Below are positions 1 through 51,741 of a stretch of DNA of 51,741 nucleotides, in pieces. The notes below the pieces were generated by a model. It was not told where the DNA came from and did not search any database. It was given only the letters and a program-made list of their open reading frames with translations. This DNA is from an uncultured Candidatus Bathyarchaeia archaeon (GTDB lineage: Archaea; Thermoproteota; Bathyarchaeia; Bathyarchaeales; SOJC01), in assembly GCA_964395545.1 (NCBI GenBank), contig CAYNAW010000003.1:1-51741 (forward strand), in the 5' to 3' direction. Within the stretch, counting starts at the first letter, position 1. Every line of letters starts with the position of its first letter. A program made the translations under genes and the position numbers.

Positions 1-1026
1 ACAGCTACCTATCATTTCTTGTGAGAAACAGCGGACCGCAGAGCTTTCCATTCTGACAGATGTGATTTCAATCGGGTTTTGCCAGAGAACAGTTCCGTAA
101 GGAAGAGTTTGTCCATTATAAAAGAAGACAACCTTGTACAGATTGCCAAGCGGGTACCGATGGTACAGTGCGGACACTCCCACGTATGGACGTCCACCCC
201 ACACCCAACTGCCATCCAGGTAGGAAATATCGCCTTCTATCGACCAAGCTGTATCAACATGACACCATTTCTGATCTTTGAAAAACCGGGGGTCTTCTAG
301 CTTAACAGACCAGTGGGGGTCAGCAATGCTCTCGGAGCTCACAACTCCAAACTGGAAATACTGAACGTGGCATCCGAAAGGAAACGGCATGTTTCTGACG
401 TTGCCTGCGTAGAATTTCCTTATGATGTTCTCGCAGTCGGGCAAGCTGGCCACGTTGACTGATGTTAGTGTGGAATTGTGTTCGGAGGCGTGGACTGAGT
501 AGTGAATCCAGCCGCCGGAATCCCACCTCGCACTCACGGTCACCGGTGTTTCGGGGGCCATTCCCACGATCTGCCACGTGTATGCATAAACCAGCCGTTC
601 GGTGGGCATGTGCAAAGGCAAGCTGTCCTCTCTTGTCTGATGTAGGCCAACATCGATGAACATGTTGCCTGTTGCGTCAAGTACCAGAATCGTGTAGAAT
701 CCATAGTCTATGTGGAGGTATTGGCTGTCTTGGGCTTGGACAAACATACCTCCTCCGAGCCAACTGGAAGGAGGAAAATAATGTGGGTCTGTGGAAGGAA
801 AGCTAACCGTGACGGCCGTGGCAATCACGCCGCGAGTTATGTTGTCCAGGTTGGGGGTGTTGACGTGAAAGCCCGCCACATACGGTTGATTCGAGTTCAA
901 CTCGACGATGTGGTTTGTCTCAGCAGGCGCTAGTTCAAAAGTGTTGGCAGACTTCACGCCTGGAACTGCACTCAATGATGTCACAATCAATAAGGCTATG
1001 AGGGGAACTATGCGGTCTTCGCACAA
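1..1026 (-). CDS. hypothetical secreted or membrane-anchored protein, partial (3' end runs off the window)
   Basis: My own minus-strand translation gives an uninterrupted frame from 1026 to position 1. It is absent from the ORF track because no stop lies inside the window. An in-frame TAG at 1081-1083 bounds it upstream. The probable start is TTG 1024-1026, about 10 nt after AGGGGTGG. The N-terminus RIVPLIALLIVTSLSAVPG looks like a signal anchor. The rest is rich in W/Y/G and I recognise no family. Confidence 0.55.
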   Translation of the reverse strand, partial: MCEDRIVPLIALLIVTSLSAVPGVKSANTFELAPAETNHIVELNSNQPYVAGFHVNTPNLDNITRGVIATAVTVSFPSTDPHYFPPSSWLGGGMFVQAQDSQYLHIDYGFYTILVLDATGNMFIDVGLHQTREDSLPLHMPTERLVYAYTWQIVGMAPETPVTVSARWDSGGWIHYSVHASEHNSTLTSVNVASLPDCENIIRKFYAGNVRNMPFPFGCHVQYFQFGVVSSESIADPHWSVKLEDPRFFKDQKWCHVDTAWSIEGDISYLDGSWVWGGRPYVGVSALYHRYPLGNLYKVVFFYNGQTLPYGTVLWQNPIEITSVRMESSAVRCFSQEMIGSC

Positions 1027-1119
1027 GAGCAGCTTACCACCCCTATTTTTGGTTTTTGTTATCGTAAGATAAAAGAGCTTCTACAGCTCTATTTACTTCA
1101 GTTTCGGAAGTGGTCTTTC

Positions 1120-1632
1120 ATGGTAGCTGAGTGCCCCAAGTGTGGAGCAGCAATCCCACATGATTCGGTGTACTGTCCCTATTGCGGGCACGGAATACAG
1201 CCTTCAGCCAGGTCGTTTCAGGTGTCACTTGCCGGAGCCTTAATGGTTACCTTCGCAATAGCTTCTTTGGTCCTCTTTGTCCTTTCGTTTCGTGCTCTGC
1301 TCAACATCTACAGCTGGTATCCCGCCAGTGTAGCACAGGTTTGGTTTGTTTATGACCATATGCTTACGACCGTCTCGTTTGCTGGGCTCATATTCGGATT
1401 GAGCGCGGCTGTACTCATATTGAGCCGAAGAAGTTTCAGCTGGGCTATGGCCTTTTCAATATTCGGGGCAATTGCAGGCGGCAGCTCTTGGGTTATCTCA
1501 ATGCTTATTCCGCACACTAACATAGCTTATTCCACCGTATACTATTTCGTGCCTCTCTTTGCAACTTCATTTATTGGAACTCTGCTTGTCTCTCGCAGAA
1601 AAGTCGAGTTCGACAGCACACGTTCAGGGTAA
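1120..1632 (+). CDS. zinc-ribbon domain membrane protein (hypothetical)
   Basis: N-terminal CPKCG-x13-CPYCG zinc ribbon followed by about 4 hydrophobic helices. Confidence 0.7.
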   Translation: MVAECPKCGAAIPHDSVYCPYCGHGIQPSARSFQVSLAGALMVTFAIASLVLFVLSFRALLNIYSWYPASVAQVWFVYDHMLTTVSFAGLIFGLSAAVLILSRRSFSWAMAFSIFGAIAGGSSWVISMLIPHTNIAYSTVYYFVPLFATSFIGTLLVSRRKVEFDSTRSG

Positions 1633-1697
1633 TGAAGACGTGTATGGTAGGCAACTGACACTCATTCAAGAGTAGGTTCGCGCTTGTCCCCTTCTCG

Positions 1698-1982
1698 CTA
1701 TTTTTTGGTGGGTTCTACCACGTCTTTGATGTCCGTGGCCTTCTTGTCCAAGGAGATGAGGTCTCCTATGGCTTTGATAATGGATACAGGTAATAGAACC
1801 TCCACTGATCCCAGAAATGGTTTCTTGTATCCAAGTTCTTTCGTCGTCTCTTCTGTCAGTCTCACATGTAGATGGGTGATTCGCCATGTGGGTAGCAGTT
1901 CTACCTCGACGCCAGTAACGTTGCCGATCAATCGGGCGTCATCACTGACTACGTTCTTTTCAAGGAGCTGGTTCACATTCAC
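1698..1982 (-). CDS. PRC-barrel domain protein
   Basis: 94 aa with a PRC-barrel-like pattern (VVSDDARLIGNVTGVEVELLPTWRITHLHV). Its start overlaps the stop of the upstream M50 protease gene by 4 nt. Confidence 0.7.
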   Translation of the reverse strand: MNVNQLLEKNVVSDDARLIGNVTGVEVELLPTWRITHLHVRLTEETTKELGYKKPFLGSVEVLLPVSIIKAIGDLISLDKKATDIKDVVEPTKK

Positions 1983-3109
1983 CGCTGTTCTTCACCTCCC
2001 AATTCCGTTTTGACTTTGATGACGTGGACAATATCACTACGAGTAACAATTCCCACAAGCTTTTCATCCTCTTGAACTGGAAGTCGTCCAACGTCATATC
2101 TCGCCATTTTCATCAGGGCTTCTACCGCGGTTTCATCGGGGCTTGCGCATTTCAGCTTCTCATAAGGTGTCATTGCCTGACTTATTTTGGTTTCTCGCCA
2201 TTTTTCCTTAGGAATCTTCCTTATGTCTTGAAGTGTAACCAGCCCAAGCAATTTAGAGTCCTTTTCAACTGGAAATCCGCCATGCTTATACTGTGAAAAG
2301 TGGGTTCCCACAACGTCTCCGACTAGGGCGTCGGGATTAACCGTATGAACTTCACGGGTCATTATATCGCGGATAAGGACGCCTGCCAAAGCCTCACTCA
2401 TAATAGTCTGTCGATAGCTTGACTCAGCCCCATTCTTCAAAAACCATCCTATCAGTATCAACCACAAGCCTCCGATGAACACTCCCAAAATGACAACAAA
2501 GAAACCCCAGAAAATCAGTATATAAGAAAACAAAACACCAACCCTAGTCGCGATCCTAGTTGCATATGTTCGATCTTTCTTCCAACGCCAAATTCCCGCC
2601 CTAAGAACTCTTCCACCGTCGAGCGGAAAGGCGGGTAACAGATTGAAGCCGCCTAATAGCACATTAATATAAGCTCCATATTCTAAGGGTGCAATCACCA
2701 CAACGTTGGCCCCAAAAAAACCAACAGCATACTGTAGCGACCATAAGATCAAAGCAAGGAGAAAGCTTGTAAGAGGTCCAACTAACGCAATCCTAAATTC
2801 AAGACCCGGCTCATTCGGTTCTTCCTCGATTTCGGATACGCCGCCAAAAATGAAGAGGACGATACGTTTCACTGGCAAGCCGTTTTTCTTAGCTACATAC
2901 GAATGAGCTAATTCATGAACTAGAACGGACACAAAAAGCACAATTGCTGCAATGGCGCCTATTAACCAATAAGCCTCTGAAGAAAGCCCTGGATATTCTG
3001 AAGGCAGATAGCCTATTGCCAGAGTCCAAGTAATAAGCAATACGGCGAGAATCAGCGTATAATGCAGCTTCACTGGAACACCTAACAGCCTGCCGATTCC
3101 TAAAGACAA
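1979..3109 (-). CDS. site-2 protease family (M50) zinc metalloprotease with C-terminal CBS pair
   Basis: HELAHS (HExxH) in a TM helix, NLLPAFPLDGGR second metal-ligand motif, multiple TM segments and two C-terminal CBS repeats. TTG start. Confidence 0.9.
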   Translation of the reverse strand: MSLGIGRLLGVPVKLHYTLILAVLLITWTLAIGYLPSEYPGLSSEAYWLIGAIAAIVLFVSVLVHELAHSYVAKKNGLPVKRIVLFIFGGVSEIEEEPNEPGLEFRIALVGPLTSFLLALILWSLQYAVGFFGANVVVIAPLEYGAYINVLLGGFNLLPAFPLDGGRVLRAGIWRWKKDRTYATRIATRVGVLFSYILIFWGFFVVILGVFIGGLWLILIGWFLKNGAESSYRQTIMSEALAGVLIRDIMTREVHTVNPDALVGDVVGTHFSQYKHGGFPVEKDSKLLGLVTLQDIRKIPKEKWRETKISQAMTPYEKLKCASPDETAVEALMKMARYDVGRLPVQEDEKLVGIVTRSDIVHVIKVKTELGGEEQR

Positions 3110-3145
3110 AACACCTTACCCCTGAGACTGCCATTGCTTGTTTCA

Positions 3146-3496
3146 TTATTGTGTGCATTTTGATTTAATAAGACTTGAGGAATTTCCACGAGCAAAGCCA
3201 CGATAGTGTTTTCTTGACAGATGTGAAATTCTGGAGGCGAAGCGGAATGACAAAGCGAGGGCAAGAGCAGAAGGCTCGTTTTCTCCTTTTGTTTGTTTTT
3301 CTGTTCTCTCGGCATATTTGTTTATCATGAAAATCGTCGTTAGCGCCACTATCGCTCCCAAGAACAATGACGCCGATATCCCAAATTCATTATTCATCTC
3401 GGGCATTCTATCAAGAAGTGTCCAGAAACTCCTGAAAACGAGGACAGATGCAAAAAGCAGAAGAAATTCCCAGAAGATGATCTTGAACATTCTCAT
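3146..3496 (-). CDS. small membrane protein (hypothetical)
   Basis: 116-aa ORF with two hydrophobic helices. TTATATC TATA-like element about 40 nt upstream (plus 3531-3540). Confidence 0.45.
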   Translation of the reverse strand: MRMFKIIFWEFLLLFASVLVFRSFWTLLDRMPEMNNEFGISASLFLGAIVALTTIFMINKYAERTEKQTKGENEPSALALALSFRFASRISHLSRKHYRGFARGNSSSLIKSKCTQ

Positions 3497-3702
3497 TCCC
3501 AGACCTCTGAAAAAGGAGCTTCGCTTGCTTCGGATATAAGATTTCCTAGCCCGTTGTATCTAATATGCCGTGCTAAATCCTCTTTGCACTCGTACCTATT
3601 TACGCGCGCAAAACTGATGCTGCACTATCCTCGATGAAGTGTAAGCCCTTCTGAAGACATCCTCTCGAGAGCTAGAGATATGGTGTCTAACACATCTTGG
3701 AG

Positions 3703-4884
3703 TCACAGTTCCGTTAGAGGAAAATGTGTTCGACGTAAATAGTTCCTGATGTAGTCTTGGTCGTACTCGAATTCCTTGCTTCTGAGAACCTGTCTTTCCA
3801 GTCTGTCTAAGGCTACGCGAAAGGTCGGCTGCACCCCCCATCCTTCACTGGAGCTGTAGAAAGAACCCTTCCTGGTTCGCAGTTGGAGGCGGCAATGAAT
3901 AAGTTGTCTGGCTGAGTAGTTTGTGCCATGAGTCTTCATGTAGATGAACAGCGTGCCAGCCTCTAGCGTTCCTTCGTATCTTCGTGCGAAAGAGTCAAAA
4001 TCGCCCAATATGGAACCTTGCTGGCTTTCATCTATGTCCAAGTCCTTGACGGAAAACTGCACTGCGAGTCTTCGGTCTCGCATTTCTATTTGGGCTATTG
4101 GTTCGAGAAAGTCCAGCTTTGTTATTATCCCCACAGGTCTTCGTCTTCTGACAATCACCAACGAAGATATGTCGAATTTTTGCATTTCGTGCAGTGCATT
4201 CCTCAGTGTTGCTTCAGGCAATACAGTTATGACAGGTTTTGTCATTATGCCCTTTGCTGGAACGTTTAGTAGACGAACCTTTTCGCCAGCTCTCTCGCCA
4301 GGTTTTTGGCGTTGCTTTGGTTGGAAAACATGTTCAATGATATCGTGAATGCTAACAATTCCGACGAGTCTTCCGTTGCTGACTACTGGAATGTGAGAAA
4401 TGTCCTGCTCTCTGAAGAGGTTGAGCACCACTCCCACAGATTCATTTTCCTCAACAACAACGGGTTCCTTACTCATGATTTCCTCAACTCTGCTGTTCCC
4501 CCATTTTCCCATAACAGCCTCGCGAATCACGTCTTCGTCCGTGACAAATCCGAGTATCTTCTCGCTGCTGAAAACTGGAAGTTGCCTAACGCCACTCTCT
4601 ATCATCAGCTTCGCGGCCCGGCTAAGAGAATCCTGTAACGCGACTTTGGGCGCTGAGCGCATCAGAGTCTTGACTTTGGTTACGGAAGGATCAAGCCTAG
4701 ATCTGACTATCCATCTTCTGGCGATTACACCCTTATATTTGCCTCTGTCATCCCAAACGGCTAGAACCAGTGGCATCTCTTTTTTGAGGAGGGAAAGGCA
4801 ACGGGAAAGTGTATCACTCTCGAGAACACTTGCGAAATTTCTTGAAAAGGCGCTTTCAACCTGTGCGGTCATCACGAACTCCAT
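3703..4884 (-). CDS. CBS-domain protein (4 CBS repeats) with C-terminal HPF/RaiA (S30AE)-like domain
   Basis: Four CBS repeats in res ~25-265. The last ~100 aa (VQFSVKDLDIDES...IHCRLQLRTRKGSFYSSSEGWGVQPTFRVALDRLERQVLRSKE) follow the beta-alpha-beta-beta-beta-alpha pattern and the S.EG...A.D.L...L..K signature of bacterial HPF/YfiA. Confidence 0.8.
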   Translation of the reverse strand: MEFVMTAQVESAFSRNFASVLESDTLSRCLSLLKKEMPLVLAVWDDRGKYKGVIARRWIVRSRLDPSVTKVKTLMRSAPKVALQDSLSRAAKLMIESGVRQLPVFSSEKILGFVTDEDVIREAVMGKWGNSRVEEIMSKEPVVVEENESVGVVLNLFREQDISHIPVVSNGRLVGIVSIHDIIEHVFQPKQRQKPGERAGEKVRLLNVPAKGIMTKPVITVLPEATLRNALHEMQKFDISSLVIVRRRRPVGIITKLDFLEPIAQIEMRDRRLAVQFSVKDLDIDESQQGSILGDFDSFARRYEGTLEAGTLFIYMKTHGTNYSARQLIHCRLQLRTRKGSFYSSSEGWGVQPTFRVALDRLERQVLRSKEFEYDQDYIRNYLRRTHFPLTEL

Positions 4885-4952
4885 CCTGGTATATCTATTC
4901 TCAAAGCGCTCAGGGTCCTTAAATAACTACTTTCCCGATCGCCCTATCAGAA

Positions 4953-5228
4953 CTAAATGATGTATAATGACTTTGCTGCTTCCCTTTCTAGACCTTCTGT
5001 GGCAACTTGGTCTAGAGCAGATTTTCGGCTTCCTGGTGGGGCAATAGAGATTGAATTGCCACGTTCAAGACGTTCGGGGATCTTTGTGCGATCTATCTCC
5101 TTGGCCTCGATTACCTCCACGCTTTTTTCCTCGTCATTTTTCAAAAGAGACAGATGAACAAGTCGCGTTTCCTTATTGCTTTCATCAGTCATTTTCCACA
5201 TGATATCCTTAGACATGAGTGCTCCCAC
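4953..5228 (-). CDS. hypothetical protein
   Basis: 91-aa charged ORF sitting directly below the AT-rich divergent promoter region. No family recognised. Confidence 0.4.
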   Translation of the reverse strand: MGALMSKDIMWKMTDESNKETRLVHLSLLKNDEEKSVEVIEAKEIDRTKIPERLERGNSISIAPPGSRKSALDQVATEGLEREAAKSLYII

Positions 5229-5381
5229 AGATAAATAAACATCGTCATTTACTTATAAATATTATTATTTGACAATACTTATATTAGGGAGCATATTTAT
5301 AAATCAACTCTTCGTCTTAGCGGTGAGACACAGGTCTCTCTGGTTTGACAATCCACTCAATCAACATGGAGGATCATAGAG
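5229..5381. promoter_or_regulatory. AT-rich divergent promoter/control region
   Basis: Several TATA-like TTATAAAT/TTTATAAAT elements. Direct repeat TTTGACAAT at 5268-5276 and 5344-5352. Inverted repeat GAGAC-N4-GTCTC at 5325-5338. GGAGGA SD at 5369-5374 before the TTG start at 5382. Confidence 0.55.
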
Positions 5382-8114
5382 TTGGCTCAGGAAAATGCTT
5401 GGCATGCAGAAAGAGTCGAACAAGTACTCAAAAGACTCGAGACAAGTGAAAGAGGACTAACAAGCGCCGAAGCAGAGAAGAGACTGAGAGAGCACGGGAC
5501 GAACGAACTAGAAGAAGAAAAACGAGCAACCAAATTAGCTTTGCTTGCCCACCAACTCAAGAACCCTCTGGTCGGTGTACTCGTCGCCGCTGCCTTGATT
5601 TCCTTTCTTGCTGGAAAAATGATCGATACCGTAGTTGTGATTGTCGTTATCGTCTTCAACACATCAATTGGTTTCATCCAAGAGCACAAGGCAGAAACCG
5701 CTCTTCAAGCTTTAAAATCAATGGCAGCACCCGAAGCCGAAGTGATTCGTGATTGTCCTGAAACTGGTGGCTGCATCGAAATGCGTGTCAAGGCCCAGGA
5801 AATCGTCCCCGGGGACATAGTGCTTCTGGATTCAGGAGACAAAGTTCCTGCAGATACTCGCGTTCTTGAGGCGATAAACCTCGAAATCGACGAGTCCATG
5901 TTGACTGGTGAATCGACACCGGTGAGAAAAGCGACCGAGCCTTTAGAAGAGGAGTTGCCTGTGGCCGATAGAGCGAACATGGTCTTCTCGGGCACAATAG
6001 TAACCCAAGGAAGAGGGAAAGCAGTCGTAGTCTCCACAGGAATGAAGACAGAGATAGGAAAAATCGCCAAGTTGATAAAAGAGACTAAAAGAGCTGAGAC
6101 TCCCATTCAAAAGCGAACAGTGGACTTGAGCAGGAAACTTGGGCTCTTCGCGTTGTTTGCAAGCGGTTTAGTCCTTGTACTAAGCGTCCTCCGAGGATTC
6201 GAATTTTACGAAGTGTTTCTCTTCGCTTTGGCATCTGCAGTCTCGGCCATCCCGGAGGGGCTGCCCGCAGTTATGACGATCACGTTGGCTGTTGGAGTCA
6301 ACAGGATGGCTAAGCGCAATGCCATAATCCGGAAGCTGCAGGCAGTTGACACTTTGGGCTCAGCAACGGCGATTTGCACCGACAAGACTGGGACTCTCAC
6401 TACAAACCAGATGACCGTACAGAAGATATTCGTGGACAACAGAACGGTCAATGTCACTGGTGCTGGCTATACGCCTGAAGGGCATTTTGAAGTAGAAGGT
6501 GACGCAGTAGATCCGGCGACCGATAACGCGCTCAACCTCTTGCTTCAAATTGCTGCCCTCTGCAACGACGCTAGGCTCAGGCGGCACGAAGTCAAGGAGG
6601 GGTTCCGATGGGAGATCTACGGTGACCCTACAGAAGGGGCATTGGTTGTTGTAGCGGAGAAGGCAAAACTCGTAAAGCATGAATTGGAAAAAAGGTTTCC
6701 ACGAGTCGACGAGATTCCCTTCAACCCCAAGGAGCGATACATGGCTACGTTTCACAAGGCGTCAGATGGAGGCCTAAGCGTCTATGTTAAAGGCGCTCCT
6801 GAGACTCTCTTGGAATGGTGTTCAGAAATTCTGGAAGGCGGCAAGACGAAGAAGCTGACACAACAGAAGAGAGAGGAGATTTTCCGAGCCAGCACTCACA
6901 TGGCCGGAGAGGCGCTCAGGGTGCTGGCAATGGCTTATCAGACAGTAGAAACAAAAGACATAGACAGTTTTAAGGAAAAACTGTTACATAGACGCGCCAA
7001 GCTGGTTCTTGTTGGTCTGGCGGGAATGATCGACCCGTCCAGACCAGAGGCGAAAACTTCAGTGCAACTATGCAAAAGGGCGGGAATCAAGGTCATCATG
7101 GCAACCGGAGATCACAAACTGACGGCAGAGGCTATCGCCAAAGAAGTTGGAATCCTTGAATCGAACTCGAAAGTCCTAACTGGACCGGATCTCGACAGTA
7201 TTGATGATGACGAGTTAGACGCCGTGATAGAAGAAACAGCGGTCTTTGCCCGTGTATCTCCAACACATAAGCACCGAATTGTCGTATCTCTAAGGCGGAA
7301 AGGGCATATTGTGGCTATGACAGGCGATGGTGTCAACGATGCTCCCGCCCTAAAGGCCGCGGAAATCGGCGTTGCGATGGGAATCACGGGAACAGATGTC
7401 ACAAAGGAAACTGCGGACATGGTGTTGGCCGATGACAATTTTGCCAGCATCGTAAACGCAGTCGAAGAAGGCCGTGTAGTGTTTGAAAATATACGAAAAG
7501 TTGTAAAATACTTGATTGCCACCAACACGGGAGAGATCATTACAATATTGACTGCACTCATTCTTCTGCCTGACGCTCCGCTCATTTTCACGCCAGTGCA
7601 AATATTGTGGGTTAATCTTGTAACCGATGGAATCCTCGATGTCACTCTGGCAATGGAGGCAAAAGAAGAAGATATCATGGATCAACCTCCCAGGAAACCT
7701 ACTGCAAAGATAATAAATCGAGAAATTATGATGAACACCATCTATATTGGCACATTTATGATGCTTGGAACTCTCTGGGTTTTCACAAGGGAGTGGAACA
7801 ACGGAGACATTGTCAGAGCGCAGACTCTAGGCTTCACCACTCTGGCCATGTTCCAAGTGTTCAACTCGCTCAACTGCAGATCAAGAACCAAGTCCATATT
7901 CAAGCTTGGCTTGTTTACAAACAGATATTTGTTGGGCGCCATTGCTGTGTCCGTTTCTTTGCAAGTGTTGGCAACGATCTTGCCTCCGCTTCAGATTGGC
8001 CTCGGCACTACTTCGCTTTCGATTTGGGACTGGATAACGATAATCGGTGTTTCAAGTTCAGTCTTCTTCGCTGACGAAATCAGAAAACTATTAAGAAGCA
8101 GGTTAAAGAGATGA
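5382..8114 (+). CDS. P-type cation-transporting ATPase (P2-type, Ca2+/cation pump-like)
   Basis: 910 aa with DKTGTLT phosphorylation motif, TGES, MATGDH, TGDGVNDAPALK and about 10 TM segments. TTG start with SD. Confidence 0.95.
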   Translation: MAQENAWHAERVEQVLKRLETSERGLTSAEAEKRLREHGTNELEEEKRATKLALLAHQLKNPLVGVLVAAALISFLAGKMIDTVVVIVVIVFNTSIGFIQEHKAETALQALKSMAAPEAEVIRDCPETGGCIEMRVKAQEIVPGDIVLLDSGDKVPADTRVLEAINLEIDESMLTGESTPVRKATEPLEEELPVADRANMVFSGTIVTQGRGKAVVVSTGMKTEIGKIAKLIKETKRAETPIQKRTVDLSRKLGLFALFASGLVLVLSVLRGFEFYEVFLFALASAVSAIPEGLPAVMTITLAVGVNRMAKRNAIIRKLQAVDTLGSATAICTDKTGTLTTNQMTVQKIFVDNRTVNVTGAGYTPEGHFEVEGDAVDPATDNALNLLLQIAALCNDARLRRHEVKEGFRWEIYGDPTEGALVVVAEKAKLVKHELEKRFPRVDEIPFNPKERYMATFHKASDGGLSVYVKGAPETLLEWCSEILEGGKTKKLTQQKREEIFRASTHMAGEALRVLAMAYQTVETKDIDSFKEKLLHRRAKLVLVGLAGMIDPSRPEAKTSVQLCKRAGIKVIMATGDHKLTAEAIAKEVGILESNSKVLTGPDLDSIDDDELDAVIEETAVFARVSPTHKHRIVVSLRRKGHIVAMTGDGVNDAPALKAAEIGVAMGITGTDVTKETADMVLADDNFASIVNAVEEGRVVFENIRKVVKYLIATNTGEIITILTALILLPDAPLIFTPVQILWVNLVTDGILDVTLAMEAKEEDIMDQPPRKPTAKIINREIMMNTIYIGTFMMLGTLWVFTREWNNGDIVRAQTLGFTTLAMFQVFNSLNCRSRTKSIFKLGLFTNRYLLGAIAVSVSLQVLATILPPLQIGLGTTSLSIWDWITIIGVSSSVFFADEIRKLLRSRLKR

Positions 8115-9067
8115 GTGCCAAGAAATCGAAATATGAAGTTGAACCCATTTCCATCGAGGAAAAAAACGTGCTAATGGGAAAATACGGTGAACGGCTCTTG
8201 TATGAGGAGAGAGCCGACATCTATGGCTGTTGTATTAAACTCTCCACCGACACAAAGTATGTCAAGGAACGCTGGGAAGAGAACTTCTACCCGATGTCAG
8301 CGCATGTCAGATCTCATGGAAGAATGGTAGTCACCGAAGAAGATGATGAAGAACAGCGCGTATTCTACGACCAGCTTTCGAAAACTGCCTTTCTAATCAA
8401 CGTCGACTATTATGGTTGGGTTAAATCAATAGCCCTCAGTATTGCCAGCGACATCCTTGAAGATAATCATGACATAGACTCAGTTCACGGCGCTTGCATA
8501 GACATTGATGGACAAGGAGTATGCCTAATAGCTCCCTCTGGAACAGGTAAAACAACCCACACCTACGGTCTTCTCAGGCTTCCCGGTGTTCGCGTTGTAT
8601 CCGACGATTGGTTCTTCGTTCGCCTGAGTGCAGGCCAAGCTCTCGCATTCGGTTCTGAGAAAAATTTCTACATCCAAGCCGACATTGCCGACAACTGGGG
8701 CGAATACCAGAAACTGGTAGACAAAGCTGATTTTGACTCAAAGGGCAGAGCAGTCGTCAACGTCAGATGGGTTATTGGCAAAGGAAAAATCTTGCCTATG
8801 ACCACATTGAAGAAAGCTATACTGCTGAAAAGGGAACCCGAGGACAAGGAAATCGTCAGCCGGCTGTCACCAGAAGAAGCAACCCGCTACATGGTAACTG
8901 TCGACTTCTCTAACCCCCACATGCTTGTGAAGGATGAACGAAAGATGAACTTGAGAAGACAATTCTTCAAAAAATTCTTTGCTCCTTTAGAAACCCATGC
9001 TGTTAATACCACAGCTCCAGTGCCTGAAGTTCATAAGGTCATTAAAGAAAACGTGTTAGGGTTATAA
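8111..9067 (+). CDS. HPr kinase/phosphorylase-like (PEPCK-like fold) P-loop protein
   Basis: VHGACIDIDGQGVCLIAPSGTGKTTHTYGLLRLPGVRVVSDDWFFV resembles the HprK C-terminal core (HG..vdi.G.GVLi.G.SG.GKS....L...G..LvaDD). Its ATG overlaps the ATPase stop (ATGA). Confidence 0.65.
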   Translation: MSAKKSKYEVEPISIEEKNVLMGKYGERLLYEERADIYGCCIKLSTDTKYVKERWEENFYPMSAHVRSHGRMVVTEEDDEEQRVFYDQLSKTAFLINVDYYGWVKSIALSIASDILEDNHDIDSVHGACIDIDGQGVCLIAPSGTGKTTHTYGLLRLPGVRVVSDDWFFVRLSAGQALAFGSEKNFYIQADIADNWGEYQKLVDKADFDSKGRAVVNVRWVIGKGKILPMTTLKKAILLKREPEDKEIVSRLSPEEATRYMVTVDFSNPHMLVKDERKMNLRRQFFKKFFAPLETHAVNTTAPVPEVHKVIKENVLGL

Positions 9068-9094
9068 GACAAGTCACTTTGTGTGGGGATCTAT

Positions 9095-10057
9095 GTGCGC
9101 AAAATCGGTGTGGTAACGGCTGGCGGCGATGCCCCTGGAATGAATTCTGCAATCCGCTCGATAGTGCGAACCGCAATATTCAACAAGATGGAAGTTGTGG
9201 GCGTCGAAAGAGGTTACGCGGGGCTTGTTGAAAGAAGGGTTCGCCCTTTGGATATCCGCTCCGTCAGTGGAATAATCAATCTTGGCGGAACAATACTCAG
9301 AACCACGCGATGTGAGGAAATGAAAACTGAAGGAGGGATTCAAAGAGCCAGTAGTACCTTGAGGACTCACAAAATCGATGGGCTAATCGTAATTGGAGGT
9401 GACGGCTCCTTCAGAGGAGCGAGCGAACTACACGATGCCAGCCAGATACCCGTTATAGGAGTACCTGCAACAATAGACAACGACGTCGCAGGCACAGACG
9501 TCACCATAGGCTTTGACACAGCCGTCAACACTGCCCTATTCACAATTGACCGAATTCGTGACACTGCTACTTCTCATGAGCGAGTGTTCGTGGTTGAGGT
9601 GATGGGACGAAAAAGAGGTTTTCTAGCTCTTGCTGTAGGATTCGCTGAAGGTGCCGAGTTCATACTTGTTCCAGAAATCAAATTCAACCTAGAATCCATC
9701 TGCAACAAACTCATGCAAGGACGAAAGAAAGGAAAAACCTCAGAAATAATAGTCATGGCAGAGGGCGCTGGGAATTCCTCTCTAATCGCCGAAGAAATAG
9801 GAAGGAAGACTGGATACGATGTTCGCTTGACAATACTTGGCCATGCTTTGAGAGGAGGACCGCCTACAGCTCAAAGCAGAATCCTCGCCGGCCAATTTGG
9901 AGCACACGCTGTAGACCTCCTTCTGAACGGCGCGAAGAAAAGTATGGTTGGAATAAGAGGGCAACGAATCGTATCAGTGGATTTGGATATTTCCTGGAAG
10001 AGCAAAAAGGATTTGAACAAGCGTTCCTACCGTCTAGCTGAAATCTTATCATCATAA
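9095..10057 (+). CDS. pfkA: 6-phosphofructokinase, PfkA family
   Basis: RKIGVVTAGGDAPGMNSAIR, GGDGSFRGA, PATIDNDV and MGRKRG motifs. GTG 9095 is preferred over GTG 9083 because homologs begin at ..IGVLTSGGDAPGMN and GGGGATC lies upstream. Confidence 0.9.
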   Translation: MRKIGVVTAGGDAPGMNSAIRSIVRTAIFNKMEVVGVERGYAGLVERRVRPLDIRSVSGIINLGGTILRTTRCEEMKTEGGIQRASSTLRTHKIDGLIVIGGDGSFRGASELHDASQIPVIGVPATIDNDVAGTDVTIGFDTAVNTALFTIDRIRDTATSHERVFVVEVMGRKRGFLALAVGFAEGAEFILVPEIKFNLESICNKLMQGRKKGKTSEIIVMAEGAGNSSLIAEEIGRKTGYDVRLTILGHALRGGPPTAQSRILAGQFGAHAVDLLLNGAKKSMVGIRGQRIVSVDLDISWKSKKDLNKRSYRLAEILSS

Positions 10058-10207
10058 TGGGGGATTGAATTCGTAGACCCTACGAGCGAGAATGAAAACT
10101 GGAGAGTAGAGAGTTGCTGACTTTGAATCCCCTCAATTTGGGAGAGTCTAAGATCACAGAATTATCAACCACTGCAAACGTTGAAGTTGAAGAAAGGAGG
10201 AGAAAAC

Positions 10208-11320
10208 ATGTATGAACTTCTCATAGAATTGTTGGTGGGCGTTCTAAGAGGCATAGTCTATGGCGGAGCCGCAGCTTTTCCCATAATCTTCCTATCATTA
10301 ATATTTAGATATTTCACGAATGAGAAGCTGCCCTCATTCATAGGTATAATCTTAGGCCTGGGAATTCTAGGTATCTCAGGTGGTCTTATCGCGGTGCTAG
10401 AGCAGACTACAGTTGAAGGTGTCACTCAGGTCGTCATTGCTAGCATTGTGATTGTTTGGAGCGTTGGCGTTGGAGACAAGATGGCTGAAAGGATCCCAAA
10501 GGGAGGAGAACCCCTGTTCCACGCGCTGAAAGGTAGAAAATCAAAATACATTACGATAAAACTGCCTAATAGGCGCTTGATATACGATATATCAGGAAAG
10601 CCACGAGTTATTGACGAACTCAAAGATGAGTTGTCCGAGAGAGAATTCGTCTTACCCCTTGACTTTTCAATAGAAGAGATGGTCAGTAGGATTAGAAGAA
10701 GACTGATCTCAGACTGGGGCGTTGGCGATGTCGAACTCGAATTGGATAGAATGGGCAAAGTGGTCTATCTTGCAGTATCAGCTAAGGAATTTGGTCTCAG
10801 TGAAACAACGCCAAAAGGAAGGATAGCGGTACCCGTAAAATGCGATATGATTCCTTCTGGCTTATCCTCTAATGACATCGTAAGAATTTACTTGAAAGAC
10901 AAGGTAGTCATTGACCAGGTTGAGGTCAAAGGTGTAAGCAAAGAAGACAAGATAGTCACCGTTGTCGTGGATCCAGACTCTTTTGAGAAAATCATGGAAA
11001 AAGAGGCACAATTGATCGTAGCTCTGCCATTCGCGAAACGGAAGTCTGTTCCGATTACCGTGAAGAAACGTTCAGGTACACTTGAAGAGTTCAACATTGA
11101 AAAAATATTCTCTTCAATTGTAGATGCGGGGGCTCATGAGGAATTGGCAAAAGAGATCGCTGAAAAGATTGAAGCGAGATTCTCCAAACTAACTACCCCC
11201 ATCGAAACGGAAGAATTGAAGGAAATTGTCGTTGAGGAATTGGAGAAAGCAGACCTGCAGATTTCTAAGAAATTCAAGAATTACAAGAAATCAGCGAGGC
11301 CACAATCGAGGTCACAGTGA
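10208..11320 (+). CDS. membrane-anchored protein with C-terminal ATP-cone domain
   Basis: About 3 N-terminal TM helices and a central soluble region. The C-terminus ITVKKRSGTLEEFNIEKIFSSIVDAGAHEELAKEIAEKIE...TEELKEIVVEELE...KFKNYKK matches the ATP-cone consensus. ATG 10208 is preceded by AGGAGG; the track start at 10181 is TTG. Confidence 0.8.
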   Translation: MYELLIELLVGVLRGIVYGGAAAFPIIFLSLIFRYFTNEKLPSFIGIILGLGILGISGGLIAVLEQTTVEGVTQVVIASIVIVWSVGVGDKMAERIPKGGEPLFHALKGRKSKYITIKLPNRRLIYDISGKPRVIDELKDELSEREFVLPLDFSIEEMVSRIRRRLISDWGVGDVELELDRMGKVVYLAVSAKEFGLSETTPKGRIAVPVKCDMIPSGLSSNDIVRIYLKDKVVIDQVEVKGVSKEDKIVTVVVDPDSFEKIMEKEAQLIVALPFAKRKSVPITVKKRSGTLEEFNIEKIFSSIVDAGAHEELAKEIAEKIEARFSKLTTPIETEELKEIVVEELEKADLQISKKFKNYKKSARPQSRSQ

Positions 11321-11470
11321 ATTTGGAAGGAATTTGGTGAAACTCGCGATACGCGGGCGAGCTGTTCGTTATACCGCGACCAAAGTCAAAAGCTAAATGC
11401 TGAAGACAGGAAAGCTACAATGGGACTCCGGATTTATTAGTTCGCTCGGAAGGAGAGGAGGAAAAGCAGG

Positions 11471-13147
11471 ATGGAAGATCTACAAGAAACGATCAAAGAG
11501 GAGAAAATCTCCTATTTTTCAATGGAAATAGGACTATCTAATGAAATCCATACATACTCTGGAGGCTTGGGAGTTCTCGCTGGCGATACGATAAGGGCAA
11601 GCGCAGATCTGAAACTACCACTTGTGGCTGTCACATTGGTGAGCAAAAAGGGATACTTTAGGCAAGAATTAACACATGATGGACGGCAGATTGAATATCC
11701 TCAAGAGTGGAACCCATTTCAATTTATGAAACTGCTGCCCGTGGAGACGAGTGTACAGATTCAAGATAGAAACGTGAGGATCAAAACCTGGCTTTACAGA
11801 GTGCAAAGCATAACAGGAGGAATGGTTCCAGTCCTTTTTCTCGATACGGATGTGGAAGGAAACATTCCTGAAGATAGAGAGATCACTTTCTTTCTTTACG
11901 GAGGGGATGAGAAATACAGGCTAAGACAGGAGATTGTTTTGGGAATCGGCGGCGTAAGAATGCTTGATGCTTTGGGCTTCAAAATCAGAAGATATCACAT
12001 GAACGAAGGTCACTCTAGCCTTCTTGCCTTAGAGCTATTGAACAGGTTTGGGATGAACCTTGAAAGGGTTCGCGAGTCGTGTATTTTTACAACTCACACT
12101 CCAGTGGAAGCAGGACATGACAGGTTTTCATATGATACTGTTAGAGAGATTCTGGGACAAAACACTGATTTGGAAGTCTTGAAAAGATTCAGTGGTTATG
12201 ACGAACTAAACATGACGCGCCTAGCCCTAAATCTGAGCAACTACATCAATGGAGTAGCCAAAAAGCATCGTGAGGTTTCCAGGCAGATGTTTCCGGGTTA
12301 TGAGATTCACGCAATAACAAACGGCATTCACTCTTACACATGGACGTGCAGGGGTTTTAAGAAACTATATGACAAATATCTGCCCGGCTGGGCAAACGAT
12401 CCAGATCTGCTTGTAAGAGTGGACAGTATTCCTGACGAAGACATTTGGGAAGCCCATGAAGAAGCAAAAAAGGTTCTGATTGATCACGTTAACAACGCAA
12501 CCAACGTGGGTATGGATTACAATACGTTAACCTTAGGATTCGCAAGAAGGGCGACAGAATACAAAAGGGCTAACCTTCTGTTCTCAGATATAGAAAAACT
12601 GAGAAAAGCAAATAGACAGGGTAAGATGCAGCTAATTTTTGCTGGAAAAGCTCACCCCCGAGACGATTCGGGGAAAAGGCTAATCAAAGAAACTTTTGAC
12701 TACATCGAAAGGCTGAAGAATGAAATCAAGATCGTCTATTTAGAGAATTACGACATGGAACTCGCGGCAACATTAATCTCTGGAGTTGATGTTTGGCTTA
12801 ACACGCCTTTACAACCCATGGAGGCTTCTGGCACAAGCGGAATGAAGGCAGCTCACAACGGCGTGATAAACTTCAGCGTATTAGACGGTTGGTGGATTGA
12901 AGGCTGGATTGAGGGAGTCACCGGCTGGGCTATCGGATTTCACCCAGACGACCATAGGTCACTGGAGGAAAGCCAACTTAGAGAGCTTGATGACCTGTAC
13001 AGCAAGTTGGAAAACGTGGTCATTCCTATGTTCTACCAGAAAAGAGCTGATTGGATAAAAATGATGAGAAATTCGATAGGAAAGATCGCTTACTACTTTA
13101 ACAGTCACAGGATGATGCGCAGATACGTAACCGAAGCTTACTTGTGA
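11471..13147 (+). CDS. glgP: alpha-glucan (glycogen/maltodextrin) phosphorylase, GT35
   Basis: YFSMEIGL...YSGGLGVLAGD N-terminus and EASGTSGMKAAHNG pyridoxal-phosphate lysine motif. Strong SD GGAGAGGAGG. Confidence 0.9.
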   Translation: MEDLQETIKEEKISYFSMEIGLSNEIHTYSGGLGVLAGDTIRASADLKLPLVAVTLVSKKGYFRQELTHDGRQIEYPQEWNPFQFMKLLPVETSVQIQDRNVRIKTWLYRVQSITGGMVPVLFLDTDVEGNIPEDREITFFLYGGDEKYRLRQEIVLGIGGVRMLDALGFKIRRYHMNEGHSSLLALELLNRFGMNLERVRESCIFTTHTPVEAGHDRFSYDTVREILGQNTDLEVLKRFSGYDELNMTRLALNLSNYINGVAKKHREVSRQMFPGYEIHAITNGIHSYTWTCRGFKKLYDKYLPGWANDPDLLVRVDSIPDEDIWEAHEEAKKVLIDHVNNATNVGMDYNTLTLGFARRATEYKRANLLFSDIEKLRKANRQGKMQLIFAGKAHPRDDSGKRLIKETFDYIERLKNEIKIVYLENYDMELAATLISGVDVWLNTPLQPMEASGTSGMKAAHNGVINFSVLDGWWIEGWIEGVTGWAIGFHPDDHRSLEESQLRELDDLYSKLENVVIPMFYQKRADWIKMMRNSIGKIAYYFNSHRMMRRYVTEAYL

Positions 13148-13264
13148 CTTGTTATAATAGCAGAAATGGCCCGAATTGATGCCCCGCGATAGACGTATTC
13201 TTGGATTGTCTCCCGATTGCTTTGCACAGTTGTTTTTTATAACTGAAGTGCATAAACATCGTCT

Positions 13265-13684
13265 ATGGACCTTTCAACTCTTATTGAATCAGTTTTATGT
13301 CTTATTCTAGCAATTGTTCTAGGGGCCATTGTTGGGATCGAGAGAGAAATAACCCATAAACCCGCGGGACTAAGGACGCACATGCTTGTGTCCCTGGGAT
13401 CCTGCCTGTTCACAATCGTTTCGCTATACGAGTTTGGCGTGGACCCCGCTAGAATAGCTGCAGGAATAGTCACAGGAATCGGTTTCATAGGTGCCGGAAC
13501 AATAATCGCTGAACAAGACAAAGTCGTTGGGATCACAACTGCTTCGAGCTTATGGGTGACCGCAGCGATCGGCTTGACAGCAGGAGTTGGGAACCACCCA
13601 TTAGCTATTGTGGCGACTTTGCTGGTGTTTCTGGTGTTATCCTCAAGAATGATTCTGAGAGAGATACGCATGCAACAGAATTGA
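13265..13684 (+). CDS. mgtC: MgtC/SapB family membrane protein
   Basis: GIEREITHKPAGLRTHMLVSLGSCLFT and GIGFIGAGTI motifs, about 4 TM segments. Confidence 0.85.
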   Translation: MDLSTLIESVLCLILAIVLGAIVGIEREITHKPAGLRTHMLVSLGSCLFTIVSLYEFGVDPARIAAGIVTGIGFIGAGTIIAEQDKVVGITTASSLWVTAAIGLTAGVGNHPLAIVATLLVFLVLSSRMILREIRMQQN

Positions 13685-13718
13685 GTAACAGAATGCGCGC
13701 CGCGCGCGGCTGCACATC

Positions 13719-14561
13719 CTATAAGGGTATTTTTCTGCCGTCGAAGTCTCTCTTGCAGCGTCCAAACTCGTCTTCAACTTCTCGGAGACGTTCACTTGTG
13801 AAGATGGGGCCGTCTATGCACACGCGGTATTTGCCGATTGTGCAGCTGCCGCATAGTCCTATGGCGCAACGCATGAGCCTTTCTAGACTCGCCTGCAAGG
13901 GGATTTTGTGTTTTTCGGCCAGCAAGTAGACTTTGAAAAGCATCGGTTCTTTTCCACAAGTGTAAATCATGTCAAACTTGTCTCTTCTTAAGATGCTCTC
14001 CGCCAGCTCTGTTACAACTCCTTTATGTCCGTAGCTTCCATCTTCTGTGGACGCTGCTAACTCGGTTCCTTCCTTCGAAAGCAGGTTCTTGAGCCTTGCT
14101 AGGAAAAGCAGCTCTTCTTTAGACTTAGCACCTAGTACGAATGTGACTTTCGCTCCCAGTTTCAGCAGGTTCTCTGACAAGAAAGCGAGCGGGGCTATTC
14201 CGGTTCCGCCGCCTACTAAGAGAGCTTTGCCCCTTATTGGCTGGAAGTGGTTGCCGAATGGACCTCGAACACCGATGGTTTCGTCTTTTCGCTTTTTATG
14301 CAGAAGCTCGGTGGCGTCGCCCACTTTTGCCACTGTTATCGAAGCTAGATCTTTGGAGGCAGCAGAAAGGCTCATGGGAATCTCGTCGAAGCCTGGAAGC
14401 CAGACCATGACAAACTGTCCAGGCTTACCTCCTGCACAGAGCGGGTCGTCGAAGTAGAAGGTTTTGACGAGAGGGCTTTCCCTGACTATTTTCCTGATTC
14501 TTACTGTTCTCTGGAAGTTAGTTTCGATGGGAACTGCCGACAATTTCTTCAACACTTCCAA
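13719..14561 (-). CDS. pyrK: dihydroorotate dehydrogenase electron-transfer subunit
   Basis: FAD/NAD-binding ferredoxin-reductase fold (GQFVMVW, LLVGGGTGIAP) and C-terminal 2Fe-2S Cys cluster CAIGLCGSCTIG..VCIDGP. Lies downstream of and overlaps pyrD. Confidence 0.9.
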   Translation of the reverse strand: MEVLKKLSAVPIETNFQRTVRIRKIVRESPLVKTFYFDDPLCAGGKPGQFVMVWLPGFDEIPMSLSAASKDLASITVAKVGDATELLHKKRKDETIGVRGPFGNHFQPIRGKALLVGGGTGIAPLAFLSENLLKLGAKVTFVLGAKSKEELLFLARLKNLLSKEGTELAASTEDGSYGHKGVVTELAESILRRDKFDMIYTCGKEPMLFKVYLLAEKHKIPLQASLERLMRCAIGLCGSCTIGKYRVCIDGPIFTSERLREVEDEFGRCKRDFDGRKIPL

Positions 14562-15429
14562 TTCTTTTCTTCCTCAGAAAGGCGTCTATTCCCTCTGTCA
14601 CATGTTTGAACACTTCTAATCCTCTAAATGCAATTGCTGTCCCGATTTGGATTGCTGATGCACCTGCATGGATGAACTCGACCGCGTCTCGCCACGAGCT
14701 GATTCCGCCGCATCCTATGACTGGGACTTTCACGGTTTCATAGACATCGTAGACGCACCGAACCGCTATCGGCTTGATCGCCGGACCCGACAAGCCTCCG
14801 ACCTTGTTCCCAAGAATAGGCTTGGCAGTCTCCACATCTATCACCATAGCCTTCACGGTGTTTATGGTGGTCACGCCATCCGCGCCTCCTTTCTCTGCGG
14901 CTCTAGCCACCTCTGCAATGCTGGCGACGTTGGGCGTCAACTTGACAAAAACTGGTTTTTCCACCTTTCTCTTTACGGCCTTTACCACTTCCTCAACAAG
15001 CCTTAGGTCTTGCCCAATCTCGGCGCCAGTTTTCTCTGCATGGGGACATGAAACGTTTAGCTCCACTCCTCCTGCACCGATTTTCACGGCTTGTTCGGCC
15101 ACTGCAGCGAATTCCTGAGGTGTGTAGGCGTAGACGCTGGCTATTACGGGAACTCCTATTCCACTCGCTTCACGCATTTCCTGGGCAAAATGCTCGACGC
15201 CGGGGTTGGGAAGCCCCATCGCGTTAATCAGTCCACAGTCAACCTGCGCCACGGTGGGGTTGGAGTATCCACAGCGAGGCTGTAGACCCAATGATTTCGT
15301 GACAACCGCGCCTGCCCCTGCCTGTGCCACCCGCTTCAGCGTGAAACCCGACATGCCGAGTATTCCTGCCGCCAACATCGTGGGATTCTTCAGTTTCAGG
15401 CCTGCAAGATTTACCGTCAAATCCGCCAA
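14518..15429 (-). CDS. pyrD: dihydroorotate dehydrogenase (class 1B) catalytic subunit
   Basis: NPTMLAAG, NAMGLPNPG, ELNVSCPH and GGLSGPAIKPIA motifs. Confidence 0.95.
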   Translation of the reverse strand: MADLTVNLAGLKLKNPTMLAAGILGMSGFTLKRVAQAGAGAVVTKSLGLQPRCGYSNPTVAQVDCGLINAMGLPNPGVEHFAQEMREASGIGVPVIASVYAYTPQEFAAVAEQAVKIGAGGVELNVSCPHAEKTGAEIGQDLRLVEEVVKAVKRKVEKPVFVKLTPNVASIAEVARAAEKGGADGVTTINTVKAMVIDVETAKPILGNKVGGLSGPAIKPIAVRCVYDVYETVKVPVIGCGGISSWRDAVEFIHAGASAIQIGTAIAFRGLEVFKHVTEGIDAFLRKKRIGSVEEIVGSSHRN

Positions 15430-15520
15430 GGGAAACCCCTGCCTCAGTAAAGGTTATTCATCAGCAGAGATAAAGGTTAGGAAAGGTTTAGATTGTTAAC
15501 CTCTAGGACGAAGAAGAATC

Positions 15521-16753
15521 ATGAAGGTAACTGTAATAGCTTCCCTTCTGGGCGTCTTTGGGTTTGACGAGGACGGCAAGGTAATCGACAAAATCCTGTT
15601 TGACAGGCAACCCAAGCTCATTGCCGAAAAGCTTAGTCTGGTCGAGGCTGGAAGAACGATAGATGAGATAGCTGAACTAGTGGATAACCTGAGGAAAGAG
15701 GGCTACACGCCCTTTGCTTTTGAGAACGATGATATTGCGAGAGAAATCGAGAGGAAGCTGGAAGTAAAAGTTGAGGGTGTGCCTTCTTCTCGGCAGGGCG
15801 AAATTCTGCGTAAGAACATTGAGCAGTTTGCTTTAGAAGTGGGGTTCGTCTCGCAGTCAGAGAAGCTAAGAGAGTTAGTTCGCCAAGTTTCCATAGAGCT
15901 CACCAAGCTGCGAGTCAAGACAGCGGGGGAAAAGAAGGATTTGATGATCGCTCAAGCCATCTTGAGCATCGACGACTTGGATAAGACTGCAAACCTTTTC
16001 ATGGGAAGGATACGCGAGTGGTATGGTCTGCATTTTCCAGAACTGGACCGCCTCGTGGAGAAACATGAGACATACGCCAAACTCGTATTAACCTTGGGAA
16101 GACGGGGAAATTTCACTTTGGATAGCTTGGGGAAAGAAGACCTGCCGGTAAACAGGGCTGAGCTGATCAAGGAGATGGCTGAGAAATCTATGGGCGCAGA
16201 GTTGGCGGATATGGACATCGAGCAAATACAGGCACTGTGCAAGCAGACCTTGGAGCTCTACCGCTTAAGACAAGTTCTGGAGGACTATGCAGATTCGACC
16301 GTGGCAGACGTTGCTCCAAACGTTCAAGCCCTCGCAGGTTCACTCTTAGCAGCTCGCCTGATAGCCCTTGCTGGAGGACTGAACAACCTCGCAAAGATGC
16401 CGGCGAGCACGATACAGGTCTTGGGTGCAGAAAAAGCCCTTTTCAGAGCTCTAAAAACAGGGGCAAGACCTCCAAAACATGGGATCATATTCCAAGACAC
16501 CTTGATCCACGAAGCAAAGAAGTGGCAGAGGGGAAAGATGTCTAGAGCTTTGGCAGGTAAACTGGCTATAGCCGCTAGAACTGACGCCTTCAGCGGTAGG
16601 TACATAGGCGACTCTTTGAAAGCTGACTTAAAGAAACGAATCGACGAGATCAAGGAAAAATACAAAAAACCGCCACCCCCGAAGGAAGTGAAGCAGAAGA
16701 AGTTCAAGCCTGCTGCTAAAAAATGGAGAAAGAAACGTGGCCATCGAAGTTAA
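15521..16753 (+). CDS. nop5: C/D box sRNP core protein Nop5 (Nop56/58)
   Basis: NOP domain (AGSLLAARLIALAGGLNNLAKMPASTIQVLGAEKALFRAL) and KKxK-rich C-terminal tail. Immediately upstream of fibrillarin. Confidence 0.95.
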   Translation: MKVTVIASLLGVFGFDEDGKVIDKILFDRQPKLIAEKLSLVEAGRTIDEIAELVDNLRKEGYTPFAFENDDIAREIERKLEVKVEGVPSSRQGEILRKNIEQFALEVGFVSQSEKLRELVRQVSIELTKLRVKTAGEKKDLMIAQAILSIDDLDKTANLFMGRIREWYGLHFPELDRLVEKHETYAKLVLTLGRRGNFTLDSLGKEDLPVNRAELIKEMAEKSMGAELADMDIEQIQALCKQTLELYRLRQVLEDYADSTVADVAPNVQALAGSLLAARLIALAGGLNNLAKMPASTIQVLGAEKALFRALKTGARPPKHGIIFQDTLIHEAKKWQRGKMSRALAGKLAIAARTDAFSGRYIGDSLKADLKKRIDEIKEKYKKPPPPKEVKQKKFKPAAKKWRKKRGHRS

Positions 16754-17426
16754 GCCTCACCCAGATTTCCAAGGCGTATACTGGGTAACGCTGGAAGATG
16801 GCGCACAAAGACTGGCTACTGAAAACCTAGCTCCCGGGAGGAGCGTCTATGGTGAACGCCTAATCCGTTCTAGAGGGGTTGAATACAGACTTTGGGATCC
16901 TTTCCGCAGCAAACTCGCTGCAGCTATACTTAAAGGAGTGACCGTTCCGATTCGGCCAAGTCACAAAGTCCTGTACTTGGGTGCGGCGTCAGGAACGACG
17001 GTGAGCCACGTTTCGGACATTGTTGGAAAGCACGGTCGTGTGTACTGCGTGGAGTTCGCGGCACGTTCGATGCGTGAGTTGGTCAACAACGTGTGTGCCT
17101 TCCGTTCCAACATGACACCGATACTTGAGGACGCGAGGATGCCTGAGCGGTATTCAATGTTTATGGAGACGGTTGATGTCATCTACTGTGATATAGCGCA
17201 GCCTGAGCAAGCTAAGGTGTTGGCTGATAATGCTGAGTTGTTTCTGAGGAAAGATGGGTGGATCATGCTTGCAGTGAAGTCGCAGAGCATCGACGTCACT
17301 AAAGACCCTATACAAGTGTATAGACAAGAGGTCAGAGTTTTGGAGCGTCGTGGTTTTGCAGTCCAAACGGTCGTGCAGCTTGAACCCTACGAAAAAGCGC
17401 ACGCGATGATCGTGTCCAAAACCTAA
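16737..17426 (+). CDS. flpA: fibrillarin-like rRNA/tRNA 2'-O-methyltransferase
   Basis: YRLWDPFRSKLAAAIL, VLYLGAASGTTVSHVSDIV and DIAQPEQA motifs. 17-nt overlap with nop5. Confidence 0.95.
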   Translation: MAIEVKPHPDFQGVYWVTLEDGAQRLATENLAPGRSVYGERLIRSRGVEYRLWDPFRSKLAAAILKGVTVPIRPSHKVLYLGAASGTTVSHVSDIVGKHGRVYCVEFAARSMRELVNNVCAFRSNMTPILEDARMPERYSMFMETVDVIYCDIAQPEQAKVLADNAELFLRKDGWIMLAVKSQSIDVTKDPIQVYRQEVRVLERRGFAVQTVVQLEPYEKAHAMIVSKT

Positions 17427-17428
17427 CA

Positions 17429-17434
17429 TTTTTT
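17429..17434 (+). terminator. T6 run, archaeal terminator-like, 2 nt after the flpA stop
   Basis: taaca-TTTTTT-cc directly downstream of the flpA stop codon (17424-17426). Confidence 0.45.
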
Positions 17435-17505
17435 CCAACTGAATAATTCTTAGACCAATTTCAAGAACACGTTTATATCCAACTTTCACATAATGGTCTA
17501 TATCC

Positions 17506-18459
17506 ATGAGGGAGGAGATGGACAGAATAGAGATTCTGGACAACGCTGAATCCCTTTTCGAGAGTGCGGGTTTTCATCTTTCACAAAGATGTTGTGCACG
17601 ACCGAGCTGCTTCGACTTTGTAGCGCGAAAAGAGAAACAGATTGTCTTCGTAAAAATTCACCCCAACATCGGGAACGTGTACGAAAACGACGCGCGAGGA
17701 CTCGCGGCTCTAGCCAATTTCCTCTCTGGTTCGTCGATTATCATATGCGACAAAGCTCGGAGCAAGCCATTGGAAGACGACACTGTGTATTCAAGATACG
17801 GTGTTGGCGTGCTCACTCTAAAGACTCTGGAGGACACGTTGCTCAACGGCATGAGTCCGCTGATTGAGGCAGGTCCTGGCGGATACTACGTCGAACTGGA
17901 TGGTGAAGCGATTAGGAAGAAGAGGATGGACAAGGGGCTGTCTATCGGAAAGATGGCTGAAATCATGAGCGTATCGCGCAGGACGCTTTATGGATATGAA
18001 CGAGGAATGGCTAAGGCTTCTGTGTCAGTAGCTTACAAGATTGAATGGGTTCTAGGCAAGCCTGTCGTGAAACCCATCGACATCTTCCAGTACCCTGAAG
18101 AAGTTGAGGGCTTCTTCGCCGCGGCAAAGCGGATAATCAGCGAAAGCCGCTTCCTTCAGTGCGTCATTCGAAAATTGCTCCAGTTCAACTTTGCCGTCTT
18201 CCAACCAAGAAGGGCGCCCTTCGATTTTGTTGCAAAGAACCCGAAAGGCGGGGTCAGTTTGTTAGGGGCCATCGTCAATGAGAGAGATCAGAATTTCGAA
18301 GTGAGAAGCGAAGAGCTCATCAGCGTCGGAAAAGTGGTTGATGCTCAGCCCGTTGTGGTGGCGGAAAGCGGGGAATTCTCTGTCGATAACGTGCCCTTCC
18401 TAAGTCTCAAAGATCTTGAGAAGATAAAATGCCCCGAAGATTTGATGGCTAAGTTGTAG
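17506..18459 (+). CDS. archaeal HTH (XRE-type) transcriptional regulator, COG1395-like
   Basis: Central helix-turn-helix LSIGKMAEIMSVSRRTLYGYERG. About 317 aa, typical of the conserved archaeal family. The TTTATATCC TATA element ~30 nt upstream suggests a leaderless mRNA. Confidence 0.7.
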   Translation: MREEMDRIEILDNAESLFESAGFHLSQRCCARPSCFDFVARKEKQIVFVKIHPNIGNVYENDARGLAALANFLSGSSIIICDKARSKPLEDDTVYSRYGVGVLTLKTLEDTLLNGMSPLIEAGPGGYYVELDGEAIRKKRMDKGLSIGKMAEIMSVSRRTLYGYERGMAKASVSVAYKIEWVLGKPVVKPIDIFQYPEEVEGFFAAAKRIISESRFLQCVIRKLLQFNFAVFQPRRAPFDFVAKNPKGGVSLLGAIVNERDQNFEVRSEELISVGKVVDAQPVVVAESGEFSVDNVPFLSLKDLEKIKCPEDLMAKL

Positions 18460-19132
18460 AGGATGCCGTTTTCACTAACTTTGCCTGCTTCATTCTTACA
18501 TCGTTCTTAGCCCTTATGGCGGGCTTCCAAGAACACCGCACAAAGTACGGGTACTCCTCACATCTTTTTGCCAGGTTTTCGAGGTAAGACTTTGTCTTGA
18601 GGTCAGTCATGTATCCGCTTCCGAAGTCGCCATGTCGAGCTTTAAGCATCTCTAAGTGTCTGTCTCGTTCAACTTTGGCGATTATCGATGCTGCTGAGAC
18701 AGCTGGGTAGTTTCTGTCTGCTTTATGCTCTGATATTACTCGTACGGGTTTGGACAGACATTCCACTATGTGTTGTTTATAGCGGTCAGCTAGGACGTCA
18801 GATGCGTCGACGATGGCAACGTCGGGTCCAAGTTTCTCAATGATCCTTGCCATGGTTTGGGCTTCTAAGCGGTTGAGTTTGTGAAGTTTTCTTCCGCTCC
18901 TGACTGCCTTGTCTATATCTTTCGGTGACAGCTTTGCGATGCACGTGGCTATAGCTATCTGCTTGACTTCCTGAGCCAGTTGCTCCCTTTTGCGGCTTGA
19001 CAGAAGCTTGCTGTCTTTCACTCCAAGCTGGACGAGCTTAGCTTGGTCCTTCTCCTCCACTAAGACACCTGCGACCACGAGTGGACCCATCACACAGCCG
19101 CGCCCCGCCTCGTCTACCCCCACTATCCGCAT
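18449..19132 (-). CDS. rnhB: ribonuclease HII
   Basis: MRIVGVDEAGRGCVMGPLVVAG N-terminus and DSK, DASD motifs. Confidence 0.95.
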   Translation of the reverse strand: MRIVGVDEAGRGCVMGPLVVAGVLVEEKDQAKLVQLGVKDSKLLSSRKREQLAQEVKQIAIATCIAKLSPKDIDKAVRSGRKLHKLNRLEAQTMARIIEKLGPDVAIVDASDVLADRYKQHIVECLSKPVRVISEHKADRNYPAVSAASIIAKVERDRHLEMLKARHGDFGSGYMTDLKTKSYLENLAKRCEEYPYFVRCSWKPAIRAKNDVRMKQAKLVKTASSTT

Positions 19133-19144
19133 GGAAGCCCTCTT

Positions 19145-19720
19145 CTACATGATTTTCCTCTGTTTTAGATTTATAATCTTGCTTATGAGTAGGGCTGGCT
19201 GCAGTCGGGTTCCGTTTGCTGACGTGACTTCGATGATGTCTGCATCTTGTCTGGACTTGATCTGTCTGATGAGCGGGTGTTGAGCTCGGTAGTGTATAGT
19301 CGCTAAGACTGGTTTGAAGCTATCACCGGCCTCTTTCACAGCATTGACGAAGGCTTCTGAGAGGAGTTCCATTGGGCCTATTTCGTCGATGAGCACTATG
19401 TCCGCGTTTTTTACGGCTTGGAGTATCGCTGCTACGCCTATCGAGTCGAGCCCTTCGACGTTGACTCGGTATTTACCTATTCTCGGTCCCTCGGTTTGGC
19501 GAGTGTGGGCGAGCCATTCTCTTCTTCCCGATGCGTAGTCGAGGATTTCGAAGCCTACTCTGACGTTGTTTTCTCGGATTTCTCGGCTAATCATTCCACC
19601 TAACGTGTAGCCCCTGGCTTGAAGTCTGTCAGCGGTTTCAAGCAGAAGTGTGGTTTTTCCTGTTCTGGGGGGACCTGTCAGCAGTATCAGCCGTTTAGTC
19701 ACGTTCCCGCCTTGTTGCAT
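19145..19720 (-). CDS. nucleoside-triphosphatase THEP1 family (COG1618)
   Basis: Walker A LLTGPPRTGKTTLL, Walker B LIDEIGPMEL and about 190 aa in length. Confidence 0.8.
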   Translation of the reverse strand: MQQGGNVTKRLILLTGPPRTGKTTLLLETADRLQARGYTLGGMISREIRENNVRVGFEILDYASGRREWLAHTRQTEGPRIGKYRVNVEGLDSIGVAAILQAVKNADIVLIDEIGPMELLSEAFVNAVKEAGDSFKPVLATIHYRAQHPLIRQIKSRQDADIIEVTSANGTRLQPALLISKIINLKQRKIM

Positions 19721-19740
19721 AAACTGTTTTTAGTCGGTGG

Positions 19741-20964
19741 GTGTTAACGTGCTTTGTGGTCGGTGACAGTTTGAATTTTCCTTTCCCCACTGAAAGGGTT
19801 GTCGAGGGCACGGTGGAGGTGGTGGTGCCTAGGCTTGAGGCTTTTATTGAGAAGCCCTCTGATTATGCGCCGTCGAAGGCGCCTGTGTTTTACAATCCTG
19901 TGATGGAGTTGAACCGTGATTTGGCGGTTCTGGCTTTGCAGGTCTTCCAGCGGAGCGTTGGTCGTGAAGTATCGGTTTGCGAGCCTCTGACTGGTTGCGG
20001 TGTTCGGGGGGTGAGGTTGGCAAGGGAGGTGGAGGGTGTGGGAAAAGTGGTAGTCAACGATATCAACGGTGAGGCTTACCGACTGGCTAAGTATAACGTG
20101 GACGAGAATGGTTTGTCTGGCAGGGTAACGGTGGAGCATGAGGATGCCAATTCTCTGTTGAATCGTTTTGGGGCTCCTAGAAGGAGGTTCGACTATGTCG
20201 ACGTTGATCCTTTCGGTTCGCCCATGCCTTATGTGGATTCAGCGTTCAGGGCGCTGCGGTGTGGTGGTTTGTTGGCTGTGACCGCTACGGACTTGGCGTC
20301 TCTGTGCGGTGTATACCCTAGGGCTTGTGTGAGGAAATATGGCGGTAAGCCTCTGCGAGTTGAGTACTGTCATGAATTGGCAGTTCGTCTTCTCGCCGGG
20401 GCTTTGGCGAGGACTGCCGCCAAGCTTGATGTAGGTGTTCGCATGGTTTTCAGTCACAGTTCTGAGCATTATGTCCGGCTATACACTCTAGTTGGTTGCG
20501 GAGCGAAGAAAGCCGATGAGAGTCTGGATAGTCTGGGGTTTGTCTATCATTGTCATGCGTGTTCGCACAGGGAATCTGCTTTAGGCATGTTTCAATGTGG
20601 TAAGGTCTGCCCCGTGTGTGGTGCGGAGATGGCGATTGCTGGTCCGCTTTGGTTAGGCAGGATTGCTAGTGACGAGTTTGTTGCGTCTATGTTGGCTGAG
20701 GCTGGAGTGCGGGGTTTTAGGTTGAAAAAAGTGGTGAGGCATCTTCTAGGATCAGTGAGCGAGGAGGCGGATGGACCTGTAGGTCTGTTCGTGGTAGACA
20801 ATGTTTGTGACAGGCTTGGTTTGCGCGTTCCTTCAGTGAGGCGGGTGGTTGAGGAATTGAGGCGACGGGGTTCTCGGGCTTGTTTAACTCATTTTCATCC
20901 TTGCGGCTTCAGGACAGATGCTTCTACTGTTGTGGTCGACGAGGTGGTTAAAGGGCTGGTTTAG
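19741..20964 (+). CDS. trm1: tRNA (guanine26-N2)-dimethyltransferase
   Basis: FYNPVMELNRDL, DPFGSP and a C-terminal CxxC...CxxC zinc motif. GTG start; the exact start is uncertain. Confidence 0.9.
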   Translation: MLTCFVVGDSLNFPFPTERVVEGTVEVVVPRLEAFIEKPSDYAPSKAPVFYNPVMELNRDLAVLALQVFQRSVGREVSVCEPLTGCGVRGVRLAREVEGVGKVVVNDINGEAYRLAKYNVDENGLSGRVTVEHEDANSLLNRFGAPRRRFDYVDVDPFGSPMPYVDSAFRALRCGGLLAVTATDLASLCGVYPRACVRKYGGKPLRVEYCHELAVRLLAGALARTAAKLDVGVRMVFSHSSEHYVRLYTLVGCGAKKADESLDSLGFVYHCHACSHRESALGMFQCGKVCPVCGAEMAIAGPLWLGRIASDEFVASMLAEAGVRGFRLKKVVRHLLGSVSEEADGPVGLFVVDNVCDRLGLRVPSVRRVVEELRRRGSRACLTHFHPCGFRTDASTVVVDEVVKGLV

Positions 20965-21098
20965 CGGGTGCGCATGTACATGTAGAGGGAATCAGACCGT
21001 CTTCTATATGCTGCAAATATGAGTGTGCAGATGTCTTCAGGGTTCACACAGCATTCGATTTGGATGTGACTCATTCTTCTGTAGGTTACGGCTGAGCG

Positions 21099-22337
21099 CT
21101 AGGCTCTTCTTTTGGCACTTATGATGCTTATCACGTCTCCGTTCTTGAGCACACAGTCTTCTCCTATCCGTTTTTTCTGGCGGGCTTCGATTGCACAGAT
21201 GAAATTGTCGCCCAACTCTGTGTGGATGAGGTAGGCGAGTTGGCGTGCTGTGGTGCCGTAGGGGACGATGTAGGCGTCGGGCAGCACCTCGCCCTTATGG
21301 TTTGAAAGCTTTTCCACGTCCTCCACGGGGTAGACAACGACGCAGTTGAGCAGTTTGAAGTAGGCTGCATTGATAGCTTCTTGAACTCCAGTCGTGCCCA
21401 AAGGCGTCAGGATTCTCTCCTTGATTGTTCGGAGGGCCTTAACTTGGACGTCGCTCAGAGCCTCCGGCTTGAGGATGCTGTAGTTGCAATCTCCAGGTTT
21501 ATAGTCCACTAGCGCTTTCTCGGTTGCCCTTCGCAGGACTAGTTCAGCCTCTGCACAGCACGGAACCACATGATACCCCAGCTTCTTCAGCCTCTCCACG
21601 TTCTCTTCAGCTTCGGGCAAGTCAACTTTGTTTGCAGCGATTAACATCGGCTTCGCGATTCCACGCAGCGTGTCCACGAACCTAAGAAAATCCTCTTCGC
21701 TCCACTGCGCCGGCTTGTCAGCATTTAGTCTTGTCTTTTGAATAGCTTCGAAGATGTGGGCGCGCTTGATGGACAAGCCGCTTAGTCTTTCCTCTAGTTC
21801 ACTGAGCAAGTTGACTCCTCCCCCCGACTCGACAGTCCTCGCCACTTTGGTCCAATCTTTCCTCAGGATGCTTGCAATCCACATTGAGATCTCAACCTCT
21901 AGAAAGCGAGCGTCCTCTACGGGATCATGTGTCCCAGGCTGAACCTGCCTGCCCTCGATGTCCGTTGCCCCCGCAGCATCCACTATGTGGATCAGCGCAT
22001 CTGCTTTTCGAATCTCGTCCAAGAACTGATTTCCAAGGCCCTTTCCCTGCCATGCCCCCGGCACAAGCCCAGCGCAGTCGATGAGCTCCACAGGAATAAG
22101 ACGAATACCGTCAATGCAGAGAGAGTTGGAGGGGTTGTCTTGCACGCCGAACTCTTCATGAACACAGGGTGTCCGAGTGTACCCCACTCCGCGATTAGGC
22201 TTGATGGTGGTAAACGGATAATTGGCGATTTCCGCGGGCGCCAAGGTGGCAGCCGAGAAGAACGTTGACTTGCCCACGTTAGGCTTGCCCACGATTCCGA
22301 TCAAATATGGATGGGTCTTCTTGCCCACTATAGACAA
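21099..22337 (-). CDS. Obg-family GTPase, YchF/Ygr210-like with C-terminal TGS-like domain
   Basis: G1 GKPNVGKST, G3 DCAGLV, G4 NKVD. TTG start. TATA-like CTTTATTC about 35 nt upstream. Confidence 0.85.
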   Translation of the reverse strand: MSIVGKKTHPYLIGIVGKPNVGKSTFFSAATLAPAEIANYPFTTIKPNRGVGYTRTPCVHEEFGVQDNPSNSLCIDGIRLIPVELIDCAGLVPGAWQGKGLGNQFLDEIRKADALIHIVDAAGATDIEGRQVQPGTHDPVEDARFLEVEISMWIASILRKDWTKVARTVESGGGVNLLSELEERLSGLSIKRAHIFEAIQKTRLNADKPAQWSEEDFLRFVDTLRGIAKPMLIAANKVDLPEAEENVERLKKLGYHVVPCCAEAELVLRRATEKALVDYKPGDCNYSILKPEALSDVQVKALRTIKERILTPLGTTGVQEAINAAYFKLLNCVVVYPVEDVEKLSNHKGEVLPDAYIVPYGTTARQLAYLIHTELGDNFICAIEARQKKRIGEDCVLKNGDVISIISAKRRA

Positions 22338-22454
22338 CGGCTTAGCCCCAAGAAAGATTCGCCGAGGTTGAATAAAGGCTTTTTAGGAAATCCTGCAGCG
22401 TTGACGCTGCATCTGCTTTGATGCGAGAAGAAGGAAATGACGGTTGAAGGGGTT

Positions 22455-22464
22455 AAAGAAAAAA
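22455..22464 (-). terminator. U-run (CAUUUUUUCUUU) downstream of the acidic micro-ORF
   Basis: The plus strand aaagaaaaaa reads UUUUUUCUUU on the minus strand, about 32 nt after the micro-ORF stop. Confidence 0.4.
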
Positions 22465-22495
22465 TGTCCAGAAAGGGACTTGTCTGGTTGGGCAG

Positions 22496-22567
22496 CTACC
22501 ATTCTTCGTCTTCCTCTTCCCAATTTTCCTCCTCTTCTTCGGAATCTTCTTCCTCTTCGAATACCAT
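22496..22567 (-). CDS. candidate 23-aa hyper-acidic microprotein MVFEEEEDSEEEEENWEEEDEEW
   Basis: ATG preceded by GAGGAGGTGA (full anti-SD complement) with 8-nt spacing. TAG stop, then a U-run. It lies in an otherwise unexplained 349-nt gap. Too short for the ORF track. Confidence 0.35.
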   Translation of the reverse strand: MVFEEEEDSEEEEENWEEEDEEW

Positions 22568-22686
22568 CGCTTTCACCTCCTCAGATGCTCGGCGACTTAT
22601 TCAGCGTTCCTACACAAAAACGTGGATGACTTTTAAGCGTTTCCATACGACAGATGACGAATACTCGCGTGAACCAAAACCTCATT

Positions 22687-23658
22687 CTAGACAGCATTCT
22701 TCACGATTTTGGCGGTCAAGTAGCCTTTGGGAATCCTGCTCTGAGCAGTCATGTATCCCCAGCACATGTGACGAGAGTTATGCGCCGCACCGACTCTGCC
22801 TCTAGCGTCGACGGCCACAAGTCCCATCTGGTTAGCAGCGTTCCTTATACGGCGGTTCACCTCTCCAATCACGCTTTCAGTAGCCTTCTGAGGCGACCTC
22901 CCCCTGTGAATCAAGTCACACGTGCTTTTCGCCAAGACCAGCTTGATAGCGATTTCCCCTATTCCCGTCGCCGAGCAGGCACCCGCCTCATTATCAGCGT
23001 AGTTGCCACATCCGATAAGTGGAGAGTCGCCGATGCGTCCAGGAATTTTCATCGAGACGCCGCCAGTTGAGGTCGCCGCCGCAACGTTACCGTCCTTGTC
23101 GACTGCAGCAGCTCCAACTGTGTCCAGGCTGAAAAGGCGAGGATGCGCCTGTAGCAGCTTGGTCAGTCTGGGCAAGTAGTCCACATCGTCTTGCGTCATC
23201 TTCTCCTTGAGTTCGTTCCAGTACCGTTCCCTGAGCGCGGTGCTCGAGTTCCTCCGCTCCAAGTGGAATACGCTGGCAAGTTTCTCAGCGCTACGTCCCA
23301 CGATGAAGATGTGGTCAGTGTTCTCCATTACGATTCGAGCCAGATGAACCGGATGCCTGACGTCACTGAGCAGTCCTGCCGCACCCGCCGACAGCGTTTC
23401 GCCGTCCATTATGGAGGCTTCCATCTCGACGCGTTTATCCAGTGTAAGAGAGGCGCCTAAACCTGCGTTGAAGACCTCGTTGTCCTCCATCGACATCACA
23501 GCGGATTCTACTGCGTCCAGAGCACTTCCGTCGCTCCTTAAGATGTCGAACCCGCATCTGACCGCTTCCTTTGCACCCTTGATGCCTGACTCCTTTCGCT
23601 CGTGACGCCACTCTCCAGCCCCCCCATGAACCACTATCACTGGTCTTTGCGTCTTCAT
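22687..23658 (-). CDS. isoaspartyl peptidase / L-asparaginase (Ntn hydrolase, plant-type asparaginase family)
   Basis: VIVVHGGAG and DTVGAAAVDKDGNVAAATSTGG (autoprocessing Thr) motifs. ATG 23658 is preferred over 23700 by homolog N-termini. Confidence 0.9.
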   Translation of the reverse strand: MKTQRPVIVVHGGAGEWRHERKESGIKGAKEAVRCGFDILRSDGSALDAVESAVMSMEDNEVFNAGLGASLTLDKRVEMEASIMDGETLSAGAAGLLSDVRHPVHLARIVMENTDHIFIVGRSAEKLASVFHLERRNSSTALRERYWNELKEKMTQDDVDYLPRLTKLLQAHPRLFSLDTVGAAAVDKDGNVAAATSTGGVSMKIPGRIGDSPLIGCGNYADNEAGACSATGIGEIAIKLVLAKSTCDLIHRGRSPQKATESVIGEVNRRIRNAANQMGLVAVDARGRVGAAHNSRHMCWGYMTAQSRIPKGYLTAKIVKNAV

Positions 23659-23763
23659 GCAATCAGGCTCCAATAGCTCTCGGAAGTAGCTACAGTTCAT
23701 GTTGGATGATTTAAAGCCTACGTCTTACGGAAATACCTAATAAGCTGGCGGGGCTTCTCTCTG

Positions 23764-23830
23764 TTTGGGATGATGTGTGGCGACGGCGTGGAGCCCATGT
23801 GCAGTGACGCGCCTTGCTTGCTGACCCACA
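23764..23830 (+). ncRNA. weak candidate C/D box sRNA
   Basis: UUUGGG-AUGAUGU(C)-12 nt-UGGA(D')-8 nt-GCAGUGA(C')-13 nt-CUGA(D)-CCCACA. The flanks can pair 6/7. The C, C' and D' boxes are all imperfect. Confidence 0.2.
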
Positions 23831-23875
23831 CTGCTGATTACTTGCAAAGTCCACCTGCCCCCTGAGGAGGACAAT

Positions 23876-24484
23876 ATGAGAACACAGATGCTGAAAGCCA
23901 CTTTAGAAACCGTCGAAGACGTCGCCCGAACAGTAAGGAATGGCGGACTAGTTGTCTATCCCACGGACACCGTCTATGGGTTGGGATGCGACCCCTTCAA
24001 CATAAGTGCTGTCAAACGGCTGATAAGCGCAAAGGGCTCTCGGGGCAAGCCCCTGCCGATCCTCGCCCACTGTTTAGACGATGTCGAACGAGTGGCTGAG
24101 CTCTCTGAACTAGCCAGAAGAATCGGTGAAAGGTTTTGGCCAGGACCCCTCACTTTGGTTCTGCCGAAGAAGGGGGTTCCTGACGTCGTCACTCTGGGCG
24201 CAACATCTGTGGGCGTCAGAATACCTGACCACAGGGTTACCCTCAGACTCGTTGAGTTGTCGGGCGGACTACTCGTGGGAACCAGTGCAAACAAGACTGG
24301 TCTACCCCCTCCGTCTACTGCCTCTGAAGCCTATGAACAGCTGCGGGGCAAAGTGGACGTTGTTCTGGATGGTGGGGCTGCTAAGCTGCGAGCCTCTTCA
24401 ACCGTACTCGACTTGACAGGCGAAGTGCCCAAAGTGCTGCGTAAAGGTCCGTTGACGGTTGGAAAATTGTTCGAGGAAGACTGA
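23876..24484 (+). CDS. tsaC: L-threonylcarbamoyladenylate synthase, YrdC/TsaC-type (no Sua5 C-terminal domain)
   Basis: VVYPTDTVYGLGCDP, KGSRGKPLPIL, RIPDH and SANKTG motifs. SD GAGGAGG. Confidence 0.9.
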   Translation: MRTQMLKATLETVEDVARTVRNGGLVVYPTDTVYGLGCDPFNISAVKRLISAKGSRGKPLPILAHCLDDVERVAELSELARRIGERFWPGPLTLVLPKKGVPDVVTLGATSVGVRIPDHRVTLRLVELSGGLLVGTSANKTGLPPPSTASEAYEQLRGKVDVVLDGGAAKLRASSTVLDLTGEVPKVLRKGPLTVGKLFEED

Positions 24485-24506
24485 GTCAGGTTGTTTGGAC
24501 GTTTGT

Positions 24507-25508
24507 TTATTTGATGTTTGCGATTTCTTCCAGAAACTGAGCTACGTTTCTTCCAGTCGCCGTCAATTCATAGTGTAGCGGCATCTCTCGTCTGAACACC
24601 AGTTTCTTTCCCCTCAGGTTTCTCAGGTACTTGTAGACTCGGCGGAGGTTAACATTCGTAGCCTTCGACAAGGGGCGGGCAGAAATGCCGGCTTGCGGAA
24701 TCGCTTCATGTAGTCTTTTCTGTGTCGATGTCAGTCTTTCGAGATCTGGCGATCTTTTGGTTCGGAAGTAGAAGATGCGGTCAGAATCCGAGTTGTTGAC
24801 GATGAGGTTGCGCATTTGGAGACGTTTCACAGTCCTCGACATGCTCTTCGTGGGGGCGACTTTGAGCAGTTCTTCGCGCGTTTTCGGGCTGTTTATGAGG
24901 GTTCTCAGGATCTTTTCTTCATGACCGCTCGAGTGGATTGGCAGCTGGCCTGCAAAACCATGTTTAGCCACTGCATCGTTTATCCTTCTGCCGTACAATG
25001 TAAGTTTGAGGCGTTTTCCGTCGTCTTCTACTAGCCTGGCTTGGATGAGCGGTTCCAAATAGTCGGTGATGGTCTTCTGACTGTGGAGGTATCCTCGTCG
25101 GCCGAGAGTGTTCTGCAAGTCTTCAAGCGAATGTGGGGATTCGCTCAGAGTGGTGAGTATGGCTAGTCTTCTCTCATTCTTGAGGGTGTTGAGCAATGTA
25201 AGCCCGTGGTTGCTATCTGAAAGGACTTTGTTGGCTTCGCGGAGTTCCCTCTTGACTTTCCACGTGTCGCATTGTTCCACACATAGCATGGGTGAGATAA
25301 CGTTGCATGTTTTGCATCGTTCCTCCATCACTTGGAGTGTCTGCTCCAGCGTGCATCCCTCGTCTATCATCTTCCGTGAGAGCCACAGGGAGTTTCCGCT
25401 GAGCTTTCGGCTGTCTGCCCGCTTTTGTGGAGAATCGTATGTCATAGGGGCTTTGTCATAGGGGAACCTGCTCTTTCGGGGGGAGAAAGGAGAAGAGGGT
25501 TTCTTCAA
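24507..25508 (-). CDS. multi-wHTH (ArsR-like) transcriptional regulator with N-terminal Cys4 motif
   Basis: CKTC-x7-C-x3-C cluster followed by three winged-helix-like repeats (RLAILTTLSESPHSLEDL.., ILRTLINSPKTREEL.., RLHEAIPQAGISARPLSKA..). TTG start with GGAGG 7 nt upstream; an alternative ATG lies at 25445. Confidence 0.65.
   Translation of the reverse strand: MKKPSSPFSPRKSRFPYDKAPMTYDSPQKRADSRKLSGNSLWLSRKMIDEGCTLEQTLQVMEERCKTCNVISPMLCVEQCDTWKVKRELREANKVLSDSNHGLTLLNTLKNERRLAILTTLSESPHSLEDLQNTLGRRGYLHSQKTITDYLEPLIQARLVEDDGKRLKLTLYGRRINDAVAKHGFAGQLPIHSSGHEEKILRTLINSPKTREELLKVAPTKSMSRTVKRLQMRNLIVNNSDSDRIFYFRTKRSPDLERLTSTQKRLHEAIPQAGISARPLSKATNVNLRRVYKYLRNLRGKKLVFRREMPLHYELTATGRNVAQFLEEIANIK
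25436..25464. promoter_or_regulatory. extra GTCATA half-sites (GTCATAGGGG x2) inside the 5' end of ORF 24507-25508
   Basis: GTCATAGGGG at 25441-25450 and 25455-25464. The reverse complement of 25436-25447 is CTATGACATACG, identical to 25530-25541. Confidence 0.5.
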
Positions 25509-25527
25509 ATCTGTTCCTCCATCGCTT

Positions 25528-25566
25528 CACTATGACATACGTCATAATACTATGACGTGCGTCATG
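25528..25566. promoter_or_regulatory. two phased palindromic operator-like sites in the divergent intergenic region
   Basis: TATGAC-ATAC-GTCATA (25531-25546) and TATGAC-GTGC-GTCAT (25551-25565), 20 bp apart. They abut TTATATA (25567-25573) and TAGTATTA on the other strand. Confidence 0.65.
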
Positions 25567-25610
25567 CTTATATACCTTTCCCACACACCACTATACGGAG
25601 CAACAGCCCA

Positions 25611-26003
25611 TTGAAACTCCCCTGCGAAATAGCAGTAAAGTCCGTTGTCCCCGCTATACGCGCCCTCATCGCCAAAGAACTCGTCGAAACCCATAGAATG
25701 AGACAGCGCGAAGCCGCCCAACTACTCGGCATAACCCAGACAGCAATAAGCAAGTATGAACACCGCGTCAGGGGAAGGATAATCTCAATAGACAACGATC
25801 AGGAGGTTATGACGTTCATCGCCGAGACCGCAACTTCGCTCGCACACGGTGGTTTGGACAGGGCAGCCCTGGTTTCGCATATTTGCACTACGTGCAGACT
25901 CGTGCGTGAGAAACGCCTCATGTGCGAGCTATGCAAACGCACGAGCCCAACCCTCGATACTGAGCAGTGCAGACTGTGCTCTTTTGCATGCAGAGAATTC
26001 TAG
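25611..26003 (+). CDS. HTH transcriptional regulator (COG2522-like) with C-terminal Cys-rich metal-binding tail
   Basis: LPCEIAVKSVVPAIRALIAKELVETHRMRQREAAQLLGITQTAISKYEH, then CTTC..CELC..CRLCSFAC. The track start GTG 25557 lies upstream of the TATA-like box, so TTG 25611 is favoured. The start remains uncertain. Confidence 0.65.
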   Translation: MKLPCEIAVKSVVPAIRALIAKELVETHRMRQREAAQLLGITQTAISKYEHRVRGRIISIDNDQEVMTFIAETATSLAHGGLDRAALVSHICTTCRLVREKRLMCELCKRTSPTLDTEQCRLCSFACREF

Positions 26004-27190
26004 AAGAATGCGGTAAGGATGATGGAACTGAATATTATGCTCATTATGACCGCTCCGAAGCCTCCTAGAAAGGCTTTGTTCCAAGAGAGCTCCTGCATCT
26101 TTTTCAGGGCGATCGTGCACAGGACGGTAGTCCAGGCATAGTATAGTAGGCTCAGGATCGAGATGGGCAAGCCCCAGTTGTTTTGGTAGATTGCGATGTA
26201 TTCTTCATAGGCAAAGTTGTACGGGACGAAGATGGGGGGCAAGACAAGGAAAACTAGGGCGAGGGCTCCCTGATAGACGAGTGTCACTGAATAGATATAG
26301 CCCAAGGTGCTCACTAGGTTCTTCCAGACACCACTCCACTTCGAGACGCTCTTCAATATTAAGAAAGCTATTGCCGAGAGCATTAGCCATCTAATCAAGA
26401 AATCGGTGACGCTTCTCATGATCCAGAATATGCTCAGCAATGTGATGTCGTCCCACATAACGGTGTAGAATCTGCCAAAGAAGAGGTCGTCTATCTTCAG
26501 CGTGAGCGTCGACAGGTCTGCCCATGAAACCACGAGTCCTATGCCGGTAATGTTGTCCCAGCTCGGCGCGTTCTCGGCTGTCCAATCGTCGCCTGCAAGG
26601 TTTACGCTGACGTTTGCCCACGTGTCACCTGTGTCCGCCAAAAGGTCGCTCACATCGAGTTCAAACCGTTTGTCTTCATCGTTGAGCGAGAAGAGCTGCA
26701 GCGTAGCATCGGTAGGCGTCACGTTTCCTGCATTAATCCATTTTGTCCTAAGCGATAGGCGACCATACTCTTCTTTGGAGCAGTTGATGCTTCCTATGCC
26801 TGTAAGCCGCAACCAGATGGACGAGCCATTTCCCAGAGTGGCTGAGACCGTGTCGTTGCCAACGATGGTCTCGTAGTTTTCGAACGTTATGTTGCCGTTT
26901 GAGCTCCACTGAAACAGGGTCGAATTCGTCGGGTGTTCTGTCCACAAGTCTTTCTCCGGCTTCGGGTCTTCAAAGAAGAACTTGGTTCCGCTGAGGTATT
27001 GTGCGCCTATGGTTAGGGGTAGCGTTATCAGCAGGATTAGGATTGGACCCTTGATGTTCGGTTTCTTCACTATTTCCTCGAAGGTCTTCACGGGAGAGTA
27101 GAGAACCCCGAACACCCATTTCACGAATTGGACACGGCTCTCTTTCTCTTCTTTCCTTTCTTCGGCGGGCAGAGTTTCTTCTGCTGTCAA
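26000..27190 (-). CDS. Yip1-domain-like membrane protein with large extracytoplasmic insert
   Basis: VFGVLYSPVKTFEEIVKKPNIKGP Yip1-type N-terminus and 5 TM segments. Beta-rich loop of about 170 aa with many N-x-S/T sequons. Its TTG start overlaps the HMGCS stop (TTGA). Confidence 0.65.
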   Translation of the reverse strand: MTAEETLPAEERKEEKESRVQFVKWVFGVLYSPVKTFEEIVKKPNIKGPILILLITLPLTIGAQYLSGTKFFFEDPKPEKDLWTEHPTNSTLFQWSSNGNITFENYETIVGNDTVSATLGNGSSIWLRLTGIGSINCSKEEYGRLSLRTKWINAGNVTPTDATLQLFSLNDEDKRFELDVSDLLADTGDTWANVSVNLAGDDWTAENAPSWDNITGIGLVVSWADLSTLTLKIDDLFFGRFYTVMWDDITLLSIFWIMRSVTDFLIRWLMLSAIAFLILKSVSKWSGVWKNLVSTLGYIYSVTLVYQGALALVFLVLPPIFVPYNFAYEEYIAIYQNNWGLPISILSLLYYAWTTVLCTIALKKMQELSWNKAFLGGFGAVIMSIIFSSIILTAFF

Positions 27191-28710
27191 CTTTCTTGCA
27201 TTCCCCGTTTGAATCTTCTGTAGGCGGCATAGTCTATGTAATTTATAGACGTGTTTCCTGCTTGGTACCCGATGGTGAATTTCTGTCGGTTCCTCTTTTC
27301 AGTTATCTGACCCGTGGTTATGAAGGAGTAGGCGTCGCTCCCTGCTCCTGATCCGTAACTTCCCACCACAATCCTCTCGCCGGGTTTCGCCACGTCAAGG
27401 ATGGCCGCCAAGCCGATGGGCGAGCATCCTGAATAGGTGTTCCCAAACTTGGCCACTTGAAGCCCGGGCTGGAACTGCTCCTCTGTGAAGCCCAGAGCCT
27501 TAGAAGCCCGGGTCGGAAATGCAGCGTTGGGTTGATGCGCCACGAAATAGTTTACGTCTCGAGGCTCCAACTTCAAGCGTTCCATAAGCTTCTTCACGGC
27601 CTTCGTCACATGCTTGAAGTAGGCTGGTTCTCCGGTGAATCTGCCTCCGTGGCTCGGGTAGGGTTGAGTGTCTCTTCTCCAAAAATCCGGCGTGTCCGAA
27701 GTGACTGAGCACCAGCCCTCAAATTGAGCTATGACGTCACATTTGCCAAAGATGAAGGCGCAAGCGCCATAGCCCACAAAGAAGTCTAACTCGCCACCGG
27801 GTTCTCCTCTAGGCGCGGATTGAGAGTTGTCTGTGCCAATCACCATGGCATAGGCTTCCTCCGAGTCAGGGTAGTACACCAGAGAGGCGGCATCTTTGAA
27901 CATGCTGGTCGCTGCTTTGCAGGCAAATTCGGTGTCCACCGCGTCTACGCACTGTAGTCCTTCTGCTTGGCATTCTTCGCCGAGCTTAAGGACCTGCGCC
28001 ACCTTGGAGGCGATGGGCTTGACCGCGTACGGATTAGACTCTGAGCCCACGTACACCTTGCCAACCAGCCTATGGTCTATGGCCGAGTGGATGAGGGCAA
28101 TCTTTCCGGCTTCCACGGCTGCAGTGATCGAGTCTTCATCCAAGAACGGGACAGAACGCTCAATCGCTCCGTCTTTTACTCTGAATTTAGAGGAGTAGAC
28201 GCCGTAGCCCACTATTCCGGGCCTCTCGTATTCTTTGGATGGCCTAACAATCCTGTAGTCTTGGAAGGGGTAGTACCCGCTGGATAGGGAGAAAGCCAAG
28301 GAGATGGTGGGCACTATTTCGCTTGGCTCAACGGCATGTCTTCTCCTGAAGCGAGGAACAACCTTCTTGCCCTCCAACTCGTCAAAGTCGATTTCTTCTC
28401 CATCCTTAACGATGTGGTCGGTCAGTCTTGCAGGAAACTTCACTGCACCGTCATGGAATGACACTATCCCGTACACGTAGGGGGCAAGCCTCGTAAACTT
28501 GTTCGTCGACTCGTTTACTAAAGTGCATACTTCCAAGGTTCCTTCGTCGTAGAAGAAGTCGATGTTCTCCATCTTTCTGAAGCTCTCTCGCCCACAGGCG
28601 CCGCAGTAGTTTCTGGGCTTGAAGTACTCTCTGCCGCAGAGGGTGCAGCGGCTACCTCGCAGTCTGTCGCCTATGTAGGCTACCCTTCGCTCGATGGGCT
28701 CGCTACTCAC
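27187..28710 (-). CDS. DUF35 (Zn-ribbon/OB-fold) fused to hydroxymethylglutaryl-CoA synthase
   Basis: The N-terminal ~125 aa carry CTLCG..x..CGACG rubredoxin-like and OB motifs typical of DUF35. The rest is HMGCS (GSESNPYAVKP, EFACKAATS catalytic Cys, GSYGSGAGSD). GTG 28710 overlaps the thiolase stop (GTGAGTAG) and follows GGGGAGGG. Confidence 0.85.
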   Translation of the reverse strand: MSSEPIERRVAYIGDRLRGSRCTLCGREYFKPRNYCGACGRESFRKMENIDFFYDEGTLEVCTLVNESTNKFTRLAPYVYGIVSFHDGAVKFPARLTDHIVKDGEEIDFDELEGKKVVPRFRRRHAVEPSEIVPTISLAFSLSSGYYPFQDYRIVRPSKEYERPGIVGYGVYSSKFRVKDGAIERSVPFLDEDSITAAVEAGKIALIHSAIDHRLVGKVYVGSESNPYAVKPIASKVAQVLKLGEECQAEGLQCVDAVDTEFACKAATSMFKDAASLVYYPDSEEAYAMVIGTDNSQSAPRGEPGGELDFFVGYGACAFIFGKCDVIAQFEGWCSVTSDTPDFWRRDTQPYPSHGGRFTGEPAYFKHVTKAVKKLMERLKLEPRDVNYFVAHQPNAAFPTRASKALGFTEEQFQPGLQVAKFGNTYSGCSPIGLAAILDVAKPGERIVVGSYGSGAGSDAYSFITTGQITEKRNRQKFTIGYQAGNTSINYIDYAAYRRFKRGMQES

Positions 28711-29908
28711 GCTGTTCCCTCCCCAAGATGTGAACGTAGGCTTTGGTCCCGAAGCCCTCCAGCTCGTGAACACAGCCGCAGCTGAGCTCCCCGTCTGCCT
28801 TGACTTGTCTCTCACCTGCCTCGTGTCTCAACTGCTGAAACACCTCAAAGACCTCTGCACCTCCGGTAGCCCCCAACGGGTTGCCGTCTGCCTTCAATCC
28901 TCCATTCGTGTTAATGAAGAGCTTCCTGCCGTCAAGTTCGTAATAGTCTCTCCGCTGACCGTTCTCGTGAATGTCCTTCCAAGCCTTGCCTCTATGGTAG
29001 AAGCCCAAGTCTTCCAGAGACACCATTCCCATCATCGTGGACTGATCGTAGACTTGTAGGATTGCGATGTCTTCCAACCTGACTCGGGCGGCTTTGAGAG
29101 CTTCGTCCATCGCGAGGCGAGTAGCTAAGAAGCCTGTCAAATCGCTCCGTGAAGGGAACGTGATGTAGTCTGTAGCCGTAGAGGAGCCTAACACGTAGAC
29201 GGCCTTGTCAGTGTAGGATTCGGCAAGCTCCGCGCTCGTCAGAATCAAGGCAGAGGCGCCATCGGAAATGGGTGCAAAATCGAACAACCCCAACGGCTTT
29301 CTTGCCTCAGTCCGTGCCTTGACGACAGTCTCGACTGAGACTTCCCTGCGGAACTGAGCATACTCGTTCTTCACGGCGTTGCGGTGGTTCCTGACAGAGA
29401 GTTGAGCTAGAGCTTTGTTGAAGGAGTCGAGCTCGTTGCCCGTTATCTTGTGCTGTCTAACGTATGCTCTCAGCATCAGCTCGTGGTTGGCTTCAGGGGT
29501 GCACCCCGCATAGTAGCTCCATGGGTCTTCCAAAAGCATGAGGTCGTCCCGTATCTTGTCCCAGCGGTCAGTCATCTTTTCCATCCCTCCCACGAGCACA
29601 AGGTCATACTTGCCAGCTTGAACAGCGTTACAAGCGTTAGAAAGCGTGGAGCTGAATGAACGCGTGATTTCCATGGGAATGTTCGTTTCCAGAAGCTCGG
29701 ACAAGAAGCCCTCCTCGAGCCCAATCTTGTTGGTTATGGGCAAGAAGTAGTCGGCGAAGTAGCATGCGTTCAGGTCTCCCCGCTCGATCTTGGCTGAATT
29801 CAGCGCCGCCAGTCCGGCCTCTTCCACGAGGTCCTCGGGCTCCCTCTCATAATGCTCTCCAAAATGGGTTCTGCCCACGCTGATGATGGCTGGGCACTTC
29901 GCTTTCAT
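28703..29908 (-). CDS. acetyl-CoA acetyltransferase (archaeal thiolase, SCP-x-like)
   Basis: Thiolase-fold motifs (LSNACNAV, GGMEKM, NTNGGLKADGNPLGATG) in the usual position next to HMGCS. Confidence 0.9.
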   Translation of the reverse strand: MKAKCPAIISVGRTHFGEHYEREPEDLVEEAGLAALNSAKIERGDLNACYFADYFLPITNKIGLEEGFLSELLETNIPMEITRSFSSTLSNACNAVQAGKYDLVLVGGMEKMTDRWDKIRDDLMLLEDPWSYYAGCTPEANHELMLRAYVRQHKITGNELDSFNKALAQLSVRNHRNAVKNEYAQFRREVSVETVVKARTEARKPLGLFDFAPISDGASALILTSAELAESYTDKAVYVLGSSTATDYITFPSRSDLTGFLATRLAMDEALKAARVRLEDIAILQVYDQSTMMGMVSLEDLGFYHRGKAWKDIHENGQRRDYYELDGRKLFINTNGGLKADGNPLGATGGAEVFEVFQQLRHEAGERQVKADGELSCGCVHELEGFGTKAYVHILGREQRE

Positions 29909-30064
29909 GATCAGGGCTGACTCCTTTCTGCTGCCAAGCTTTTGTTCACTTATACGAGGGTCTTTCTTAAGTGTTTTCTATCTCCAAGCAACTGTGAGTC
30001 GAGCGTATGCGGGGTTTGAACAACCCTTTTATTGCCGTCGTCAACATGTTGCCGTGTGATACGT

Positions 30065-30607
30065 ATGTCTTCCTCGAAGAAGAGGACGGTGCTCTTGGGC
30101 ATATTGCTGCTCGCGTTTTTAGCCGTGGCATACGTCGAGAACCGGATTTTCTTCGGGTATTCTGGTAGCGTGTTCGCCGAACCTTTGGTCGCCATAATCG
30201 TGGTCTTCATCCACAACGTCCTCGTCGTCTCTCTTATCCTCTTAGCTATGACCTTCTATGTCGAACTCGTCCTCTCGTTCTTCAAGCCCAGTAAATTCGA
30301 GTACATCGTGCTTCAGCATCCGCGAATATTCGCATTTGTGTTCACGTGCATGATAATTCTGCTGAGCGTTCTCAGAGCCAGCACCATAGTCTACGGAAGC
30401 GTAGTCCTGAGCGGACTGGTCATCGTCTTGCTGCTGAGCTTGCCCCATGGCATAGTTGAGGGCTACGGTATCTACTTAACAATCCAGAAAACCCTTCGAC
30501 GAACTATGACGCTGAGGGCCTTATTGGCCATATACACGCTGTTCTTCATTGCCGCGCTGATCGAGGTCGGCTTCTTCCAGCTCCTGCTTCTAACCCGCGG
30601 TGCTTGA
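30065..30607 (+). CDS. SpoIIM/DUF95-like integral membrane protein
   Basis: FIHNVLV and LPHGIVEGYG signature motifs, 5-6 TM segments. ATG 30065 is preferred over TTG 30032. Confidence 0.65.
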   Translation: MSSSKKRTVLLGILLLAFLAVAYVENRIFFGYSGSVFAEPLVAIIVVFIHNVLVVSLILLAMTFYVELVLSFFKPSKFEYIVLQHPRIFAFVFTCMIILLSVLRASTIVYGSVVLSGLVIVLLLSLPHGIVEGYGIYLTIQKTLRRTMTLRALLAIYTLFFIAALIEVGFFQLLLLTRGA

Positions 30608-30661
30608 ACCTTTAAATAAAAATTTTGCCAATCATCTGTTCAACTAGCTGGAGTGAGTTTG

Positions 30662-31867
30662 ATGCGTCCTTTTCACGTAGCCTCCGAGGAAGAAATTAAG
30701 CAGGGCAAGACCACAGACATTTACTTCGTCCGCACCAAACAAGTCTTAGAAGCTAAGGGACTGGACAGGACCCGCGTTGTGGCTGAGGTGACGTCAGGTA
30801 GTCTTCCTGACGACTGGTCTTGGGGAGTACTATGCGGCGTTGAAGAAGTCGCCCATCTTTTCGAGGGCGTCCCCGTGGACATCTACTGCATGCCCGAGGG
30901 ATCAGTCTTCCGCCCAGACGATTTCCGCGGCTTTCGCGAGCCCGTGATGCGTATCGATGGGTCTTACGGACGTTTCTGCGTCTATGAAACTCCTCTTCTC
31001 GGTCTGCTCTGCCAAGCCTCTGGGGTTGCTACTCGAGCGGCGCGGATGAGGAAAATCGCCGTTGATAAGAGGCTAATATCCTTCGGAGTGCGTCGCATGC
31101 ACCCTGCTCTTGCCCCGATGATTGACCGGGCGGCGTACGTGGGAGGGTTCGATGCAGTAAGCTGTTTGTCAGGTGCGAAAATCACGGGTACGAAGTCTGT
31201 TGGAACGATGCCTCACGGCTTAATCATAATCTTTGGGGACCAAGTCAAGGCTTGGAAGGCCTTCGATCAGGTGGTCGAGGGAGATGTGCCGCGAGTTGCT
31301 TTGGTGGACACCTATTCTGACGAGAAGATGGAGTCTATCATGGCCGCAGAAACACTGAAGGATTTGGAGGCGGTACGCCTCGACACACCGTCGTCTCGAC
31401 GAGGCGATTTTTCAGAGCTCGTGCGAGAAGTACGTTGGGAACTGACCCTCCGTGGGTACGAACGTGTTAAAATCTTCGTGTCTGGAGGCTTGAATGAGGA
31501 GTCTGTAGGCCGGCTACGCGATGCGGGTGCCGACGCGTTCGGCGTTGGCACGTATATAAGCAACTCGCCGACCGTGAACTTCGCCATGGACATAGTCGAG
31601 AAGGAGGGACGATTTTGCGCCAAGCGTGGCAAACTAGGAGGTAGAAAGGAGGTTTGGAGATGTCGAAAGTGCTTCGTAGATGTTGCTTTGCCCCTCGATG
31701 CTCCTCAACCCACGTGCCCCCGATGTGGCGGGAGGACTGAACGTATGCTCAAACCCCTCGTGAAGAATGGACGGATAGTGGGGGAACTGCCCAAGCCACG
31801 GGATATTCGGGCCTACGTGCTCAGGCAGTTGGAGAAGCTTTCGCTGGAACGGTCTAAGGAGGCATGA
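30662..31867 (+). CDS. nicotinate phosphoribosyltransferase with C-terminal zinc ribbon
   Basis: TDIYF N-terminus, GTMPHG, DTY and GVGT motifs. C-terminal CRKC..x..CPRCG. ATG 30662 lies behind GGAGTGA. Confidence 0.85.
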   Translation: MRPFHVASEEEIKQGKTTDIYFVRTKQVLEAKGLDRTRVVAEVTSGSLPDDWSWGVLCGVEEVAHLFEGVPVDIYCMPEGSVFRPDDFRGFREPVMRIDGSYGRFCVYETPLLGLLCQASGVATRAARMRKIAVDKRLISFGVRRMHPALAPMIDRAAYVGGFDAVSCLSGAKITGTKSVGTMPHGLIIIFGDQVKAWKAFDQVVEGDVPRVALVDTYSDEKMESIMAAETLKDLEAVRLDTPSSRRGDFSELVREVRWELTLRGYERVKIFVSGGLNEESVGRLRDAGADAFGVGTYISNSPTVNFAMDIVEKEGRFCAKRGKLGGRKEVWRCRKCFVDVALPLDAPQPTCPRCGGRTERMLKPLVKNGRIVGELPKPRDIRAYVLRQLEKLSLERSKEA

Positions 31868-32612
31868 AGCCTAGCGCTCGAAGGTCTCTCCCAACTTGGT
31901 CCTCCCACTCGTCCATCTCGTTCGGTGGGAATTTTCTCTGCCAATGCTCGGTCCAACTTTGCACGGTCTTACTGAAGTATCGCATTTTTAGCAGTCGGGA
32001 GTTTGCCTCTCCGTAATACTTGGTCATGGTTTCTCTTGAGGGCATCTTATACTCGTTCTCGTGTAGCACGGCTTCTAGGGGCCAGCGTGGTCTCGTCGGC
32101 GGCGCCTCATTGGGGTATCCTAAGCACACCAGCACTATGGGCATGACTTTCTTCGGCAGCTTCAGTATCTCAGCTATCCCCTTCAAGTCACTCCAGACGC
32201 TACCTATAAACACTGAACCCAAGCCGTAAGCCTCTGCGGCGATCACCATGTTCTCCGCGGCGAGGGCGGCGTCGATTACAGCGGGGAGCAGCATGCTCTG
32301 AGGTCCAAATTTGGTCTTGACTTTCAACAGTTTGAATAGTTCGAGTTGTCGGGCCATGTCGGCGCACACCACTATCCAGACCGGAGCCTGCTTCATACCT
32401 TCTTGCTCTCCGATGGCTTTGGAAATCGCGCTGCGCAGCCTCAGGTCTCTGATGAGGATGAAGCTGTAGGTCTGCATGCCGCAGGCGGTGGGTGCTCTCT
32501 GCCCGGCCGCGACTATTCGGTGTATTATACGCCGTGGCACTCGTTTGGGTTTGAATTTCCGGATGCTCTTTCGCTGGAAAATGGTTTCCAACACTGGTTC
32601 TTTGATTGTCAT
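31854..32612 (-). CDS. nitroreductase family protein
   Basis: FQRKSIRKF and RIVAAGQRAPTACGMQ motifs, typical of FMN nitroreductases. Confidence 0.85.
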   Translation of the reverse strand: MTIKEPVLETIFQRKSIRKFKPKRVPRRIIHRIVAAGQRAPTACGMQTYSFILIRDLRLRSAISKAIGEQEGMKQAPVWIVVCADMARQLELFKLLKVKTKFGPQSMLLPAVIDAALAAENMVIAAEAYGLGSVFIGSVWSDLKGIAEILKLPKKVMPIVLVCLGYPNEAPPTRPRWPLEAVLHENEYKMPSRETMTKYYGEANSRLLKMRYFSKTVQSWTEHWQRKFPPNEMDEWEDQVGRDLRALGFMPP

Positions 32613-32746
32613 GGGACTCCCTCATCTGTAGGTTCAGTCATCATAAAATAACGTTTGTTGTTCTGGCGTTGCGCCTGCACGGCGGAGCTTTAACGCTTAT
32701 ATTCACTGCCCTCTAACTGAGTGTTAGATAGATGCGGTGATGCCAT

Positions 32747-33118
32747 TTGCCTTACTGTTCGAAATGTGGCTCTAAGACTGCAGAAGAGATGAAATACTGT
32801 CCCAAATGCGGGGCTTCCCTCAAGGGTGAACCTGTTGCCAGAGAGGTTTCAGAGAAGCATGAGAAGCGCGAGAAACAGGAGAAGCATGAGAAGGAAGAGA
32901 AGGGCGAGAAACACGAGAAGGACGAAACGAGTCGTTTCTGGGCTTTGATCGGCGGTGTCATGCTACTAATCCTGGGACTCGTTTCGTTCGTCGCAATCGT
33001 GTTCGGCTTTCCAGACCCATGGCGCGGAGCCTTTATCCTAGTCATACTCGGCGTGTTCATCATAATCGTGGCTCTCTACGGCACAGTCAAAGCCTCCCAG
33101 AGAAGCCCGAAGCCTTAA
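32747..33118 (+). CDS. zinc-ribbon membrane protein with His/Glu/Lys repeat linker
   Basis: CSKCG-x11-CPKCG, then EKHEKREKQEKHEKEEKGEKHEKDE, then two TM helices. TTG start. Confidence 0.6.
   Translation: MPYCSKCGSKTAEEMKYCPKCGASLKGEPVAREVSEKHEKREKQEKHEKEEKGEKHEKDETSRFWALIGGVMLLILGLVSFVAIVFGFPDPWRGAFILVILGVFIIIVALYGTVKASQRSPKP
32852..32926 (+). repeat. in-frame (E/K)EKHEK low-complexity coding repeat
   Basis: gagaagcatgagaag units reiterated about 4 times within CDS 32747-33118. Confidence 0.8.
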
Positions 33119-34260
33119 AGGAACCACCCAAAAAAGAGCCTGTACAGCCTATGCTCCAATACGGCTAAAGTGGTGGCTCTGCCAAAAACTCGGAAATAAT
33201 TCCTTCCCATCGCCTCAACCATGTCGCCAATATCGTATCTAGGAAATAGGCATGAGGAAACCACGAGGCTTCCCCACTCGCCTCTCCGCAGCTCGTGAAG
33301 CATCTTCAACCCCTGCCCCGTCTTGACTTCGAAGACGTATTTGTCGCAGTTTGGGCTGATAAAGGGAAGATCGTCAAGCTGTTGACCGAACACGCCCTCC
33401 GTGGCCGTGTACATCTCAACGACGGGCACGTTGCCATAGTGAGCCCTCAACTTAGGCGCATACTTGAACTGAATCTTTCGCACGCTTGTGCAGAAGAGTG
33501 CCCTAGGCTGCCACATGTCTTTGGGCTTCTTTCCATATCTCTTCGCGACGTATCTGGCGAAGGCAAGAATGACTGGCGTGACTCCCATCGCCGCAGTAAC
33601 ATTCTCGTTCTGTGCCCTTTGGTAGACAAGTTCGAACCGTCTCTCCCAGTCTTGTCGGGTGATGCCCGAACCTAACGCATCAATCTCCTCTTGTCGGGGC
33701 AGCAGACTCACCTGGTTCAGCATAGGATTAAGCCTTGCATAAGTGCCCGAGCTGTAGCCATAGGAGACGGTTCGTCCGCCCGTTTCTAGCGTGGCTACCT
33801 CGGACGGGAAATTGAGGTTGAGGATTCTTCCCGCAAGCAAAGAAGGATCCTTATTCCTCAAAGCATGGTTGACGATAGCTCTCGCGCCGCAAGCGAATAT
33901 CTGCTCCAGGTGAGTCTTGGTGGCTGGAAGAACCTTCGAAGACCCCGTGGATCCCCGCGTCATCACCCAGCAGAGGACTGGCTCGGGAAGCAGGATGAAA
34001 TGGTTTCCTGTTCTAACGTTCTCTAGAACCGGCTGAAGCTTCGGATAACTCACTATCGGGAAGTTCTTCCGAAAGTCTGCGACGTTGTCAACTTCGTCTG
34101 CAGCGTGCTGCTTGCCATAATCAGTCTTTCGATAACCGTCGACCAACTCCAACAAGGCTCTGCGCTGAGCTCCCTCAGGGTCCTCGAGTGCTTCATACCA
34201 CGGGGTTACAAAAGCCTGCAAGAACCCGTCTGGAAAGGCTGTGGCGAACATCTCAGGCAA
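33115..34260 (-). CDS. GH3-family-like adenylate-forming enzyme, N-terminal domain only
   Basis: N-terminal GH3 pattern (..VDGYRKTDYGKQH..FRKNFPIVSYPKLQPVLE..) and TRGSTGSSKVLP, equivalent to SGTTxGxxKxIP. At 381 aa it lacks the ~130-aa C-terminal lid domain. Confidence 0.6.
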   Translation of the reverse strand: MPEMFATAFPDGFLQAFVTPWYEALEDPEGAQRRALLELVDGYRKTDYGKQHAADEVDNVADFRKNFPIVSYPKLQPVLENVRTGNHFILLPEPVLCWVMTRGSTGSSKVLPATKTHLEQIFACGARAIVNHALRNKDPSLLAGRILNLNFPSEVATLETGGRTVSYGYSSGTYARLNPMLNQVSLLPRQEEIDALGSGITRQDWERRFELVYQRAQNENVTAAMGVTPVILAFARYVAKRYGKKPKDMWQPRALFCTSVRKIQFKYAPKLRAHYGNVPVVEMYTATEGVFGQQLDDLPFISPNCDKYVFEVKTGQGLKMLHELRRGEWGSLVVSSCLFPRYDIGDMVEAMGRNYFRVFGRATTLAVLEHRLYRLFFGWFL

Positions 34261-34323
34261 ATATGGGCCATTTCCTCATAAAAGTTTAAGTGACGAGCCA
34301 ACATTCAAAGTTTGGGGAATAGA

Positions 34324-34800
34324 ATGTCGTTGAACGTCGCAATCAACAAGATTCTGGTTCCGGTCGATGGCTCAGAACCCTCGGAGAGAGCAGCCAAGTA
34401 TGCAGTGTACTTAGCTAAGAAGCTGAAGGCCCATATCATAGCTGTGCACGTAATGCACGTGCCCGCCTATTTCCTCACGACTACGCCCATCGAAGGCATG
34501 CCGACGCCTGCGCCGATACCAGTACAAGTAACGGTTTCTGGTGAGGAAAAGAAGGTCGTTGAGGGCTATTTGAACAAGGTTAAGGAGATCGCGAAGAACG
34601 CAGATGTCGCTTTAGAGGCGAAGATCCTCGAGAACCAGCAGCCCATAGTCCGCGTAATCACAGAATTCGCTGAAAACGAAGGATGCTCCCTCATAGTGAT
34701 GGGAACCAAGGGCAGGACTGGAATGAAACGGTTCCTGTTGGGGAGCGTGGCGAGCGGAGTGGTTACGTATGCGCATTGCCCGGTACTCGTGGTAAGATAA
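34324..34800 (+). CDS. universal stress protein (UspA family)
   Basis: KILVPVDGSEPSERA, LIVMGTKGRTG and GSVASGVV..A.CPVLVV motifs. Confidence 0.9.
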   Translation: MSLNVAINKILVPVDGSEPSERAAKYAVYLAKKLKAHIIAVHVMHVPAYFLTTTPIEGMPTPAPIPVQVTVSGEEKKVVEGYLNKVKEIAKNADVALEAKILENQQPIVRVITEFAENEGCSLIVMGTKGRTGMKRFLLGSVASGVVTYAHCPVLVVR

Positions 34801-34911
34801 CCATAAGGCAGAAGAGAACGTGAGCAGGGCTGAAGGGCACGTTTGTTCGACCGAACGTTTATGTACTTCCAACACGAATCAAGATAGACACGAATTAGCG
34901 AGGAACAACGT

Positions 34912-36015
34912 ATGCATTTTCCGTCGAGAAGCGTCAGAGGAATCTCAACCCTGCTACTAGTACTCCTGCTCCTTTTCGCCGGTTCTATCGGAGCCGTTCT
35001 ATCATACTTGTGGACTGCAGGCTACTACATTGACTTCACCACCGCGATCCCTGAAGACACTGTCACCGTGGCCATCATGAACGTGACTTTTTCTCGCGAG
35101 AACTGCACCTACTTCGACGTTACTTTGATGAATCCCTCCTACTCAAAGACCGATGCAGAAGTCGAGGGAATAGTACTGCTGAGCGATGCAGATACAGATC
35201 AAGTCGACAGCGCTGAGCCAGCGATTCCTTATCCCTTAAAGAGAGGCGAGTCGAAGACGTTCAAGTGCAATCTCAACTGGGGAGCCTATGCTGGGCAAAA
35301 TTTGACCGTAGCGGTCTTGATCAAAGACGGCTCTGGCGGCACCAAGTCGCACCAAACCGAGCTAGTCAAATTGGAGATACTGGATGTCTCATACAACACG
35401 TCAATTTCTCTAAACCAAGTGAGCATGACTGTTCGAAACCCCTCGAGAATCCCGCTCAACGTCTCCAAAGTGCTCATAGGAACCGGACAAATCCCTCCAA
35501 ACAAGATTCTAGTGAACAGTCAAAACATAACTTTCCCATACACGTTTCCTCAGAACGATACCCGAGTGTTCGAATGCAGCTACAATCTCTGGGACTCCGA
35601 AACAAGTACGGGTGTTCTGGGGACCACTAAGACGATTACCTTCGAGACTCGGCAAGGCTACGAAGCCAGCTTGTCCGAAGTCTTCGCAAATCCAGTCGTC
35701 TTGACGTTGTCAGACGTAACGTTCCCGCTTTCAAACACGACCCAGTTCATACTGAAGAGTGAATCCCACTCGCCCCACTCAGTCAACATCAGCCAAATCA
35801 CCGTAGAGGTGGGAGACATAACTTACACCGTGGCGTCGGACAATACCAATGCCACAGGCTACATCTTGGAAAGGGACACCAACGTCACGATTGTGTGCGC
35901 GGACTCCAGCTTCAACTGGAACGAGGACAACTGGAAAGGCCAAGTGATAACGATACGCGTGTATACTACTCAAGGGTTCGTGGCGAAAGAGGCGGTAACA
36001 GTCCCCTCGGCATAG
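34912..36015 (+). CDS. extracellular protein with signal anchor and three Ig/CARDB-like repeats, heavily sequon-rich
   Basis: N-terminal TM segment. Three modules of about 100 aa, each ending ..F.C..NW (TFKCNLNW, VFECSYNLW, IVCADSSFNW). At least 10 N-x-S/T sequons. Confidence 0.65.
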   Translation: MHFPSRSVRGISTLLLVLLLLFAGSIGAVLSYLWTAGYYIDFTTAIPEDTVTVAIMNVTFSRENCTYFDVTLMNPSYSKTDAEVEGIVLLSDADTDQVDSAEPAIPYPLKRGESKTFKCNLNWGAYAGQNLTVAVLIKDGSGGTKSHQTELVKLEILDVSYNTSISLNQVSMTVRNPSRIPLNVSKVLIGTGQIPPNKILVNSQNITFPYTFPQNDTRVFECSYNLWDSETSTGVLGTTKTITFETRQGYEASLSEVFANPVVLTLSDVTFPLSNTTQFILKSESHSPHSVNISQITVEVGDITYTVASDNTNATGYILERDTNVTIVCADSSFNWNEDNWKGQVITIRVYTTQGFVAKEAVTVPSA

Positions 36016-36108
36016 CCAGCCTCCCGCGTTCTCCTTCTCTCCAAGCATCTTCAACCACACGTGAAGTTTAAATGTAAGAATCTACGAAGTGAATAGTCCT
36101 CTGCAGAG

Positions 36109-36258
36109 ATGAATATCGTGACAGAGTTCCTCGCCGTCATCGGAAACGCAGAATACGCTACGATCTTCGGCGACGACCAAATTCAAAGTGAGCAATCTTG
36201 GATGGCGAGGCAAAACGTGGTGCCAAAGAAACCTGCAATATTGGTGAAAAGAGTTTGA
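36109..36258 (+). CDS. candidate 49-aa upstream ORF coupled to the aminotransferase start
   Basis: ATG 36109 lies about 35 nt after the TTTAAAT TATA-like box (36066-36073). Its TGA stop (36256-36258) overlaps TTG 36255 of the downstream gene (TTGA). No SD and no family. Confidence 0.25.
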   Translation: MNIVTEFLAVIGNAEYATIFGDDQIQSEQSWMARQNVVPKKPAILVKRV

Positions 36259-37448
36259 AGGTTACACGAAGAGTTAGCACGATTGAATACGCGATAAGAG
36301 ACGTCATCGAATTCGCCAAGAACCTCGAGAAAGCAGGGAAACAGATAACCTACCTGAACATAGGCGACCCGGTGAAGTTCGACTTTGACACGCCTGAACA
36401 CGTTAAGCGTGCCCTCTTCGAGTCCGTGAAGAAAGGGGAAAACTGGTATGGTCCTTCTGAAGGGCTACCGGAACTGAGGGAGGCAATCTGTAAGAAAGAG
36501 AAAATCGTCAATGGGGTTGATTTGACGCCTGACAACGTCCTCGTTACCACAGGCGTCTCGGAGGGAATATTCATGTTGATGGCAGCGATCATCAACAGGG
36601 GAGACGAAATCCTCGTTCCAGGTCCCACGTACCCACCCTATGCTTCGTACGCGAAGTTTTTTGACGGCAAACCGGTGGCTTACCGCACGGTTGAGGAGCA
36701 GGGTTGGCAGCCAGACGTTGAGGATATTCGGTCGAAGGTTTCTGAGAAGACGCGCGGTATTGTGATAATAAACCCTAACAACCCTTGCGGCGGCTTGTAT
36801 GACTCTAAGACTGTGAAGGAAATCGTGAGTTTAGCAGCTGAGCATGATTTGCCAGTATTGTCTGACGAAATCTACGACAGGATCGTTTACGAGGAGCAGT
36901 TCGTAAGTACTGCTCGAGTTGCGGGCGATTATCCAATCATTGGATTGAACGGTTTTTCTAAGACTTATTTGGCAACGGGGTGGAGGCTGGGGTATTTCTA
37001 CTTCCACGACCCTGACGGTAAGCTCGCGGAGCTGAAGGACGGCGTCAAGAAGGAATCACGGATAAGACTGTGCACCAACACGCCTATTCAGAAAGCAGGA
37101 ATTGCTGCTTTGAATGGACCGCAGACGCACATTCCTAAGATGGTCGAAAAACTGCGTCGTCGACGAGACTACGCTTGGAACCGCCTGAACCAGATAGACG
37201 GAGTCAGCTGTAAAAAGCCGAAGGGCGCCTTTTACGTGTTTCCTAAGATTCTCGGCGTTGGAACGCGTTGGAAGACCGACTTCGACTTCGTCCTCGACTT
37301 GTTGGAGAAGACAGGCGTGCTTTTTGTCCACGGTTCCGGCTTCTGTGACGTTTACGGCGTTGGACACGTTAGAGGAGTATTCCTGCCACCCGTCGAAGTC
37401 TTGGAAAAAGCATTTGACGATCTAGAGAAGTTCATGCAGCAGGGTTAG
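36255..37448 (+). CDS. alanine aminotransferase-like class I PLP aminotransferase
   Basis: STIEYAIRDV, LNIGDPVKFDF, NPNNPCG, SKTYLATGWRLGY and FVHGSGF motifs, as I recall them in archaeal AlaAT. TTG 36255 behind GGTGA matches the homolog N-terminus; the track start is TTG 36198. Confidence 0.9.
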   Translation: MKVTRRVSTIEYAIRDVIEFAKNLEKAGKQITYLNIGDPVKFDFDTPEHVKRALFESVKKGENWYGPSEGLPELREAICKKEKIVNGVDLTPDNVLVTTGVSEGIFMLMAAIINRGDEILVPGPTYPPYASYAKFFDGKPVAYRTVEEQGWQPDVEDIRSKVSEKTRGIVIINPNNPCGGLYDSKTVKEIVSLAAEHDLPVLSDEIYDRIVYEEQFVSTARVAGDYPIIGLNGFSKTYLATGWRLGYFYFHDPDGKLAELKDGVKKESRIRLCTNTPIQKAGIAALNGPQTHIPKMVEKLRRRRDYAWNRLNQIDGVSCKKPKGAFYVFPKILGVGTRWKTDFDFVLDLLEKTGVLFVHGSGFCDVYGVGHVRGVFLPPVEVLEKAFDDLEKFMQQG

Positions 37449-37459
37449 GCAGGCTTTCT

Positions 37460-38350
37460 CTAGCGGATGGGCACACCGTTCTTTGGGTCCAACACTGCCT
37501 TGTGGTACTCTTCCATCAACTTCTTAGTGACAGGGCCTGGGCATTCGATTCCGATTTTTCTCTTGTTTATCTCTTTCACGGGCACTACTTCGGCTGCGGT
37601 TCCCGTGAAGAACACTTCGTCTGCGATGAACAGGTCTACGGGCGTTATCTCCTTCTTCGCAACGGTGTAACCAAGTTTCTGGGCGATCTCTATGACGACG
37701 TTCCTGGTTATTCCCCTCAAGGCTCCTGTGGACGTGGGCGGCGTTATTATCAAGCCACTGGACACAGTGAAGATGTTTTCGGCGACGCCTTCGCACACGA
37801 AGCCCTCCTTGTTCAGGCAGATTGCTTCGTCGGCGTTCGCACTGTTCGCCTCGAGTTTAGCGAGTATGCTGTTAAGGTAGTTGAGGGATTTTATTTCGTG
37901 GGAGGTTGCGTCAACGGGATCACGTTTGACCCATGAGATTATTGCCGTGATTCCTTCTTCTTCAGCTCCGCTGTCATGCAGTTTGATCCGGTCTGTTATG
38001 ACTATTATTGTGGGTCTGGAGCATTTTCGGGGGTCGAGTCCCAAGTCTCCTGGGCCTCTGGAGACGACTAGGCGTATGTATGCGTCTGTCAGCTTGTTCT
38101 TTTTCAGTGTTTCGATTACCGCCTTTGTCATTTCTTCCTTCGTCATCGGAATTTTCATCATGATGGTTCGGGCCGAGAGATATAGCCGGTCAATATGCTC
38201 TTTGAGCTTGAAGACGCTGCCGTTGTATGCGCGTATTCCTTCGAACACGCCGTCTCCGTATAGAAAGCCGTGGTCGTAGACGGATATCTTGGCGTCGGAT
38301 TTGGGGTAGTAGTTGCCGTCGACGTAGATGAGAAGTTCTTTCTGCTCCAT
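37460..38350 (-). CDS. ilvE: branched-chain amino acid aminotransferase
   Basis: DHGFLYGDGVFEGIRAY, NYLNSILA and GITR motifs (fold type IV). Confidence 0.9.
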   Translation of the reverse strand: MEQKELLIYVDGNYYPKSDAKISVYDHGFLYGDGVFEGIRAYNGSVFKLKEHIDRLYLSARTIMMKIPMTKEEMTKAVIETLKKNKLTDAYIRLVVSRGPGDLGLDPRKCSRPTIIVITDRIKLHDSGAEEEGITAIISWVKRDPVDATSHEIKSLNYLNSILAKLEANSANADEAICLNKEGFVCEGVAENIFTVSSGLIITPPTSTGALRGITRNVVIEIAQKLGYTVAKKEITPVDLFIADEVFFTGTAAEVVPVKEINKRKIGIECPGPVTKKLMEEYHKAVLDPKNGVPIR

Positions 38351-38419
38351 TATTCAGGGGTCTCCTTGCCGAGTTTTACAATATCCGAGATTGCTTGATA
38401 TACTTTTTGTAAGCAGGGC

Positions 38420-40282
38420 TCAGCCGTAGAATTGAGGTCTCTGCGACAGTTTCTTCGGCAGGGGCAGCGGTTTGACGGGTTTGCCTTTTGTCTGCTTCAG
38501 TATGCTATCCACGAGTGCTGCAGGGGTCATCTCGACGATTTTCCTGAGGGCTCGGTCTCTGACCTGCAGAACTCCCGAGTCGATTTCTCTCTGGCCGAGG
38601 ACTAGTATGTAGTTTACCCACTCGGTTTCTGCTTCCCTCACTTTTTTCTGCATCGTGAGGGGGCGGTCGTCAAAGTCCACGCGAACACCGTGCGCGTCTA
38701 TTTCGGCAACCATCTTTGCGGCGTCTTCTGCGAATTTGTCTGAGACTGGTATCACTCGCACTTGGGTGGGTGACAGCCAGAGTGGAAGCATCGGGGGTTC
38801 TCCCTTCTGCTGTTCTTGGTGGGCTTTCTCCAGCATCGCGTAGACGCATCTCTCCACTCCACCGCTGGGCGAACAGTGAAGAATGATCGGATGTTGTTTC
38901 TCTCCCTTCTCGTCTACGTACGTGATGTCGTATCTCTGAGCGTTCTCCACATCTATTTGATCGGTTGAGAGGGCTGAAGCTTTGTCCAAGCTGTCGACGA
39001 AGTTGAACTCCCACTTCAGAATCCAGTAGAAAGCCTTCTCTTTGAACATCTCAATCAGAACGGGCTTACCTAGGAGCTGGACTAACGAGACGATGAAGCC
39101 CTCGTTTTTCTCGTAGAAGTCTCGGCTGAACCTAATCGCCAACTCGTAGTCATCCTTTTCCAGCTCGAAGGCTTCTAAGACTTTCATGCACAGCTTGAAA
39201 CGAACGACAAACTCCTCCTTGGCCTGTTCCAAGTCGGCGCATAGTGCGTGGCAGTCGGGCATCGTGAAGGCACGTTGCCGTCTGAGGCCTGTTACTTCTC
39301 CGCTCTTTTCCCGTCGGAAGCTGTATCGCGTCAACTCGTAGACCCGGAGGGGAAGCTGACGGTACGAGAATCGCGTATCATGCAACATGAGAAACTGGCC
39401 AAAGCACGCGGCGAATCTCAGGAAGAGGTCGCGGTCTTCTGACTTGATGACGTACTGCCGCGCAGGAAAGCGGTCTAGGTAGTCTCTTAGGCTGGGGTGA
39501 TGGAAATCGTACATGACGGGAGTCTCAATCTCCATCGCGCCGTACTCAGACATAGTGGCTGTGACAAACTGCTCAATCAGAGACTTCACCAGCCGTCCCT
39601 TCGGGTACCATCTGAGGTTGCCCGGGTCGCTGGCGGGTTCATAGTCGACGAGTTCCAGTCTCTTCATCAACGGTATGTGGGCGGGCATCTCTTGACTTGC
39701 TCTGACTTTGGCGATTTCGTATTTTGCGAATTTCTCGAGGTTCTGGCGTCTGGCAAAATCAAACTTTTCAACTGGAACCATCTTTCCGTCGGGCGTCAGG
39801 ATGTACCAGTGCGGCTTCATCTTCTCTTCAACTTTAAGCGCCTCGGAAATCTTCTCCTCCTTCTTTGCTGCACCCGACAGGATAACTTTGGCTTGCTCGG
39901 CAAGCGGGTGACCCTTAATCGAAACGGTGAACTGCTTGTTCCAGCCGAACGGAGCGCGAAAAGTCTCTAAACCCTCTTCTTTCGCGTGTCTTTCCATGGC
40001 CTTGATGACCTTCAGCGCCGCTGCAGGCTTCGCCAGATTGCTGCTCAGGTGGGCGTACGGATAAATCAGGATTCGGCGGGTTTTGAGCTGCTTCAGCGCC
40101 CCGTTAATCTCTTCGACGGCCTGCCCCGCTGAGGTCTCGTCGTCGCCCTCTTCGACTGCAGTGAAGAGGACAACGATTTCCTCTAGGCGTGTTTCCGTCT
40201 TCTCTGCCTCTTCTGCCATCTCGATTTCTTTCTGTATCGGCTTGTACTCGATGAAGTTTGAATGTAACTGCAGGATTCGCAC
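38420..40282 (-). CDS. thrS: threonyl-tRNA synthetase, archaeal type with N-terminal editing domain
   Basis: VRILQLHSNFIEYKP archaeal editing-domain N-terminus, class II motifs (FRREKSGE, GLRRQRAFTMPD) and anticodon-binding domain. GTG 40282 is preferred; the track start is 40363. Confidence 0.95.
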   Translation of the reverse strand: MRILQLHSNFIEYKPIQKEIEMAEEAEKTETRLEEIVVLFTAVEEGDDETSAGQAVEEINGALKQLKTRRILIYPYAHLSSNLAKPAAALKVIKAMERHAKEEGLETFRAPFGWNKQFTVSIKGHPLAEQAKVILSGAAKKEEKISEALKVEEKMKPHWYILTPDGKMVPVEKFDFARRQNLEKFAKYEIAKVRASQEMPAHIPLMKRLELVDYEPASDPGNLRWYPKGRLVKSLIEQFVTATMSEYGAMEIETPVMYDFHHPSLRDYLDRFPARQYVIKSEDRDLFLRFAACFGQFLMLHDTRFSYRQLPLRVYELTRYSFRREKSGEVTGLRRQRAFTMPDCHALCADLEQAKEEFVVRFKLCMKVLEAFELEKDDYELAIRFSRDFYEKNEGFIVSLVQLLGKPVLIEMFKEKAFYWILKWEFNFVDSLDKASALSTDQIDVENAQRYDITYVDEKGEKQHPIILHCSPSGGVERCVYAMLEKAHQEQQKGEPPMLPLWLSPTQVRVIPVSDKFAEDAAKMVAEIDAHGVRVDFDDRPLTMQKKVREAETEWVNYILVLGQREIDSGVLQVRDRALRKIVEMTPAALVDSILKQTKGKPVKPLPLPKKLSQRPQFYG

Positions 40283-40369
40283 GCTTTTCAACCGCCTCTG
40301 CCGGTCTATCTCTAAACTAAACTGGTGGAAATCGGCTAAAGCTTTTGCCTTTCTACCAACCATATCGCC

Positions 40370-40582
40370 TTAGAGCGAGCCTTGATGTCGCCACTTCTCT
40401 AGCGTTCGGTCCTTCTTCGTAGCCTTCTTGAACTCCTTATAATGCTCCTTACACAGGTACGCTCTCTTCACTTCGCTGACTTTCAACCCCGCCGCAGCCA
40501 CTTTGCTCGCGAATATTGAACGTACAGCATCTTTTCCGCAGCCTGAAACGCTACATTTCACGCCCTTGTCGATTCTTCCCAA
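40370..40582 (-). CDS. small basic putative zinc-binding protein (hypothetical)
   Basis: KCSVSGC...YLCKEHYKEFKK (C-x4-C...C-x2-H) and a Lys-rich tail. The track ORF (to 40714) overlaps the PfkB 3' end by 119 nt. TTG 40582 behind GAGGGTG removes the overlap. The start is uncertain. Confidence 0.45.
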   Translation of the reverse strand: MGRIDKGVKCSVSGCGKDAVRSIFASKVAAAGLKVSEVKRAYLCKEHYKEFKKATKKDRTLEKWRHQGSL

Positions 40583-40595
40583 CGCGTGCACCCTC

Positions 40596-41573
40596 TTACT
40601 CAGAAACTGTTCTTCTTGAGAATGGCTTAATGCCCTTCTCGTATATTTCGGTTGCCCTTCCATACACCTCATCTTTACTGCCGAACCGTGTTGAGCCCAC
40701 CGCCTCCACGACAAATGACGCGGCTGCCGAACCCACGCAGCAACACCATAATGGCTCCCTGTCCCGAGCGTGTTCGGCTAGGAAGCCGCCGATGAAGGCG
40801 TCCCCCGCCCCGGTCGAGTCCACAAGTATCCGTGGCTTGCACGCGGGAATGTTGTAGCAACCGTCTTCGAAGCATGCTACCGCACCTCTCTCTCCCATAG
40901 TGATCAGCACCGTCTTCACGCCCCACCGTCGAATCTCTTGCACGGACGCTGCAAGGGTAGACTGCCCGGTCAACACCCTCGTCTCCTGAAGTGAAGACTT
41001 GACAACATCGCAGTGCTGAAGGAACTCCAAGTCAGCAGGTTTTTCGAGTCGCGTCCGTCCAGCAGAGTCGAATTGTCGTACAAACCCTTGTGGATCGATG
41101 GATAGAACGCGTGTTCTTTTTCTCAGCTCGGCAATGACGTCCATGTCCACTTCGTTTGCTACGGGAGCCACGTGGACTATTTTCACCTGCAGACCGTGTG
41201 GTAGGTCGCTTAACCCTATCTGTGGTGCCTTGTTCCTTAACTGTATCTTCCGGCGGCCCGAGCGATACGTCAGAACGAAGCTTGTTGTCAGGGCGGTTTC
41301 TTCAACCCCCACGTGTGACAGGTTCACGTTGTTTTCGCAAAGCCGTCCGTGATAGTTGTGAAAGTCCCTGCCGACCCTCGAGATCGCTGTCACTTTGGCG
41401 CCCAGTTTTGCCGCCGTCAGGGAGACAAAAGCGGCTGGACCGCCTAGAGTCGGTCTCGACCGGGCTATTGTTGGCGATTTGATCAGGTCTATTGCGAAGT
41501 GACCGATTGTGGCGATGTCGAACCGCGTTGTTTTCGACATGGTGGGGCGCGAACCTTGTGTTGGCGTTTCCAT
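40596..41573 (-). CDS. PfkB-family carbohydrate/nucleoside kinase
   Basis: Ribokinase-like fold with VDSTGAGDAFIGGF anion-hole motif. TATATA box 25-30 nt upstream suggests a leaderless mRNA. Confidence 0.85.
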   Translation of the reverse strand: METPTQGSRPTMSKTTRFDIATIGHFAIDLIKSPTIARSRPTLGGPAAFVSLTAAKLGAKVTAISRVGRDFHNYHGRLCENNVNLSHVGVEETALTTSFVLTYRSGRRKIQLRNKAPQIGLSDLPHGLQVKIVHVAPVANEVDMDVIAELRKRTRVLSIDPQGFVRQFDSAGRTRLEKPADLEFLQHCDVVKSSLQETRVLTGQSTLAASVQEIRRWGVKTVLITMGERGAVACFEDGCYNIPACKPRILVDSTGAGDAFIGGFLAEHARDREPLWCCCVGSAAASFVVEAVGSTRFGSKDEVYGRATEIYEKGIKPFSRRTVSE

Positions 41574-41641
41574 TTTGGCTAATAAGCATTAGTATATAAG
41601 TCTCTTCTGCAAAATGGCTACTGCATAAGGATGTGAATGGT

Positions 41642-41932
41642 ATGCCCGTGAAGCGGAAGAGCCGCGGAAGGTCTAAGGGTGGCAAGGGAAAGAGTTCGTT
41701 GGTGCAGTGCAACGGCTGCGGCGAGCTCGTGCCCCGTGACAAGGCTAAGCGTGTTTCTCGCAGGATTTCGATGGTGGACTACTCTTTGGCTAAGGAGCTT
41801 AGGCAGCAAGGTGCTTACATTGCTGCCCCTGTAGAGACCAGGTTCTACTGCGTTTCCTGCGCCGTGCACCGCGGCGTTGTGAAGGTGCGCGCTAGAGACG
41901 ACCGGAGAATGCGCCAGAGGAGACGATTCTAA
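41642..41932 (+). CDS. rps26e: 30S ribosomal protein eS26
   Basis: MPVKRKSRGRSKGGKG..VQCNGCG..PRDKA..YCVSCAVH matches the eS26 zinc-ribbon pattern. Confidence 0.9.
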   Translation: MPVKRKSRGRSKGGKGKSSLVQCNGCGELVPRDKAKRVSRRISMVDYSLAKELRQQGAYIAAPVETRFYCVSCAVHRGVVKVRARDDRRMRQRRRF

Positions 41933-42531
41933 CCCTTTTTTTGTCTAGATGCCTTATGAACGTAGACCGTTCGCTGGAGCACGGTGAGGTTTGTCAACAC
42001 TGCGAGTACAGCTACGCTCCAGTTTAGGGCTTCGAACCAGAAGAAGGCGGCAATGCTGCCCACCGCTAGTATCAGCATCCTCTCAGCCCGTTCTGCCAAA
42101 CCGACAGTTTCCATCCTGAAGCCCGTTGCCTCTGCCCTCGCGCGTGCATAGCTCACCAGCAAGGAACCCACAAGCGCTAGAGAGCCCCATAACACGTTGC
42201 AGAGGTTGCTGACTATTAGGGCGACGAGTATGCAGGCGTCTGCATAGCGGTCAAGCAGCGAGTCTAGGAAACCCCCGAAGACCGTTGCTTCGCCGTGGAG
42301 CCTCGCCACGATTCCGTCTAGTGCGTCGCATAGCCCCGAGAGCAGGAATACTGAGGGTGCGATTATGAGAAAGAGGTGGTTGTACTGCGAAGCCCAGTAG
42401 AGGAGTCCAGCCAGAAGAGCGAGAAGGATCCCTACCGCACTGATGTGGTTGGGCGTCAATCCTGCGTTGTGGAGCATTCTCGCCGTTCCTTCGAGGATGG
42501 ATTGGACTCTCGCTTTAAGACGTGTCAGCAC
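41929..42531 (-). CDS. CDP-alcohol phosphatidyltransferase (archaetidylinositol-phosphate/serine synthase-like)
   Basis: DALDGIVAR...GGFLDSLLDRYAD matches D-x2-DG-x2-AR...G-x3-D-x3-D. About 200 aa, 5-6 TM segments. Confidence 0.85.
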   Translation of the reverse strand: MLTRLKARVQSILEGTARMLHNAGLTPNHISAVGILLALLAGLLYWASQYNHLFLIIAPSVFLLSGLCDALDGIVARLHGEATVFGGFLDSLLDRYADACILVALIVSNLCNVLWGSLALVGSLLVSYARARAEATGFRMETVGLAERAERMLILAVGSIAAFFWFEALNWSVAVLAVLTNLTVLQRTVYVHKASRQKKG

Positions 42532-42605
42532 AGGGCCTCACGGTGAGTATTTATTGTGGGCAATGTTTATTTAAAAAGTGGCTCTGAAAGCATAGGGACG
42601 AGAAG

Positions 42606-42908
42606 ATGGTTCAGATGATCGAGGTCAGTCGGTTGAAAGTTGATGATCACACGGCTGTGGGTTTGCGGGTTGTCTTGCCTGACTCTCCGCCCCTAGTGGC
42701 TTTGATTGGAGAGAAAGGTTTCATCATGTGTGGGTTCATAAATATGGAGGCGGCAGAGAAACTGGGAACTACTGCAGCGATGGTCAGCGGTGTGAAAACC
42801 TGTGACGACGTTCTCAGCGCCGAAGTCAAAGCGACGACTTCTAAAGCTGAGATGATGGGCATAAAGCCGGGAATGAAAGGGGACGAAGCCGTTAAACTGC
42901 TGTTCTAG
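42606..42908 (+). CDS. DUF1805 (YunC-like) family protein
   Basis: 100 aa; the PPLVALIGEKGFIMCGFINMEAAEKLG..AAMVSGV pattern is typical of the family. Confidence 0.7.
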   Translation: MVQMIEVSRLKVDDHTAVGLRVVLPDSPPLVALIGEKGFIMCGFINMEAAEKLGTTAAMVSGVKTCDDVLSAEVKATTSKAEMMGIKPGMKGDEAVKLLF

Positions 42909-44347
42909 TAGGCTACTGCCACCCTGACTAGACTTGAAGCTCTTTTGCCACAGACAATGCATTTGCCCGTTGCCTCTTCCTTGACGTCGAGAGGCGTGCC
43001 CAGAACTCGCGCGTTCACCTGCTCTTCAAGCATGTGTCCGCATTCTGCGGCGCCGCACCAGAGAAGCTCCATTATTCCAGCTTTTTTCCTCAGCAATTCG
43101 TTCGCTTTCTCTAAGTTATCAACTCGATGTATCCGTGCCTTCATCTCCTTCCACGCCTTCTCTCGCATGTCGGCAGACATTTGCCCCATCAGCGTGGATA
43201 GCCGAGTCGGCAGATCGCGGACTTTGCAGGCCTGCTTCTCGAAAGTGTCTCGGCGGACCAGGGTGACTTGCTCTTCTTGCATGTCTCGGGGGCCTATCTC
43301 TATGCGCACAGGGATGCCGCGGAGCTCCCAGTAGTAGAACTTGGCTCCCGGGGTCATCTCATCCCTCTTGTCGATTTCAGTCCTGAAGCCATGGTTTCGC
43401 AGCTTCTTCGCTACTTGCTCGCACGTTTCTACGATGGGCTTCTGGTCTCCCCTCTGTAGAATCGGGACGATTATGGCTTGGACTGGAGCAATTTGTGGCG
43501 CCAAGACGAAGCCGTTGTCGTCTCCGTGGACGCTTAGCAGCGAGGCGATCGCCCGTTCACTGATGCCGTAGCACGTCTGCCAAATATACTCGTGCGAGCC
43601 TTCCTTGGTTTCATATTGGATGTCGAAGGCGTTCGAGAAGTTTTGACCCAGGTTGTGCACCGTGCCTGACTGCAGGGTGCGCCCGTCGGGCATAATGACG
43701 TCGAAGGAGATGGAGTACAGGGCTCCGGGGAACTTGTCCCAGTCTGGGCGGCGGCTTGTCGTGTAGGGGACGCCGCAGGCGTCGAAGAATGCTCTGTAGA
43801 TCTGAAGCGCCTCTTCAATCTGGGCTTCAGCGTCTTCCGAGGTGGCGTGACTCGTGTGGGCTTCCTTGAAGGTGGTGACTTCGCGGACTCTGATTATCGG
43901 GCGTGTGGTCTTGGTTTCGCACCGGAAGACGCTGCTTATCTGGTAGAGCTTCTGCGGCAGGTCTGCGTGGCTTCGTATCCAGAGTTTGAGCATGGGGTAG
44001 ATGGCTGTTTCGCTGGTCGGTCTCAGCGCATACCTGATTTCCAACGGTTTTGCGCCGCCGTGGGTTATCCAGAACACTTCGTTCTCAAAGTCTTTTATGT
44101 GGGCTGCTTCTTTCCGCAGGTTCGTCTCGGTGACCATGATAGGGAATTGCACTTCGTCGTGTCCACGGGCGTCGTGCAGGTCGCGCAGGATCTGGGTGAC
44201 CCGCCGCCTTATCTTGAATCCGTAGGGAAGCCAGATGCCGCATCCCTTAATCGGGTAACGATAATCCAGAATTCCTGCTTCTATGAGCATGCGGCGGAAC
44301 CATTTGCCGAAGTGCTTGTCCCGTTCTTCATGTTTGGCGGTTGGCAT
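42905..44347 (-). CDS. proS: prolyl-tRNA synthetase (archaeal/eukaryotic type)
   Basis: Class II motifs (FRCETKTTRPIIRVREV, TCYGISER) and C-terminal Zn-binding domain ending in Y. Confidence 0.95.
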   Translation of the reverse strand: MPTAKHEERDKHFGKWFRRMLIEAGILDYRYPIKGCGIWLPYGFKIRRRVTQILRDLHDARGHDEVQFPIMVTETNLRKEAAHIKDFENEVFWITHGGAKPLEIRYALRPTSETAIYPMLKLWIRSHADLPQKLYQISSVFRCETKTTRPIIRVREVTTFKEAHTSHATSEDAEAQIEEALQIYRAFFDACGVPYTTSRRPDWDKFPGALYSISFDVIMPDGRTLQSGTVHNLGQNFSNAFDIQYETKEGSHEYIWQTCYGISERAIASLLSVHGDDNGFVLAPQIAPVQAIIVPILQRGDQKPIVETCEQVAKKLRNHGFRTEIDKRDEMTPGAKFYYWELRGIPVRIEIGPRDMQEEQVTLVRRDTFEKQACKVRDLPTRLSTLMGQMSADMREKAWKEMKARIHRVDNLEKANELLRKKAGIMELLWCGAAECGHMLEEQVNARVLGTPLDVKEEATGKCIVCGKRASSLVRVAVAY

Positions 44348-44435
44348 GATTGTATTCCAGCTTAGAGTATTCTTGTTCCTTCAGTATTTTAACATTTAAG
44401 CTGCGGGAATTCGGTGTAACTTCCTTCTCTCATGA

Positions 44436-45023
44436 TTAGCTGGCCACTTTGAGCAGGAGAAAAACCGACATAATTATCAGACCTACAATCAGCATTCTCA
44501 TTCCATGCAGAACCATACTCCTCTTCGATATTCTTCCCAGAAGAGCGCCTAGGATAAACATTATTGTCAAGCTAACTACTATGGAAAGTTGGTTTGCAGA
44601 GGCGGTTGAGAACACGCCTGCTAATGACAGTAAGAAGGGCAAAAGGCAAGCCAGGGCTGCCAAAGCAGGCGCCAAACCACCTACCAGCGCTGCCCACAGC
44701 GATGCAAAACGGCCGGCTCTACCCACCACAGTATCCTTGAGCTCTGTAAGCATCGACTTCTCCAAGGTTTTCATCTCGCCTGTGCGTTCTGCCTCTTCAG
44801 TCATGTATACCCCAACGAAACCCGACAAGCTCATAGCTAAGGCGGCTCCCAAGCCCGGCCAAACTATCCAGAACTCGTCGGTTATCCCGGCTACGGAGGC
44901 GCCTGCGACGATGCCTAGGATCGTGGTGGTTCCATCGAAGGCATTCATCACAAAATATCTTCTGCTTAACGGAGCGATTCCGCTGATGTTTATGTACCGT
45001 CTGATCTTGTTGAGAAACTTCAT
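44436..45023 (-). CDS. VIT1/CCC1-family membrane protein (putative Fe/Mn transporter)
   Basis: NAFDGTTTILGIVAGA motif and 5 TM segments. Confidence 0.75.
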   Translation of the reverse strand: MKFLNKIRRYINISGIAPLSRRYFVMNAFDGTTTILGIVAGASVAGITDEFWIVWPGLGAALAMSLSGFVGVYMTEEAERTGEMKTLEKSMLTELKDTVVGRAGRFASLWAALVGGLAPALAALACLLPFLLSLAGVFSTASANQLSIVVSLTIMFILGALLGRISKRSMVLHGMRMLIVGLIIMSVFLLLKVAS

Positions 45024-45038
45024 GGAGCTTTAGCTCGG

Positions 45039-45335
45039 TTAGATTCGGGCTGAACTGTCTTGTGGGGTCTTCACTGTTTCGACGAGCACTCTGCCTGACG
45101 CGACTTCGTCTATCGAGTGGATGGTGGCGCCCATTTCTTCGAGCTTCTCTTTAACTACCTCGAAGTCTATCTTGCTCCCGACCAACGTGATTTTGGCGTT
45201 CTCCACCTGTTGATCAATCTCGTAAATTACGACGTTCACGCCTTCGATGCCGTCGAGGCGGCTGAGGGCTTGAGAAAGGTCGATTACGTTGGGTTTGTGA
45301 GGTTTCAAGACGTCGAGGACGAGTCTTCTAATCAT
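45039..45335 (-). CDS. DUF211 family protein
   Basis: MIRRLVLDVLKPHKPNVIDL...GVNV...IDFEVVKEKLEEMGATIHSIDEV is typical of archaeal DUF211. Confidence 0.7.
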   Translation of the reverse strand: MIRRLVLDVLKPHKPNVIDLSQALSRLDGIEGVNVVIYEIDQQVENAKITLVGSKIDFEVVKEKLEEMGATIHSIDEVASGRVLVETVKTPQDSSARI

Positions 45336-45382
45336 GACGGACGACTCGATATAATTTACGTCTCCGAGTTTTAAACCTTTAC

Positions 45383-46054
45383 TTATCCTTGAGATGTGGG
45401 TTTGGCTTCAGGTTTGTAGAGTCTCTTTTCGTAGGCTCGTCTGGCTTTGACCTTGCCTCCGTATTGTGGTGTTGCCACTCGCCGTTCCACGTTCTTGGCC
45501 CTGGCTACGGCTCTCGCAATCCGTGTCTTCGACGGCCGTCGAATCCTAGGCGGCTTCTCCGGGACCGGGGTGAAAGGCTTCTTGGCCGCTCCGGTCGTTC
45601 TCCGCCTTCTCTGCATCTGCGCGGCCCCGTTGATCGGCTCCTTCTTGAAGGTCACGGTTCGTCCCTTCAGGTCGATGCTTTGGACCTTCCAGCCGACGTT
45701 TGCCCACGCGTAGCCTTGCGGGGATGACTCGCTGTTGTTCCACCACTCTTCACTCCGCAGAGCGCCGAGCGGCAGGTCGCTTTGGATGATGCCCTCGATG
45801 GCACGGAACGTGACAGTGATTACGCTCGTGAATTGCCCCCGTCGCCACAGATACTCTCGCAACGACGCATACTTGGAGCCACCGCGCCGAGGCGAGACAA
45901 TTCGTCGTGCACAGTGGAGGCAGATAAGGTCTCTCTGCTCGCTCCACAAGTTCGTAGTCATGCAGCTCCGGCAGTGGAGTTTGCTGCAGATCTGGCAACG
46001 CCTAAGCGTGTAGAGGGGCACCACTCTGCCGCAGATGGTACACTCGTCTTTCAT
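45383..46054 (-). CDS. 8-Cys zinc-finger protein with conserved WWxN-type central domain and Arg/Lys-rich tail
   Basis: CxxC-x11-CxxC-x4-CxxC-x13-CxxC, then KYASLREYL...VTFRAIEGII..LPLGA....WWNN..., then a basic tail of about 80 aa. ATG 46054 is preferred over 46072. Confidence 0.65.
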   Translation of the reverse strand: MKDECTICGRVVPLYTLRRCQICSKLHCRSCMTTNLWSEQRDLICLHCARRIVSPRRGGSKYASLREYLWRRGQFTSVITVTFRAIEGIIQSDLPLGALRSEEWWNNSESSPQGYAWANVGWKVQSIDLKGRTVTFKKEPINGAAQMQRRRRTTGAAKKPFTPVPEKPPRIRRPSKTRIARAVARAKNVERRVATPQYGGKVKARRAYEKRLYKPEAKPTSQG

Positions 46055-46109
46055 ACACGTAGTCATTAGCATACAGGTTGAAAAACATGTTGACCAAAGC
46101 GCGCGTCGG

Positions 46110-46688
46110 TTAGAACACGATCAGCGTGAACAAGCTGGTGTTCACCAACAGAAGAACGCCTTGAACGATACACACTAACCCAAGAATTAGCGCCACAGGT
46201 CTCGAAGTCACGATCATGCTCACCAGCTTGAAGACGTCTTCGATGAACTTGAACACCATAAAAGCCAGAAGTGCGGGGATGAAGAATATCGCCGCATACG
46301 CCCACGTCGACGAGACACCTAGCACCGTTTCCGGAAGAGGAAACAGCAAGTAGACGAGGCCGAGGCATATGCCGCCTGCGATCAAGCCGACCAGCGCTGC
46401 CCACGGAACATCCTTCAACGGCTTCAAGAACAAAGCCAGACCGGAAAACACCAGCAGAAACCGTGTTCCCAAGTCCCACGCGTCTGCTACCCAAACGCTT
46501 CCAGCGGTAACCAGTAGGAGGATCCCGACGAAGAAGCCGAAGAGCGAAGCAACTTTCACCGTTGTGCTTATCGACTGTCCGACGAGGGGCGCGCGTTTTG
46601 CCAGCCGCTCCAACAACCATGACGTGGCAAACATGCCTCCGAGAATCAGGATAAAGGGTGTCCAGTCCACTAGATAACTCAAGTCCAA
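46110..46688 (-). CDS. integral membrane protein (hypothetical)
   Basis: 192 aa with 5-6 hydrophobic helices. Chosen over the overlapping Arg-rich alternative frame 46066-46701. Confidence 0.6.
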   Translation of the reverse strand: MDLSYLVDWTPFILILGGMFATSWLLERLAKRAPLVGQSISTTVKVASLFGFFVGILLLVTAGSVWVADAWDLGTRFLLVFSGLALFLKPLKDVPWAALVGLIAGGICLGLVYLLFPLPETVLGVSSTWAYAAIFFIPALLAFMVFKFIEDVFKLVSMIVTSRPVALILGLVCIVQGVLLLVNTSLFTLIVF

Positions 46689-46843
46689 CTCTGTGCCTCA
46701 ACAGTGATTAGTTACGGGTCGACGCTCTTTTAATGCTTGCTCCTTTCATCCCAGCTTGCGCCACTGTGGTGTAGTCTCCCCATACGCACACAACCCTATT
46801 ATCCATGAACTAGTAGTGGTCAAACCAAGATGTAGTGATGTCT

Positions 46844-48163
46844 ATGAGGATAGGGTTCTTTGTCTGGGAATATCCGCCGGCGTTAGTTGGAGGCTTGGGC
46901 ACTTATGCTGATTACATGACGCGTGAGTTCATCAACATGGGCCACGACGTTACCGTCTTCACGCTTAACCCCGGTAACCTAAAGACCCGTGAAGTTTTCA
47001 GGGGAGTTGAGATACACCGTCCGAAGATAGTGGACGTCAGTAACGTGTTCCCGATGTTTGTCGCCGATGACCTGTGCAGGTGGGGGACCAACATCCGGTT
47101 CTTCAATGACATATTTATCTACAACGCCCTTAGCGCGGCCAAGTTCATCAACAGTGTCGTGAAGAAGGAGGGCTATCACTTCGACGTCGTCTGCGTTCAC
47201 GATTGGCTGAGCGGCATCGCGGGGATAACAGTCAAGAACGAAACTAAGCTTCCAGTAGTCTTCCACGTGCACAGCACTGAGTGGGGCAGGAGTGGAGGCC
47301 ACGGGTCAGGAGTCGTCTCCCACCTGGAGACCGCCACCGCCAACACGTCCGATCACATAATCACTGTAAGCGACGCCATGAGGGAAGACCTCACCCGCCA
47401 TGGGTGGCCCCCCACGAAGGTCAGCGTCGTCTGGAACGGCGTTGACCCCAAAGGGTACAACCCAAATGTTTGCGGGAAGGAGGACGTTGAACGCATACGG
47501 AGAAAGTACGGAGTAGACGGCAATTGGAATATGCTTCTCTTTCTCGGTCGTCTTACGTGGGTGAAGGGTGTCAGGAACCTTGTACAAGCCATGCCCCTGG
47601 TTCTGAAGAACCATCCGAAGACCAAGCTGGTGATACTCGGCAAAGGAGAGGAGCAGAAGGACGTGCTTGAAATGGCACACAGGCTCGACATCTCGGATCG
47701 AGTAACTTGCTGTTTCGAGTTCGTGCCCGAAGGCGAACGCATACTGCACTACGCCGCAGCCGACGCGTGCATCTTTCCCTCCGTCTACGAGCCCTTCGGC
47801 ATAGTCAGCCTCGAAGCCATGTCCATGGCGAAGCCCGTCATTGTCGGCGCCCAAGGAGTCGTGGGCTTTCGGGAACAGGTGATTTCGTCCGGCCCTGAAC
47901 AAAACGGTGTGCACGTGAACGGCAACGACCCAGCAGATATCGCGTGGGGAATAAACGAAGTGCTGAAGGACCCTGAGAAGGCAAAACAGTGGGGCCTCAA
48001 CGGTCGGCAAAGGGTGATGCAGTACTTCACGTGGCGAAAAGCTGCAGAACAAACCTTAGGCGTCTACAATTCGATCAAACAGACTCTCGAAAACAACGAG
48101 CCGGTGGTACAATATGCTCCTCTCGAGGAAATTCCCGCAGCACAAGAGCCGTCTCAGATGTAG
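46844..48163 (+). CDS. GT-B glycosyltransferase (GT4/GT5), glycogen synthase-like
   Basis: MRIGFFVWEYPPALVGGLGTY N-terminus and EPFGIVSLEAM motif. Start could also be 46835 or 46838. Confidence 0.8.
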   Translation: MRIGFFVWEYPPALVGGLGTYADYMTREFINMGHDVTVFTLNPGNLKTREVFRGVEIHRPKIVDVSNVFPMFVADDLCRWGTNIRFFNDIFIYNALSAAKFINSVVKKEGYHFDVVCVHDWLSGIAGITVKNETKLPVVFHVHSTEWGRSGGHGSGVVSHLETATANTSDHIITVSDAMREDLTRHGWPPTKVSVVWNGVDPKGYNPNVCGKEDVERIRRKYGVDGNWNMLLFLGRLTWVKGVRNLVQAMPLVLKNHPKTKLVILGKGEEQKDVLEMAHRLDISDRVTCCFEFVPEGERILHYAAADACIFPSVYEPFGIVSLEAMSMAKPVIVGAQGVVGFREQVISSGPEQNGVHVNGNDPADIAWGINEVLKDPEKAKQWGLNGRQRVMQYFTWRKAAEQTLGVYNSIKQTLENNEPVVQYAPLEEIPAAQEPSQM

Positions 48164-48825
48164 TCCAGAAGCTGTGTGAGGTTTCTAATCCTCTCAACAT
48201 CCTCTTCTCCGACAGTACCCTCACGGTCGACAAGCCACGTTCTCAGACCACATTTCTTGGCGCCTCTGTAGTCATATTCCACGTGATCACCGACGAAGAT
48301 GACTTCCTGCGGAGAGAGGCTTAACTCCTTCAGCGCTTGCAGGAACATCTCTCTGCTCGGCTTCATTCTACCAACCAAGTCTGACGTGATCTCCACGTCG
48401 AAAAGGCCAGTCAGTCCAACTCTCGACAAAATCTCTCTAACGTCACTTACTAGTCCGTTCGTTACGAGACCGATTTTCAGACCCTTCTGCCGGAGCCGTC
48501 GAAGCGTCTCTTGAGTATCTGGATATAGTTCCACGCTGCAATATTGCCACCACACCTCCGATATGCGCTTTGCAAGGCGAACTTTCTCGTTGCGAACCCC
48601 CAGATGCTCCAACACCTGCATGTTCCATTTGTGCCAAAATGCGTCGCCGAGGACTGGCATCTCCTCAATATCCACGTCTTTCTCGGCAAGTCCCCTTGCC
48701 CGCTCAACCTCCTCGACAGATCGTTCGATGCCATGTGCCTTCAGTATGTTCGCCATCACTTCGGAGACCGGTTGGCTTTTTATCAGCGTTCCGCCCAGGT
48801 CAAAGAGAACCGCCTTCATCTTCAT
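48154..48825 (-). CDS. HAD-superfamily hydrolase
   Basis: AVLFDLGGTL (DxD-like motif I), TNG motif II and VGDHVEYD motif IV. TTATTTAA TATA box at 48866-48873. Confidence 0.85.
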   Translation of the reverse strand: MKMKAVLFDLGGTLIKSQPVSEVMANILKAHGIERSVEEVERARGLAEKDVDIEEMPVLGDAFWHKWNMQVLEHLGVRNEKVRLAKRISEVWWQYCSVELYPDTQETLRRLRQKGLKIGLVTNGLVSDVREILSRVGLTGLFDVEITSDLVGRMKPSREMFLQALKELSLSPQEVIFVGDHVEYDYRGAKKCGLRTWLVDREGTVGEEDVERIRNLTQLLDYI

Positions 48826-48940
48826 TGTCGTCGCCTCGGTCAGGCTCCCACTTCAGGACACCTCGTTAAATAACGTTTCCGCCAAGAACGTGCCACACCT
48901 GAGTGCAGAGACTGCGAAAAACTCTCGTTCCTTACACCAG

Positions 48941-48972
48941 AAAAAACGAAGCTGCGCGCGCAGGAAAGCAGC
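48941..48972 (-). terminator. GC hairpin plus U6, terminator-like, ending the long noncoding stretch on the minus strand
   Basis: The minus strand reads GCUGC-N12-GCAGC, containing the 12-nt palindrome CTGCGCGCGCAG (48952-48963), then CUUCG-UUUUUU (48941-48946). Confidence 0.5.
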
Positions 48973-49049
48973 CTGCCTGCACGAAAGGGAATCTAGGTCC
49001 CACGAGATGATGAGCGCCTGAAGACGGTCGTAGACGCTGGTTTTCGCGG

Positions 49050-49094
49050 ACGCAAGGTGCTCAAAGGCTGAAAGGCCTAAATTCCACCTTTCGT
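49050..49094. other. 45-nt imperfect hairpin inside the noncoding gap
   Basis: ACGCAAGGTG (49050-49059) pairs 9/10 with CACCTTTCGT (49085-49094). Inner AGGC/GCCT stem. Confidence 0.5.
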
Positions 49095-49226
49095 TTCACT
49101 CGCCTCTCACCGACCTTTGCGCTGCCTTCGGCTCCGACTGCTGCTGCCCGCCCGCCTCGCTTTGGGACAGGGATGAGTACAGTCCGTGCGTGAAGTCCAG
49201 CAGATGCGTTGGCAGGGGAGAAGCAG

Positions 49227-49670
49227 CTACGAGAGGATGGTTCCCAGAATGGATTTCAAGTCTAATATGGCGAACATCAGGCAGACAGCGACTGAAAGCC
49301 CAAGCATCATGAGCATGGCTTTGGGCTCGACAGGCAATGTTACTGGGTTCTCCTCTGTTTTCTTCTCGATGGCATACTCCTTTATCTCAGTCGTGTCCAC
49401 GTCAATCCGCACTCTTGCGAGGAGCTTTTTTCCCACGTCCGCCTCGACCACGTAGTGCTGGTTCTCGATGGAGGCCTTCTTTGGTCTTATCCCTCTGCTA
49501 TGCCCCAAGGATTTCAGAAAGGCAATGGTCATCGATGTGACCTGCTGAGCGTTTAGAGGTCTAGTCTCTAACTGGGTCTTCTGAGCTAACGCTTGCGAAG
49601 GGGTTGTTTCCCCAATCGTTGCTGCCATCGAGCAAGTCACCTGCTTTTTGTTGAGTTGATGGACAATCAT
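49227..49670 (-). CDS. hypothetical protein with C-terminal TM anchor
   Basis: 147-aa ORF with a soluble N-terminal part and a single C-terminal hydrophobic helix (AMLMMLGLSVAVCLMFAIL). Confidence 0.5.
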   Translation of the reverse strand: MIVHQLNKKQVTCSMAATIGETTPSQALAQKTQLETRPLNAQQVTSMTIAFLKSLGHSRGIRPKKASIENQHYVVEADVGKKLLARVRIDVDTTEIKEYAIEKKTEENPVTLPVEPKAMLMMLGLSVAVCLMFAILDLKSILGTILS

Positions 49671-49718
49671 AATAAGGAAGTGTGTGTATTGCCCCCAACA
49701 AACTTGGGTCTCTGCAGA

Positions 49719-49949
49719 TCAGCGTTTGAGTATCGACAGTACCGCGACAGCGACGAAGGCTATGCCGGCGAGGAATCCGTTTCCTGTAACGAGCCAGACC
49801 ACGAGGGCGATGATGGCGGCGGGCAGAACGAAGAGAATGACTTTCACGGAGGCTACGATGATGATTATGCCTATGAACAGAAGGGCTAAGAGCAGGAGCC
49901 ATTCGGACACGCCGAAGTTCAATGGCACCGTCGGAAACATGGAATGCAC
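49719..49949 (-). CDS. small membrane protein (2 TM, hypothetical)
   Basis: 76 aa, almost entirely two hydrophobic helices. Confidence 0.5.
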   Translation of the reverse strand: MHSMFPTVPLNFGVSEWLLLLALLFIGIIIIVASVKVILFVLPAAIIALVVWLVTGNGFLAGIAFVAVAVLSILKR

Positions 49950-49990
49950 TATTGATTCTGACGGATTAAAACCTTCTCAAGTGCAGAACG

Positions 49991-50248
49991 CTATTTCTCT
50001 TTGCGCGCAAAATTCTCGAGGGCATGCGTACAGTCGAGCAGTTGAAACTCGTAGTGAACGCTCAAGACTAGCCCCGTGAAGAGCATGGCAAAGCCGATGA
50101 TGGCCAGAAAGGGCATTCTCAGGAGCAGCAACTCCAAGACCGTGAGTCCTGTGCCGAGAGCCCACACCACGCTCCCTAAGAATCGGGCCTGACGAAGCTT
50201 AACTATTCTTTCCTTCATATAGTCCGTGATGTCTGACACGACTTTCAC
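49991..50248 (-). CDS. small membrane protein (2 TM, hypothetical)
   Basis: 85 aa with an amphipathic N-terminus followed by two hydrophobic helices. Confidence 0.5.
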   Translation of the reverse strand: MKVVSDITDYMKERIVKLRQARFLGSVVWALGTGLTVLELLLLRMPFLAIIGFAMLFTGLVLSVHYEFQLLDCTHALENFARKEK

Positions 50249-50319
50249 CGTTTCTTTAGGTGAAAACGTGGAGGCAGTATATAAGTGCTGACTACAATTG
50301 TACGTTAGACAAGGAAATC

Positions 50320-50337
50320 TCAGGCTTTGCAGCCTGA
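50320..50337 (+). promoter_or_regulatory. perfect 7-bp stem / 4-nt loop hairpin in the predicted 5' leader
   Basis: TCAGGCT-TTGC-AGCCTGA, about 35 nt downstream of TATATAAG (50277-50284) and upstream of the CDS start. Confidence 0.5.
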
Positions 50338-50376
50338 ATCAGCAACCCACGAATGTCTAGAATGGAGAACGAGTAC

Positions 50377-51174
50377 ATGACGCAGAAGGTGATAACGCTT
50401 GTCTCAGATTTTGGGTTGAGAGACCCTTACGTGGCAGAAATGAAAGCCGTGATACTCACGATATGCCCCCACGCGAGAATCTTTGACATTAGCCATCAAG
50501 TCGACAAGTTCGACGTTCGCATGGGGGCCTTCACCCTAGCCTCTGCCGCTCCGTACTTCCCCGAAGGCACGGTGCACGTTGCCGTGGTTGATCCCGGAGT
50601 AGGGTCTCGACGTCGCCCGCTAGTTGCTGAAACAAGACGCGGCTACCTTGTCGGACCGGACAACGGTGTGCTTATGCTAGCTGCCTTAAAGGAAGGTCTG
50701 AAACACGTTTACGTCATCGAGGCCCGAGACTACATGCTCCCGAAGGTCTCGAGGACATTCCACGGACGAGACGTGTTCGCGCCTGCTGCTGCTCACCTAG
50801 CCCGGGGCATCGAAGCCTCGCGGTTTGGAAAGGAGACAGCTGAATACGTGATTCCTGAGTTCGCGAAACCGCGGGTTAAAGAGAATGTCGTGGCTGGTGA
50901 GGTGTTGCAGGTGGATGACTTTGGTAACATAATCACGAACATACCCAGAACCATCGTGGACGACCTGCATGTTCGTAGGGGCGAGCTTCTGAGAGTGAGA
51001 GCCGGCGGGAAGGCGGAATCACTTCGGTTCTGCGTCGCCTATGGACAAGTCGGCAAAGGCAAGCCTCTCGCCATAGTTAGCAGTCATGATTTCTTGGAGA
51101 TCTCCGTGAACCAAGGCAACGCTGCCCGATTCTTCGGAGTGAAGAGTGGGGACCCGATAGTGATTATGCGTTAG
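50377..51174 (+). CDS. SAM hydroxide adenosyltransferase / SAM hydrolase (DUF62, fluorinase-chlorinase family)
   Basis: ITLVSDFGLRDPYVAEMKAVI, VAVVDPGVGSRR, GPDNG and FHGRDVFAPAAA motifs. ATG 50377 behind GGAGAA; the track start is 50353. Confidence 0.85.
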   Translation: MTQKVITLVSDFGLRDPYVAEMKAVILTICPHARIFDISHQVDKFDVRMGAFTLASAAPYFPEGTVHVAVVDPGVGSRRRPLVAETRRGYLVGPDNGVLMLAALKEGLKHVYVIEARDYMLPKVSRTFHGRDVFAPAAAHLARGIEASRFGKETAEYVIPEFAKPRVKENVVAGEVLQVDDFGNIITNIPRTIVDDLHVRRGELLRVRAGGKAESLRFCVAYGQVGKGKPLAIVSSHDFLEISVNQGNAARFFGVKSGDPIVIMR

Positions 51175-51706
51175 TGTGCGGCTGAACCTTGTCCGTCTTT
51201 GCGAGTTCTCGGATTCTTCCCACGCCGTCAATCTTGTTGATGTACATCGCGATGCTCGTTGGCACGAGTTCCTGCCAGCTCTCACCCGTGAGCATTCTCT
51301 CCCGTATCTCTGTGGCAAGATACACGTGGCGTTTGTTATATGGTATCGCCTTCACGGGGAACCCTGCTTCCATGAACAGTCGACGTGTCAGCGGCTCGTT
51401 GGTGTAGACGTTCTCGAACCTCGGGGTATAACCCTTCACCTCCGCGACCCACATCATGTGGACGTGCATGTCGCGTATCGGGATAATCCAATACTTTGAG
51501 GATGGGATTTTGGCTTCCTCTAAGGCGCGTCGCACCATCACGACGCGTTCGCCTGCCGTGAAGGGGTTGTCTAGTCGGTGGCTGTATTGGGCACTGCCGA
51601 TGACGATGACTACTTCGTCCATTTCGGAGAGAATGTGCTCTACAGCATGCAGGTGACCGAGGTGAAAGGGCTGAAACCTGCCTACGTAAAGTCCGCGCTT
51701 AGTCAT
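51164..51706 (-). CDS. nadM: nicotinamide-nucleotide adenylyltransferase (archaeal NMNAT)
   Basis: RGLYVGRFQPFHLGHLHAV (HxGH) motif. About 180 aa. Confidence 0.9.
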   Translation of the reverse strand: MTKRGLYVGRFQPFHLGHLHAVEHILSEMDEVVIVIGSAQYSHRLDNPFTAGERVVMVRRALEEAKIPSSKYWIIPIRDMHVHMMWVAEVKGYTPRFENVYTNEPLTRRLFMEAGFPVKAIPYNKRHVYLATEIRERMLTGESWQELVPTSIAMYINKIDGVGRIRELAKTDKVQPHTNA

Positions 51707-51741
51707 AGCTGCAGCCTCGCTGCTGATGGGTATACTGTGGT

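Follow-up and report, generated by a model that had tools for sequence, protein, structure and literature searches.

A probable orthologue of the archaeal ribosome hibernation factor HibA, with four CBS domains and an HPF/RaiA-like domain, in an uncultured archaeal genome

We identified a complete gene in a 51,741-nucleotide stretch of archaeal DNA (the window) whose 393-residue product is very likely orthologous to HibA (also named Hib or AHA), a factor of ribosome hibernation in archaea. The protein aligns with the P. abyssi HibA chain 9sr9_H at E 6.9e-59 (query residues 7-385 against chain residues 4-387) and with 9l96_a, a solved 406-aa CBS protein, at E 3.2e-41, with both parts of the protein covered in the latter match as well. 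The next best matches are to CBS-only proteins, the best of which is Sri (9znf_4, E 3.9e-16). An earlier note, made from the letters of the DNA, had guessed at a CBS tetrad fused to an HPF/RaiA domain, and our analysis supports this architecture, which is already known from HibA/AHA through cryo-EM work published in 2025-2026. The open reading frame to which the guess referred is real, but the interval given for it, 3769-4884, starts too late and thereby drops residues 373-393 (21 codons) and the stop codon. The features of the gene and its product are collected in Table 1.

Table 1. Features of the hibA-like gene and of the protein it encodes (positions are those of the window)
Feature	Residues	Positions	Strand	Description or basis
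Complete hibA-like ORF		3703..4884	-	393 codons and TGA stop at 3703-3705; ORF list, translation
CBS module	1-269	4078..4884	-	Four CBS domains, two Bateman pairs; Pfam, AF2, Foldseek
CBS1	~8-62
CBS2	~70-124
CBS3	~132-187
CBS4	~210-266
CBS3 motif GIVSIHD	G175-D181	4342..4362	-	G-h-h-S/T-x-x-D; putative ribose-binding signature
Long CBS3-CBS4 loop QPKQRQKPGERAGEKVRLLNVP	188-209	4258..4323	-	Equivalent of HibA 'PTC loop' / AHA 'loop 3'
CBS4 motif GIITKLD	G252-D258	4111..4131	-	G-h-h-T-x-x-D; putative ribose-binding signature
HPF/RaiA-like domain	270-393	3706..4077	-	AF2, Foldseek, profile matches
beta1 LAVQFSVK	273-280			AF2 model
alpha1 ESQQGSILGDFDSFARRYEGTL	286-307			AF2 model
beta2 GTLFIYMKTHGT	310-321			AF2 model
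beta3 QLIHCRLQLRT	327-337			AF2 model
beta4 GSFYSSSEGW	340-349			AF2 model
alpha2	351-385			35 residues, then short tail; AF2 model
TATA-like TTATTTAA		4919..4926	-	Purine-rich AAAGTAG before it; 34 nt upstream of ATG; read by eye

The host is probably a member of the Bathyarchaeia, an uncultured archaeon. Genes for Nop5, fibrillarin, Trm1 and a ThrRS with the archaea-specific editing domain give the window an archaeal gene content, and the nearest orthologues, at 63-69% identity, come from Bathyarchaeota and uncultured archaeon MAGs. An exact-sequence look-up of the 393-aa protein returned no record. Scanning the window for Rfam families and tRNAs gave no match, and thus the gene has no associated RNA element. 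Mapping the phyletic distribution of the CBS-HPF fusion, as the earlier note had proposed, yielded homologues in 149 clusters at 50% identity (E <= 1e-30), nearly all of them 355-405 aa long and co-linear with the query. Among the homologues of the tail, we also considered a family of ~180-aa 'CBS4+HPF' proteins and rejected it for the three loci that we examined: one carries a frameshift, another an in-frame stop, and the third meets a contig edge, and each time the apparent short protein arises because gene callers restart at the conserved Met214. Disrupted hibA copies are present in related metagenomic contigs, one with a frameshift (L005) and another with an in-frame TAA (L006).

The N-terminal part of the protein is a CBS tetrad, in agreement with the four repeats originally claimed: Pfam CBS matches four stretches (E 1.4e-46), and AF2 modelled the full protein at a pLDDT of 92.9, with the CBS module above 90. 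A Foldseek search with the full-length model returned the ribosome-bound CBS tetrads SriA/B/D and Dri, together with MJ1225 and AMPK gamma; CBS tetrads alone were retrieved because the HibA structures are newer than the structure set that was searched. In the CBS module, 95 of 262 residues (36%) are identical to P. abyssi HibA, and the window protein matches 85% of the conserved columns, ranking second among 129 homologues. Conservation in these 129 homologues is particularly high in the two G-h-h-S/T-x-x-D-type motifs, reaching 98% for G175 and 90% for D181 in CBS3, and 98%, 93% and 96% for G252, T255 and D258 in CBS4. By the general pattern of CBS domains, GIVSIHD and GIITKLD are putatively involved in ligand binding. 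The nucleotide site lies at the CBS3/CBS4 interface in both HibA (PMC13324472) and AHA (PMC12934967), and the same interface in the window protein would most likely bind AMP, ADP or ATP.

The C-terminal part resembles bacterial HPF and RaiA, a resemblance that is not significant on the single sequence and is far beyond chance at the level of the family, the profile and the fold. The whole protein had no match to PF02482 (Ribosomal_S30AE), the profile by which the earlier note had suggested checking this region. The isolated tail spanned profile positions 4-85 of 88 with E 0.19 and 12.9 bits, below the gathering threshold of 23.7 bits, and NCBIfam gave no match on the isolated tail. Since this result is unusable on its own, we turned to family-level tests, and here the HMM check was positive. 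PF02482 was matched individually by 44 of the 129 full-length homologues (E <= 0.01; best E 5.6e-8). Besides CBS, no further family recurred in more than two of the 129. Furthermore, a profile of 56 tails matched about 20 distinct bacterial HPF, RaiA, YfiA and protein Y chains at E 3e-6 to 1e-2. Given that the tail itself falls below the threshold but a third of its family (44/129) matches PF02482, we regard it as a distant homologue that lies outside the bacterial subfamilies.

Structure comparison points in the same direction. The tail was modelled separately for its own Foldseek search (pLDDT 93.0), and ranks 1-37 were all HPF, RaiA, YfiA or pY, including V. cholerae HPF (4hei, TM 0.87, rmsd 1.9 Å), E. 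coli HPF (2rql, TM 0.79) and YfiA (4v8i, TM 0.79); the first unrelated fold appeared at rank 38 (E 0.02). The superposition on HPF/YfiA that the earlier note had proposed as a check is therefore borne out. The parse of the tail into strands and helices that had been made by eye was essentially right when set against the AF2 model, except that beta3 and beta4 had been merged and that the last helix, read as PTFRVALDRLERQVLRSKE, was far too short. The E. coli HPF motif quoted alongside it is genuine, being present in the PDB sequences 4v8h_AX and 6h4n_x, and is aligned by profile to the YSSSEGWGVQPTFRVALDRLERQVLRSK region.

Although homology to bacterial HPF, RaiA (YfiA, protein Y) and plastid pY is detectable by profile, the window protein departs from these PF02482 proteins in several respects. 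In the profile alignment, the beta2-beta3 hairpin of E. coli HPF is ~9 residues shorter, and the last helix of the window protein is much longer; insertions and a longer terminal helix are archaea-specific HPF elaborations described for HibA/AHA, and both are found here. Bacterial HPF is either a stand-alone protein (~95-115 aa) or a long HPF with a dimerisation domain, whereas the HPF-like domain of the window protein follows a 269-residue CBS module, has no dimerisation domain and is followed by nothing beyond its extended helix. The similarity to P. abyssi HibA is closer: the two proteins are 393 and 392 aa long, and share a domain order (four CBS, then HPF/RaiA-like) with a boundary near 269/270, a long CBS3-CBS4 loop with G-E-x-x-G-E-K, and an extended C-terminal helix. 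They differ in their hosts, a hyperthermophilic euryarchaeon on one side and a mesophilic-type organism, uncultured and probably of the Bathyarchaeia, on the other. AHA likewise combines four CBS domains with HPF, and its PTC-entering loop and CBS3/CBS4 nucleotide sites correspond to those of the window protein, but it is more distant in sequence than P. abyssi HibA. The solved protein 9l96_a is putatively a haloarchaeal orthologue, probably related to AHA; we found no relevant paper in the literature on the PDB codes 9L96, 9L98 and 9L9C.

The functions of these orthologues have been studied in detail. For the P. abyssi protein (PAB0961 / Q9UYR4; PDB 9SR9-9SRF and 9T7H), described together with T. 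barophilus F0LKU5 (Madru et al., Nat Commun 2026, PMC13324472), cryo-EM of HibA on 70S and 30S particles placed the CTD in the 30S mRNA/tRNA channel, which it blocks, and the CBS module in the 50S tRNA sites (PMC13324472). HibA inhibits in vitro translation, for which the C-terminal domain is required, and a delta-hibA strain has ~60% fewer 70S ribosomes and delayed regrowth (PMC13324472). Haloferax volcanii AHA is likewise ribosome-associated, carries AMP between CBS3 and CBS4, and has been linked to a reported competitive fitness defect (PMC12934967). Ribosome binding, inhibition of translation and the preservation of 70S ribosomes in stationary phase have been shown for HibA of P. abyssi and T. 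barophilus and for H. volcanii AHA. The site in the 30S mRNA/tRNA channel is common to bacterial HPF/RaiA and the HibA/AHA orthologues (PMC13324472, PMC12934967).

Based on these orthologues, the window protein may be expected to bind ribosomes, inhibit translation and bind nucleotides. By homology to the cryo-EM structures, its basic CTD, with the HPF/RaiA fold, would occupy the small subunit's mRNA/tRNA channel and cover the A and P sites as well as the decoding centre, and its N-terminal four-CBS disc would lie on the large subunit where tRNAs would otherwise sit, from where the long CBS3-CBS4 loop could reach the peptidyl-transferase centre. With one domain on each subunit, a single polypeptide would bridge the two and hold the idle 70S ribosome together, and under starvation or stress the bound factor would block translation and protect the active sites against degradation. 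The further idea, a direct coupling of AMP, ATP or SAM sensing to the inactivation of ribosomes by the fusion, is not established. For AMP, HibA has a Kd of 12 uM and thus a tighter grip than on ADP or ATP, and neither AMP nor ATP clearly changed its binding to the ribosome (PMC13324472). The HibA and AHA papers that we consulted give no support for SAM binding.

The CBS3-CBS4 loop is among the features that tie the window protein to HibA. The HibA 'PTC loop' (PMC13324472) and AHA 'loop 3' (PMC12934967) are inserted into the peptidyl-transferase centre, a role that we predict for the window protein. Its loop QPKQRQKPGERAGEKVRLLNVP aligns with residues 189-206 of P. abyssi HibA, PRFKAQYGELAGEKIPPF, and keeps the pattern P-x-x-R...G-E-x-x-G-E-K...L; its length of 22 residues is the mode of the family (86 of 129 homologues). 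Conservation across the 129 homologues is 64% for P189, 77% for R/K192, 74% for G196, 55% for G200, 71% for E201 and 65% for K202. At the PTC-loop contacts of the P. abyssi protein, 10 of 15 positions are identical or similar here; Y195, which stacks its aromatic ring on A2834 in P. abyssi, is a proline in the window protein.

The contacts of the CTD with the 30S subunit are less well kept. The domain is 23% identical to that of P. abyssi HibA, and 9 of the 53 contact positions are identical and 18 identical or similar (34%), against family means of 21% and 41%. Several basic contacts are substituted (R299->S, R326->S, R347->S, R362->D and R379->D), and the best-conserved contacts, namely V275, Q276, Y315, T337, G340, R364, L367 and E371, are retained. 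Given that the 30S contacts are poorly conserved family-wide, transferring individual residues from P. abyssi neither supports nor undermines function. Since a number of basic residues at 30S contacts, and the aromatic residue that stacks in the PTC, have been replaced, one might propose that a Bathyarchaeial HibA docks differently from the Pyrococcus prototype, and perhaps that it is also tied to the neighbouring M50 protease and PRC-barrel pair, for example through proteolytic removal on exit from dormancy; we consider this very unlikely.

The same neighbours underlie a related reading, in which HibA, the site-2-type M50-CBS protease encoded downstream and the PRC-barrel-like protein form a conserved module, with HibA subject, for example, to regulated proteolytic release. 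The minus-strand run described in the earlier note is present: the hibA, M50-CBS and PRC-like genes all fall inside 3.2 kb of that strand, there is a 4-nt overlap between the M50 and PRC-like ORFs, and Pfam recognises a CBS pair in the protease (E 2.8e-26 and 8.2e-25). However, the PRC-barrel assignment is sub-threshold (E 0.038; E 0.25-0.54), and between hibA and the protease lie a gap of 206 nt and an ORF for a membrane protein of 116 aa. Moreover, TTATTTAA is a possible promoter of its own for hibA, a candidate that we hold with low confidence. In our comparison of four loci (L001, L002, L005 and L007), the run is not conserved beside the closest orthologues, L001 and L002, whose neighbours are unrelated (NAD synthase, DUF1801, FtsZ/tubulin and rubrerythrin versus UbiA, PCC, HAD and prenyltransferase), and dihydroorotate dehydrogenase genes flank hibA at L005 and L007. 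With synteny absent in L001 and L002, we rejected a conserved operon with the M50-CBS and PRC-barrel genes, and the module as a whole is very improbable.

An equally improbable reading makes the protein a regulator of metabolism or transcription of the CBS-tetrad type, with an HPF-like domain that has come to serve a partner other than the ribosome, such as a DNA replication or recombination protein. Pull-downs with Thermococcales HibA did report interactions with replication and recombination proteins (Madru et al., PMC13324472), the window protein lacks many of the contact residues of P. abyssi HibA, and NCBIfam gives weak matches to the CBS regulators PrdR (68 bits), HhpR (55 bits), SpxR and CcpN. 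These matches, however, involve the CBS repeats only and lie far under the cut-offs, 520 bits in the case of the CM-3/HhpR regulators, and Pfam found no DNA-binding domain. The end-to-end alignment with ribosome-bound HibA and the retention of the PTC loop and of the best-conserved CTD motifs also argue for a ribosomal role. In the CTD, 79% of the family-consensus columns are kept, including E347-G-W-G350 and L362-E-R-Q365. Finally, a decaying gene copy whose CTD no longer binds ribosomes is scarcely credible: several basic contact positions are substituted, the net charge of the CTD is slightly lower than the family median (+2 versus +4) and the L005 and L006 copies are disrupted, but the ORF is intact, the AF2 model is confident throughout, contact-residue retention is near the family mean, and the protein is among the most consensus-like members in both its CBS module and its CTD (rank 7 of 129 for the latter).

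The HibA architecture draws on an HPF/RaiA hibernation module common to Bacteria and Archaea and physically ties an AMPK-gamma-like nucleotide sensor to the ribosome. This significance has already been argued and tested by several groups in 2025-2026, for HibA and AHA and for the related Dri, Sri and ARC. Our locus adds only an intact, well-conserved orthologue from an uncultured, probably Bathyarchaeial genome, which could serve as a mesophilic comparison. The HibA family can be recognised from raw sequence.

Other CBS proteins can be told apart from the HibA orthologue described here. Dri of Pyrobaculum calidifontis (9E6Q/9E7F), SriA-D of Methanosarcina acetivorans (9ZNF/9ZNG/9ZNI) and ARC-P/ARC-A of Methanolobus bind functional sites of the ribosome and have structurally similar CBS tetrads (Foldseek E 4e-21 to 1e-14), but lack an HPF/RaiA domain, and their sequence similarity to the window protein is confined to the CBS repeats at E 4e-16 or worse. 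Dri consists of two fused CBS modules, whereas Sri and ARC are single tetrads with small occlusion elements, acting in tandem as separate proteins. The published distribution predicts that HibA and Dri or CM-1/2/4/5 proteins exclude one another. AMPK gamma and MJ1225 share the four-CBS disc with adenine-nucleotide sites (Foldseek E ~1e-17); AMPK gamma, however, lacks an HPF domain, serves a kinase complex as its regulatory subunit, and is ~17% identical to the window protein.

The window locus is an ordinary orthologue of HibA/AHA, the archaeal hibernation factor that joins four CBS domains to an HPF/RaiA-like C-terminal domain. All four CBS domains proposed in an earlier note were recovered by Pfam (E 1.4e-46), and the protein aligned from end to end with PDB chain 9sr9_H, the ATP-bound Pyrococcus abyssi HibA on the ribosome, its residues 7-385 pairing with 4-387 of the 392 in that chain (E 6.9e-59). 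A second solved CBS protein, 9l96_a (406 aa), followed at E 3.2e-41, and CBS-only proteins matched at best with E 4e-16. HibA was discovered through cryo-EM of stressed cells, consists of four CBS domains (1-269) and an HPF/RaiA-like domain (270-392), and is carried by 47% of archaeal genomes (Madru et al., Nat Commun 2026, PMC13324472); its Haloferax volcanii orthologue, AHA, was reported in an independent preprint, which counts AHA in 2,723 of 6,968 archaeal species (PMC12934967). The window protein has the same length and domain boundary, and it shares the long CBS3-CBS4 loop (residues 188-209, QPKQRQKPGERAGEKVRLLNVP), which is of modal length and keeps the family pattern P..R...GE..GEK...L. 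Also retained are EGWG (347-350) and LERQ (362-365), the motifs best conserved in the C-terminal domain. Since it matches 85% of the conserved columns in the CBS module (rank 2 of 129) and 79% in the C-terminal domain (rank 7 of 129), it is, judged by its sequence, a near-consensus family member and not a degenerate one. Apart from the 30S contact residues considered below, every defining HibA/AHA feature that can be tested at the level of sequence and structure is present. Given these publications, and a published survey database that already contains Bathyarchaeia genomes, the proposed fusion is already known and experimentally characterised.

The HPF/RaiA-like nature of the tail (residues 270-393) is settled by three independent family-level tests. 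The Pfam Ribosomal_S30AE profile (PF02482) aligned with the isolated tail over profile positions 4-85 of 88 at E 0.19 and 12.9 bits (cut-off 23.7 bits), a resemblance that would not be significant from the window sequence alone. Searching 1.84 billion representative proteins gave 149 clusters with E <= 1e-30, almost all of them 355-405 aa long and co-linear with the window protein, indicating that the two-part architecture is conserved. PF02482 was matched individually by 44 of the 129 full-length homologues (E <= 0.01; best 5.6e-8), among which no other non-CBS family recurred in more than two members. When a profile of 56 C-terminal domains was searched against all PDB sequences, two archaeal CBS-fusion proteins came first, followed at E 3e-6 to 1e-2 almost only by bacterial HPF, RaiA/YfiA and protein Y chains. 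The alignment with E. coli HPF was co-linear, running from strand one through to the final helix, and the HPF motif quoted in the earlier note indeed fell opposite YSSSEGWGVQPTFRVALDRLERQVLRSK. AlphaFold2 modelled the protein with a pLDDT of 92.9 (93.0 for the tail), and Foldseek placed HPF, RaiA, YfiA or plastid pY structures at ranks 1-37 against the tail model (TM-score on target 0.7-0.87, rmsd about 2-3 A), with an unrelated fold first appearing at rank 38 (E 0.02). The modelled elements (beta 273-280, alpha 286-307, beta 310-321, beta 327-337, beta 340-349, alpha 351-385) agree essentially with the secondary structure first proposed, except that IHCRLQLRTRKGSFYSSSEG splits into two strands and the final helix extends much further.

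The tail is thus clearly homologous in fold to bacterial HPF/RaiA. However, the protein belongs to none of the bacterial subfamilies, being sub-threshold in Pfam, different in architecture, and longer in its hairpin and terminal helix. Factors of the Dri, Sri or ARC type are ruled out because they lack an HPF domain, and an HhpR-type regulator is ruled out by a score of 55 bits against a cut-off of 520.

In P. abyssi, the C-terminal domain occupies the 30S mRNA/tRNA channel, touching h18, h23, h24, h28, h31 and h44 as well as uS7, uS9, uS11, uS12 and uS19, in a manner like that of bacterial HPF with more contacts (PMC13324472). The CBS module takes three alternative positions on the 50S subunit (PTC, uL5 and L1 stalk), and when it is at the PTC its long loop wraps around A2834; translation in vitro is inhibited only with the C-terminal domain present, and deleting hibA in T. 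barophilus lowers stationary-phase 70S ribosomes by about 60% and doubles the lag phase (PMC13324472). By analogy, the window protein would work likewise, its C-terminal domain lying in the 30S mRNA/tRNA channel and its CBS module on the 50S subunit. At the 53 P. abyssi C-terminal-domain contact positions mapped onto it, which are poorly conserved family-wide, 9 residues are identical and 18 similar (family averages 21% and 41%); the best-conserved 30S contacts are kept and several basic ones are not. Because contact residues are poorly conserved, as the HibA authors themselves note (PMC13324472), this comparison is uninformative rather than negative.

The isolated HibA CBS module binds AMP (Kd 12 uM), ADP (65 uM) and ATP (113 uM) at the CBS3/CBS4 interface, with AMP bound most tightly, whereas GTP and GMP are not bound; ribosome binding was not clearly altered by either AMP or ATP (PMC13324472). 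In AHA, two molecules of AMP lie between CBS3 and CBS4 (PMC12934967). The window protein carries the G-h-h-S/T-x-x-D signature in CBS3 (GIVSIHD) and CBS4 (GIITKLD), with Asp and Thr 90-96% conserved across the family; CBS1 (GVIARRW) lacks it. These signatures would fit nucleotide binding at the orthologues' sites. Direct coupling of energy-charge sensing to ribosome inactivation is a hypothesis common to the earlier note and the published work.

The interval first assigned to the gene, 3769-4884, covered residues 1-372 only, the real end lying 66 nt further on. A TATA-like element (TTATTTAA), read from the sequence 34 nt upstream of the ATG, and a 206-nt gap after the stop codon suggest that the gene may be transcribed as a separate unit. 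The rest of the window reads as ordinary archaeal chromosome, with Nop5, fibrillarin, Trm1, RNase HII, ProRS and a ThrRS with an archaea-specific editing domain, and contains no further CBS-tetrad or HPF-like gene within its 51.7 kb. An exact-sequence look-up found no identical protein in the public collection; the nearest genomic relatives, 63-69% identical, come from one Candidatus Bathyarchaeota MAG and uncultured-archaeon MAGs.

Coordinates of the features discussed (L005-L007, related metagenomic contigs)
Feature	Coordinates	Strand	Remarks
hibA-like ORF	3703-4884	-	393 codons, uninterrupted, TGA stop
M50 (site-2-type) metalloprotease	1979-3109	-	C-terminal CBS pair
94-aa PRC-barrel-like ORF after M50 gene	pair spans 1698-3109	-	sub-threshold similarity
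Lower-G+C gene run	5382-13147	+	
Dihydroorotate dehydrogenase B genes	13719-15429	-	
542-aa ORF	27187-28815	-	3-oxoacyl-ACP-synthase-III C-terminal domain
Thiolase	28703-29908	-	
381-aa protein	33115-34260	-	GH3-family N-terminal domain
Relative of window 3703-4884	L005:532-1714		1-nt insertion frameshift, ~180-aa call
Relative of window 3703-4884	L006:2-1087		single in-frame TAA at window Q193 position (PTC loop), ORF otherwise intact
Relative of window 3703-4884	L007:11-553		contig edge, short call
Dihydroorotate dehydrogenase B genes	L005:2370-4086		downstream of hibA, convergent
Dihydroorotate dehydrogenase B genes	L007:574-1338		downstream of hibA, convergent

Pfam bore out the M50 protease with a CBS pair reported downstream of hibA, and support for the accompanying PRC-barrel protein was weak (E 0.038 in Pfam; E 0.25-0.54 to PRC-barrel proteins in the PDB). 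These two genes overlap by 4 nt (GTGA) and are likely translationally coupled. Neither adjoins hibA in the two closest orthologous loci, where its neighbours are NAD synthase, DUF1801, an FtsZ/tubulin homologue and rubrerythrin (L001) or UbiA, PCC, HAD and a prenyltransferase (L002), and gene order indicates no functional link with hibA. In L005 and L007, the electron-transfer and catalytic subunits of dihydroorotate dehydrogenase B lie directly beside hibA, whereas in the window they lie about 9 kb away on its other side, which suggests local rearrangement in this lineage.

Many tail homologues have a length of about 180 aa and begin at the equivalent of window M214, a Met 95% conserved at which gene callers restart in L005, L006 and L007. 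A distinct short family is rejected for these three loci, each explained by its own lesion or contig edge; the TAA in L006 may reflect true nonsense mutation, readthrough or an error in sequencing. A 128-aa metagenomic fragment (P0002), 76% identical to the window tail, carries the JGI annotation 'ribosome-associated translation inhibitor RaiA', so some pipelines evidently recognise the domain in the absence of the CBS repeats. PDB 9i5v chain 14 (401 aa), named RaiA in an entry cited in a Porphyromonas gingivalis ribosome paper (PMC12123416), gave a weak match to the C-terminal-domain profile (E 0.31) over its C-terminal residues 318-400; it may represent a bacterial protein of unusual length that ends in an HPF-like domain.

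Elsewhere in the window, the lower-G+C run (0.43-0.49 against 0.50-0.55 in the rest) encodes a P-type cation ATPase, a bacterial-type ATP-dependent phosphofructokinase, an ATP-cone protein, a phosphorylase-like protein and a 318-aa protein whose HPr-kinase C-terminal (P-loop) domain is just sub-threshold (31.4 against 33.3 bits; PDB HPrK E 0.002); it may be an acquired sugar-metabolism block. The thiolase and the 542-aa ORF look like an archaeal thiolase/HMG-CoA-synthase-type pair; their listed overlap is 113 nt, and the real start of the ORF is probably further downstream. The GH3 (acyl-acid amido synthetase) domain, detected at E 8e-22, belongs to a family known chiefly from plants, and its presence in an archaeon is unexpected.

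Follow-up and report, generated by a model that had tools for sequence, protein, structure and literature searches.

What kind of protein is encoded by the gene that lies between a cation pump and a phosphofructokinase in a Bathyarchaeia genome? The window analysed here, a stretch of 51.7 kb in its full length, carries archaeal markers (Nop5, fibrillarin, and an archaeal ThrRS editing domain), and its closest homologues are from Bathyarchaeia. All features discussed below are located on its + strand. The gene in question, called X in the following, is an open reading frame of 318 residues at 8111..9067. The ORF is real, as the earlier note described, and with 2050 homologues, forming more than 2000 clusters at 90% identity, it is not a chance ORF. 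Its start codon (ATG, 8111-8113) overlaps the stop codon of the preceding ATPase gene (TGA, 8112-8114) within an ATGA at 8111..8114, and this overlap probably reflects translational coupling of the two genes. The stop codon TAA of X ends at 9067, and the longest ORF of the following phosphofructokinase (PFK) opens at a GTG at 9083. The in-frame GTG at 9095, which is preceded by GGGGAT, yields the canonical PFK N-terminus MRKIGVVTAGGDAPGMN and is the likely true start. Therefore, the spacing of 27 nt between X and pfkA given earlier is reasonable.

The upstream gene (5382..8114) encodes a type IIA-like P-type cation ATPase of 910 residues with the Pfam domains E1-E2_ATPase and Cation_ATPase_N/C, which scores 747 bits against TIGR01522 and thus remains under the cutoff of 798. 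The downstream gene (9083..10057, likely start 9095) encodes a PfkA-family ATP-dependent 6-phosphofructokinase (PF00365, E=6.5e-108), which is well covered by curated models (402 bits against NF002872 with a cutoff of 253; TIGR02482 is also above cutoff). It is followed by a membrane protein with a C-terminal ATP-cone (10181..11320; PF03477, E=1.5e-10) and by an alpha-glucan (glycogen/maltodextrin) phosphorylase-like protein of family GT35 (11471..13147; PF00343, E=1.2e-29). The ATP-cone membrane protein is missing from this position in related loci and is outside the conserved cluster. In agreement with the earlier note, which had noticed neither HPr nor PTS genes in the window, Pfam scans of its 44 ORFs revealed no HPr, EI, or EII domains.

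X had been read as an HprK homologue because its P-loop region (residues 125-170, VHGACIDIDGQGVCLIAPSGTGKTTHTYGLLRLPGVRVVSDDWFFV) resembles the HprK core at the same relative position, and residues 132-181 of the Staphylococcus xylosus HprK (1ko7) indeed pair with residues 122-172 of X. The Pfam domain Hpr_kinase_C (PF07475) matches residues 124-277 with 31.4 bits (gathering score 33.3; E=1.6e-7), and all 70 tested members of the X family match this domain, the best of them with 3.9e-12. In a PDB profile search the family profile finds the Lactobacillus casei HprK (1jb1) with E=1e-8, and the match extends to a further segment in the central loop of HprK (RGLGIIDV versus GRAxVDV). The core residues H126-G127, G144-T-G-K147-T148, and D165-D166 align to the HprK structures and are invariant in the 70 sequences, position 148 being Thr in 69 of them and Ser in one. 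Thus, at the superfamily level the P-loop core and HprK are homologous. However, judged by its sequence scores X is not an HprK orthologue, because all curated HprK and HprK-related models remain far under cutoff. TIGR00679 covers only residues 123-178 with 30.3 bits (cutoff 240), and the models of the HprK-related kinases A and B and of ScmC reach 21.3, 13.5, and 12.6 bits (cutoffs 200, 200, and 125), with weak similarity around the P-loop (E between 1e-4 and 0.06). Many homologues of X also have faint precomputed matches to PF27840.

The comparison of structures leads to the phosphoenolpyruvate carboxykinases (PEPCKs). The AF2 model, which was built from an MSA since AlphaFold from the single sequence gave a pLDDT of just 33.6, has a pLDDT of 93.7 and a pTM of 0.91. 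Its best 50 PDB matches by Foldseek are all ATP- or GTP-PEPCKs (query-normalised TM 0.60-0.77, E ~1e-14), with no HprK structure among these 50, and the best match in a viral fold library is a giant-virus PEPCK (TM 0.76). An alignment by hhalign to a PEPCK_ATP profile, built from sequences trimmed of an N-terminal X-like module, places residues 11-318 of X on residues 95-466 of E. coli Pck with a probability of 97.7% (E=2.5e-12). By contrast, X scores only 11.3 bits against PF01293 (PEPCK_ATP; gathering score 26.5) and 24.7 bits against NF006821 (cutoff 369), and weak PEPCK_ATP matches are present in 17 of the 70 family members. For the C-terminal domain, the scores favour HprK_C over PEPCK in Pfam (31 versus 11 bits) and in the PDB profile search (1e-8 versus 0.6), although the profiles on the two sides are not equivalent. 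The N-terminal domain alone is collinear with the PEPCK profile but not significantly so (P=0.013; reversed control 0.096), and its assignment to PEPCK therefore rests on the predicted structure. The earlier note would have given up the HprK relationship had the best profile or structure hits fallen in an unrelated P-loop family. The fold matches do fall outside HprK, but PEPCK and HprK_C constitute one superfamily, so that the family found is a related one.

The residues around the putative active site can be followed across both families. The motif DYYGWVKS (residues 99-106, 8405..8428) is the counterpart of 'YGGEMKK' in PEPCK, with hhalign pairing Y100, G102, and K105 of X with Y207, G209, and K212 of Pck, while the Mn ligand K213 is replaced by Ser106. 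Y101, G102, K105, and S106 are invariant in the 70 sequences. The invariant His126 (8486..8488) corresponds to the Mn ligand H232 of PEPCK and to the His of the HprK 'HG'. The P-loop APSGTGKTT (residues 141-149, 8531..8557) provides K147 and T148, equivalent to K254 and T255 of E. coli Pck, and is followed by the invariant Asp165-Asp166 (8603..8608), equivalent to D268/D269 of PEPCK and to the 'DD' of HprK. In total, K147, T148, T149, D165, D166, H126, E183, and Y187 are invariant or nearly so in the 70 sequences, which extend down to 36% identity, and about 25 further positions are invariant in the same set. The nucleotide/Mg ligands of PEPCK (K254, T255, D268) and two of its Mn ligands (H232, D269) are accordingly conserved. 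In the profile alignment, Y207 and R333 are also kept (Y100 and K/R226), whereas R65 belongs to the first 94 residues of Pck, to which nothing in X corresponds; R67 or K43 might take its place in space. R67 of X had been considered by eye as the equivalent of R65 ('VRSHGR' versus 'GRSPKDK'), but the profile alignment puts residue 67 near Pck 164.

The X family is found in Bathyarchaeia, Hadarchaeia, Micrarchaeota, Methanobacteriaceae, and others, and it has neither a curated model nor a characterised member. A literature search for characterised archaeal HprK-like or mini-PEPCK proteins returned nothing relevant. Public annotations comprise 'hypothetical protein', 'aldolase', and 'HPr kinase/phosphorylase', and are thus uninformative or inconsistent. 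A survey of 79 species-level loci revealed PFK, alpha-glucan phosphorylase (GlgP), ApgM, glycogen synthase (GlgA), or PfkB within four ORFs of X in 43 loci, and directly adjoining X in 38. At least four gene orders were found: X-PFK-GlgP, X-GlgP, PFK-X-ApgM, and GlgA/X-PfkB-ApgM. PFK directly follows X in 15 loci and directly precedes it in two distant ones, and GlgP is present in 26 loci, in 23 of them at most two genes downstream of X. The ATPase is located upstream on the same strand in 20 of the 79 loci, and in 19 of these 20 the stop/start offset is -3 or at most 2 nt from -3, these offsets being approximate because the starts of X were projected from tblastn. Outside one clade most loci lack the ATPase. 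The linkage of ATPase, X, and pfkA is therefore conserved in many relatives, and the earlier proposal does not fall for want of it. The ATPase-X-PFK-GlgP cluster is present in the published Bathyarchaeota MAG ILS200, which reportedly has no pyruvate kinase (PMC9241837). In lineages other than Bathyarchaeia and their relatives, X has neighbours that are unrelated to glycolysis and show no common theme. In Methanobacteriaceae the order is DeoC-DHQS-II-X-LigT-CCA, which looks like lineage synteny, and on Micrarchaeota-type (DPANN) contigs agmatine/polyamine genes follow X.

Because the predicted fold of the whole protein is PEPCK-like and the glycogen/glycolysis context is recurrent, a hitherto undescribed enzyme of central metabolism is more likely than a bacterial-style HPr kinase, and the most likely role moves from a regulator that phosphorylates proteins to an enzyme derived from PEPCK. 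In its specific form, to which we would give about an even chance, X would be an active, nucleotide-dependent phosphotransferase for small molecules at the PEP/C3-C4 acid node, with a pared-down PEPCK fold. Model and alignment demonstrate the predicted fold and the conservation of the residues. X would consist of half of the PEPCK N-terminal domain and a compact P-loop domain, which by sequence most resembles the C-terminal domain of HprK. It would represent the stand-alone, active form of an archaeal family, presumably co-transcribed with glycogen and glycolysis genes in Bathyarchaeia and relatives and, in one clade, translationally coupled to a P-type cation pump. ATP or ADP with Mg would bind at the P-loop (K147, T148, D165) and a second metal at H126/D166. 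The inter-domain cleft could accommodate a small C3/C4 anion like PEP, pyruvate, or oxaloacetate as the substrate, and would be lined by the family-specific invariant basic residues K43, R67, H69, K105, and K/R226 at putative positions. Phosphoryl transfer would then proceed as in PEPCK. As X lacks the ligands with which PEPCK binds the carboxylate/CO2, it probably catalyses something other than the canonical carboxykinase reaction. A bolder version seems unlikely to us: X might be a PEPCK-derived, non-carboxylating PEP:ADP phosphotransferase, an analogous 'pyruvate kinase' of new structure that would contribute the final ATP-forming reaction to a glycogen-to-pyruvate operon of archaea without canonical pyruvate kinase. 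In one clade it might feed ATP directly to the co-translated ion pump, and the HprK C-terminal domain would be a further reduction of an ancient mini-PEPCK scaffold.

The strongest competitor, which we regard as possible but doubtful, is an HprK-like Ser kinase/phosphorylase for proteins or peptides. It would sense glycolytic metabolites and phosphorylate the product of a neighbouring gene (PFK, alpha-glucan phosphorylase, glycogen synthase, or the P-type ATPase), as an archaeal analogue of HprK or phosphorylase-kinase control. This corresponds to the phospho-regulatory module of the earlier note. To our knowledge, proteins or peptides are the substrates of every HprK-type relative characterised so far. 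The best sequence-profile matches including the central loop, the weak similarity to the HprK-related kinases, and the conserved linkage to PFK and to enzymes whose eukaryotic counterparts are controlled by phosphorylation are all consistent with such a kinase, and the conserved coupling to the ATPase would be in keeping with a dedicated regulator. However, the window lacks HPr and PTS genes, the HprK-type models are far from their cutoffs, and the fold is PEPCK-like over the full length including the N-terminal domain. In addition, the family has about 35 invariant positions, many of which are polar residues in the N-terminal domain, a pattern seen more typically in active sites for small molecules, and the DPANN and Methanobacteriaceae members have none of the proposed targets nearby. 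The regulatory module is thus possible but not favoured.

The metabolic enzyme might also be a genuine minimal ATP-dependent PEPCK (oxaloacetate + ATP <-> PEP + ADP + CO2), in which family-specific residues replace R65 and K213. The fold, the collinear alignment, the retained counterparts of Y207, K212, H232, K254, T255, D268, D269, and R333, and the weak Pfam matches of some members would agree with this, as would the paralogous modules that accompany PEPCK and aspartate-type aminotransferase. We consider it quite unlikely, because R65 and K213, two of the three ligands of oxaloacetate/CO2, are not retained, X has neither the omega-loop lid nor the C-terminal 75 residues, the Pfam and NCBIfam PEPCK scores are far under cutoff, and Bathyarchaeia already have a large PEPCK (P0437, P0439, P0441, P0446).

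These modules are degenerate paralogues of X. They form the N-terminus of PEPCKs of about 890 residues in more than 95 clusters from Asgard archaea and Bathyarchaeia, and the C-terminus of aspartate-type aminotransferase fusions of about 783 residues. In the one locus analysed, the gene of an aminotransferase fusion is followed by a PEPCK gene 29 nt on. Residues 7-325 of P0149 are 29% identical to X (E=6e-36), and the comparison of X with the fused N-terminal module in the PEPCK alignment by hhalign gives E=9.5e-37. H126 is replaced by Arg in 95 of 96 modules, the P-loop Lys is present in just 36, and R213 is deleted in all 96. The fold can therefore serve a non-catalytic role, and the fusions link X to the PEP/oxaloacetate node. 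X itself might chiefly assist another protein, such as the P-type ATPase or a complex of glycolytic enzymes, as a subunit that senses nucleotides or has no catalytic activity. Despite these modules and the conserved stop/start overlap this is very unlikely, because every catalytic residue is invariant in the stand-alone family, which argues for retained catalysis, and because most loci outside one clade do not contain the ATPase.

Bathyarchaeia are among the most abundant sediment lineages, and their glycolysis has been reconstructed from homology only. If X is an enzyme, it would represent an unrecognised step or isoenzyme in the central carbon metabolism of Bathyarchaeia, and also of DPANN and some methanogens. 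Should it instead phosphorylate proteins, archaeal glycolysis or glycogen metabolism would have its first HprK-type regulator. In structure, the X family takes an intermediate position between PEPCK and HprK. Along with the double PEPCKs and the aminotransferase fusions it offers a concrete handle on the origin of the HprK catalytic domain from a carboxykinase scaffold, and it bears on the pairing of enzymes and pseudoenzymes at the PEP/oxaloacetate node.

Compared with known systems, X shares with HprK/P (PF07475, TIGR00679; 1jb1, 1ko7) the best sequence-profile match of its C-terminal domain, the overall length, the P-loop position, the HG...GxxGxGK(S/T)...DD core, and the central loop, but it has a PEPCK-like instead of an HprK N-terminal domain, an archaeal host, and no HPr or PTS context in the window. 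The HprK-related kinases A and B, ScmC, and the lasso-peptide kinases (TIGR04352, TIGR04355, TIGR04249/PF27840) resemble X weakly near the P-loop. They occupy radical-SAM, peptide-maturation, or lasso-peptide contexts, whereas X is surrounded by central-metabolism genes (P-type ATPase, PFK, GlgP, ApgM, GlgA) and has no genes of those kinds nearby. The ATP-PEPCKs (PF01293; E. coli PckA, Thermus thermophilus 2pc9/1xkv) match the predicted fold over all 318 residues (TM 0.73-0.77). They have in common with X the kinase-1a P-loop SGTGKTT, the DD motif, and the H232 equivalent, with 'YYG..K' for 'YGGEMKK', 'E.N.Y' for 'EGGCYAK', and a C-terminal 'NT' motif in X. They comprise about 530 residues, however, and X is devoid of Pck 1-94, the omega-loop lid, and residues 467-540, in addition to the invariant Ser at K213 and the low model scores. 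Finally, the fused modules are full-length homologues of X but have lost the catalytic residues that are intact in the stand-alone protein, and they are tied to PEPCK covalently or by operon, whereas X is tied to glycogen and glycolysis genes.

The reading frame at 8111-9067 (+) encodes a protein of 318 residues, here called X, and the gene arrangement described in the earlier note is borne out. The ATG of X overlaps the TGA of a 910-residue P-type ATPase (ATGA at 8111-8114), and a PfkA-family ATP-dependent 6-phosphofructokinase (PFK; NF002872, 402 bits) follows downstream. The distance of 27 nt between X and PFK holds for an in-frame GTG at 9095, counted from the TAA of X. The longest PFK reading frame already begins at GTG 9083, but the real start is probably GTG 9095, which gives the canonical PFK N-terminus (MRKIGVV...) and has GGGGAT just before it. 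The ATPase contains E1-E2_ATPase, Cation_ATPase_N/C and HAD domains (Pfam) and is closest to PMR1/SERCA-type models, with scores below their cutoffs. Between PFK and an alpha-glucan phosphorylase-like gene (11471-13147, +) lies a gene (10181-11320, +) for a 379-residue protein with a C-terminal ATP-cone and an N-terminus that, judged by eye, is apparently hydrophobic and membrane-like. This gene is missing from this position in related loci, where PFK is joined directly to the phosphorylase, and seems to be an insertion specific to its lineage, possibly encoding a nucleotide sensor. Pfam searches of the 44 ORFs of the window revealed housekeeping genes of archaeal type (for Nop5, fibrillarin, Trm1, and a ThrRS carrying the archaeal editing domain) and, as had been noticed by eye, no HPr or PTS domain. 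Further carbohydrate genes encode a PfkB-family kinase (40596-41573, -), a GT4/GT5 glycogen-synthase-like glycosyltransferase (46835-48163, +) and a HAD hydrolase (48154-48825, -). These are 30-40 kb away from X; the PfkB and GT4/GT5 families are found directly beside X in other genomes. Elsewhere, the coordinates called for two ORFs at 27187-29908 (-) share about 110 nt; one ORF is thiolase-like, and the other encodes 541 residues bearing ACP_syn_III_C and a zinc ribbon of ChsH2 type. Probably the pair represents an archaeal arrangement of the thiolase / HMG-CoA synthase / DUF35 type in which a start was set wrongly.

Residues 125-170 of X (VHGACIDIDGQGVCLIAPSGTGKTTHTYGLLRLPGVRVVSDDWFFV) had been compared to the HprK kinase core. 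This likeness stands in so far as the P-loop domain is HprK_C-like by sequence, but it does not extend to the curated HprK models, which all score below cutoff. Hpr_kinase_C matches residues 124-277 with E=1.6e-7 and 31.4 bits, where the gathering score is 33.3, and PEPCK_ATP is a weak second Pfam match (11 bits). Every match to the NCBIfam models is far sub-threshold, namely HprK TIGR00679 (30 bits, cutoff 240), the PEP carboxykinase (PEPCK) model NF006821 (residues 76-191, 25 bits, cutoff 369), HprK-related kinases A (21 bits, cutoff 200) and B (13 bits, cutoff 200), and ScmC (13 bits, cutoff 125), and no curated family of Pfam or NCBIfam takes in X. Against the PDB sequences, X alone matched HprK 1ko7 at E=0.002, and a profile of 70 family sequences matched L. 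casei HprK (1e-8), with the central loop of HprK covered by a second stretch, and PEPCKs at 0.6-1.7. All 70 family members match Hpr_kinase_C, and 17 of them also PEPCK_ATP.

The predicted fold, by comparison, is that of PEPCK. The AF2 model built with the alignment has a pLDDT of 93.7 and a pTM of 0.91, and the top 50 Foldseek matches in the PDB are PEP carboxykinases only, with no HprK structure among them. ATP-type PEPCKs head the ranking (T. thermophilus 2pc9/1xkv, E. coli 1aq2/6at3, and others; query-normalised TM 0.65-0.77, E about 1e-14), GTP-type entries rank after these, and a giant-virus PEPCK was found in the viral library (TM 0.76). Because a query-normalised TM of about 0.76 is out of reach for a 200-residue P-loop domain alone, the N-terminal domain of the model must match as well, and we infer that it is also PEPCK-like. 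Alignment with hhalign to a PEPCK_ATP profile, composed of E. coli ATP-dependent PEPCK (Pck), 12 unfused PEPCKs, and the PEPCK halves of 16 fusion proteins, placed residues 11-318 of the X family on Pck 95-466 (probability 97.7%, E=2.5e-12). The C-domain alone reached 2.7e-11 against this profile; the N-domain alone aligned collinearly and was not significant (P=0.013).

X belongs to a large family. A first search yielded 2050 clusters at 90% identity (E<=1e-3), of which the best 120 are 73-99% identical to X, come from Bathyarchaeia, and are mostly unnamed or called 'hypothetical protein', 'aldolase', or 'HPr kinase/phosphorylase'. Searched exhaustively, the 50%-identity representatives gave 334 matches, and a word-index search starting from a 40%-identical member retrieved same-length proteins of Micrarchaeota, 'ainarchaeum', and Methanobacteriaceae. 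The GTDB species genomes contain at least 569 X loci, the best 80 of which are from Bathyarchaeia, Hadarchaeia, Brockarchaeota, Nezhaarchaeota, Wolframiiraptor, Nitrososphaeria, and Hodarchaeota. Across 70 aligned sequences, with identities down to 36%, 37 positions are invariant, including K43, R67, H69, Y101, G102, K105, S106, E117, D118, H126, G127, G146, K147, T149, D165, D166, W167, E183, N185, Y187, N268, P269, H270, R282, and N299. Several proteins of 450-570 residues (P0180, P0181, P0203, P0208, P0213, and others) are homologous to residues ~35-175 of X and have intact catalytic residues, a GKS-type P-loop, and, following the DD motif, a long insertion. They make up a further uncharacterised branch of the same superfamily.

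X-like modules also occur in fusions. P0149 (899 residues) combines such a module (residues 7-325) with a full PEPCK_ATP domain (residues 371-850), and this 'double PEPCK' architecture of ~890 residues is found in more than 95 clusters (P0149, P0390-P0484; locus L093 6001-8655) from Hod-, Hel-, Loki-, and Freyarchaeota, Bathyarchaeia, Altiarchaeota, and some bacteria. Bacterial proteins of ~783 residues (P0174, P0218, P0499-P0508; locus L094 6001-8352) consist of a class I/II (aspartate-type) aminotransferase and a degenerate X-like module. The gene of a 609-residue PEPCK_ATP protein (8381-10210) starts 29 nt after the fusion gene in L094, and the pair suggests a unit leading from aspartate via oxaloacetate to PEP. 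H126, the P-loop lysine, D165, and R213 are all kept in 69 stand-alone proteins. Among 96 PEPCK-fused modules the counterpart of H126 is arginine in 95, the lysine is kept in 36, D165 is mostly replaced by asparagine or histidine, and R213 is deleted throughout; the aminotransferase-fused modules are eroded in similar fashion. Given this difference in catalytic residues, the fused modules would be pseudo-enzyme partners of PEPCK and X the active form. The ~890-residue proteins look like an undescribed enzyme-pseudoenzyme fusion.

The linkage of ATPase, X, and PFK recurs outside the window. Three relatives with 85%, 81%, and 76% identity share the order X-PFK-phosphorylase; the ATPase is directly upstream in two of them and glycogen synthase nearby in a different pair. 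A relative with 75% identity has X isolated amid purine-biosynthesis genes. For the 79 species-level loci that allowed indexing of X, de novo clustering of the four ORFs on either side gave counts that are lower bounds, as contig ends cut many loci: P-type ATPases in 29 loci (20 directly upstream on the same strand), GlgP-like phosphorylases in 26 (23 at +1/+2, same strand), PfkA-type PFKs in 18 (15 directly downstream, two, from a clade with 57% identity, directly upstream), ApgM-like phosphoglycerate mutases in 15 (10 directly downstream), and, at various positions, GT4/GT5 glycogen synthases in 13 and PfkB kinases in five. The ApgM, glycogen synthase, and PfkB clusters were labelled by reading representative sequences, with Pfam support from genes of loci L004 and L006. 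At least one glycolysis/glycogen gene lies within four ORFs of X in 43 of the 79 loci and is adjacent in 38, in diverse gene orders. The offset between ATPase stop and X start equals the -3 of the window or deviates by at most 2 nt in 19 of 20 loci, the X starts being approximate projections from tblastn. In L004, where X is intact, the gene calls split the ATPase upstream of it into ORFs of 109 and 797 residues (4227-7000), which may reflect a frameshift, a sequencing error, or a pseudogene.

Other contexts differ. Methanobacteriaceae (L007, L091, L092) have a conserved run of DeoC-type aldolase, archaeal DHQ synthase II, X, LigT-like 2',5' RNA ligase, and CCA-adding enzyme, reflecting either functional linkage or just lineage synteny. 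Agmatine/polyamine genes follow X on Micrarchaeota-type contigs, either an arginase-family agmatinase or N-carbamoylputrescine amidase (CN_hydrolase) with agmatine deiminase (PAD_porph) (L008 8236-11496; L009 6964-7830; the contig of P0353), a neighbourhood unlike the glycolytic one. Therefore, the glycolytic link of X is strong in Bathyarchaeia and allies but not universal. Locus L071 (DATKLC010000055.1), labelled Candidatus Krumholzibacteriaceae bacterium, carries PFK-X together with ApgM and glycogen-synthase clusters, a set typical of Bathyarchaeia, owing to either mis-binning or horizontal transfer.

What X does can be narrowed down to some extent. With about even confidence we propose that X would be a nucleotide-dependent phosphotransferase on a reduced PEPCK scaffold, whose substrate might be a small, negatively charged metabolite from the PEP / pyruvate / oxaloacetate node or close to it, and which would be expressed together with glycogen breakdown and glycolysis; its chemistry we infer. 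It is also plausible that X is an HprK-like protein kinase with PFK, phosphorylase, or the pump as its target, because X scores better to HprK_C by sequence and its coupling to the ATPase is conserved, but we consider this less likely given the PEPCK fold of the full-length protein, the absence of HPr from the window, and the many invariant polar residues of the N-domain. The Bathyarchaeota MAG ILS200 has been reported without pyruvate kinase (PMC9241837), and it carries the X cluster (locus L018). For this reason a PEPCK-derived pyruvate-kinase analogue is conceivable, though improbable.

Comparison with Pck bears on the remaining readings. Y100, G102, K105, H126, K147, T148, D165/D166, E183, and Y187 of X are the counterparts of Pck Y207, G209, K212, H232, K254, T255, D268/D269, E282, and Y286, respectively. 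Pck K213 corresponds to an invariant serine (S106), K288 to Q189 (arginine in most family members), and R333 to K/R226. Ligands of nucleotide/Mg, of Mn, and of oxaloacetate/CO2 in PEPCK are among these residues. A canonical PEP carboxykinase is improbable because R65 and K213 are lost, and a purely structural role is very unlikely since the catalytic residues are invariant. The 'LVNTG' motif of Pck is 'VNT' in X, and X lacks Pck 1-94 (which includes R65), the omega-loop lid, and residues 467-540. Judged by these counterparts, the nucleotide/Mg site of PEPCK would be preserved in X together with two of three Mn ligands, but the canonical oxaloacetate/CO2 site would be lost. No paper on the X family was found in the literature searched. 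Structurally, this family is a new form that stands between PEPCK and HprK, the two known branches of their superfamily.

Follow-up and report, generated by a model that had tools for sequence, protein, structure and literature searches.

The window, a stretch of 51,741 nucleotides from an uncultured archaeon of the Bathyarchaeia, carries at 10208..11320 (+ strand, stop codon included) a gene for a 370-aa membrane protein of the DUF8167 family with a C-terminal ATP-cone, as recognised from the open reading frame, from full-length homologues and from Pfam. The reading frame ending at 11320 (+) has two alternative starts, TTG 10181 and ATG 10208; a Shine-Dalgarno-like GGAGGAG, read directly at 10196..10202 (+) and thus 5 nt 5' of ATG 10208, makes the 370-aa product likely. 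Its upstream neighbour encodes an ATP-dependent 6-phosphofructokinase (PFK; 9083..10057, +; NF002872, 402 bits) and its downstream neighbour an alpha-glucan (glycogen/maltodextrin) phosphorylase (GlgP; 11471..13147, +; TIGR02094, 567 bits), and the gene is separated from each of them by exactly 150 nt, as the original prediction had it. Profile matches further identified an upstream same-strand block of a P-type ATPase of type IIA (Ca2+-type; 5382-8114, +) with a P-loop protein resembling HprK_C (8111-9067, +), which as a block (5382..9067, +) is conserved in the homologous loci L022/L119 and L056; downstream follows an MgtC-family membrane protein (13265..13684, +; 135 bits).

The two flanking gaps vary in length and sequence among relatives, and what relatives share of the upstream gap is confined to a purine-rich stretch. 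No riboswitch or other RNA element was detected in either gap by Rfam. That the gene forms a separate transcription unit, as had been proposed, is unproven: a TATA-like A/T box recurs 5' of the start codon, but neither gap contains a T-run of more than 3 nt and a 78%-identical relative has gaps of only 33 and 61 nt. Composition gives no support for a recent insertion between pfkA and glgP, the GC3 of the gene being 0.447 and that of its neighbours 0.446 and 0.465. The DUF8167 protein is single-copy in the window, where tblastn found no second paralogue; its only match, a weak one at 43337-43429, lies antisense inside a prolyl-tRNA synthetase gene.

Architecture of the DUF8167 protein

An AlphaFold model of the 370-aa protein was obtained with a mean pLDDT of 82. 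Its N-terminal membrane domain (aa 1-95; 10208..10492, +) comprises three transmembrane (TM) helices according to hydropathy, model helices and conserved columns: three hydrophobic stretches, aa 4-37, 39-66 and 68-92, match model helices at aa 2-37, 43-65 (with a kink at G58-G59) and 69-95, in agreement with the three-TM anchor predicted originally. TM2 is rich in glycine and resembles a glycine zipper (G46xxxG50xG52xxG55xxG58G59), and two conserved motifs, F-T-N-E-K (aa 36-40) and G-D-K (aa 89-91), are located at the predicted cytoplasmic face. From the positive-inside distribution we infer that the N-terminus is outside and that everything past TM3 is cytoplasmic. The membrane segments contain no conserved charged residue that could mark an ion site, and the TM domain showed neither similarity to families of Pfam, NCBIfam or the PDB nor a recognisable pore or transport domain. 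This result lowers the probability that the protein belongs to a known channel family, though not that it works in a channel-like manner.

The region of about 165-170 aa that follows had been taken for a linker. It is instead a folded module of two subdomains, the best conserved part of the protein with most of its invariant residues, and it is modelled with confidence (pLDDT about 90, and 87 in a dedicated model of aa 108-280). Subdomain 1 (aa 112-193; 10541..10786, +; pLDDT 84-95) corresponds to DUF8167_2nd, has a modelled beta-beta-alpha-beta-alpha-beta-beta topology and carries the invariant residues P120, D127, K139, L142, E146, P150, R164, R165, D169 and W170. Subdomain 2 (aa 197-274; 10796..11029, +) is small and mostly beta in the model; it ends in a conserved '..IVALP' junction, the attachment point of the C-terminal sensor. 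Neither subdomain has a significant counterpart among solved structures: subdomain 1 gave no significant match and subdomain 2 only weak beta-barrel resemblances (probability <=0.75, E >=0.2), and a Foldseek search of the PDB with the model of aa 108-280 yielded nothing significant (best E=0.087, probability 0.30). No signal of an internal duplication between the two subdomains was detected. The family profile retrieved no sequence relatives with solved structures, nor did a query with the sequence of the cone by itself, and the DUF8167 core showed no detectable similarity to channels, transporters or enzymes by sequence or fold. An RCK_C/TrkA_C-like fold of the central region, suggested originally as something to look for, was rejected, as Pfam gave no TrkA_C match, none appeared in the Foldseek top 50, and hhalign against the TrkA_C domains of distant relatives returned probabilities of 0.1% and 2.8%. 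A short 'LxxGDxV' motif is the sole coincidence between the central module and TrkA_C.

The C-terminal domain (aa 283-362; 11054..11293, +) is an ATP-cone, as originally predicted, and this identity is confirmed well beyond chance by Pfam, by the fold and by column composition. PF03477 matches aa 284-356 with 42 bits (E=1.4e-10; profile positions 2-79 of 88), above the gathering score of 25.8 bits. NCBIfam matches are confined to the N-terminal cones of anaerobic ribonucleotide reductases (RNRs), where the first ~90 positions alone of the NrdD models match with 15-21 bits against cut-offs above 500. The modelled domain has the beta-hairpin 'roof' (strands aa 284-286 and 292-294) followed by the four-helix bundle (aa 297-306, 311-325, 334-348 and 350-362) that define the ATP-cone fold, and it superposes on solved NrdD, NrdB, NrdA and NrdR cones with about 2.0-2.6 A rmsd (Foldseek; 88-97 columns, ~90 residues; probability 1.00). 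In Streptomyces coelicolor NrdR the residues V48, K50, R51, E56 and K62 contact the nucleotide, and the cones of RNR and NrdR work through control of oligomerisation (PMC9110341). V285, K287, R288, E293 and K299 are the predicted contact residues of the window cone, with the same spacing as the five of NrdR; beyond these the cone has T334, K338 and, in its basic last helix, K354, K355, K357, K360 and K361. The window cone thus presumably binds a nucleotide. All five contact residues are kept in only 16 of 131 cone-type relatives, and two or more are lost in 50 of them, so that ATP sensing may be a property of its own sub-lineage and not of the family.

The closest RNR cones are those of the class III NrdD enzymes of S. 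thermophilus and P. copri, besides those of NrdA and of L. blandensis NrdB. They belong to the same Pfam family and fold, share 24-27% identity and the contact residues with the window cone, and the basic last helix of the latter resembles PcNrdD with its R87/R91. By analogy, the ligands (ATP/dATP) and the nucleotide-dependent oligomer contacts are presumably the same. However, RNRs are soluble enzymes with an N-terminal cone, whereas the window protein is anchored in the membrane and its cone is C-terminal; it has no catalytic or radical-generating domain, so that membership in RNR was rejected, and the output would be the membrane module instead. Aravind, Wolf and Koonin reportedly described in 2000 an archaeal 2-phosphoglycerate kinase with an N-terminal ATP-cone, a precedent for a cone beyond RNR and NrdR in an archaeal protein tied to glycolytic intermediates; unlike the window protein, this kinase would be soluble and free of a membrane domain, and the two are presumably not homologous outside the cone.

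Family, exchange of the C-terminal sensor and gene context

Membership in DUF8167 was established through P0001, a 99%-identical protein with PF26501 (DUF8167), PF26502 (DUF8167_2nd) and PF03477; the first two were taken from the precomputed annotation of P0001 and of nearly all homologues, and the window protein was assigned via P0001. Full-length homologues form about 160 clusters at 90% identity and come for the most part from Bathyarchaeia. When the core profile was used in a second, word-indexed homology search, the same family alone came up, whereas relatives with TrkA_C surfaced in an exhaustive search of representatives, in which the core alone found 237 of them with E values down to 1e-29 for haloarchaeal proteins. 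The 3TM plus central core accordingly occurs in Bathyarchaeia and Halobacteria. Haloarchaeal proteins annotated as 'potassium transporter TrkA' (PF26501-PF26503) have a core homologous to that of the window protein; PF26503 (DUF8167_3rd) is recorded for these and for none of the Bathyarchaeial members, yet many of the haloarchaeal proteins align with the core profile all the way to aa 274. They differ from the single-copy, ATP-cone-bearing window protein in that they end in TrkA_C or long acidic tails and are encoded by tandem, translationally coupled paralogues. Two copies are present in several Bathyarchaeial MAGs, too (L012/L028, L006/L036, L034/L035).

TrkA_C was found at the C-terminus of 68 of the 107 distant core relatives and CBS in 2 of 107. 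In Bathyarchaeia the C-terminal sensor is either an ATP-cone or a CBS pair, and the CBS variants share the '..IVALP' junction and diverge precisely there. Throughout the superfamily, members have ~3 TM helices at the N-terminus only, and an AAE-type transporter (TM - TrkA_C - TM) was rejected as there is no second TM block. On ion channels and transporters, TrkA_C and CBS domains typically serve as regulators on the cytoplasmic side. The three-way exchange of ATP-cone, CBS pair and TrkA_C on one core marks the tail as regulatory input and the DUF8167 core as output, and from the relatives that have other ligand sensors at the same position we predict that the protein is probably a nucleotide-controlled membrane device. 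In the databases all homologues go under the names 'hypothetical' and 'ATP cone domain-containing protein' or, by mis-transfer, under 'NrdR family' and 'potassium transporter TrkA', and literature searches for DUF8167 and for ATP-cones in Bathyarchaeota or in membrane proteins found nothing, which supports the initial impression of an uncharacterised architecture.

No universally conserved gene neighbour was found: the 137 immediate neighbours (±2 genes) represent 122 different Pfam families, and roughly 110 of some 125 homologous loci lack carbohydrate genes within 8 kb. The order pfkA-X-glgP is kept in close relatives only (at least 75% identity; L055, L056, L059 and L060), with adjacency to PFK in L055 and L056 and to GlgP in L055, L059 and L060. 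Linkage to glgP in other gene orders recurs in two to three further clades, namely in L037/L040, where the order is reversed and glgP is located directly upstream of a CBS-type homologue, in L022/L119, where an ATPase-HprK-PFK-GlgP block lies 640 bp away and divergent from the homologue, and loosely in L042. For the family as a whole the genomic context is therefore largely random, as it is not for the lineage of the window, and the functional tie to pfkA and glgP that had been suspected is only partly supported, the linkage being limited to close relatives and, for glgP, to these few clades.

Genes for ion transport are a minority among the neighbours in Bathyarchaeia, and TrkA_N occurs in 3 of the 137 immediate neighbours. 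A TrkA_N channel-like gene is located directly 3' of the homologue in L012 and L031, CorA is encoded divergently from it in L089 and L103 and stands at position -3 in L037/L040, MgtC is found nearby in the window, L060 and L033, and a P-type ATPase in the window, L056 and L022/L119. The haloarchaeal DUF8167 pairs adjoin, divergently, a K+ channel with Ion_trans_2 and TrkA_N domains in four of five loci; these four are not independent because they have a wider synteny in common. In the most populous Bathyarchaeial clade the gene is preceded by one for a Snf7-like coiled-coil protein and followed by one for a membrane-anchored HTH protein (10 of 43 GTDB loci, 16 of 80 metagenome loci).

Proposed adenylate sensing and candidate outputs

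The explanation that we prefer, tentatively and at nearly an even chance, is that an adenylate-sensing domain controls, via oligomerisation, a conserved membrane module whose function is possibly ion-related. The three TM helices and the cytoplasmic two-subdomain module (~165 aa) would together form the effector, and the C-terminal domain would be an interchangeable cytoplasmic ligand sensor. Because the sensor of the window protein is a canonical ATP-cone, we propose that it reads the adenine-nucleotide pool (ATP versus dATP/ADP), i.e. the energy or nucleotide status of the cell. To our knowledge, nucleotide-dependent contacts between cones, or between a cone and its partner, alter the oligomeric state in all characterised ATP-cones. 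By analogy, binding of the nucleotide may rearrange an oligomer of central modules, and this change would be passed on by the FTNEK and GDK motifs to the glycine-rich TM bundle, switching the membrane module on or off. Oligomerisation is plausible in view of the glycine-zipper-like TM2, the tandem paralogues of Halobacteria and the MAGs with two copies. The output would most likely concern K+/Mg2+ homeostasis, with the protein controlling either the flux of cations or a transporter for them. As the gene in this lineage is part of a block of P-type ATPase, HprK-like protein, PFK, glycogen phosphorylase and MgtC, the energy signal that prompts glycogen breakdown would also set the handling of ions at the membrane. 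Whether DUF8167 proteins are in general unrecognised small ligand-gated channels of archaea, or regulators of channels or transporters, gated by plug-in sensors (TrkA_C in Halobacteria, a CBS pair or ATP-cone in Bathyarchaeia), is more doubtful, and we regard this wider proposal as less likely than not.

The design, a membrane module with a cytoplasmic ligand- or nucleotide-binding regulatory domain, is that of MgtE, CorC/CNNM, MthK, KtrAB and Kef, and the sensor types of CBS-regulated Mg2+ systems and RCK/TrkA_C-regulated K+ systems are found at the same position in relatives of the window protein. Nevertheless, none of these proteins is similar to the TM or central part in sequence or fold; the window protein has three TM helices only and no selectivity filter or known ion-site motif, and its order (TM - central module - sensor) deviates from that of CorC (TM - CBS - CorC_HlyC).

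Since the gene has pfkA on one side and glgP on the other, all on one strand, and neither gap contains an oligo-T terminator, the protein could also be, as the original reading implied, an energy-charge regulator of glycogen catabolism, in which the cone senses ATP and the central module binds or sequesters PFK and/or GlgP, or glycogen granules, at the membrane. The conserved order in relatives of 75-80% identity, with gaps down to the 33 and 61 nt mentioned above, the recurrence of glgP linkage in other clades and gene orders (L037/L040, L022/L119), and a GH15 glucoamylase directly upstream of the haloarchaeal DUF8167 pair in L054 favour this model, the more so as a rough estimate puts the likelihood that a single-copy gene of a ~2 Mb genome falls within 8 kb by chance at <1% per locus. 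We nevertheless consider regulation of glycogen enzymes unlikely. The great majority of loci have no carbohydrate gene nearby, and in L022/L119 PFK adjoins GlgP directly without a DUF8167 gene in between, which indicates that the enzyme pair does not need DUF8167 in cis. Loci linked to glgP also contain P-type ATPase, CorA or MgtC genes, so that it is not possible to ascribe the association to the sugar enzymes in particular, and neither a membrane anchor nor haloarchaeal relatives with TrkA_C next to K+ channels would be predicted for a regulator of soluble enzymes.

The many invariant charged or polar residues of the central module (D127, K139, E146, R164, R165, D169, W170, E176, E178, D223, E239) are present at a density typical of an active or ligand site and suggest yet another function for the core, that of an enzyme or of a signalling or receptor module. 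The sensor would then set a catalytic activity at the membrane, or a tethered protein would regulate a partner such as the membrane-anchored HTH or the Snf7-like protein encoded beside it in the most populous clade. CBS domains and ATP-cones are textbook regulators of enzymes as well, e.g. of IMPDH and RNR. This possibility appears improbable to us, since the core resembles no catalytic fold or Pfam enzyme family, the synteny of Snf7-like, HTH+TM, thymidylate kinase and beta-propeller genes belongs to one clade (65-98% identity) and is absent from the window, and TrkA_C, again by textbook knowledge, resides overwhelmingly on transport proteins. Least credible of all, and hardly worth entertaining, is a role in the regulation of deoxynucleotide synthesis, in the manner of NrdR or in connection with RNR, as one JGI annotation ('transcriptional regulator NrdR family protein') would have it. 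NrdR is likewise small, has an ATP-cone as its sole recognisable sensor, with V/K/R/E/K contact residues at a spacing identical to that of the window cone, and provides the top Foldseek matches; moreover, a thymidylate kinase is encoded two genes upstream of the homologue in one clade. Yet beyond the cone those alignments deviate by about 8-15 A rmsd (RNR cones fit with about 2 A), and where NrdR has a Zn-ribbon (two CxxC) that binds NrdR boxes, the window protein has three TM helices, no CxxC pair, no Zn-ribbon match and no DNA-binding domain. The absence of the Zn-ribbon effectively refutes membership in NrdR. In addition, neither NrdR boxes nor RNR genes are involved, no RNR gene was seen in the surveyed neighbourhoods, and relatives have CBS or TrkA_C in place of the cone.

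ATP-cones have so far been studied almost exclusively as allosteric switches of RNRs and of the repressor NrdR, and a canonical cone on a membrane module would extend ATP-cone sensing to membrane physiology. If the wider proposal of DUF8167 proteins as ligand-gated channels, or as regulators of channels or transporters, proves true, this would be the first ATP-cone that gates a membrane function, for a domain so far known only as a master switch of dNTP synthesis, and adenylate status would be coupled to the flux of cations (K+/Mg2+) and, in the lineage of the window, also to the mobilisation of glycogen. The exchange of sensors provides an uncharacterised family, present in the Bathyarchaeia and Halobacteria and thus in two archaeal groups of ecological importance, with a concrete and testable functional hypothesis. 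For the uncultivated Bathyarchaeia, which abound in sediments, the DUF8167 protein may also represent a link between energy status, ion homeostasis and the use of glycogen.

Domain organisation of the membrane-anchored ATP-cone protein

The open reading frame of protein X extends on the forward strand from 10181 to 11320. A GGAGGAG at 10196-10202 precedes the ATG at 10208, so that the 370-aa protein encoded by 10208-11320 is the likely product. Hydropathy places three hydrophobic segments inside residues 4-92, and an AlphaFold model built on 47 homologues (mean pLDDT 82) has long helices at residues 2-37, 43-65 (kinked at G58-G59) and 69-95, which bears out the predicted 3-TM anchor. By the positive-inside rule, the segment after TM3 and the loop with the conserved FTNEK motif (residues 36-40) are predicted to be cytoplasmic, the side on which an ATP sensor has to be. 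In the model, TM3 is followed by a tether of some 15 residues modelled with low confidence, a compact beta-beta-alpha-beta-alpha-beta-beta subdomain (112-193), a second compact and mostly beta subdomain (197-274) and, after another short tether, a domain of a beta-hairpin and four helices.

The region of about 170 residues that the original prediction had taken for a linker is instead the conserved heart of the protein. Most invariant positions of the family alignment fall in residues 118-274, among them P120, D127, K139, L142, S143, E146, P150, R164, R165, L166, W170, G196, S198, P209, P216, D223 and T251, and residues 108-280 modelled alone reached a pLDDT of 87. The RCK_C/TrkA_C-like fold suggested for this region was not recovered: no TrkA_C structure occurred in the top 50 Foldseek matches, profile-profile comparison with genuine TrkA_C domains gave probabilities of 0.1% and 2.8%, and the sole overlap is an 'LxxGDxV' motif. 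A Foldseek search of residues 108-280 against the PDB returned no significant neighbour (best E=0.087, probability 0.30) and only vague beta-barrel and beta-grasp resemblances.

The C-terminal domain was correctly recognised as an ATP-cone. Pfam places it at residues 284-356 with 42 bits versus a gathering score of 25.8 (E=1.4e-10), and the significant PDB matches of the model in Foldseek are all ATP-cones, those of NrdD, NrdB and NrdA fitting at 2.0-2.6 Å over about 90 residues with 19-27% identity. The NrdR of S. coelicolor contacts nucleotides through V48, K50, R51 and E56 in the inner and K62 in the outer site (PMC9110341), the NrdD of P. copri through Lys7, Arg8, Arg87 and Arg91 (PMC11226230). 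Since X has V285, K287, R288, E293 and K299, spaced exactly as the NrdR contacts, and a lysine-rich last cone helix, its cone seems equipped for binding an adenine nucleotide, and we infer binding from these residues. Profile, fold and contact residues all assign X to the ATP-cone family. All five contact residues are kept in only 16 of 131 cone-type members, including X and its closest relatives; the K50 equivalent alone, usually replaced by Q, is lost in 65, and two or more residues are lost in 50. ATP sensing is thus best supported for the sub-lineage of X; in other members the cone may be vestigial or have a different ligand.

Exchange of sensor domains in the DUF8167 family

Precomputed Pfam matches (PF26501 and PF26502, DUF8167 and DUF8167_2nd) and homology of the core (residues 1-274) make X a member of DUF8167, a catalogued but unstudied family of which we found no mention in the literature searched. 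Clustered at 90% identity, the homologues of X fall into about 160 groups, with Bathyarchaeia MAGs and sediment metagenomes as the source of nearly all of them; their annotations read 'hypothetical', 'ATP cone domain-containing' or, in error, 'NrdR family'. One sub-branch (P0105-P0118, about 400 aa) shares the TM and central regions with X as far as the conserved '..IVALP' junction and carries a CBS pair instead of the cone. An exhaustive HMM search with the core alone among 1.84 billion representatives (E 1e-3 or better) yielded 237 proteins. The C-terminus is TrkA_C in 68 and CBS in two of the 107 distant core relatives scanned; those named are Halobacteria (Halorhabdus, Natronococcus, Halobaculum), annotated as 'hypothetical' or 'potassium transporter TrkA'. 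All relatives have about three N-terminal TM helices, and a second membrane block is absent in all those examined. One conserved core of three TM helices and central module is hence joined, at the same position, to three different ligand-binding regulatory domains. In this arrangement the tail serves as input and the core as output. This sensor swapping is the strongest evidence on how X is organised.

Several Bathyarchaeial MAGs hold two DUF8167 copies on different contigs (L012/L028, L006/L036, L034/L035). Either a tandem copy or a frameshift within one gene could account for a second ORF matching the family that directly follows the first in L032 and L036.

Genomic context

As originally described, X lies between an ATP-dependent phosphofructokinase (PFK; 9083-10057, +; NF002872, 402 bits) and an alpha-glucan phosphorylase (GlgP; 11471-13147, +; TIGR02094, 567 bits), with gaps of exactly 150 nt on both sides. 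Further out on the same strand are a type-IIA (Ca2+-type) P-type ATPase, an HprK_C-like P-loop protein (8111-9067, +; Pfam 31 bits, just under the 33.3 cut-off, with further weak PEPCK-like and HprK-related matches) whose start codon overlaps the ATPase stop, and MgtC (13265-13684) downstream of GlgP. The HprK_C-like gene, which also occurs in L056, has been inherited together with pfkA in L022/L119 (82% identity), and its product is a candidate for a still uncharacterised, kinase-like partner of the PFK/GlgP block. The downstream aNOP56 and fibrillarin genes mark the window as archaeal, and X resembles its neighbours in composition (GC3 0.447 vs 0.446 and 0.465). GC3 is 0.45-0.49 across the block from the HprK-like gene to MgtC (8111-13684) and about 0.55 in the adjacent pyrK, pyrD, aNOP56 and fibrillarin genes (13719-17423), with a whole-window GC of 0.508; in its history, too, the entire glycolytic/ion block may differ from the sequence around it. 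Two CBS-domain proteins are encoded upstream on the reverse strand, one with a weak RseP-like region and a CBS pair (2003-3109), the other with tandem CBS pairs and a C-terminal domain (3706-4884); L024 and L026 have homologues of the latter close to their DUF8167 genes.

That X is a separate transcription unit cannot be affirmed. Neither gap contains a T-run longer than 3 nt or an Rfam match, but a short TATA-like A/T box recurs among relatives and is, with a purine-rich ribosome-binding stretch, the only conserved part of gaps that vary from 33 to 150 nt. X may share a transcript with pfkA and glgP or have a promoter of its own.

We surveyed 43 GTDB species-representative and 80 further metagenomic loci. 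Among the GTDB loci, a PFK is near the homologue in one (L022) and a phosphorylase within 8 kb in four (L022, L037, L040, L042); the immediate neighbours (n=137) belong to 122 different Pfam families. Relatives with 75-80% identity to X keep the order PFK-X-GlgP (L055, gaps of 33 and 61 nt), ATPase-HprK-like-PFK-X (L056) or X-GlgP(-MgtC) (L059, L060). In L022/L119 the ATPase-HprK-like-PFK-GlgP block is intact, 70-82% identical to that of the window and with PFK and GlgP adjacent, while a 47%-identical X homologue lies 640 bp away on the opposite strand. In L037/L040 a phosphorylase is directly upstream of the CBS-type homologue. As the glgP-linked loci fall in separate clades of a neighbour-joining tree, the carbohydrate link is recurrent and, by rough estimate, commoner than chance; it is missing from about 110 of 125 loci. 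The pfkA/glgP context originally pointed out is kept in close relatives and is lineage-specific.

Ion-transport genes also adjoin family members. Tandem DUF8167 paralogue pairs of Halobacteria (L044 4742-8304, L047 4769-7533, L048 4772-7992, L052 5001-7423, L054 5001-7990) overlap at their stop and start codons, a hint that the two products form a hetero-oligomer. In four of these five loci, which share wider synteny, the pair is flanked by a divergently oriented Ion_trans_2+TrkA_N K+ channel gene and followed by a ThiS-like gene. In the Halobaculum locus L054, a GH15 glucoamylase/glucodextranase (1995-4913) is directly upstream on the same strand, which makes a second and independent case of an alpha-glucan-degrading enzyme beside a family member, and a bacteriorhodopsin (8031-8822) is downstream. 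A TrkA_N channel-like gene directly follows the homologue in L012 (9158-10264) and L031 (9093-9824); it has a pore-like 'TTVGMYS', not the canonical K+ filter TVGYG, ahead of TrkA_N. A CorA Mg2+ channel is divergent at about 150 nt from cone-type homologues (L089 4058-5119, -; L103 985-2046, -) and three genes upstream of the CBS-type ones in L037/L040 (L037 3887-4963), and MgtC adjoins homologues in the window, L060 and L033. The gene order is fixed in the most populous Bathyarchaeial clade, of 65-98% identity (L010 7217-7876, L013 9161-9619; equivalents in L002, L004, L005, L009, L015, L021, L025 and L075-L099; 16 of the 80 further metagenomic loci): a Snf7-like protein (220-aa coiled coil, weak Snf7/ESCRT-III match, E=4e-4), the DUF8167-cone gene, an HTH protein of 153 aa with C-terminal TM helices and a beta-propeller protein, with thymidylate kinase two genes upstream.

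Mechanistic model and alternatives

On ion channels and transporters, CBS pairs and TrkA_C are typical regulatory domains of the cytoplasmic side, and the design of X resembles that of CBS- or RCK-regulated transporters such as MgtE, CorC, MthK and Ktr. ATP-cones act through nucleotide-dependent changes of oligomeric contacts (PMC9110341). Binding of an adenine nucleotide to the cone would presumably re-arrange an oligomer of central modules, and this change may be relayed through the conserved motifs of the cytoplasmic face, FTNEK and GDK (residues 89-91), and the glycine-rich TM2 to switch the membrane module. The output would most likely be a cation flux or the control of a cation transporter, and the position of the gene inside the ATPase/PFK/GlgP/MgtC block suggests that, in the lineage of X, this output may be tuned together with glycogen breakdown. 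We advance this complete sequence, a nucleotide-switched membrane module with a proposed cation output, with slightly less than even confidence. Much safer, and in our judgement likely to be correct, is its narrower part, that a regulatory tail sensing adenylates is attached to a conserved membrane effector.

A membrane-tethered energy-charge regulator of PFK/GlgP, to which the gene order could point, we consider unlikely; the order is kept in close relatives of X and absent from most loci. That the core is an enzyme or a signalling module with no relation to transport seems equally improbable. X is outside every known channel or transporter family. An NrdR-like regulator is hardly conceivable, because X has no Zn-ribbon; NrdR chains rank high in the Foldseek search but fit over the cone only, and we rejected an assignment as NrdR on these grounds. 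X was likewise rejected as a ribonucleotide reductase, its NCBIfam matches being only N-terminal cone segments of the anaerobic enzymes.

We found no experimental precedent for a cone on a membrane protein. X joins a known sensor to a membrane effector of an uncharacterised family, and represents a real and well-defined lead.

Follow-up and report, generated by a model that had tools for sequence, protein, structure and literature searches.

Which protein acts on the control region shared by two divergent genes of an uncultured Bathyarchaeia archaeon, and with what effect on each gene, is the question raised by a pair of palindromes that lie between the gene for a 333-aa winged-helix protein and the gene for a 130-aa helix-turn-helix (HTH) and cysteine-rich regulator. 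Bathyarchaeia are abundant uncultured sediment archaea whose gene regulation is almost unknown. The window, which is the whole stretch of DNA that was analysed, comprises 51,741 nucleotides of the source genome, and coordinates refer to it unless a contig is named; genomes, contigs, and loci are designated by G, C, and L numbers, respectively. A preliminary description had proposed that six TATGAC/GTCATA half-sites organise this region, that both flanking proteins bind them, and that the arrangement represents a redox- or metal-sensing autoregulatory switch.

Two Palindromes in the Shared Intergenic Region

The two palindromes, designated O1 (TATGACGTGCGTCATg, 25551–25566) and O2 (TATGACATACGTCATA, 25531–25546), have their centres 20 bp apart, with O1 being the nearer to the TATA box and ending 1 bp before the TATA octamer. 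Re-reading of the sequence confirmed the palindromes previously reported as TATGACATACGTCATA (25531–25546) and TATGACGTGCGTCATG (25551–25566) and their 20-bp register, together with copies of GTCATAGGGG at 25441–25450 and 25455–25464 and a 12-mer, CTATGACATACG, at 25530–25541 that recurs as its reverse complement at 25436–25447. When up to one mismatch is permitted, TATGAC-N4-GTCATA is matched twice in the window against an expectation of 0.06, and two or more matches were obtained in none of 100 shuffles. Whether the motif might be a common dispersed repeat was also looked at, and ATGAC-N4-GTCAT was found only at O1 and O2 in the whole genome (1.47 Mb, 95% complete). A chance origin can be discounted for the palindromes; the bare hexamer TATGAC is only mildly enriched in the window (26 copies vs. 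14.8 expected). Five exact copies of TATGAC fall within 25441–25556, and the sixth half-site (GTCATG, 25561–25566) matches at five of its six positions; rather than six working half-sites, the region contains four real half-sites, making up two operators, and one remnant operator, with the copy at 25455 being attributable to coding and chance.

In an alignment of 15 intergenic regions from the family, the arms of O1 and O2 (TATGACA..CGTCAT) and the sequence TTATATA form invariant blocks, the sole exception among the arms being L012, in which one O1 arm reads TTAC (14 of 15 invariant). Variation is found in the two bases at the centre of each palindrome and in most of the flanks, giving the consensus TATGACr-NN-yGTCATA. 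Across 30 loci from several families, the centre of O1 lies 51±2 nt and that of O2 71±2 nt upstream of the regulator start codon, and the spacing between the two is 18–21 bp in all loci that carry the pair. Four loci that possess the regulator and have no divergent gene (L022, L023, L028, and L031) lack O2 and carry a single palindrome, which directly abuts CTTATATA. In L079 and L083, the outer half-sites are altered jointly, to ATGGCA...CGCCAT, and the inner half-sites are unchanged, a pattern that fits a symmetric four-subunit complex or dimer-of-dimers and does not fit RNA hairpins.

The latter would be an alternative function for such sequences, as a terminator or leader structure, since each palindrome could in principle fold; a related possibility is that the palindromes are products of chance or of a repeat element. 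The hairpin loops would, however, consist of two bases only, the arms never show compensatory change (L079 and L083 change one arm without its partner), and the predicted fold of the leader is no better than that of shuffled sequence (z = 0.25), while uniqueness in the genome speaks against a chance or repeat origin. We regard these explanations as extremely improbable. The proposal that two divergent regulator genes share this control region is supported, in the form of two cooperatively spaced, putative palindromic operators with probable autoregulation.

The Divergent Genes and Their Products

The gene on the minus strand (24507–25508), which is the proposed target of the operators, encodes the 333-aa protein. 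In the structural model, residues 1–37 form a disordered N-terminal tail (pLDDT below 50) that is followed by a helical module with an invariant C-x2-C-x7-C-x3-C motif and by three winged-helix domains. Pfam assigns HVO_A0261_N (45.5 vs. a threshold of 35) and HTH_45 (30.5 vs. 25.5), both above threshold, and the fold matches are weak and ArsR/SmtB-like, the first winged helix being of this type. The choice of start codon, previously left between 25508 and 25445, was settled by comparison in favour of TTG 25508: in all 15 family loci the reading frame stays open and in phase ahead of ATG 25445, with indels occurring in multiples of three, a Shine-Dalgarno sequence (GGAGG, 25516–25520, minus strand, conserved in the family as ATGGAGGAAA) is situated 7 nt before the TTG, and homology extends from residue 1 of the long form. 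A five-codon upstream open reading frame (encoding MTKPL) that overlaps ATG 25445 was rejected on the same grounds of an open, in-phase TTG 25508 frame in all 15 relatives, and a hairpin sequestering the Shine-Dalgarno sequence in the leader of this gene was likewise rejected, its fold being no better than shuffled.

The regulator gene (25611–26003, plus strand) encodes the 130-aa protein that is the proposed binder of O1, O2, and a third site, O3, discussed below. Its start was resolved as TTG 25611, at which position all relatives have ATG or TTG; a GGAG Shine-Dalgarno sequence (25597–25600, plus strand, conserved as ACGGAGC) lies upstream, and the N-terminal sequence MKLPCE is conserved. 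The alternative start GTG 25557 was rejected, as this codon falls inside O1 and relatives start at the position of 25611. In the regulator, HTH_3 (PF01381) is matched over residues 41–70 only and passes marginally (23.5 bits vs. a cut-off of 23), and the protein is no more distant from the ArsR-like protein PagR, which is the best sequence-profile match of its N-terminal half (2zkz; E = 0.0021, residues 15–61). The AlphaFold model (pLDDT 85.7) is all-helical and has no strands, so that a beta hairpin following the recognition helix, as would be expected of an ArsR/SmtB winged helix, is absent from the predicted structure. Among folds in the PDB, XRE proteins and restriction-modification controller (C) proteins are the best matches, although weak ones (E > 0.5, TM 0.3–0.45), and sequence, profile, and fold searches of the PDB yielded no significant solved relative of either the 130-aa or the 333-aa protein.

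The cysteine patterns ascribed to both proteins are as described. In 39 homologues of the regulator, the conserved positions are P4, C5, C92, C95, C105, C120 (at least 90%), and C123, with position 108 occupied by Cys in the branch to which the source regulator belongs and by His in the remaining ones. The conserved cysteines (C5, C92, C95, C105, C/H108, C120, and C123) probably hold zinc or an Fe-S cluster. Redox or metal sensing by the regulator is plausible, an assignment that we infer solely from these cysteines and from the kinds of genes targeted in relatives. Of 251 sampled genomes of the phylum, 226 (about 90%) contain the family, and a literature search covering COG2522, HVO_A0261, the operator motifs, and Bathyarchaeia regulators returned no study of the regulator family or its motif. 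In one family of the phylum, regulator homologues occur in open frames of 320–340 aa (e.g., G187:C24, G215:C2, and G135:C1), where they are perhaps fused to another domain.

Promoter Geometry

The palindromes had been described as lying between two TATA boxes, one for each gene, but only one conserved TATA box is present (TTATATAC, 25568–25575), and it is located to the right of both palindromes; the supposed left-hand box corresponds to the Shine-Dalgarno sequence and TTG start of the minus-strand gene. The conserved box forms invariant columns in the family alignment, possibly serves both directions, and is positioned at −43 from the regulator start, which fits the genome-wide peak of TATA-like hexamers at 50 to 41 nt upstream of starts led by a Shine-Dalgarno sequence in the source genome. 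From this geometry, the regulator transcript is predicted to start at approximately 25594–25598, right at the Shine-Dalgarno sequence, and O1 would occupy the BRE position of the regulator promoter.

Two assignments can be considered for the TATA box of the minus-strand gene. The favoured one is the shared box at 25568–25575 read in the opposite direction, at −67 from the start codon and with a BRE-like sequence, GGGAAAGG, on its far side. The sequence concerned (25576–25583, CTTTCCCA; minus-strand reading TGGGAAAG), which forms the element CCTTTCCC together with C25575, is purine-rich and appears BRE-like, and is oriented toward the minus-strand gene; its conservation is confined to loci with the divergent gene, and it is absent from the four loci that lack that gene. 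This assignment is favoured because at other targets in relatives the palindrome comes immediately after a TATA box located 60–66 nt before the start codon, and because the module (TATA, O1, spacer, degenerate O2, and GGAGG) recurs in G012, where it drives a nitroreductase gene. The other possible assignment is the AT-rich spacer between O1 and O2 (25547–25550), which reads CATAATACTATG when taken with the A/T ends of the palindromes and lies at −42 from TTG 25508; in each of the 15 family loci this spacer is AT-rich, the sequence itself not being conserved. Under either assignment, both operators would overlap core promoter elements of the minus-strand gene, whose transcript is predicted to begin at approximately 25545 or 25522.

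Which of the Two Proteins Binds

Both divergent proteins had been thought to bind the palindromes; comparison across relatives points instead to the small HTH/Cys protein alone, and the 130-aa regulator very probably binds O1 and O2 and regulates itself. Three lines of evidence lead to this assignment. Firstly, genomes without the divergent gene keep the regulator and a palindrome: a search at E ≤ 1e-10 found no homologue of the 333-aa protein in G039 (97% complete and a single contig) or in G047, and in both the regulator and one TATA-flush palindrome are retained (L022 and L023). Secondly, three paralogue branches with different recognition helices each have a palindrome of their own, situated alike at about −57 (and −77) from the regulator start. 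When 51 distinct loci were tabulated, helix type and operator type were found to co-vary, such that the helix (T/S)Q(T/S)A(V/I)SKY is paired with TGACrNNyGTCA, SQ(P/S)AISLY with TTACAATTGTAA (three of three), and (T)PAA(I/V)TQY or TQATISHY with TAACrNyGTTA (nine of ten). Other classes of the phylum follow the pairing rule as well. Thirdly, the joint alteration of the outer half-sites in L079 and L083, described above, is what a symmetric dimer-of-dimers would produce.

Binding by the 333-aa protein, which would then autoregulate and also control the small gene, has its own arguments, in that the first winged helix resembles that of ArsR/SmtB proteins, which bind inverted repeats, the presence of the 333-aa gene correlates with that of two operators, and in genus g7 that gene retains both palindromes without an adjacent small regulator. 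Set against these are the retention of the palindrome at the small-regulator promoter in G039 and G047, which lack the gene (in G039, the palindrome is found at three other promoters as well), the tracking of palindrome type with the recognition helix of the small regulator across the three branches, and the composition of the protein itself, as symmetric binding to a palindrome is not what three different winged helices in one chain would suggest. Binding by the 333-aa protein is consequently considered unlikely, and the g7 arrangement indicates that adjacency alone does not identify the binder.

The order Sua5, winged-helix gene, divergent regulator, and Yip1 is conserved across the family, the neighbours of the locus being Sua5/TsaC, Yip1, and HMG-CoA synthase, and other families of the order likewise possess the divergent pair. 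The two genes are separated in genus g7, where palindromes are retained both at the winged-helix locus and at that of the regulator. In three genomes of this genus (L082, 2527–3654, and also L080 and L081), the winged-helix gene keeps the double palindrome and TATA box, a phage portal protein gene (Portal_Mu, PHROG 9232) replaces the regulator across the promoter, and the regulator is found elsewhere with palindromes of its own, which suggests a rearrangement or a viral insertion at the winged-helix promoter.

A bistable switch resembling that of phage lambda, in which both divergent regulators share the operators with different preferences in the manner of CI and Cro at OR, would fit a layout in which the regulator genes diverge, two operators lie in tandem about 20 bp apart, and a third site is found at a distance, and the small protein weakly matches Cro and HTH_3 profiles. 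The locus is, however, not a prophage, being syntenic between the Sua5 and Yip1 housekeeping genes across the whole family, PHROGs give just a weak generic HTH match, and the evidence against the 333-aa protein as a binder applies here too; such a switch is thus very unlikely.

A Third Site and a Polypurine Box Within the 5′ Coding Region

The minus-strand gene contains, within codons 20–25, a sequence (O3, 25431–25447, minus strand) in which TATGACATACG is retained and the other arm is degenerate, with its centre 100 bp from O2. In the source genome, 7 of 10 arm positions of O3 match, and at 95–108 bp from O2 a full palindrome is present in loci of other families (L026, L030, L075, and L076), this position belonging to the non-coding leader in L026. 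Across the 15 family loci, the Pro, Thr, and Tyr codons of the O3 region are at least 90% conserved at their wobble bases, which is beyond coding need. We read 25431–25447 as a decayed third operator, to which the GTCATAGGGG copy at 25441 would belong. The second copy (25455–25464) is unsupported as a binding site; its GTCAT is kept in about half of the 15 loci, in Asn/Asp-Asp codons, and its GGGG part is not conserved. With the start at TTG 25508, both copies are located in coding sequence at the 5′ end of the minus-strand open reading frame (F-P-Y-D-K-A-P-M-T-Y-D), as reported, but only one is conserved at the DNA level. As for the looping that had been envisaged, a third site at such a distance makes it conceivable.

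A second element in the same coding region is a polypurine box (GGGAGAAAGGAGAAGAGG, 25481–25498), opposite which the minus strand encodes Ser-Ser-Pro-Phe-Ser-Pro and which is conserved even at wobble positions. The 16-mer GGAGAAAGGAGAAGAG (25482–25497) has exactly two copies in the genome; the copy in the window is antisense within the 5′ coding region of the winged-helix gene, and the other, on contig C16 at approximately 21436 (minus strand), is found 5 nt upstream of the start codon (ATG) of a TFB gene. In the sister genome G001, the TFB gene is likewise preceded by this polypurine box (L109). Residues 1–37 of the winged-helix protein, which are predicted to be disordered, span the strongest nucleotide-level conservation, namely that of the polypurine box and O3.

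The polypurine motif was also observed in unannotated hairpin elements of the form GGTTGGG...GAGGGAGAAAGGAGA...CCCAACC, in which it forms the loop above a 14-bp stem with four covarying pairs in several genomes. The copy in the source genome (G000, contig C9, 28193–28261, minus strand) sits between a tRNA gene and a 306-aa gene, and others occur in L108, L112, L113, and L114. An Rfam search of these elements gave no matching family. The elements may represent a small RNA complementary to codons 4–9 of the winged-helix mRNA.

Further Sites in Relatives

A genome-wide regulon, which a search for the motif might have defined, was not found in the source genome, as no further TATGAC-type site is present; one-mismatch matches on contigs C20 and C100 were rejected, since the inner r/y positions fail and the number of such matches equals the control rate. 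Five single-contig relatives have 2–4 further sites each, vs. 0–2 for the control pattern. Among these, an operon encoding DUF116 and a fatty-acid hydroxylase carries a site in all four single-contig genomes of the family (L095, L099, L101, and L102), with the palindrome right after TTTAAAT. The DUF116 homologue of the source genome (contig C64) has no site, which we take to indicate that the site has been lost. Other targets in relatives include genes for a small membrane protein and a nitroreductase. G039 carries three additional identical sites, at two genes for molybdopterin-oxidoreductase-domain proteins and at a TFB paralogue (L092, G039:C1 at approximately 1957951), where the palindrome is flush with the TATA box in the same layout as at the regulator's own gene. 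In G012 (C1 at approximately 165683, L096), a second control module, consisting of TATATAAAT, O1, an AT spacer, a degenerate O2, and ATGGAGGAAAA, drives the nitroreductase gene. These target genes, with a nitroreductase, Mo-oxidoreductases, and a di-iron hydroxylase among their products, hint at an oxidative or redox response, which would fit a cysteine-based sensor. At other genes of relatives the same palindrome is found immediately after the TATA box, and a site in this location is the classic position of archaeal repressors such as MDR1, LrpA, and Phr.

Proposed Mechanism

Building on the observed sequence, uniqueness, conservation, and position of the palindromes and on their co-variation with the regulator paralogues, the best explanation, and one that we consider probable, is that O1 and O2 are operators of the 130-aa protein encoded downstream and mediate local autoregulation; the binder, the sign of regulation, looping, and the signal are its conjectural parts. 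Two dimers of the protein would probably occupy O1 and O2 on the same face of the DNA, 20 bp apart. O1 would cover the TFB contact site upstream of the regulator's TATA box, so that binding should lower the regulator's own transcription. From the side of the divergent gene, O1 and O2 would fall between the TATA box and the ribosome-binding site, and the same binding should therefore block recruitment of RNA polymerase for the 333-aa gene. The degenerate O3, 100 bp away in the divergent 5′ coding region, may add a roadblock or a DNA loop, and a zinc or Fe-S cofactor would make DNA binding responsive to a redox or metal signal.

The sign of autoregulation is uncertain. Besides O1 there is no BRE-like sequence at the regulator's own promoter, and for this reason the bound regulator could instead recruit TFB and activate. 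A regulator of dual mode would activate where its site is upstream of the TATA box, as at its own gene and the TFB gene of G039, and repress where the site is downstream, as at the divergent gene and other targets. Both arrangements of the site do occur, promoters with the upstream site have no purine-rich BRE, so that TFB may need help, and in the Thermococcales the position of the site decides the sign of regulation by SurR and TrmBL1. The site nevertheless ends 1–2 bp from the TATA box and takes up the BRE position itself, an arrangement that speaks for competition with TFB, and dual-mode regulation is seen here as a minority possibility beside the autoregulation by O1 and O2 outlined above.

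A more ambitious joint reading, which we hold to be possible but doubtful, would combine a compact Bathyarchaeia switch with a readable phylum-wide code and a second layer of control. Here, the regulator would belong to a phylum-wide, unstudied family of archaeal sensors in which three recognition-helix types are paired with three palindromes; a single TATA box would fire either way, two operators would silence both directions, and a third operator 100 bp off would close a loop. The wobble-conserved polypurine box would then represent a second control at the RNA or protein level, linked to the TFB gene and to the unannotated hairpin elements.

Comparison With Known Systems

The autoregulation proposed here resembles that of the C proteins (e.g., C.Esp1396I), in which two dimers of a small HTH protein occupy two adjacent palindromes at their own promoter, the dimers being a proposal in the present case. 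The C proteins are the top fold matches of the 130-aa model, albeit weak ones with E-values above 0.5, and O1 and O2, 20 bp apart and TATA-flush, correspond to their two adjacent own-promoter boxes. Unlike the C-protein systems, the locus has no restriction-modification genes, its promoter is of the archaeal TATA/TFB type, and the regulator has an extra C-terminal cysteine-rich domain. With lambda CI/Cro at OR, and looping to OL, the locus shares the divergence of the regulator genes, operators in tandem that would be bound cooperatively, and an additional operator at a distance; it differs in its chromosomal housekeeping context and in that comparison favours one binder only. With regard to ArsR/SmtB proteins, among which metal- and thiol-sensing repressors are common, PagR (2zkz) is the best profile match of the regulator's N-terminal half, whereas the regulator is all-helical and without a beta wing in the predicted model and its cysteines are in a separate C-terminal domain.

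Archaeal regulators offer further parallels. SurR and TrmB/TrmBL1 of the Thermococcales use palindromic sites whose position relative to the BRE and TATA box decides the outcome, SurR possesses a CxxC redox switch, and the TrmBL1 motif, TATCAC-N5-GTGATA, superficially resembles TATGAC-N4-GTCATA; they differ in being winged-helix proteins of other families with other motifs and large regulons. MsvR of methanogens has redox-sensitive cysteines and is transcribed in the opposite direction to its target; the boxes that it binds lie in the intergenic region between the two genes and overlap core promoter elements, and the protein is characterised by a V4R domain and a TTCG-N7-9-CGAA motif (PMC3729527). 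The present locus is MsvR-like in having an archaeal cysteine-bearing regulator, a divergent layout, and sites that overlap the core promoter. Against the NCBIfam MsvR profile, the 333-aa protein scored 14 bits vs. a cut-off of 220 and the 130-aa protein gave no match.

Significance

Local autoregulation is an ordinary mechanism, and on comparative sequence grounds the regulator appears to represent a family of transcription factors that is new and uncharacterised and whose operator code can be read. The correspondence between helix type and palindrome provides a natural three-way specificity series, which here accompanies a very compact divergent promoter. The pairing of protein and operator is concrete and can be tested with purified protein and synthetic DNA, with no need for culturing, in a family present in about 90% of the sampled genomes of the phylum. 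Should the cysteines prove to sense oxygen or metals, this family would be a candidate for a general sensor of stress in the phylum.
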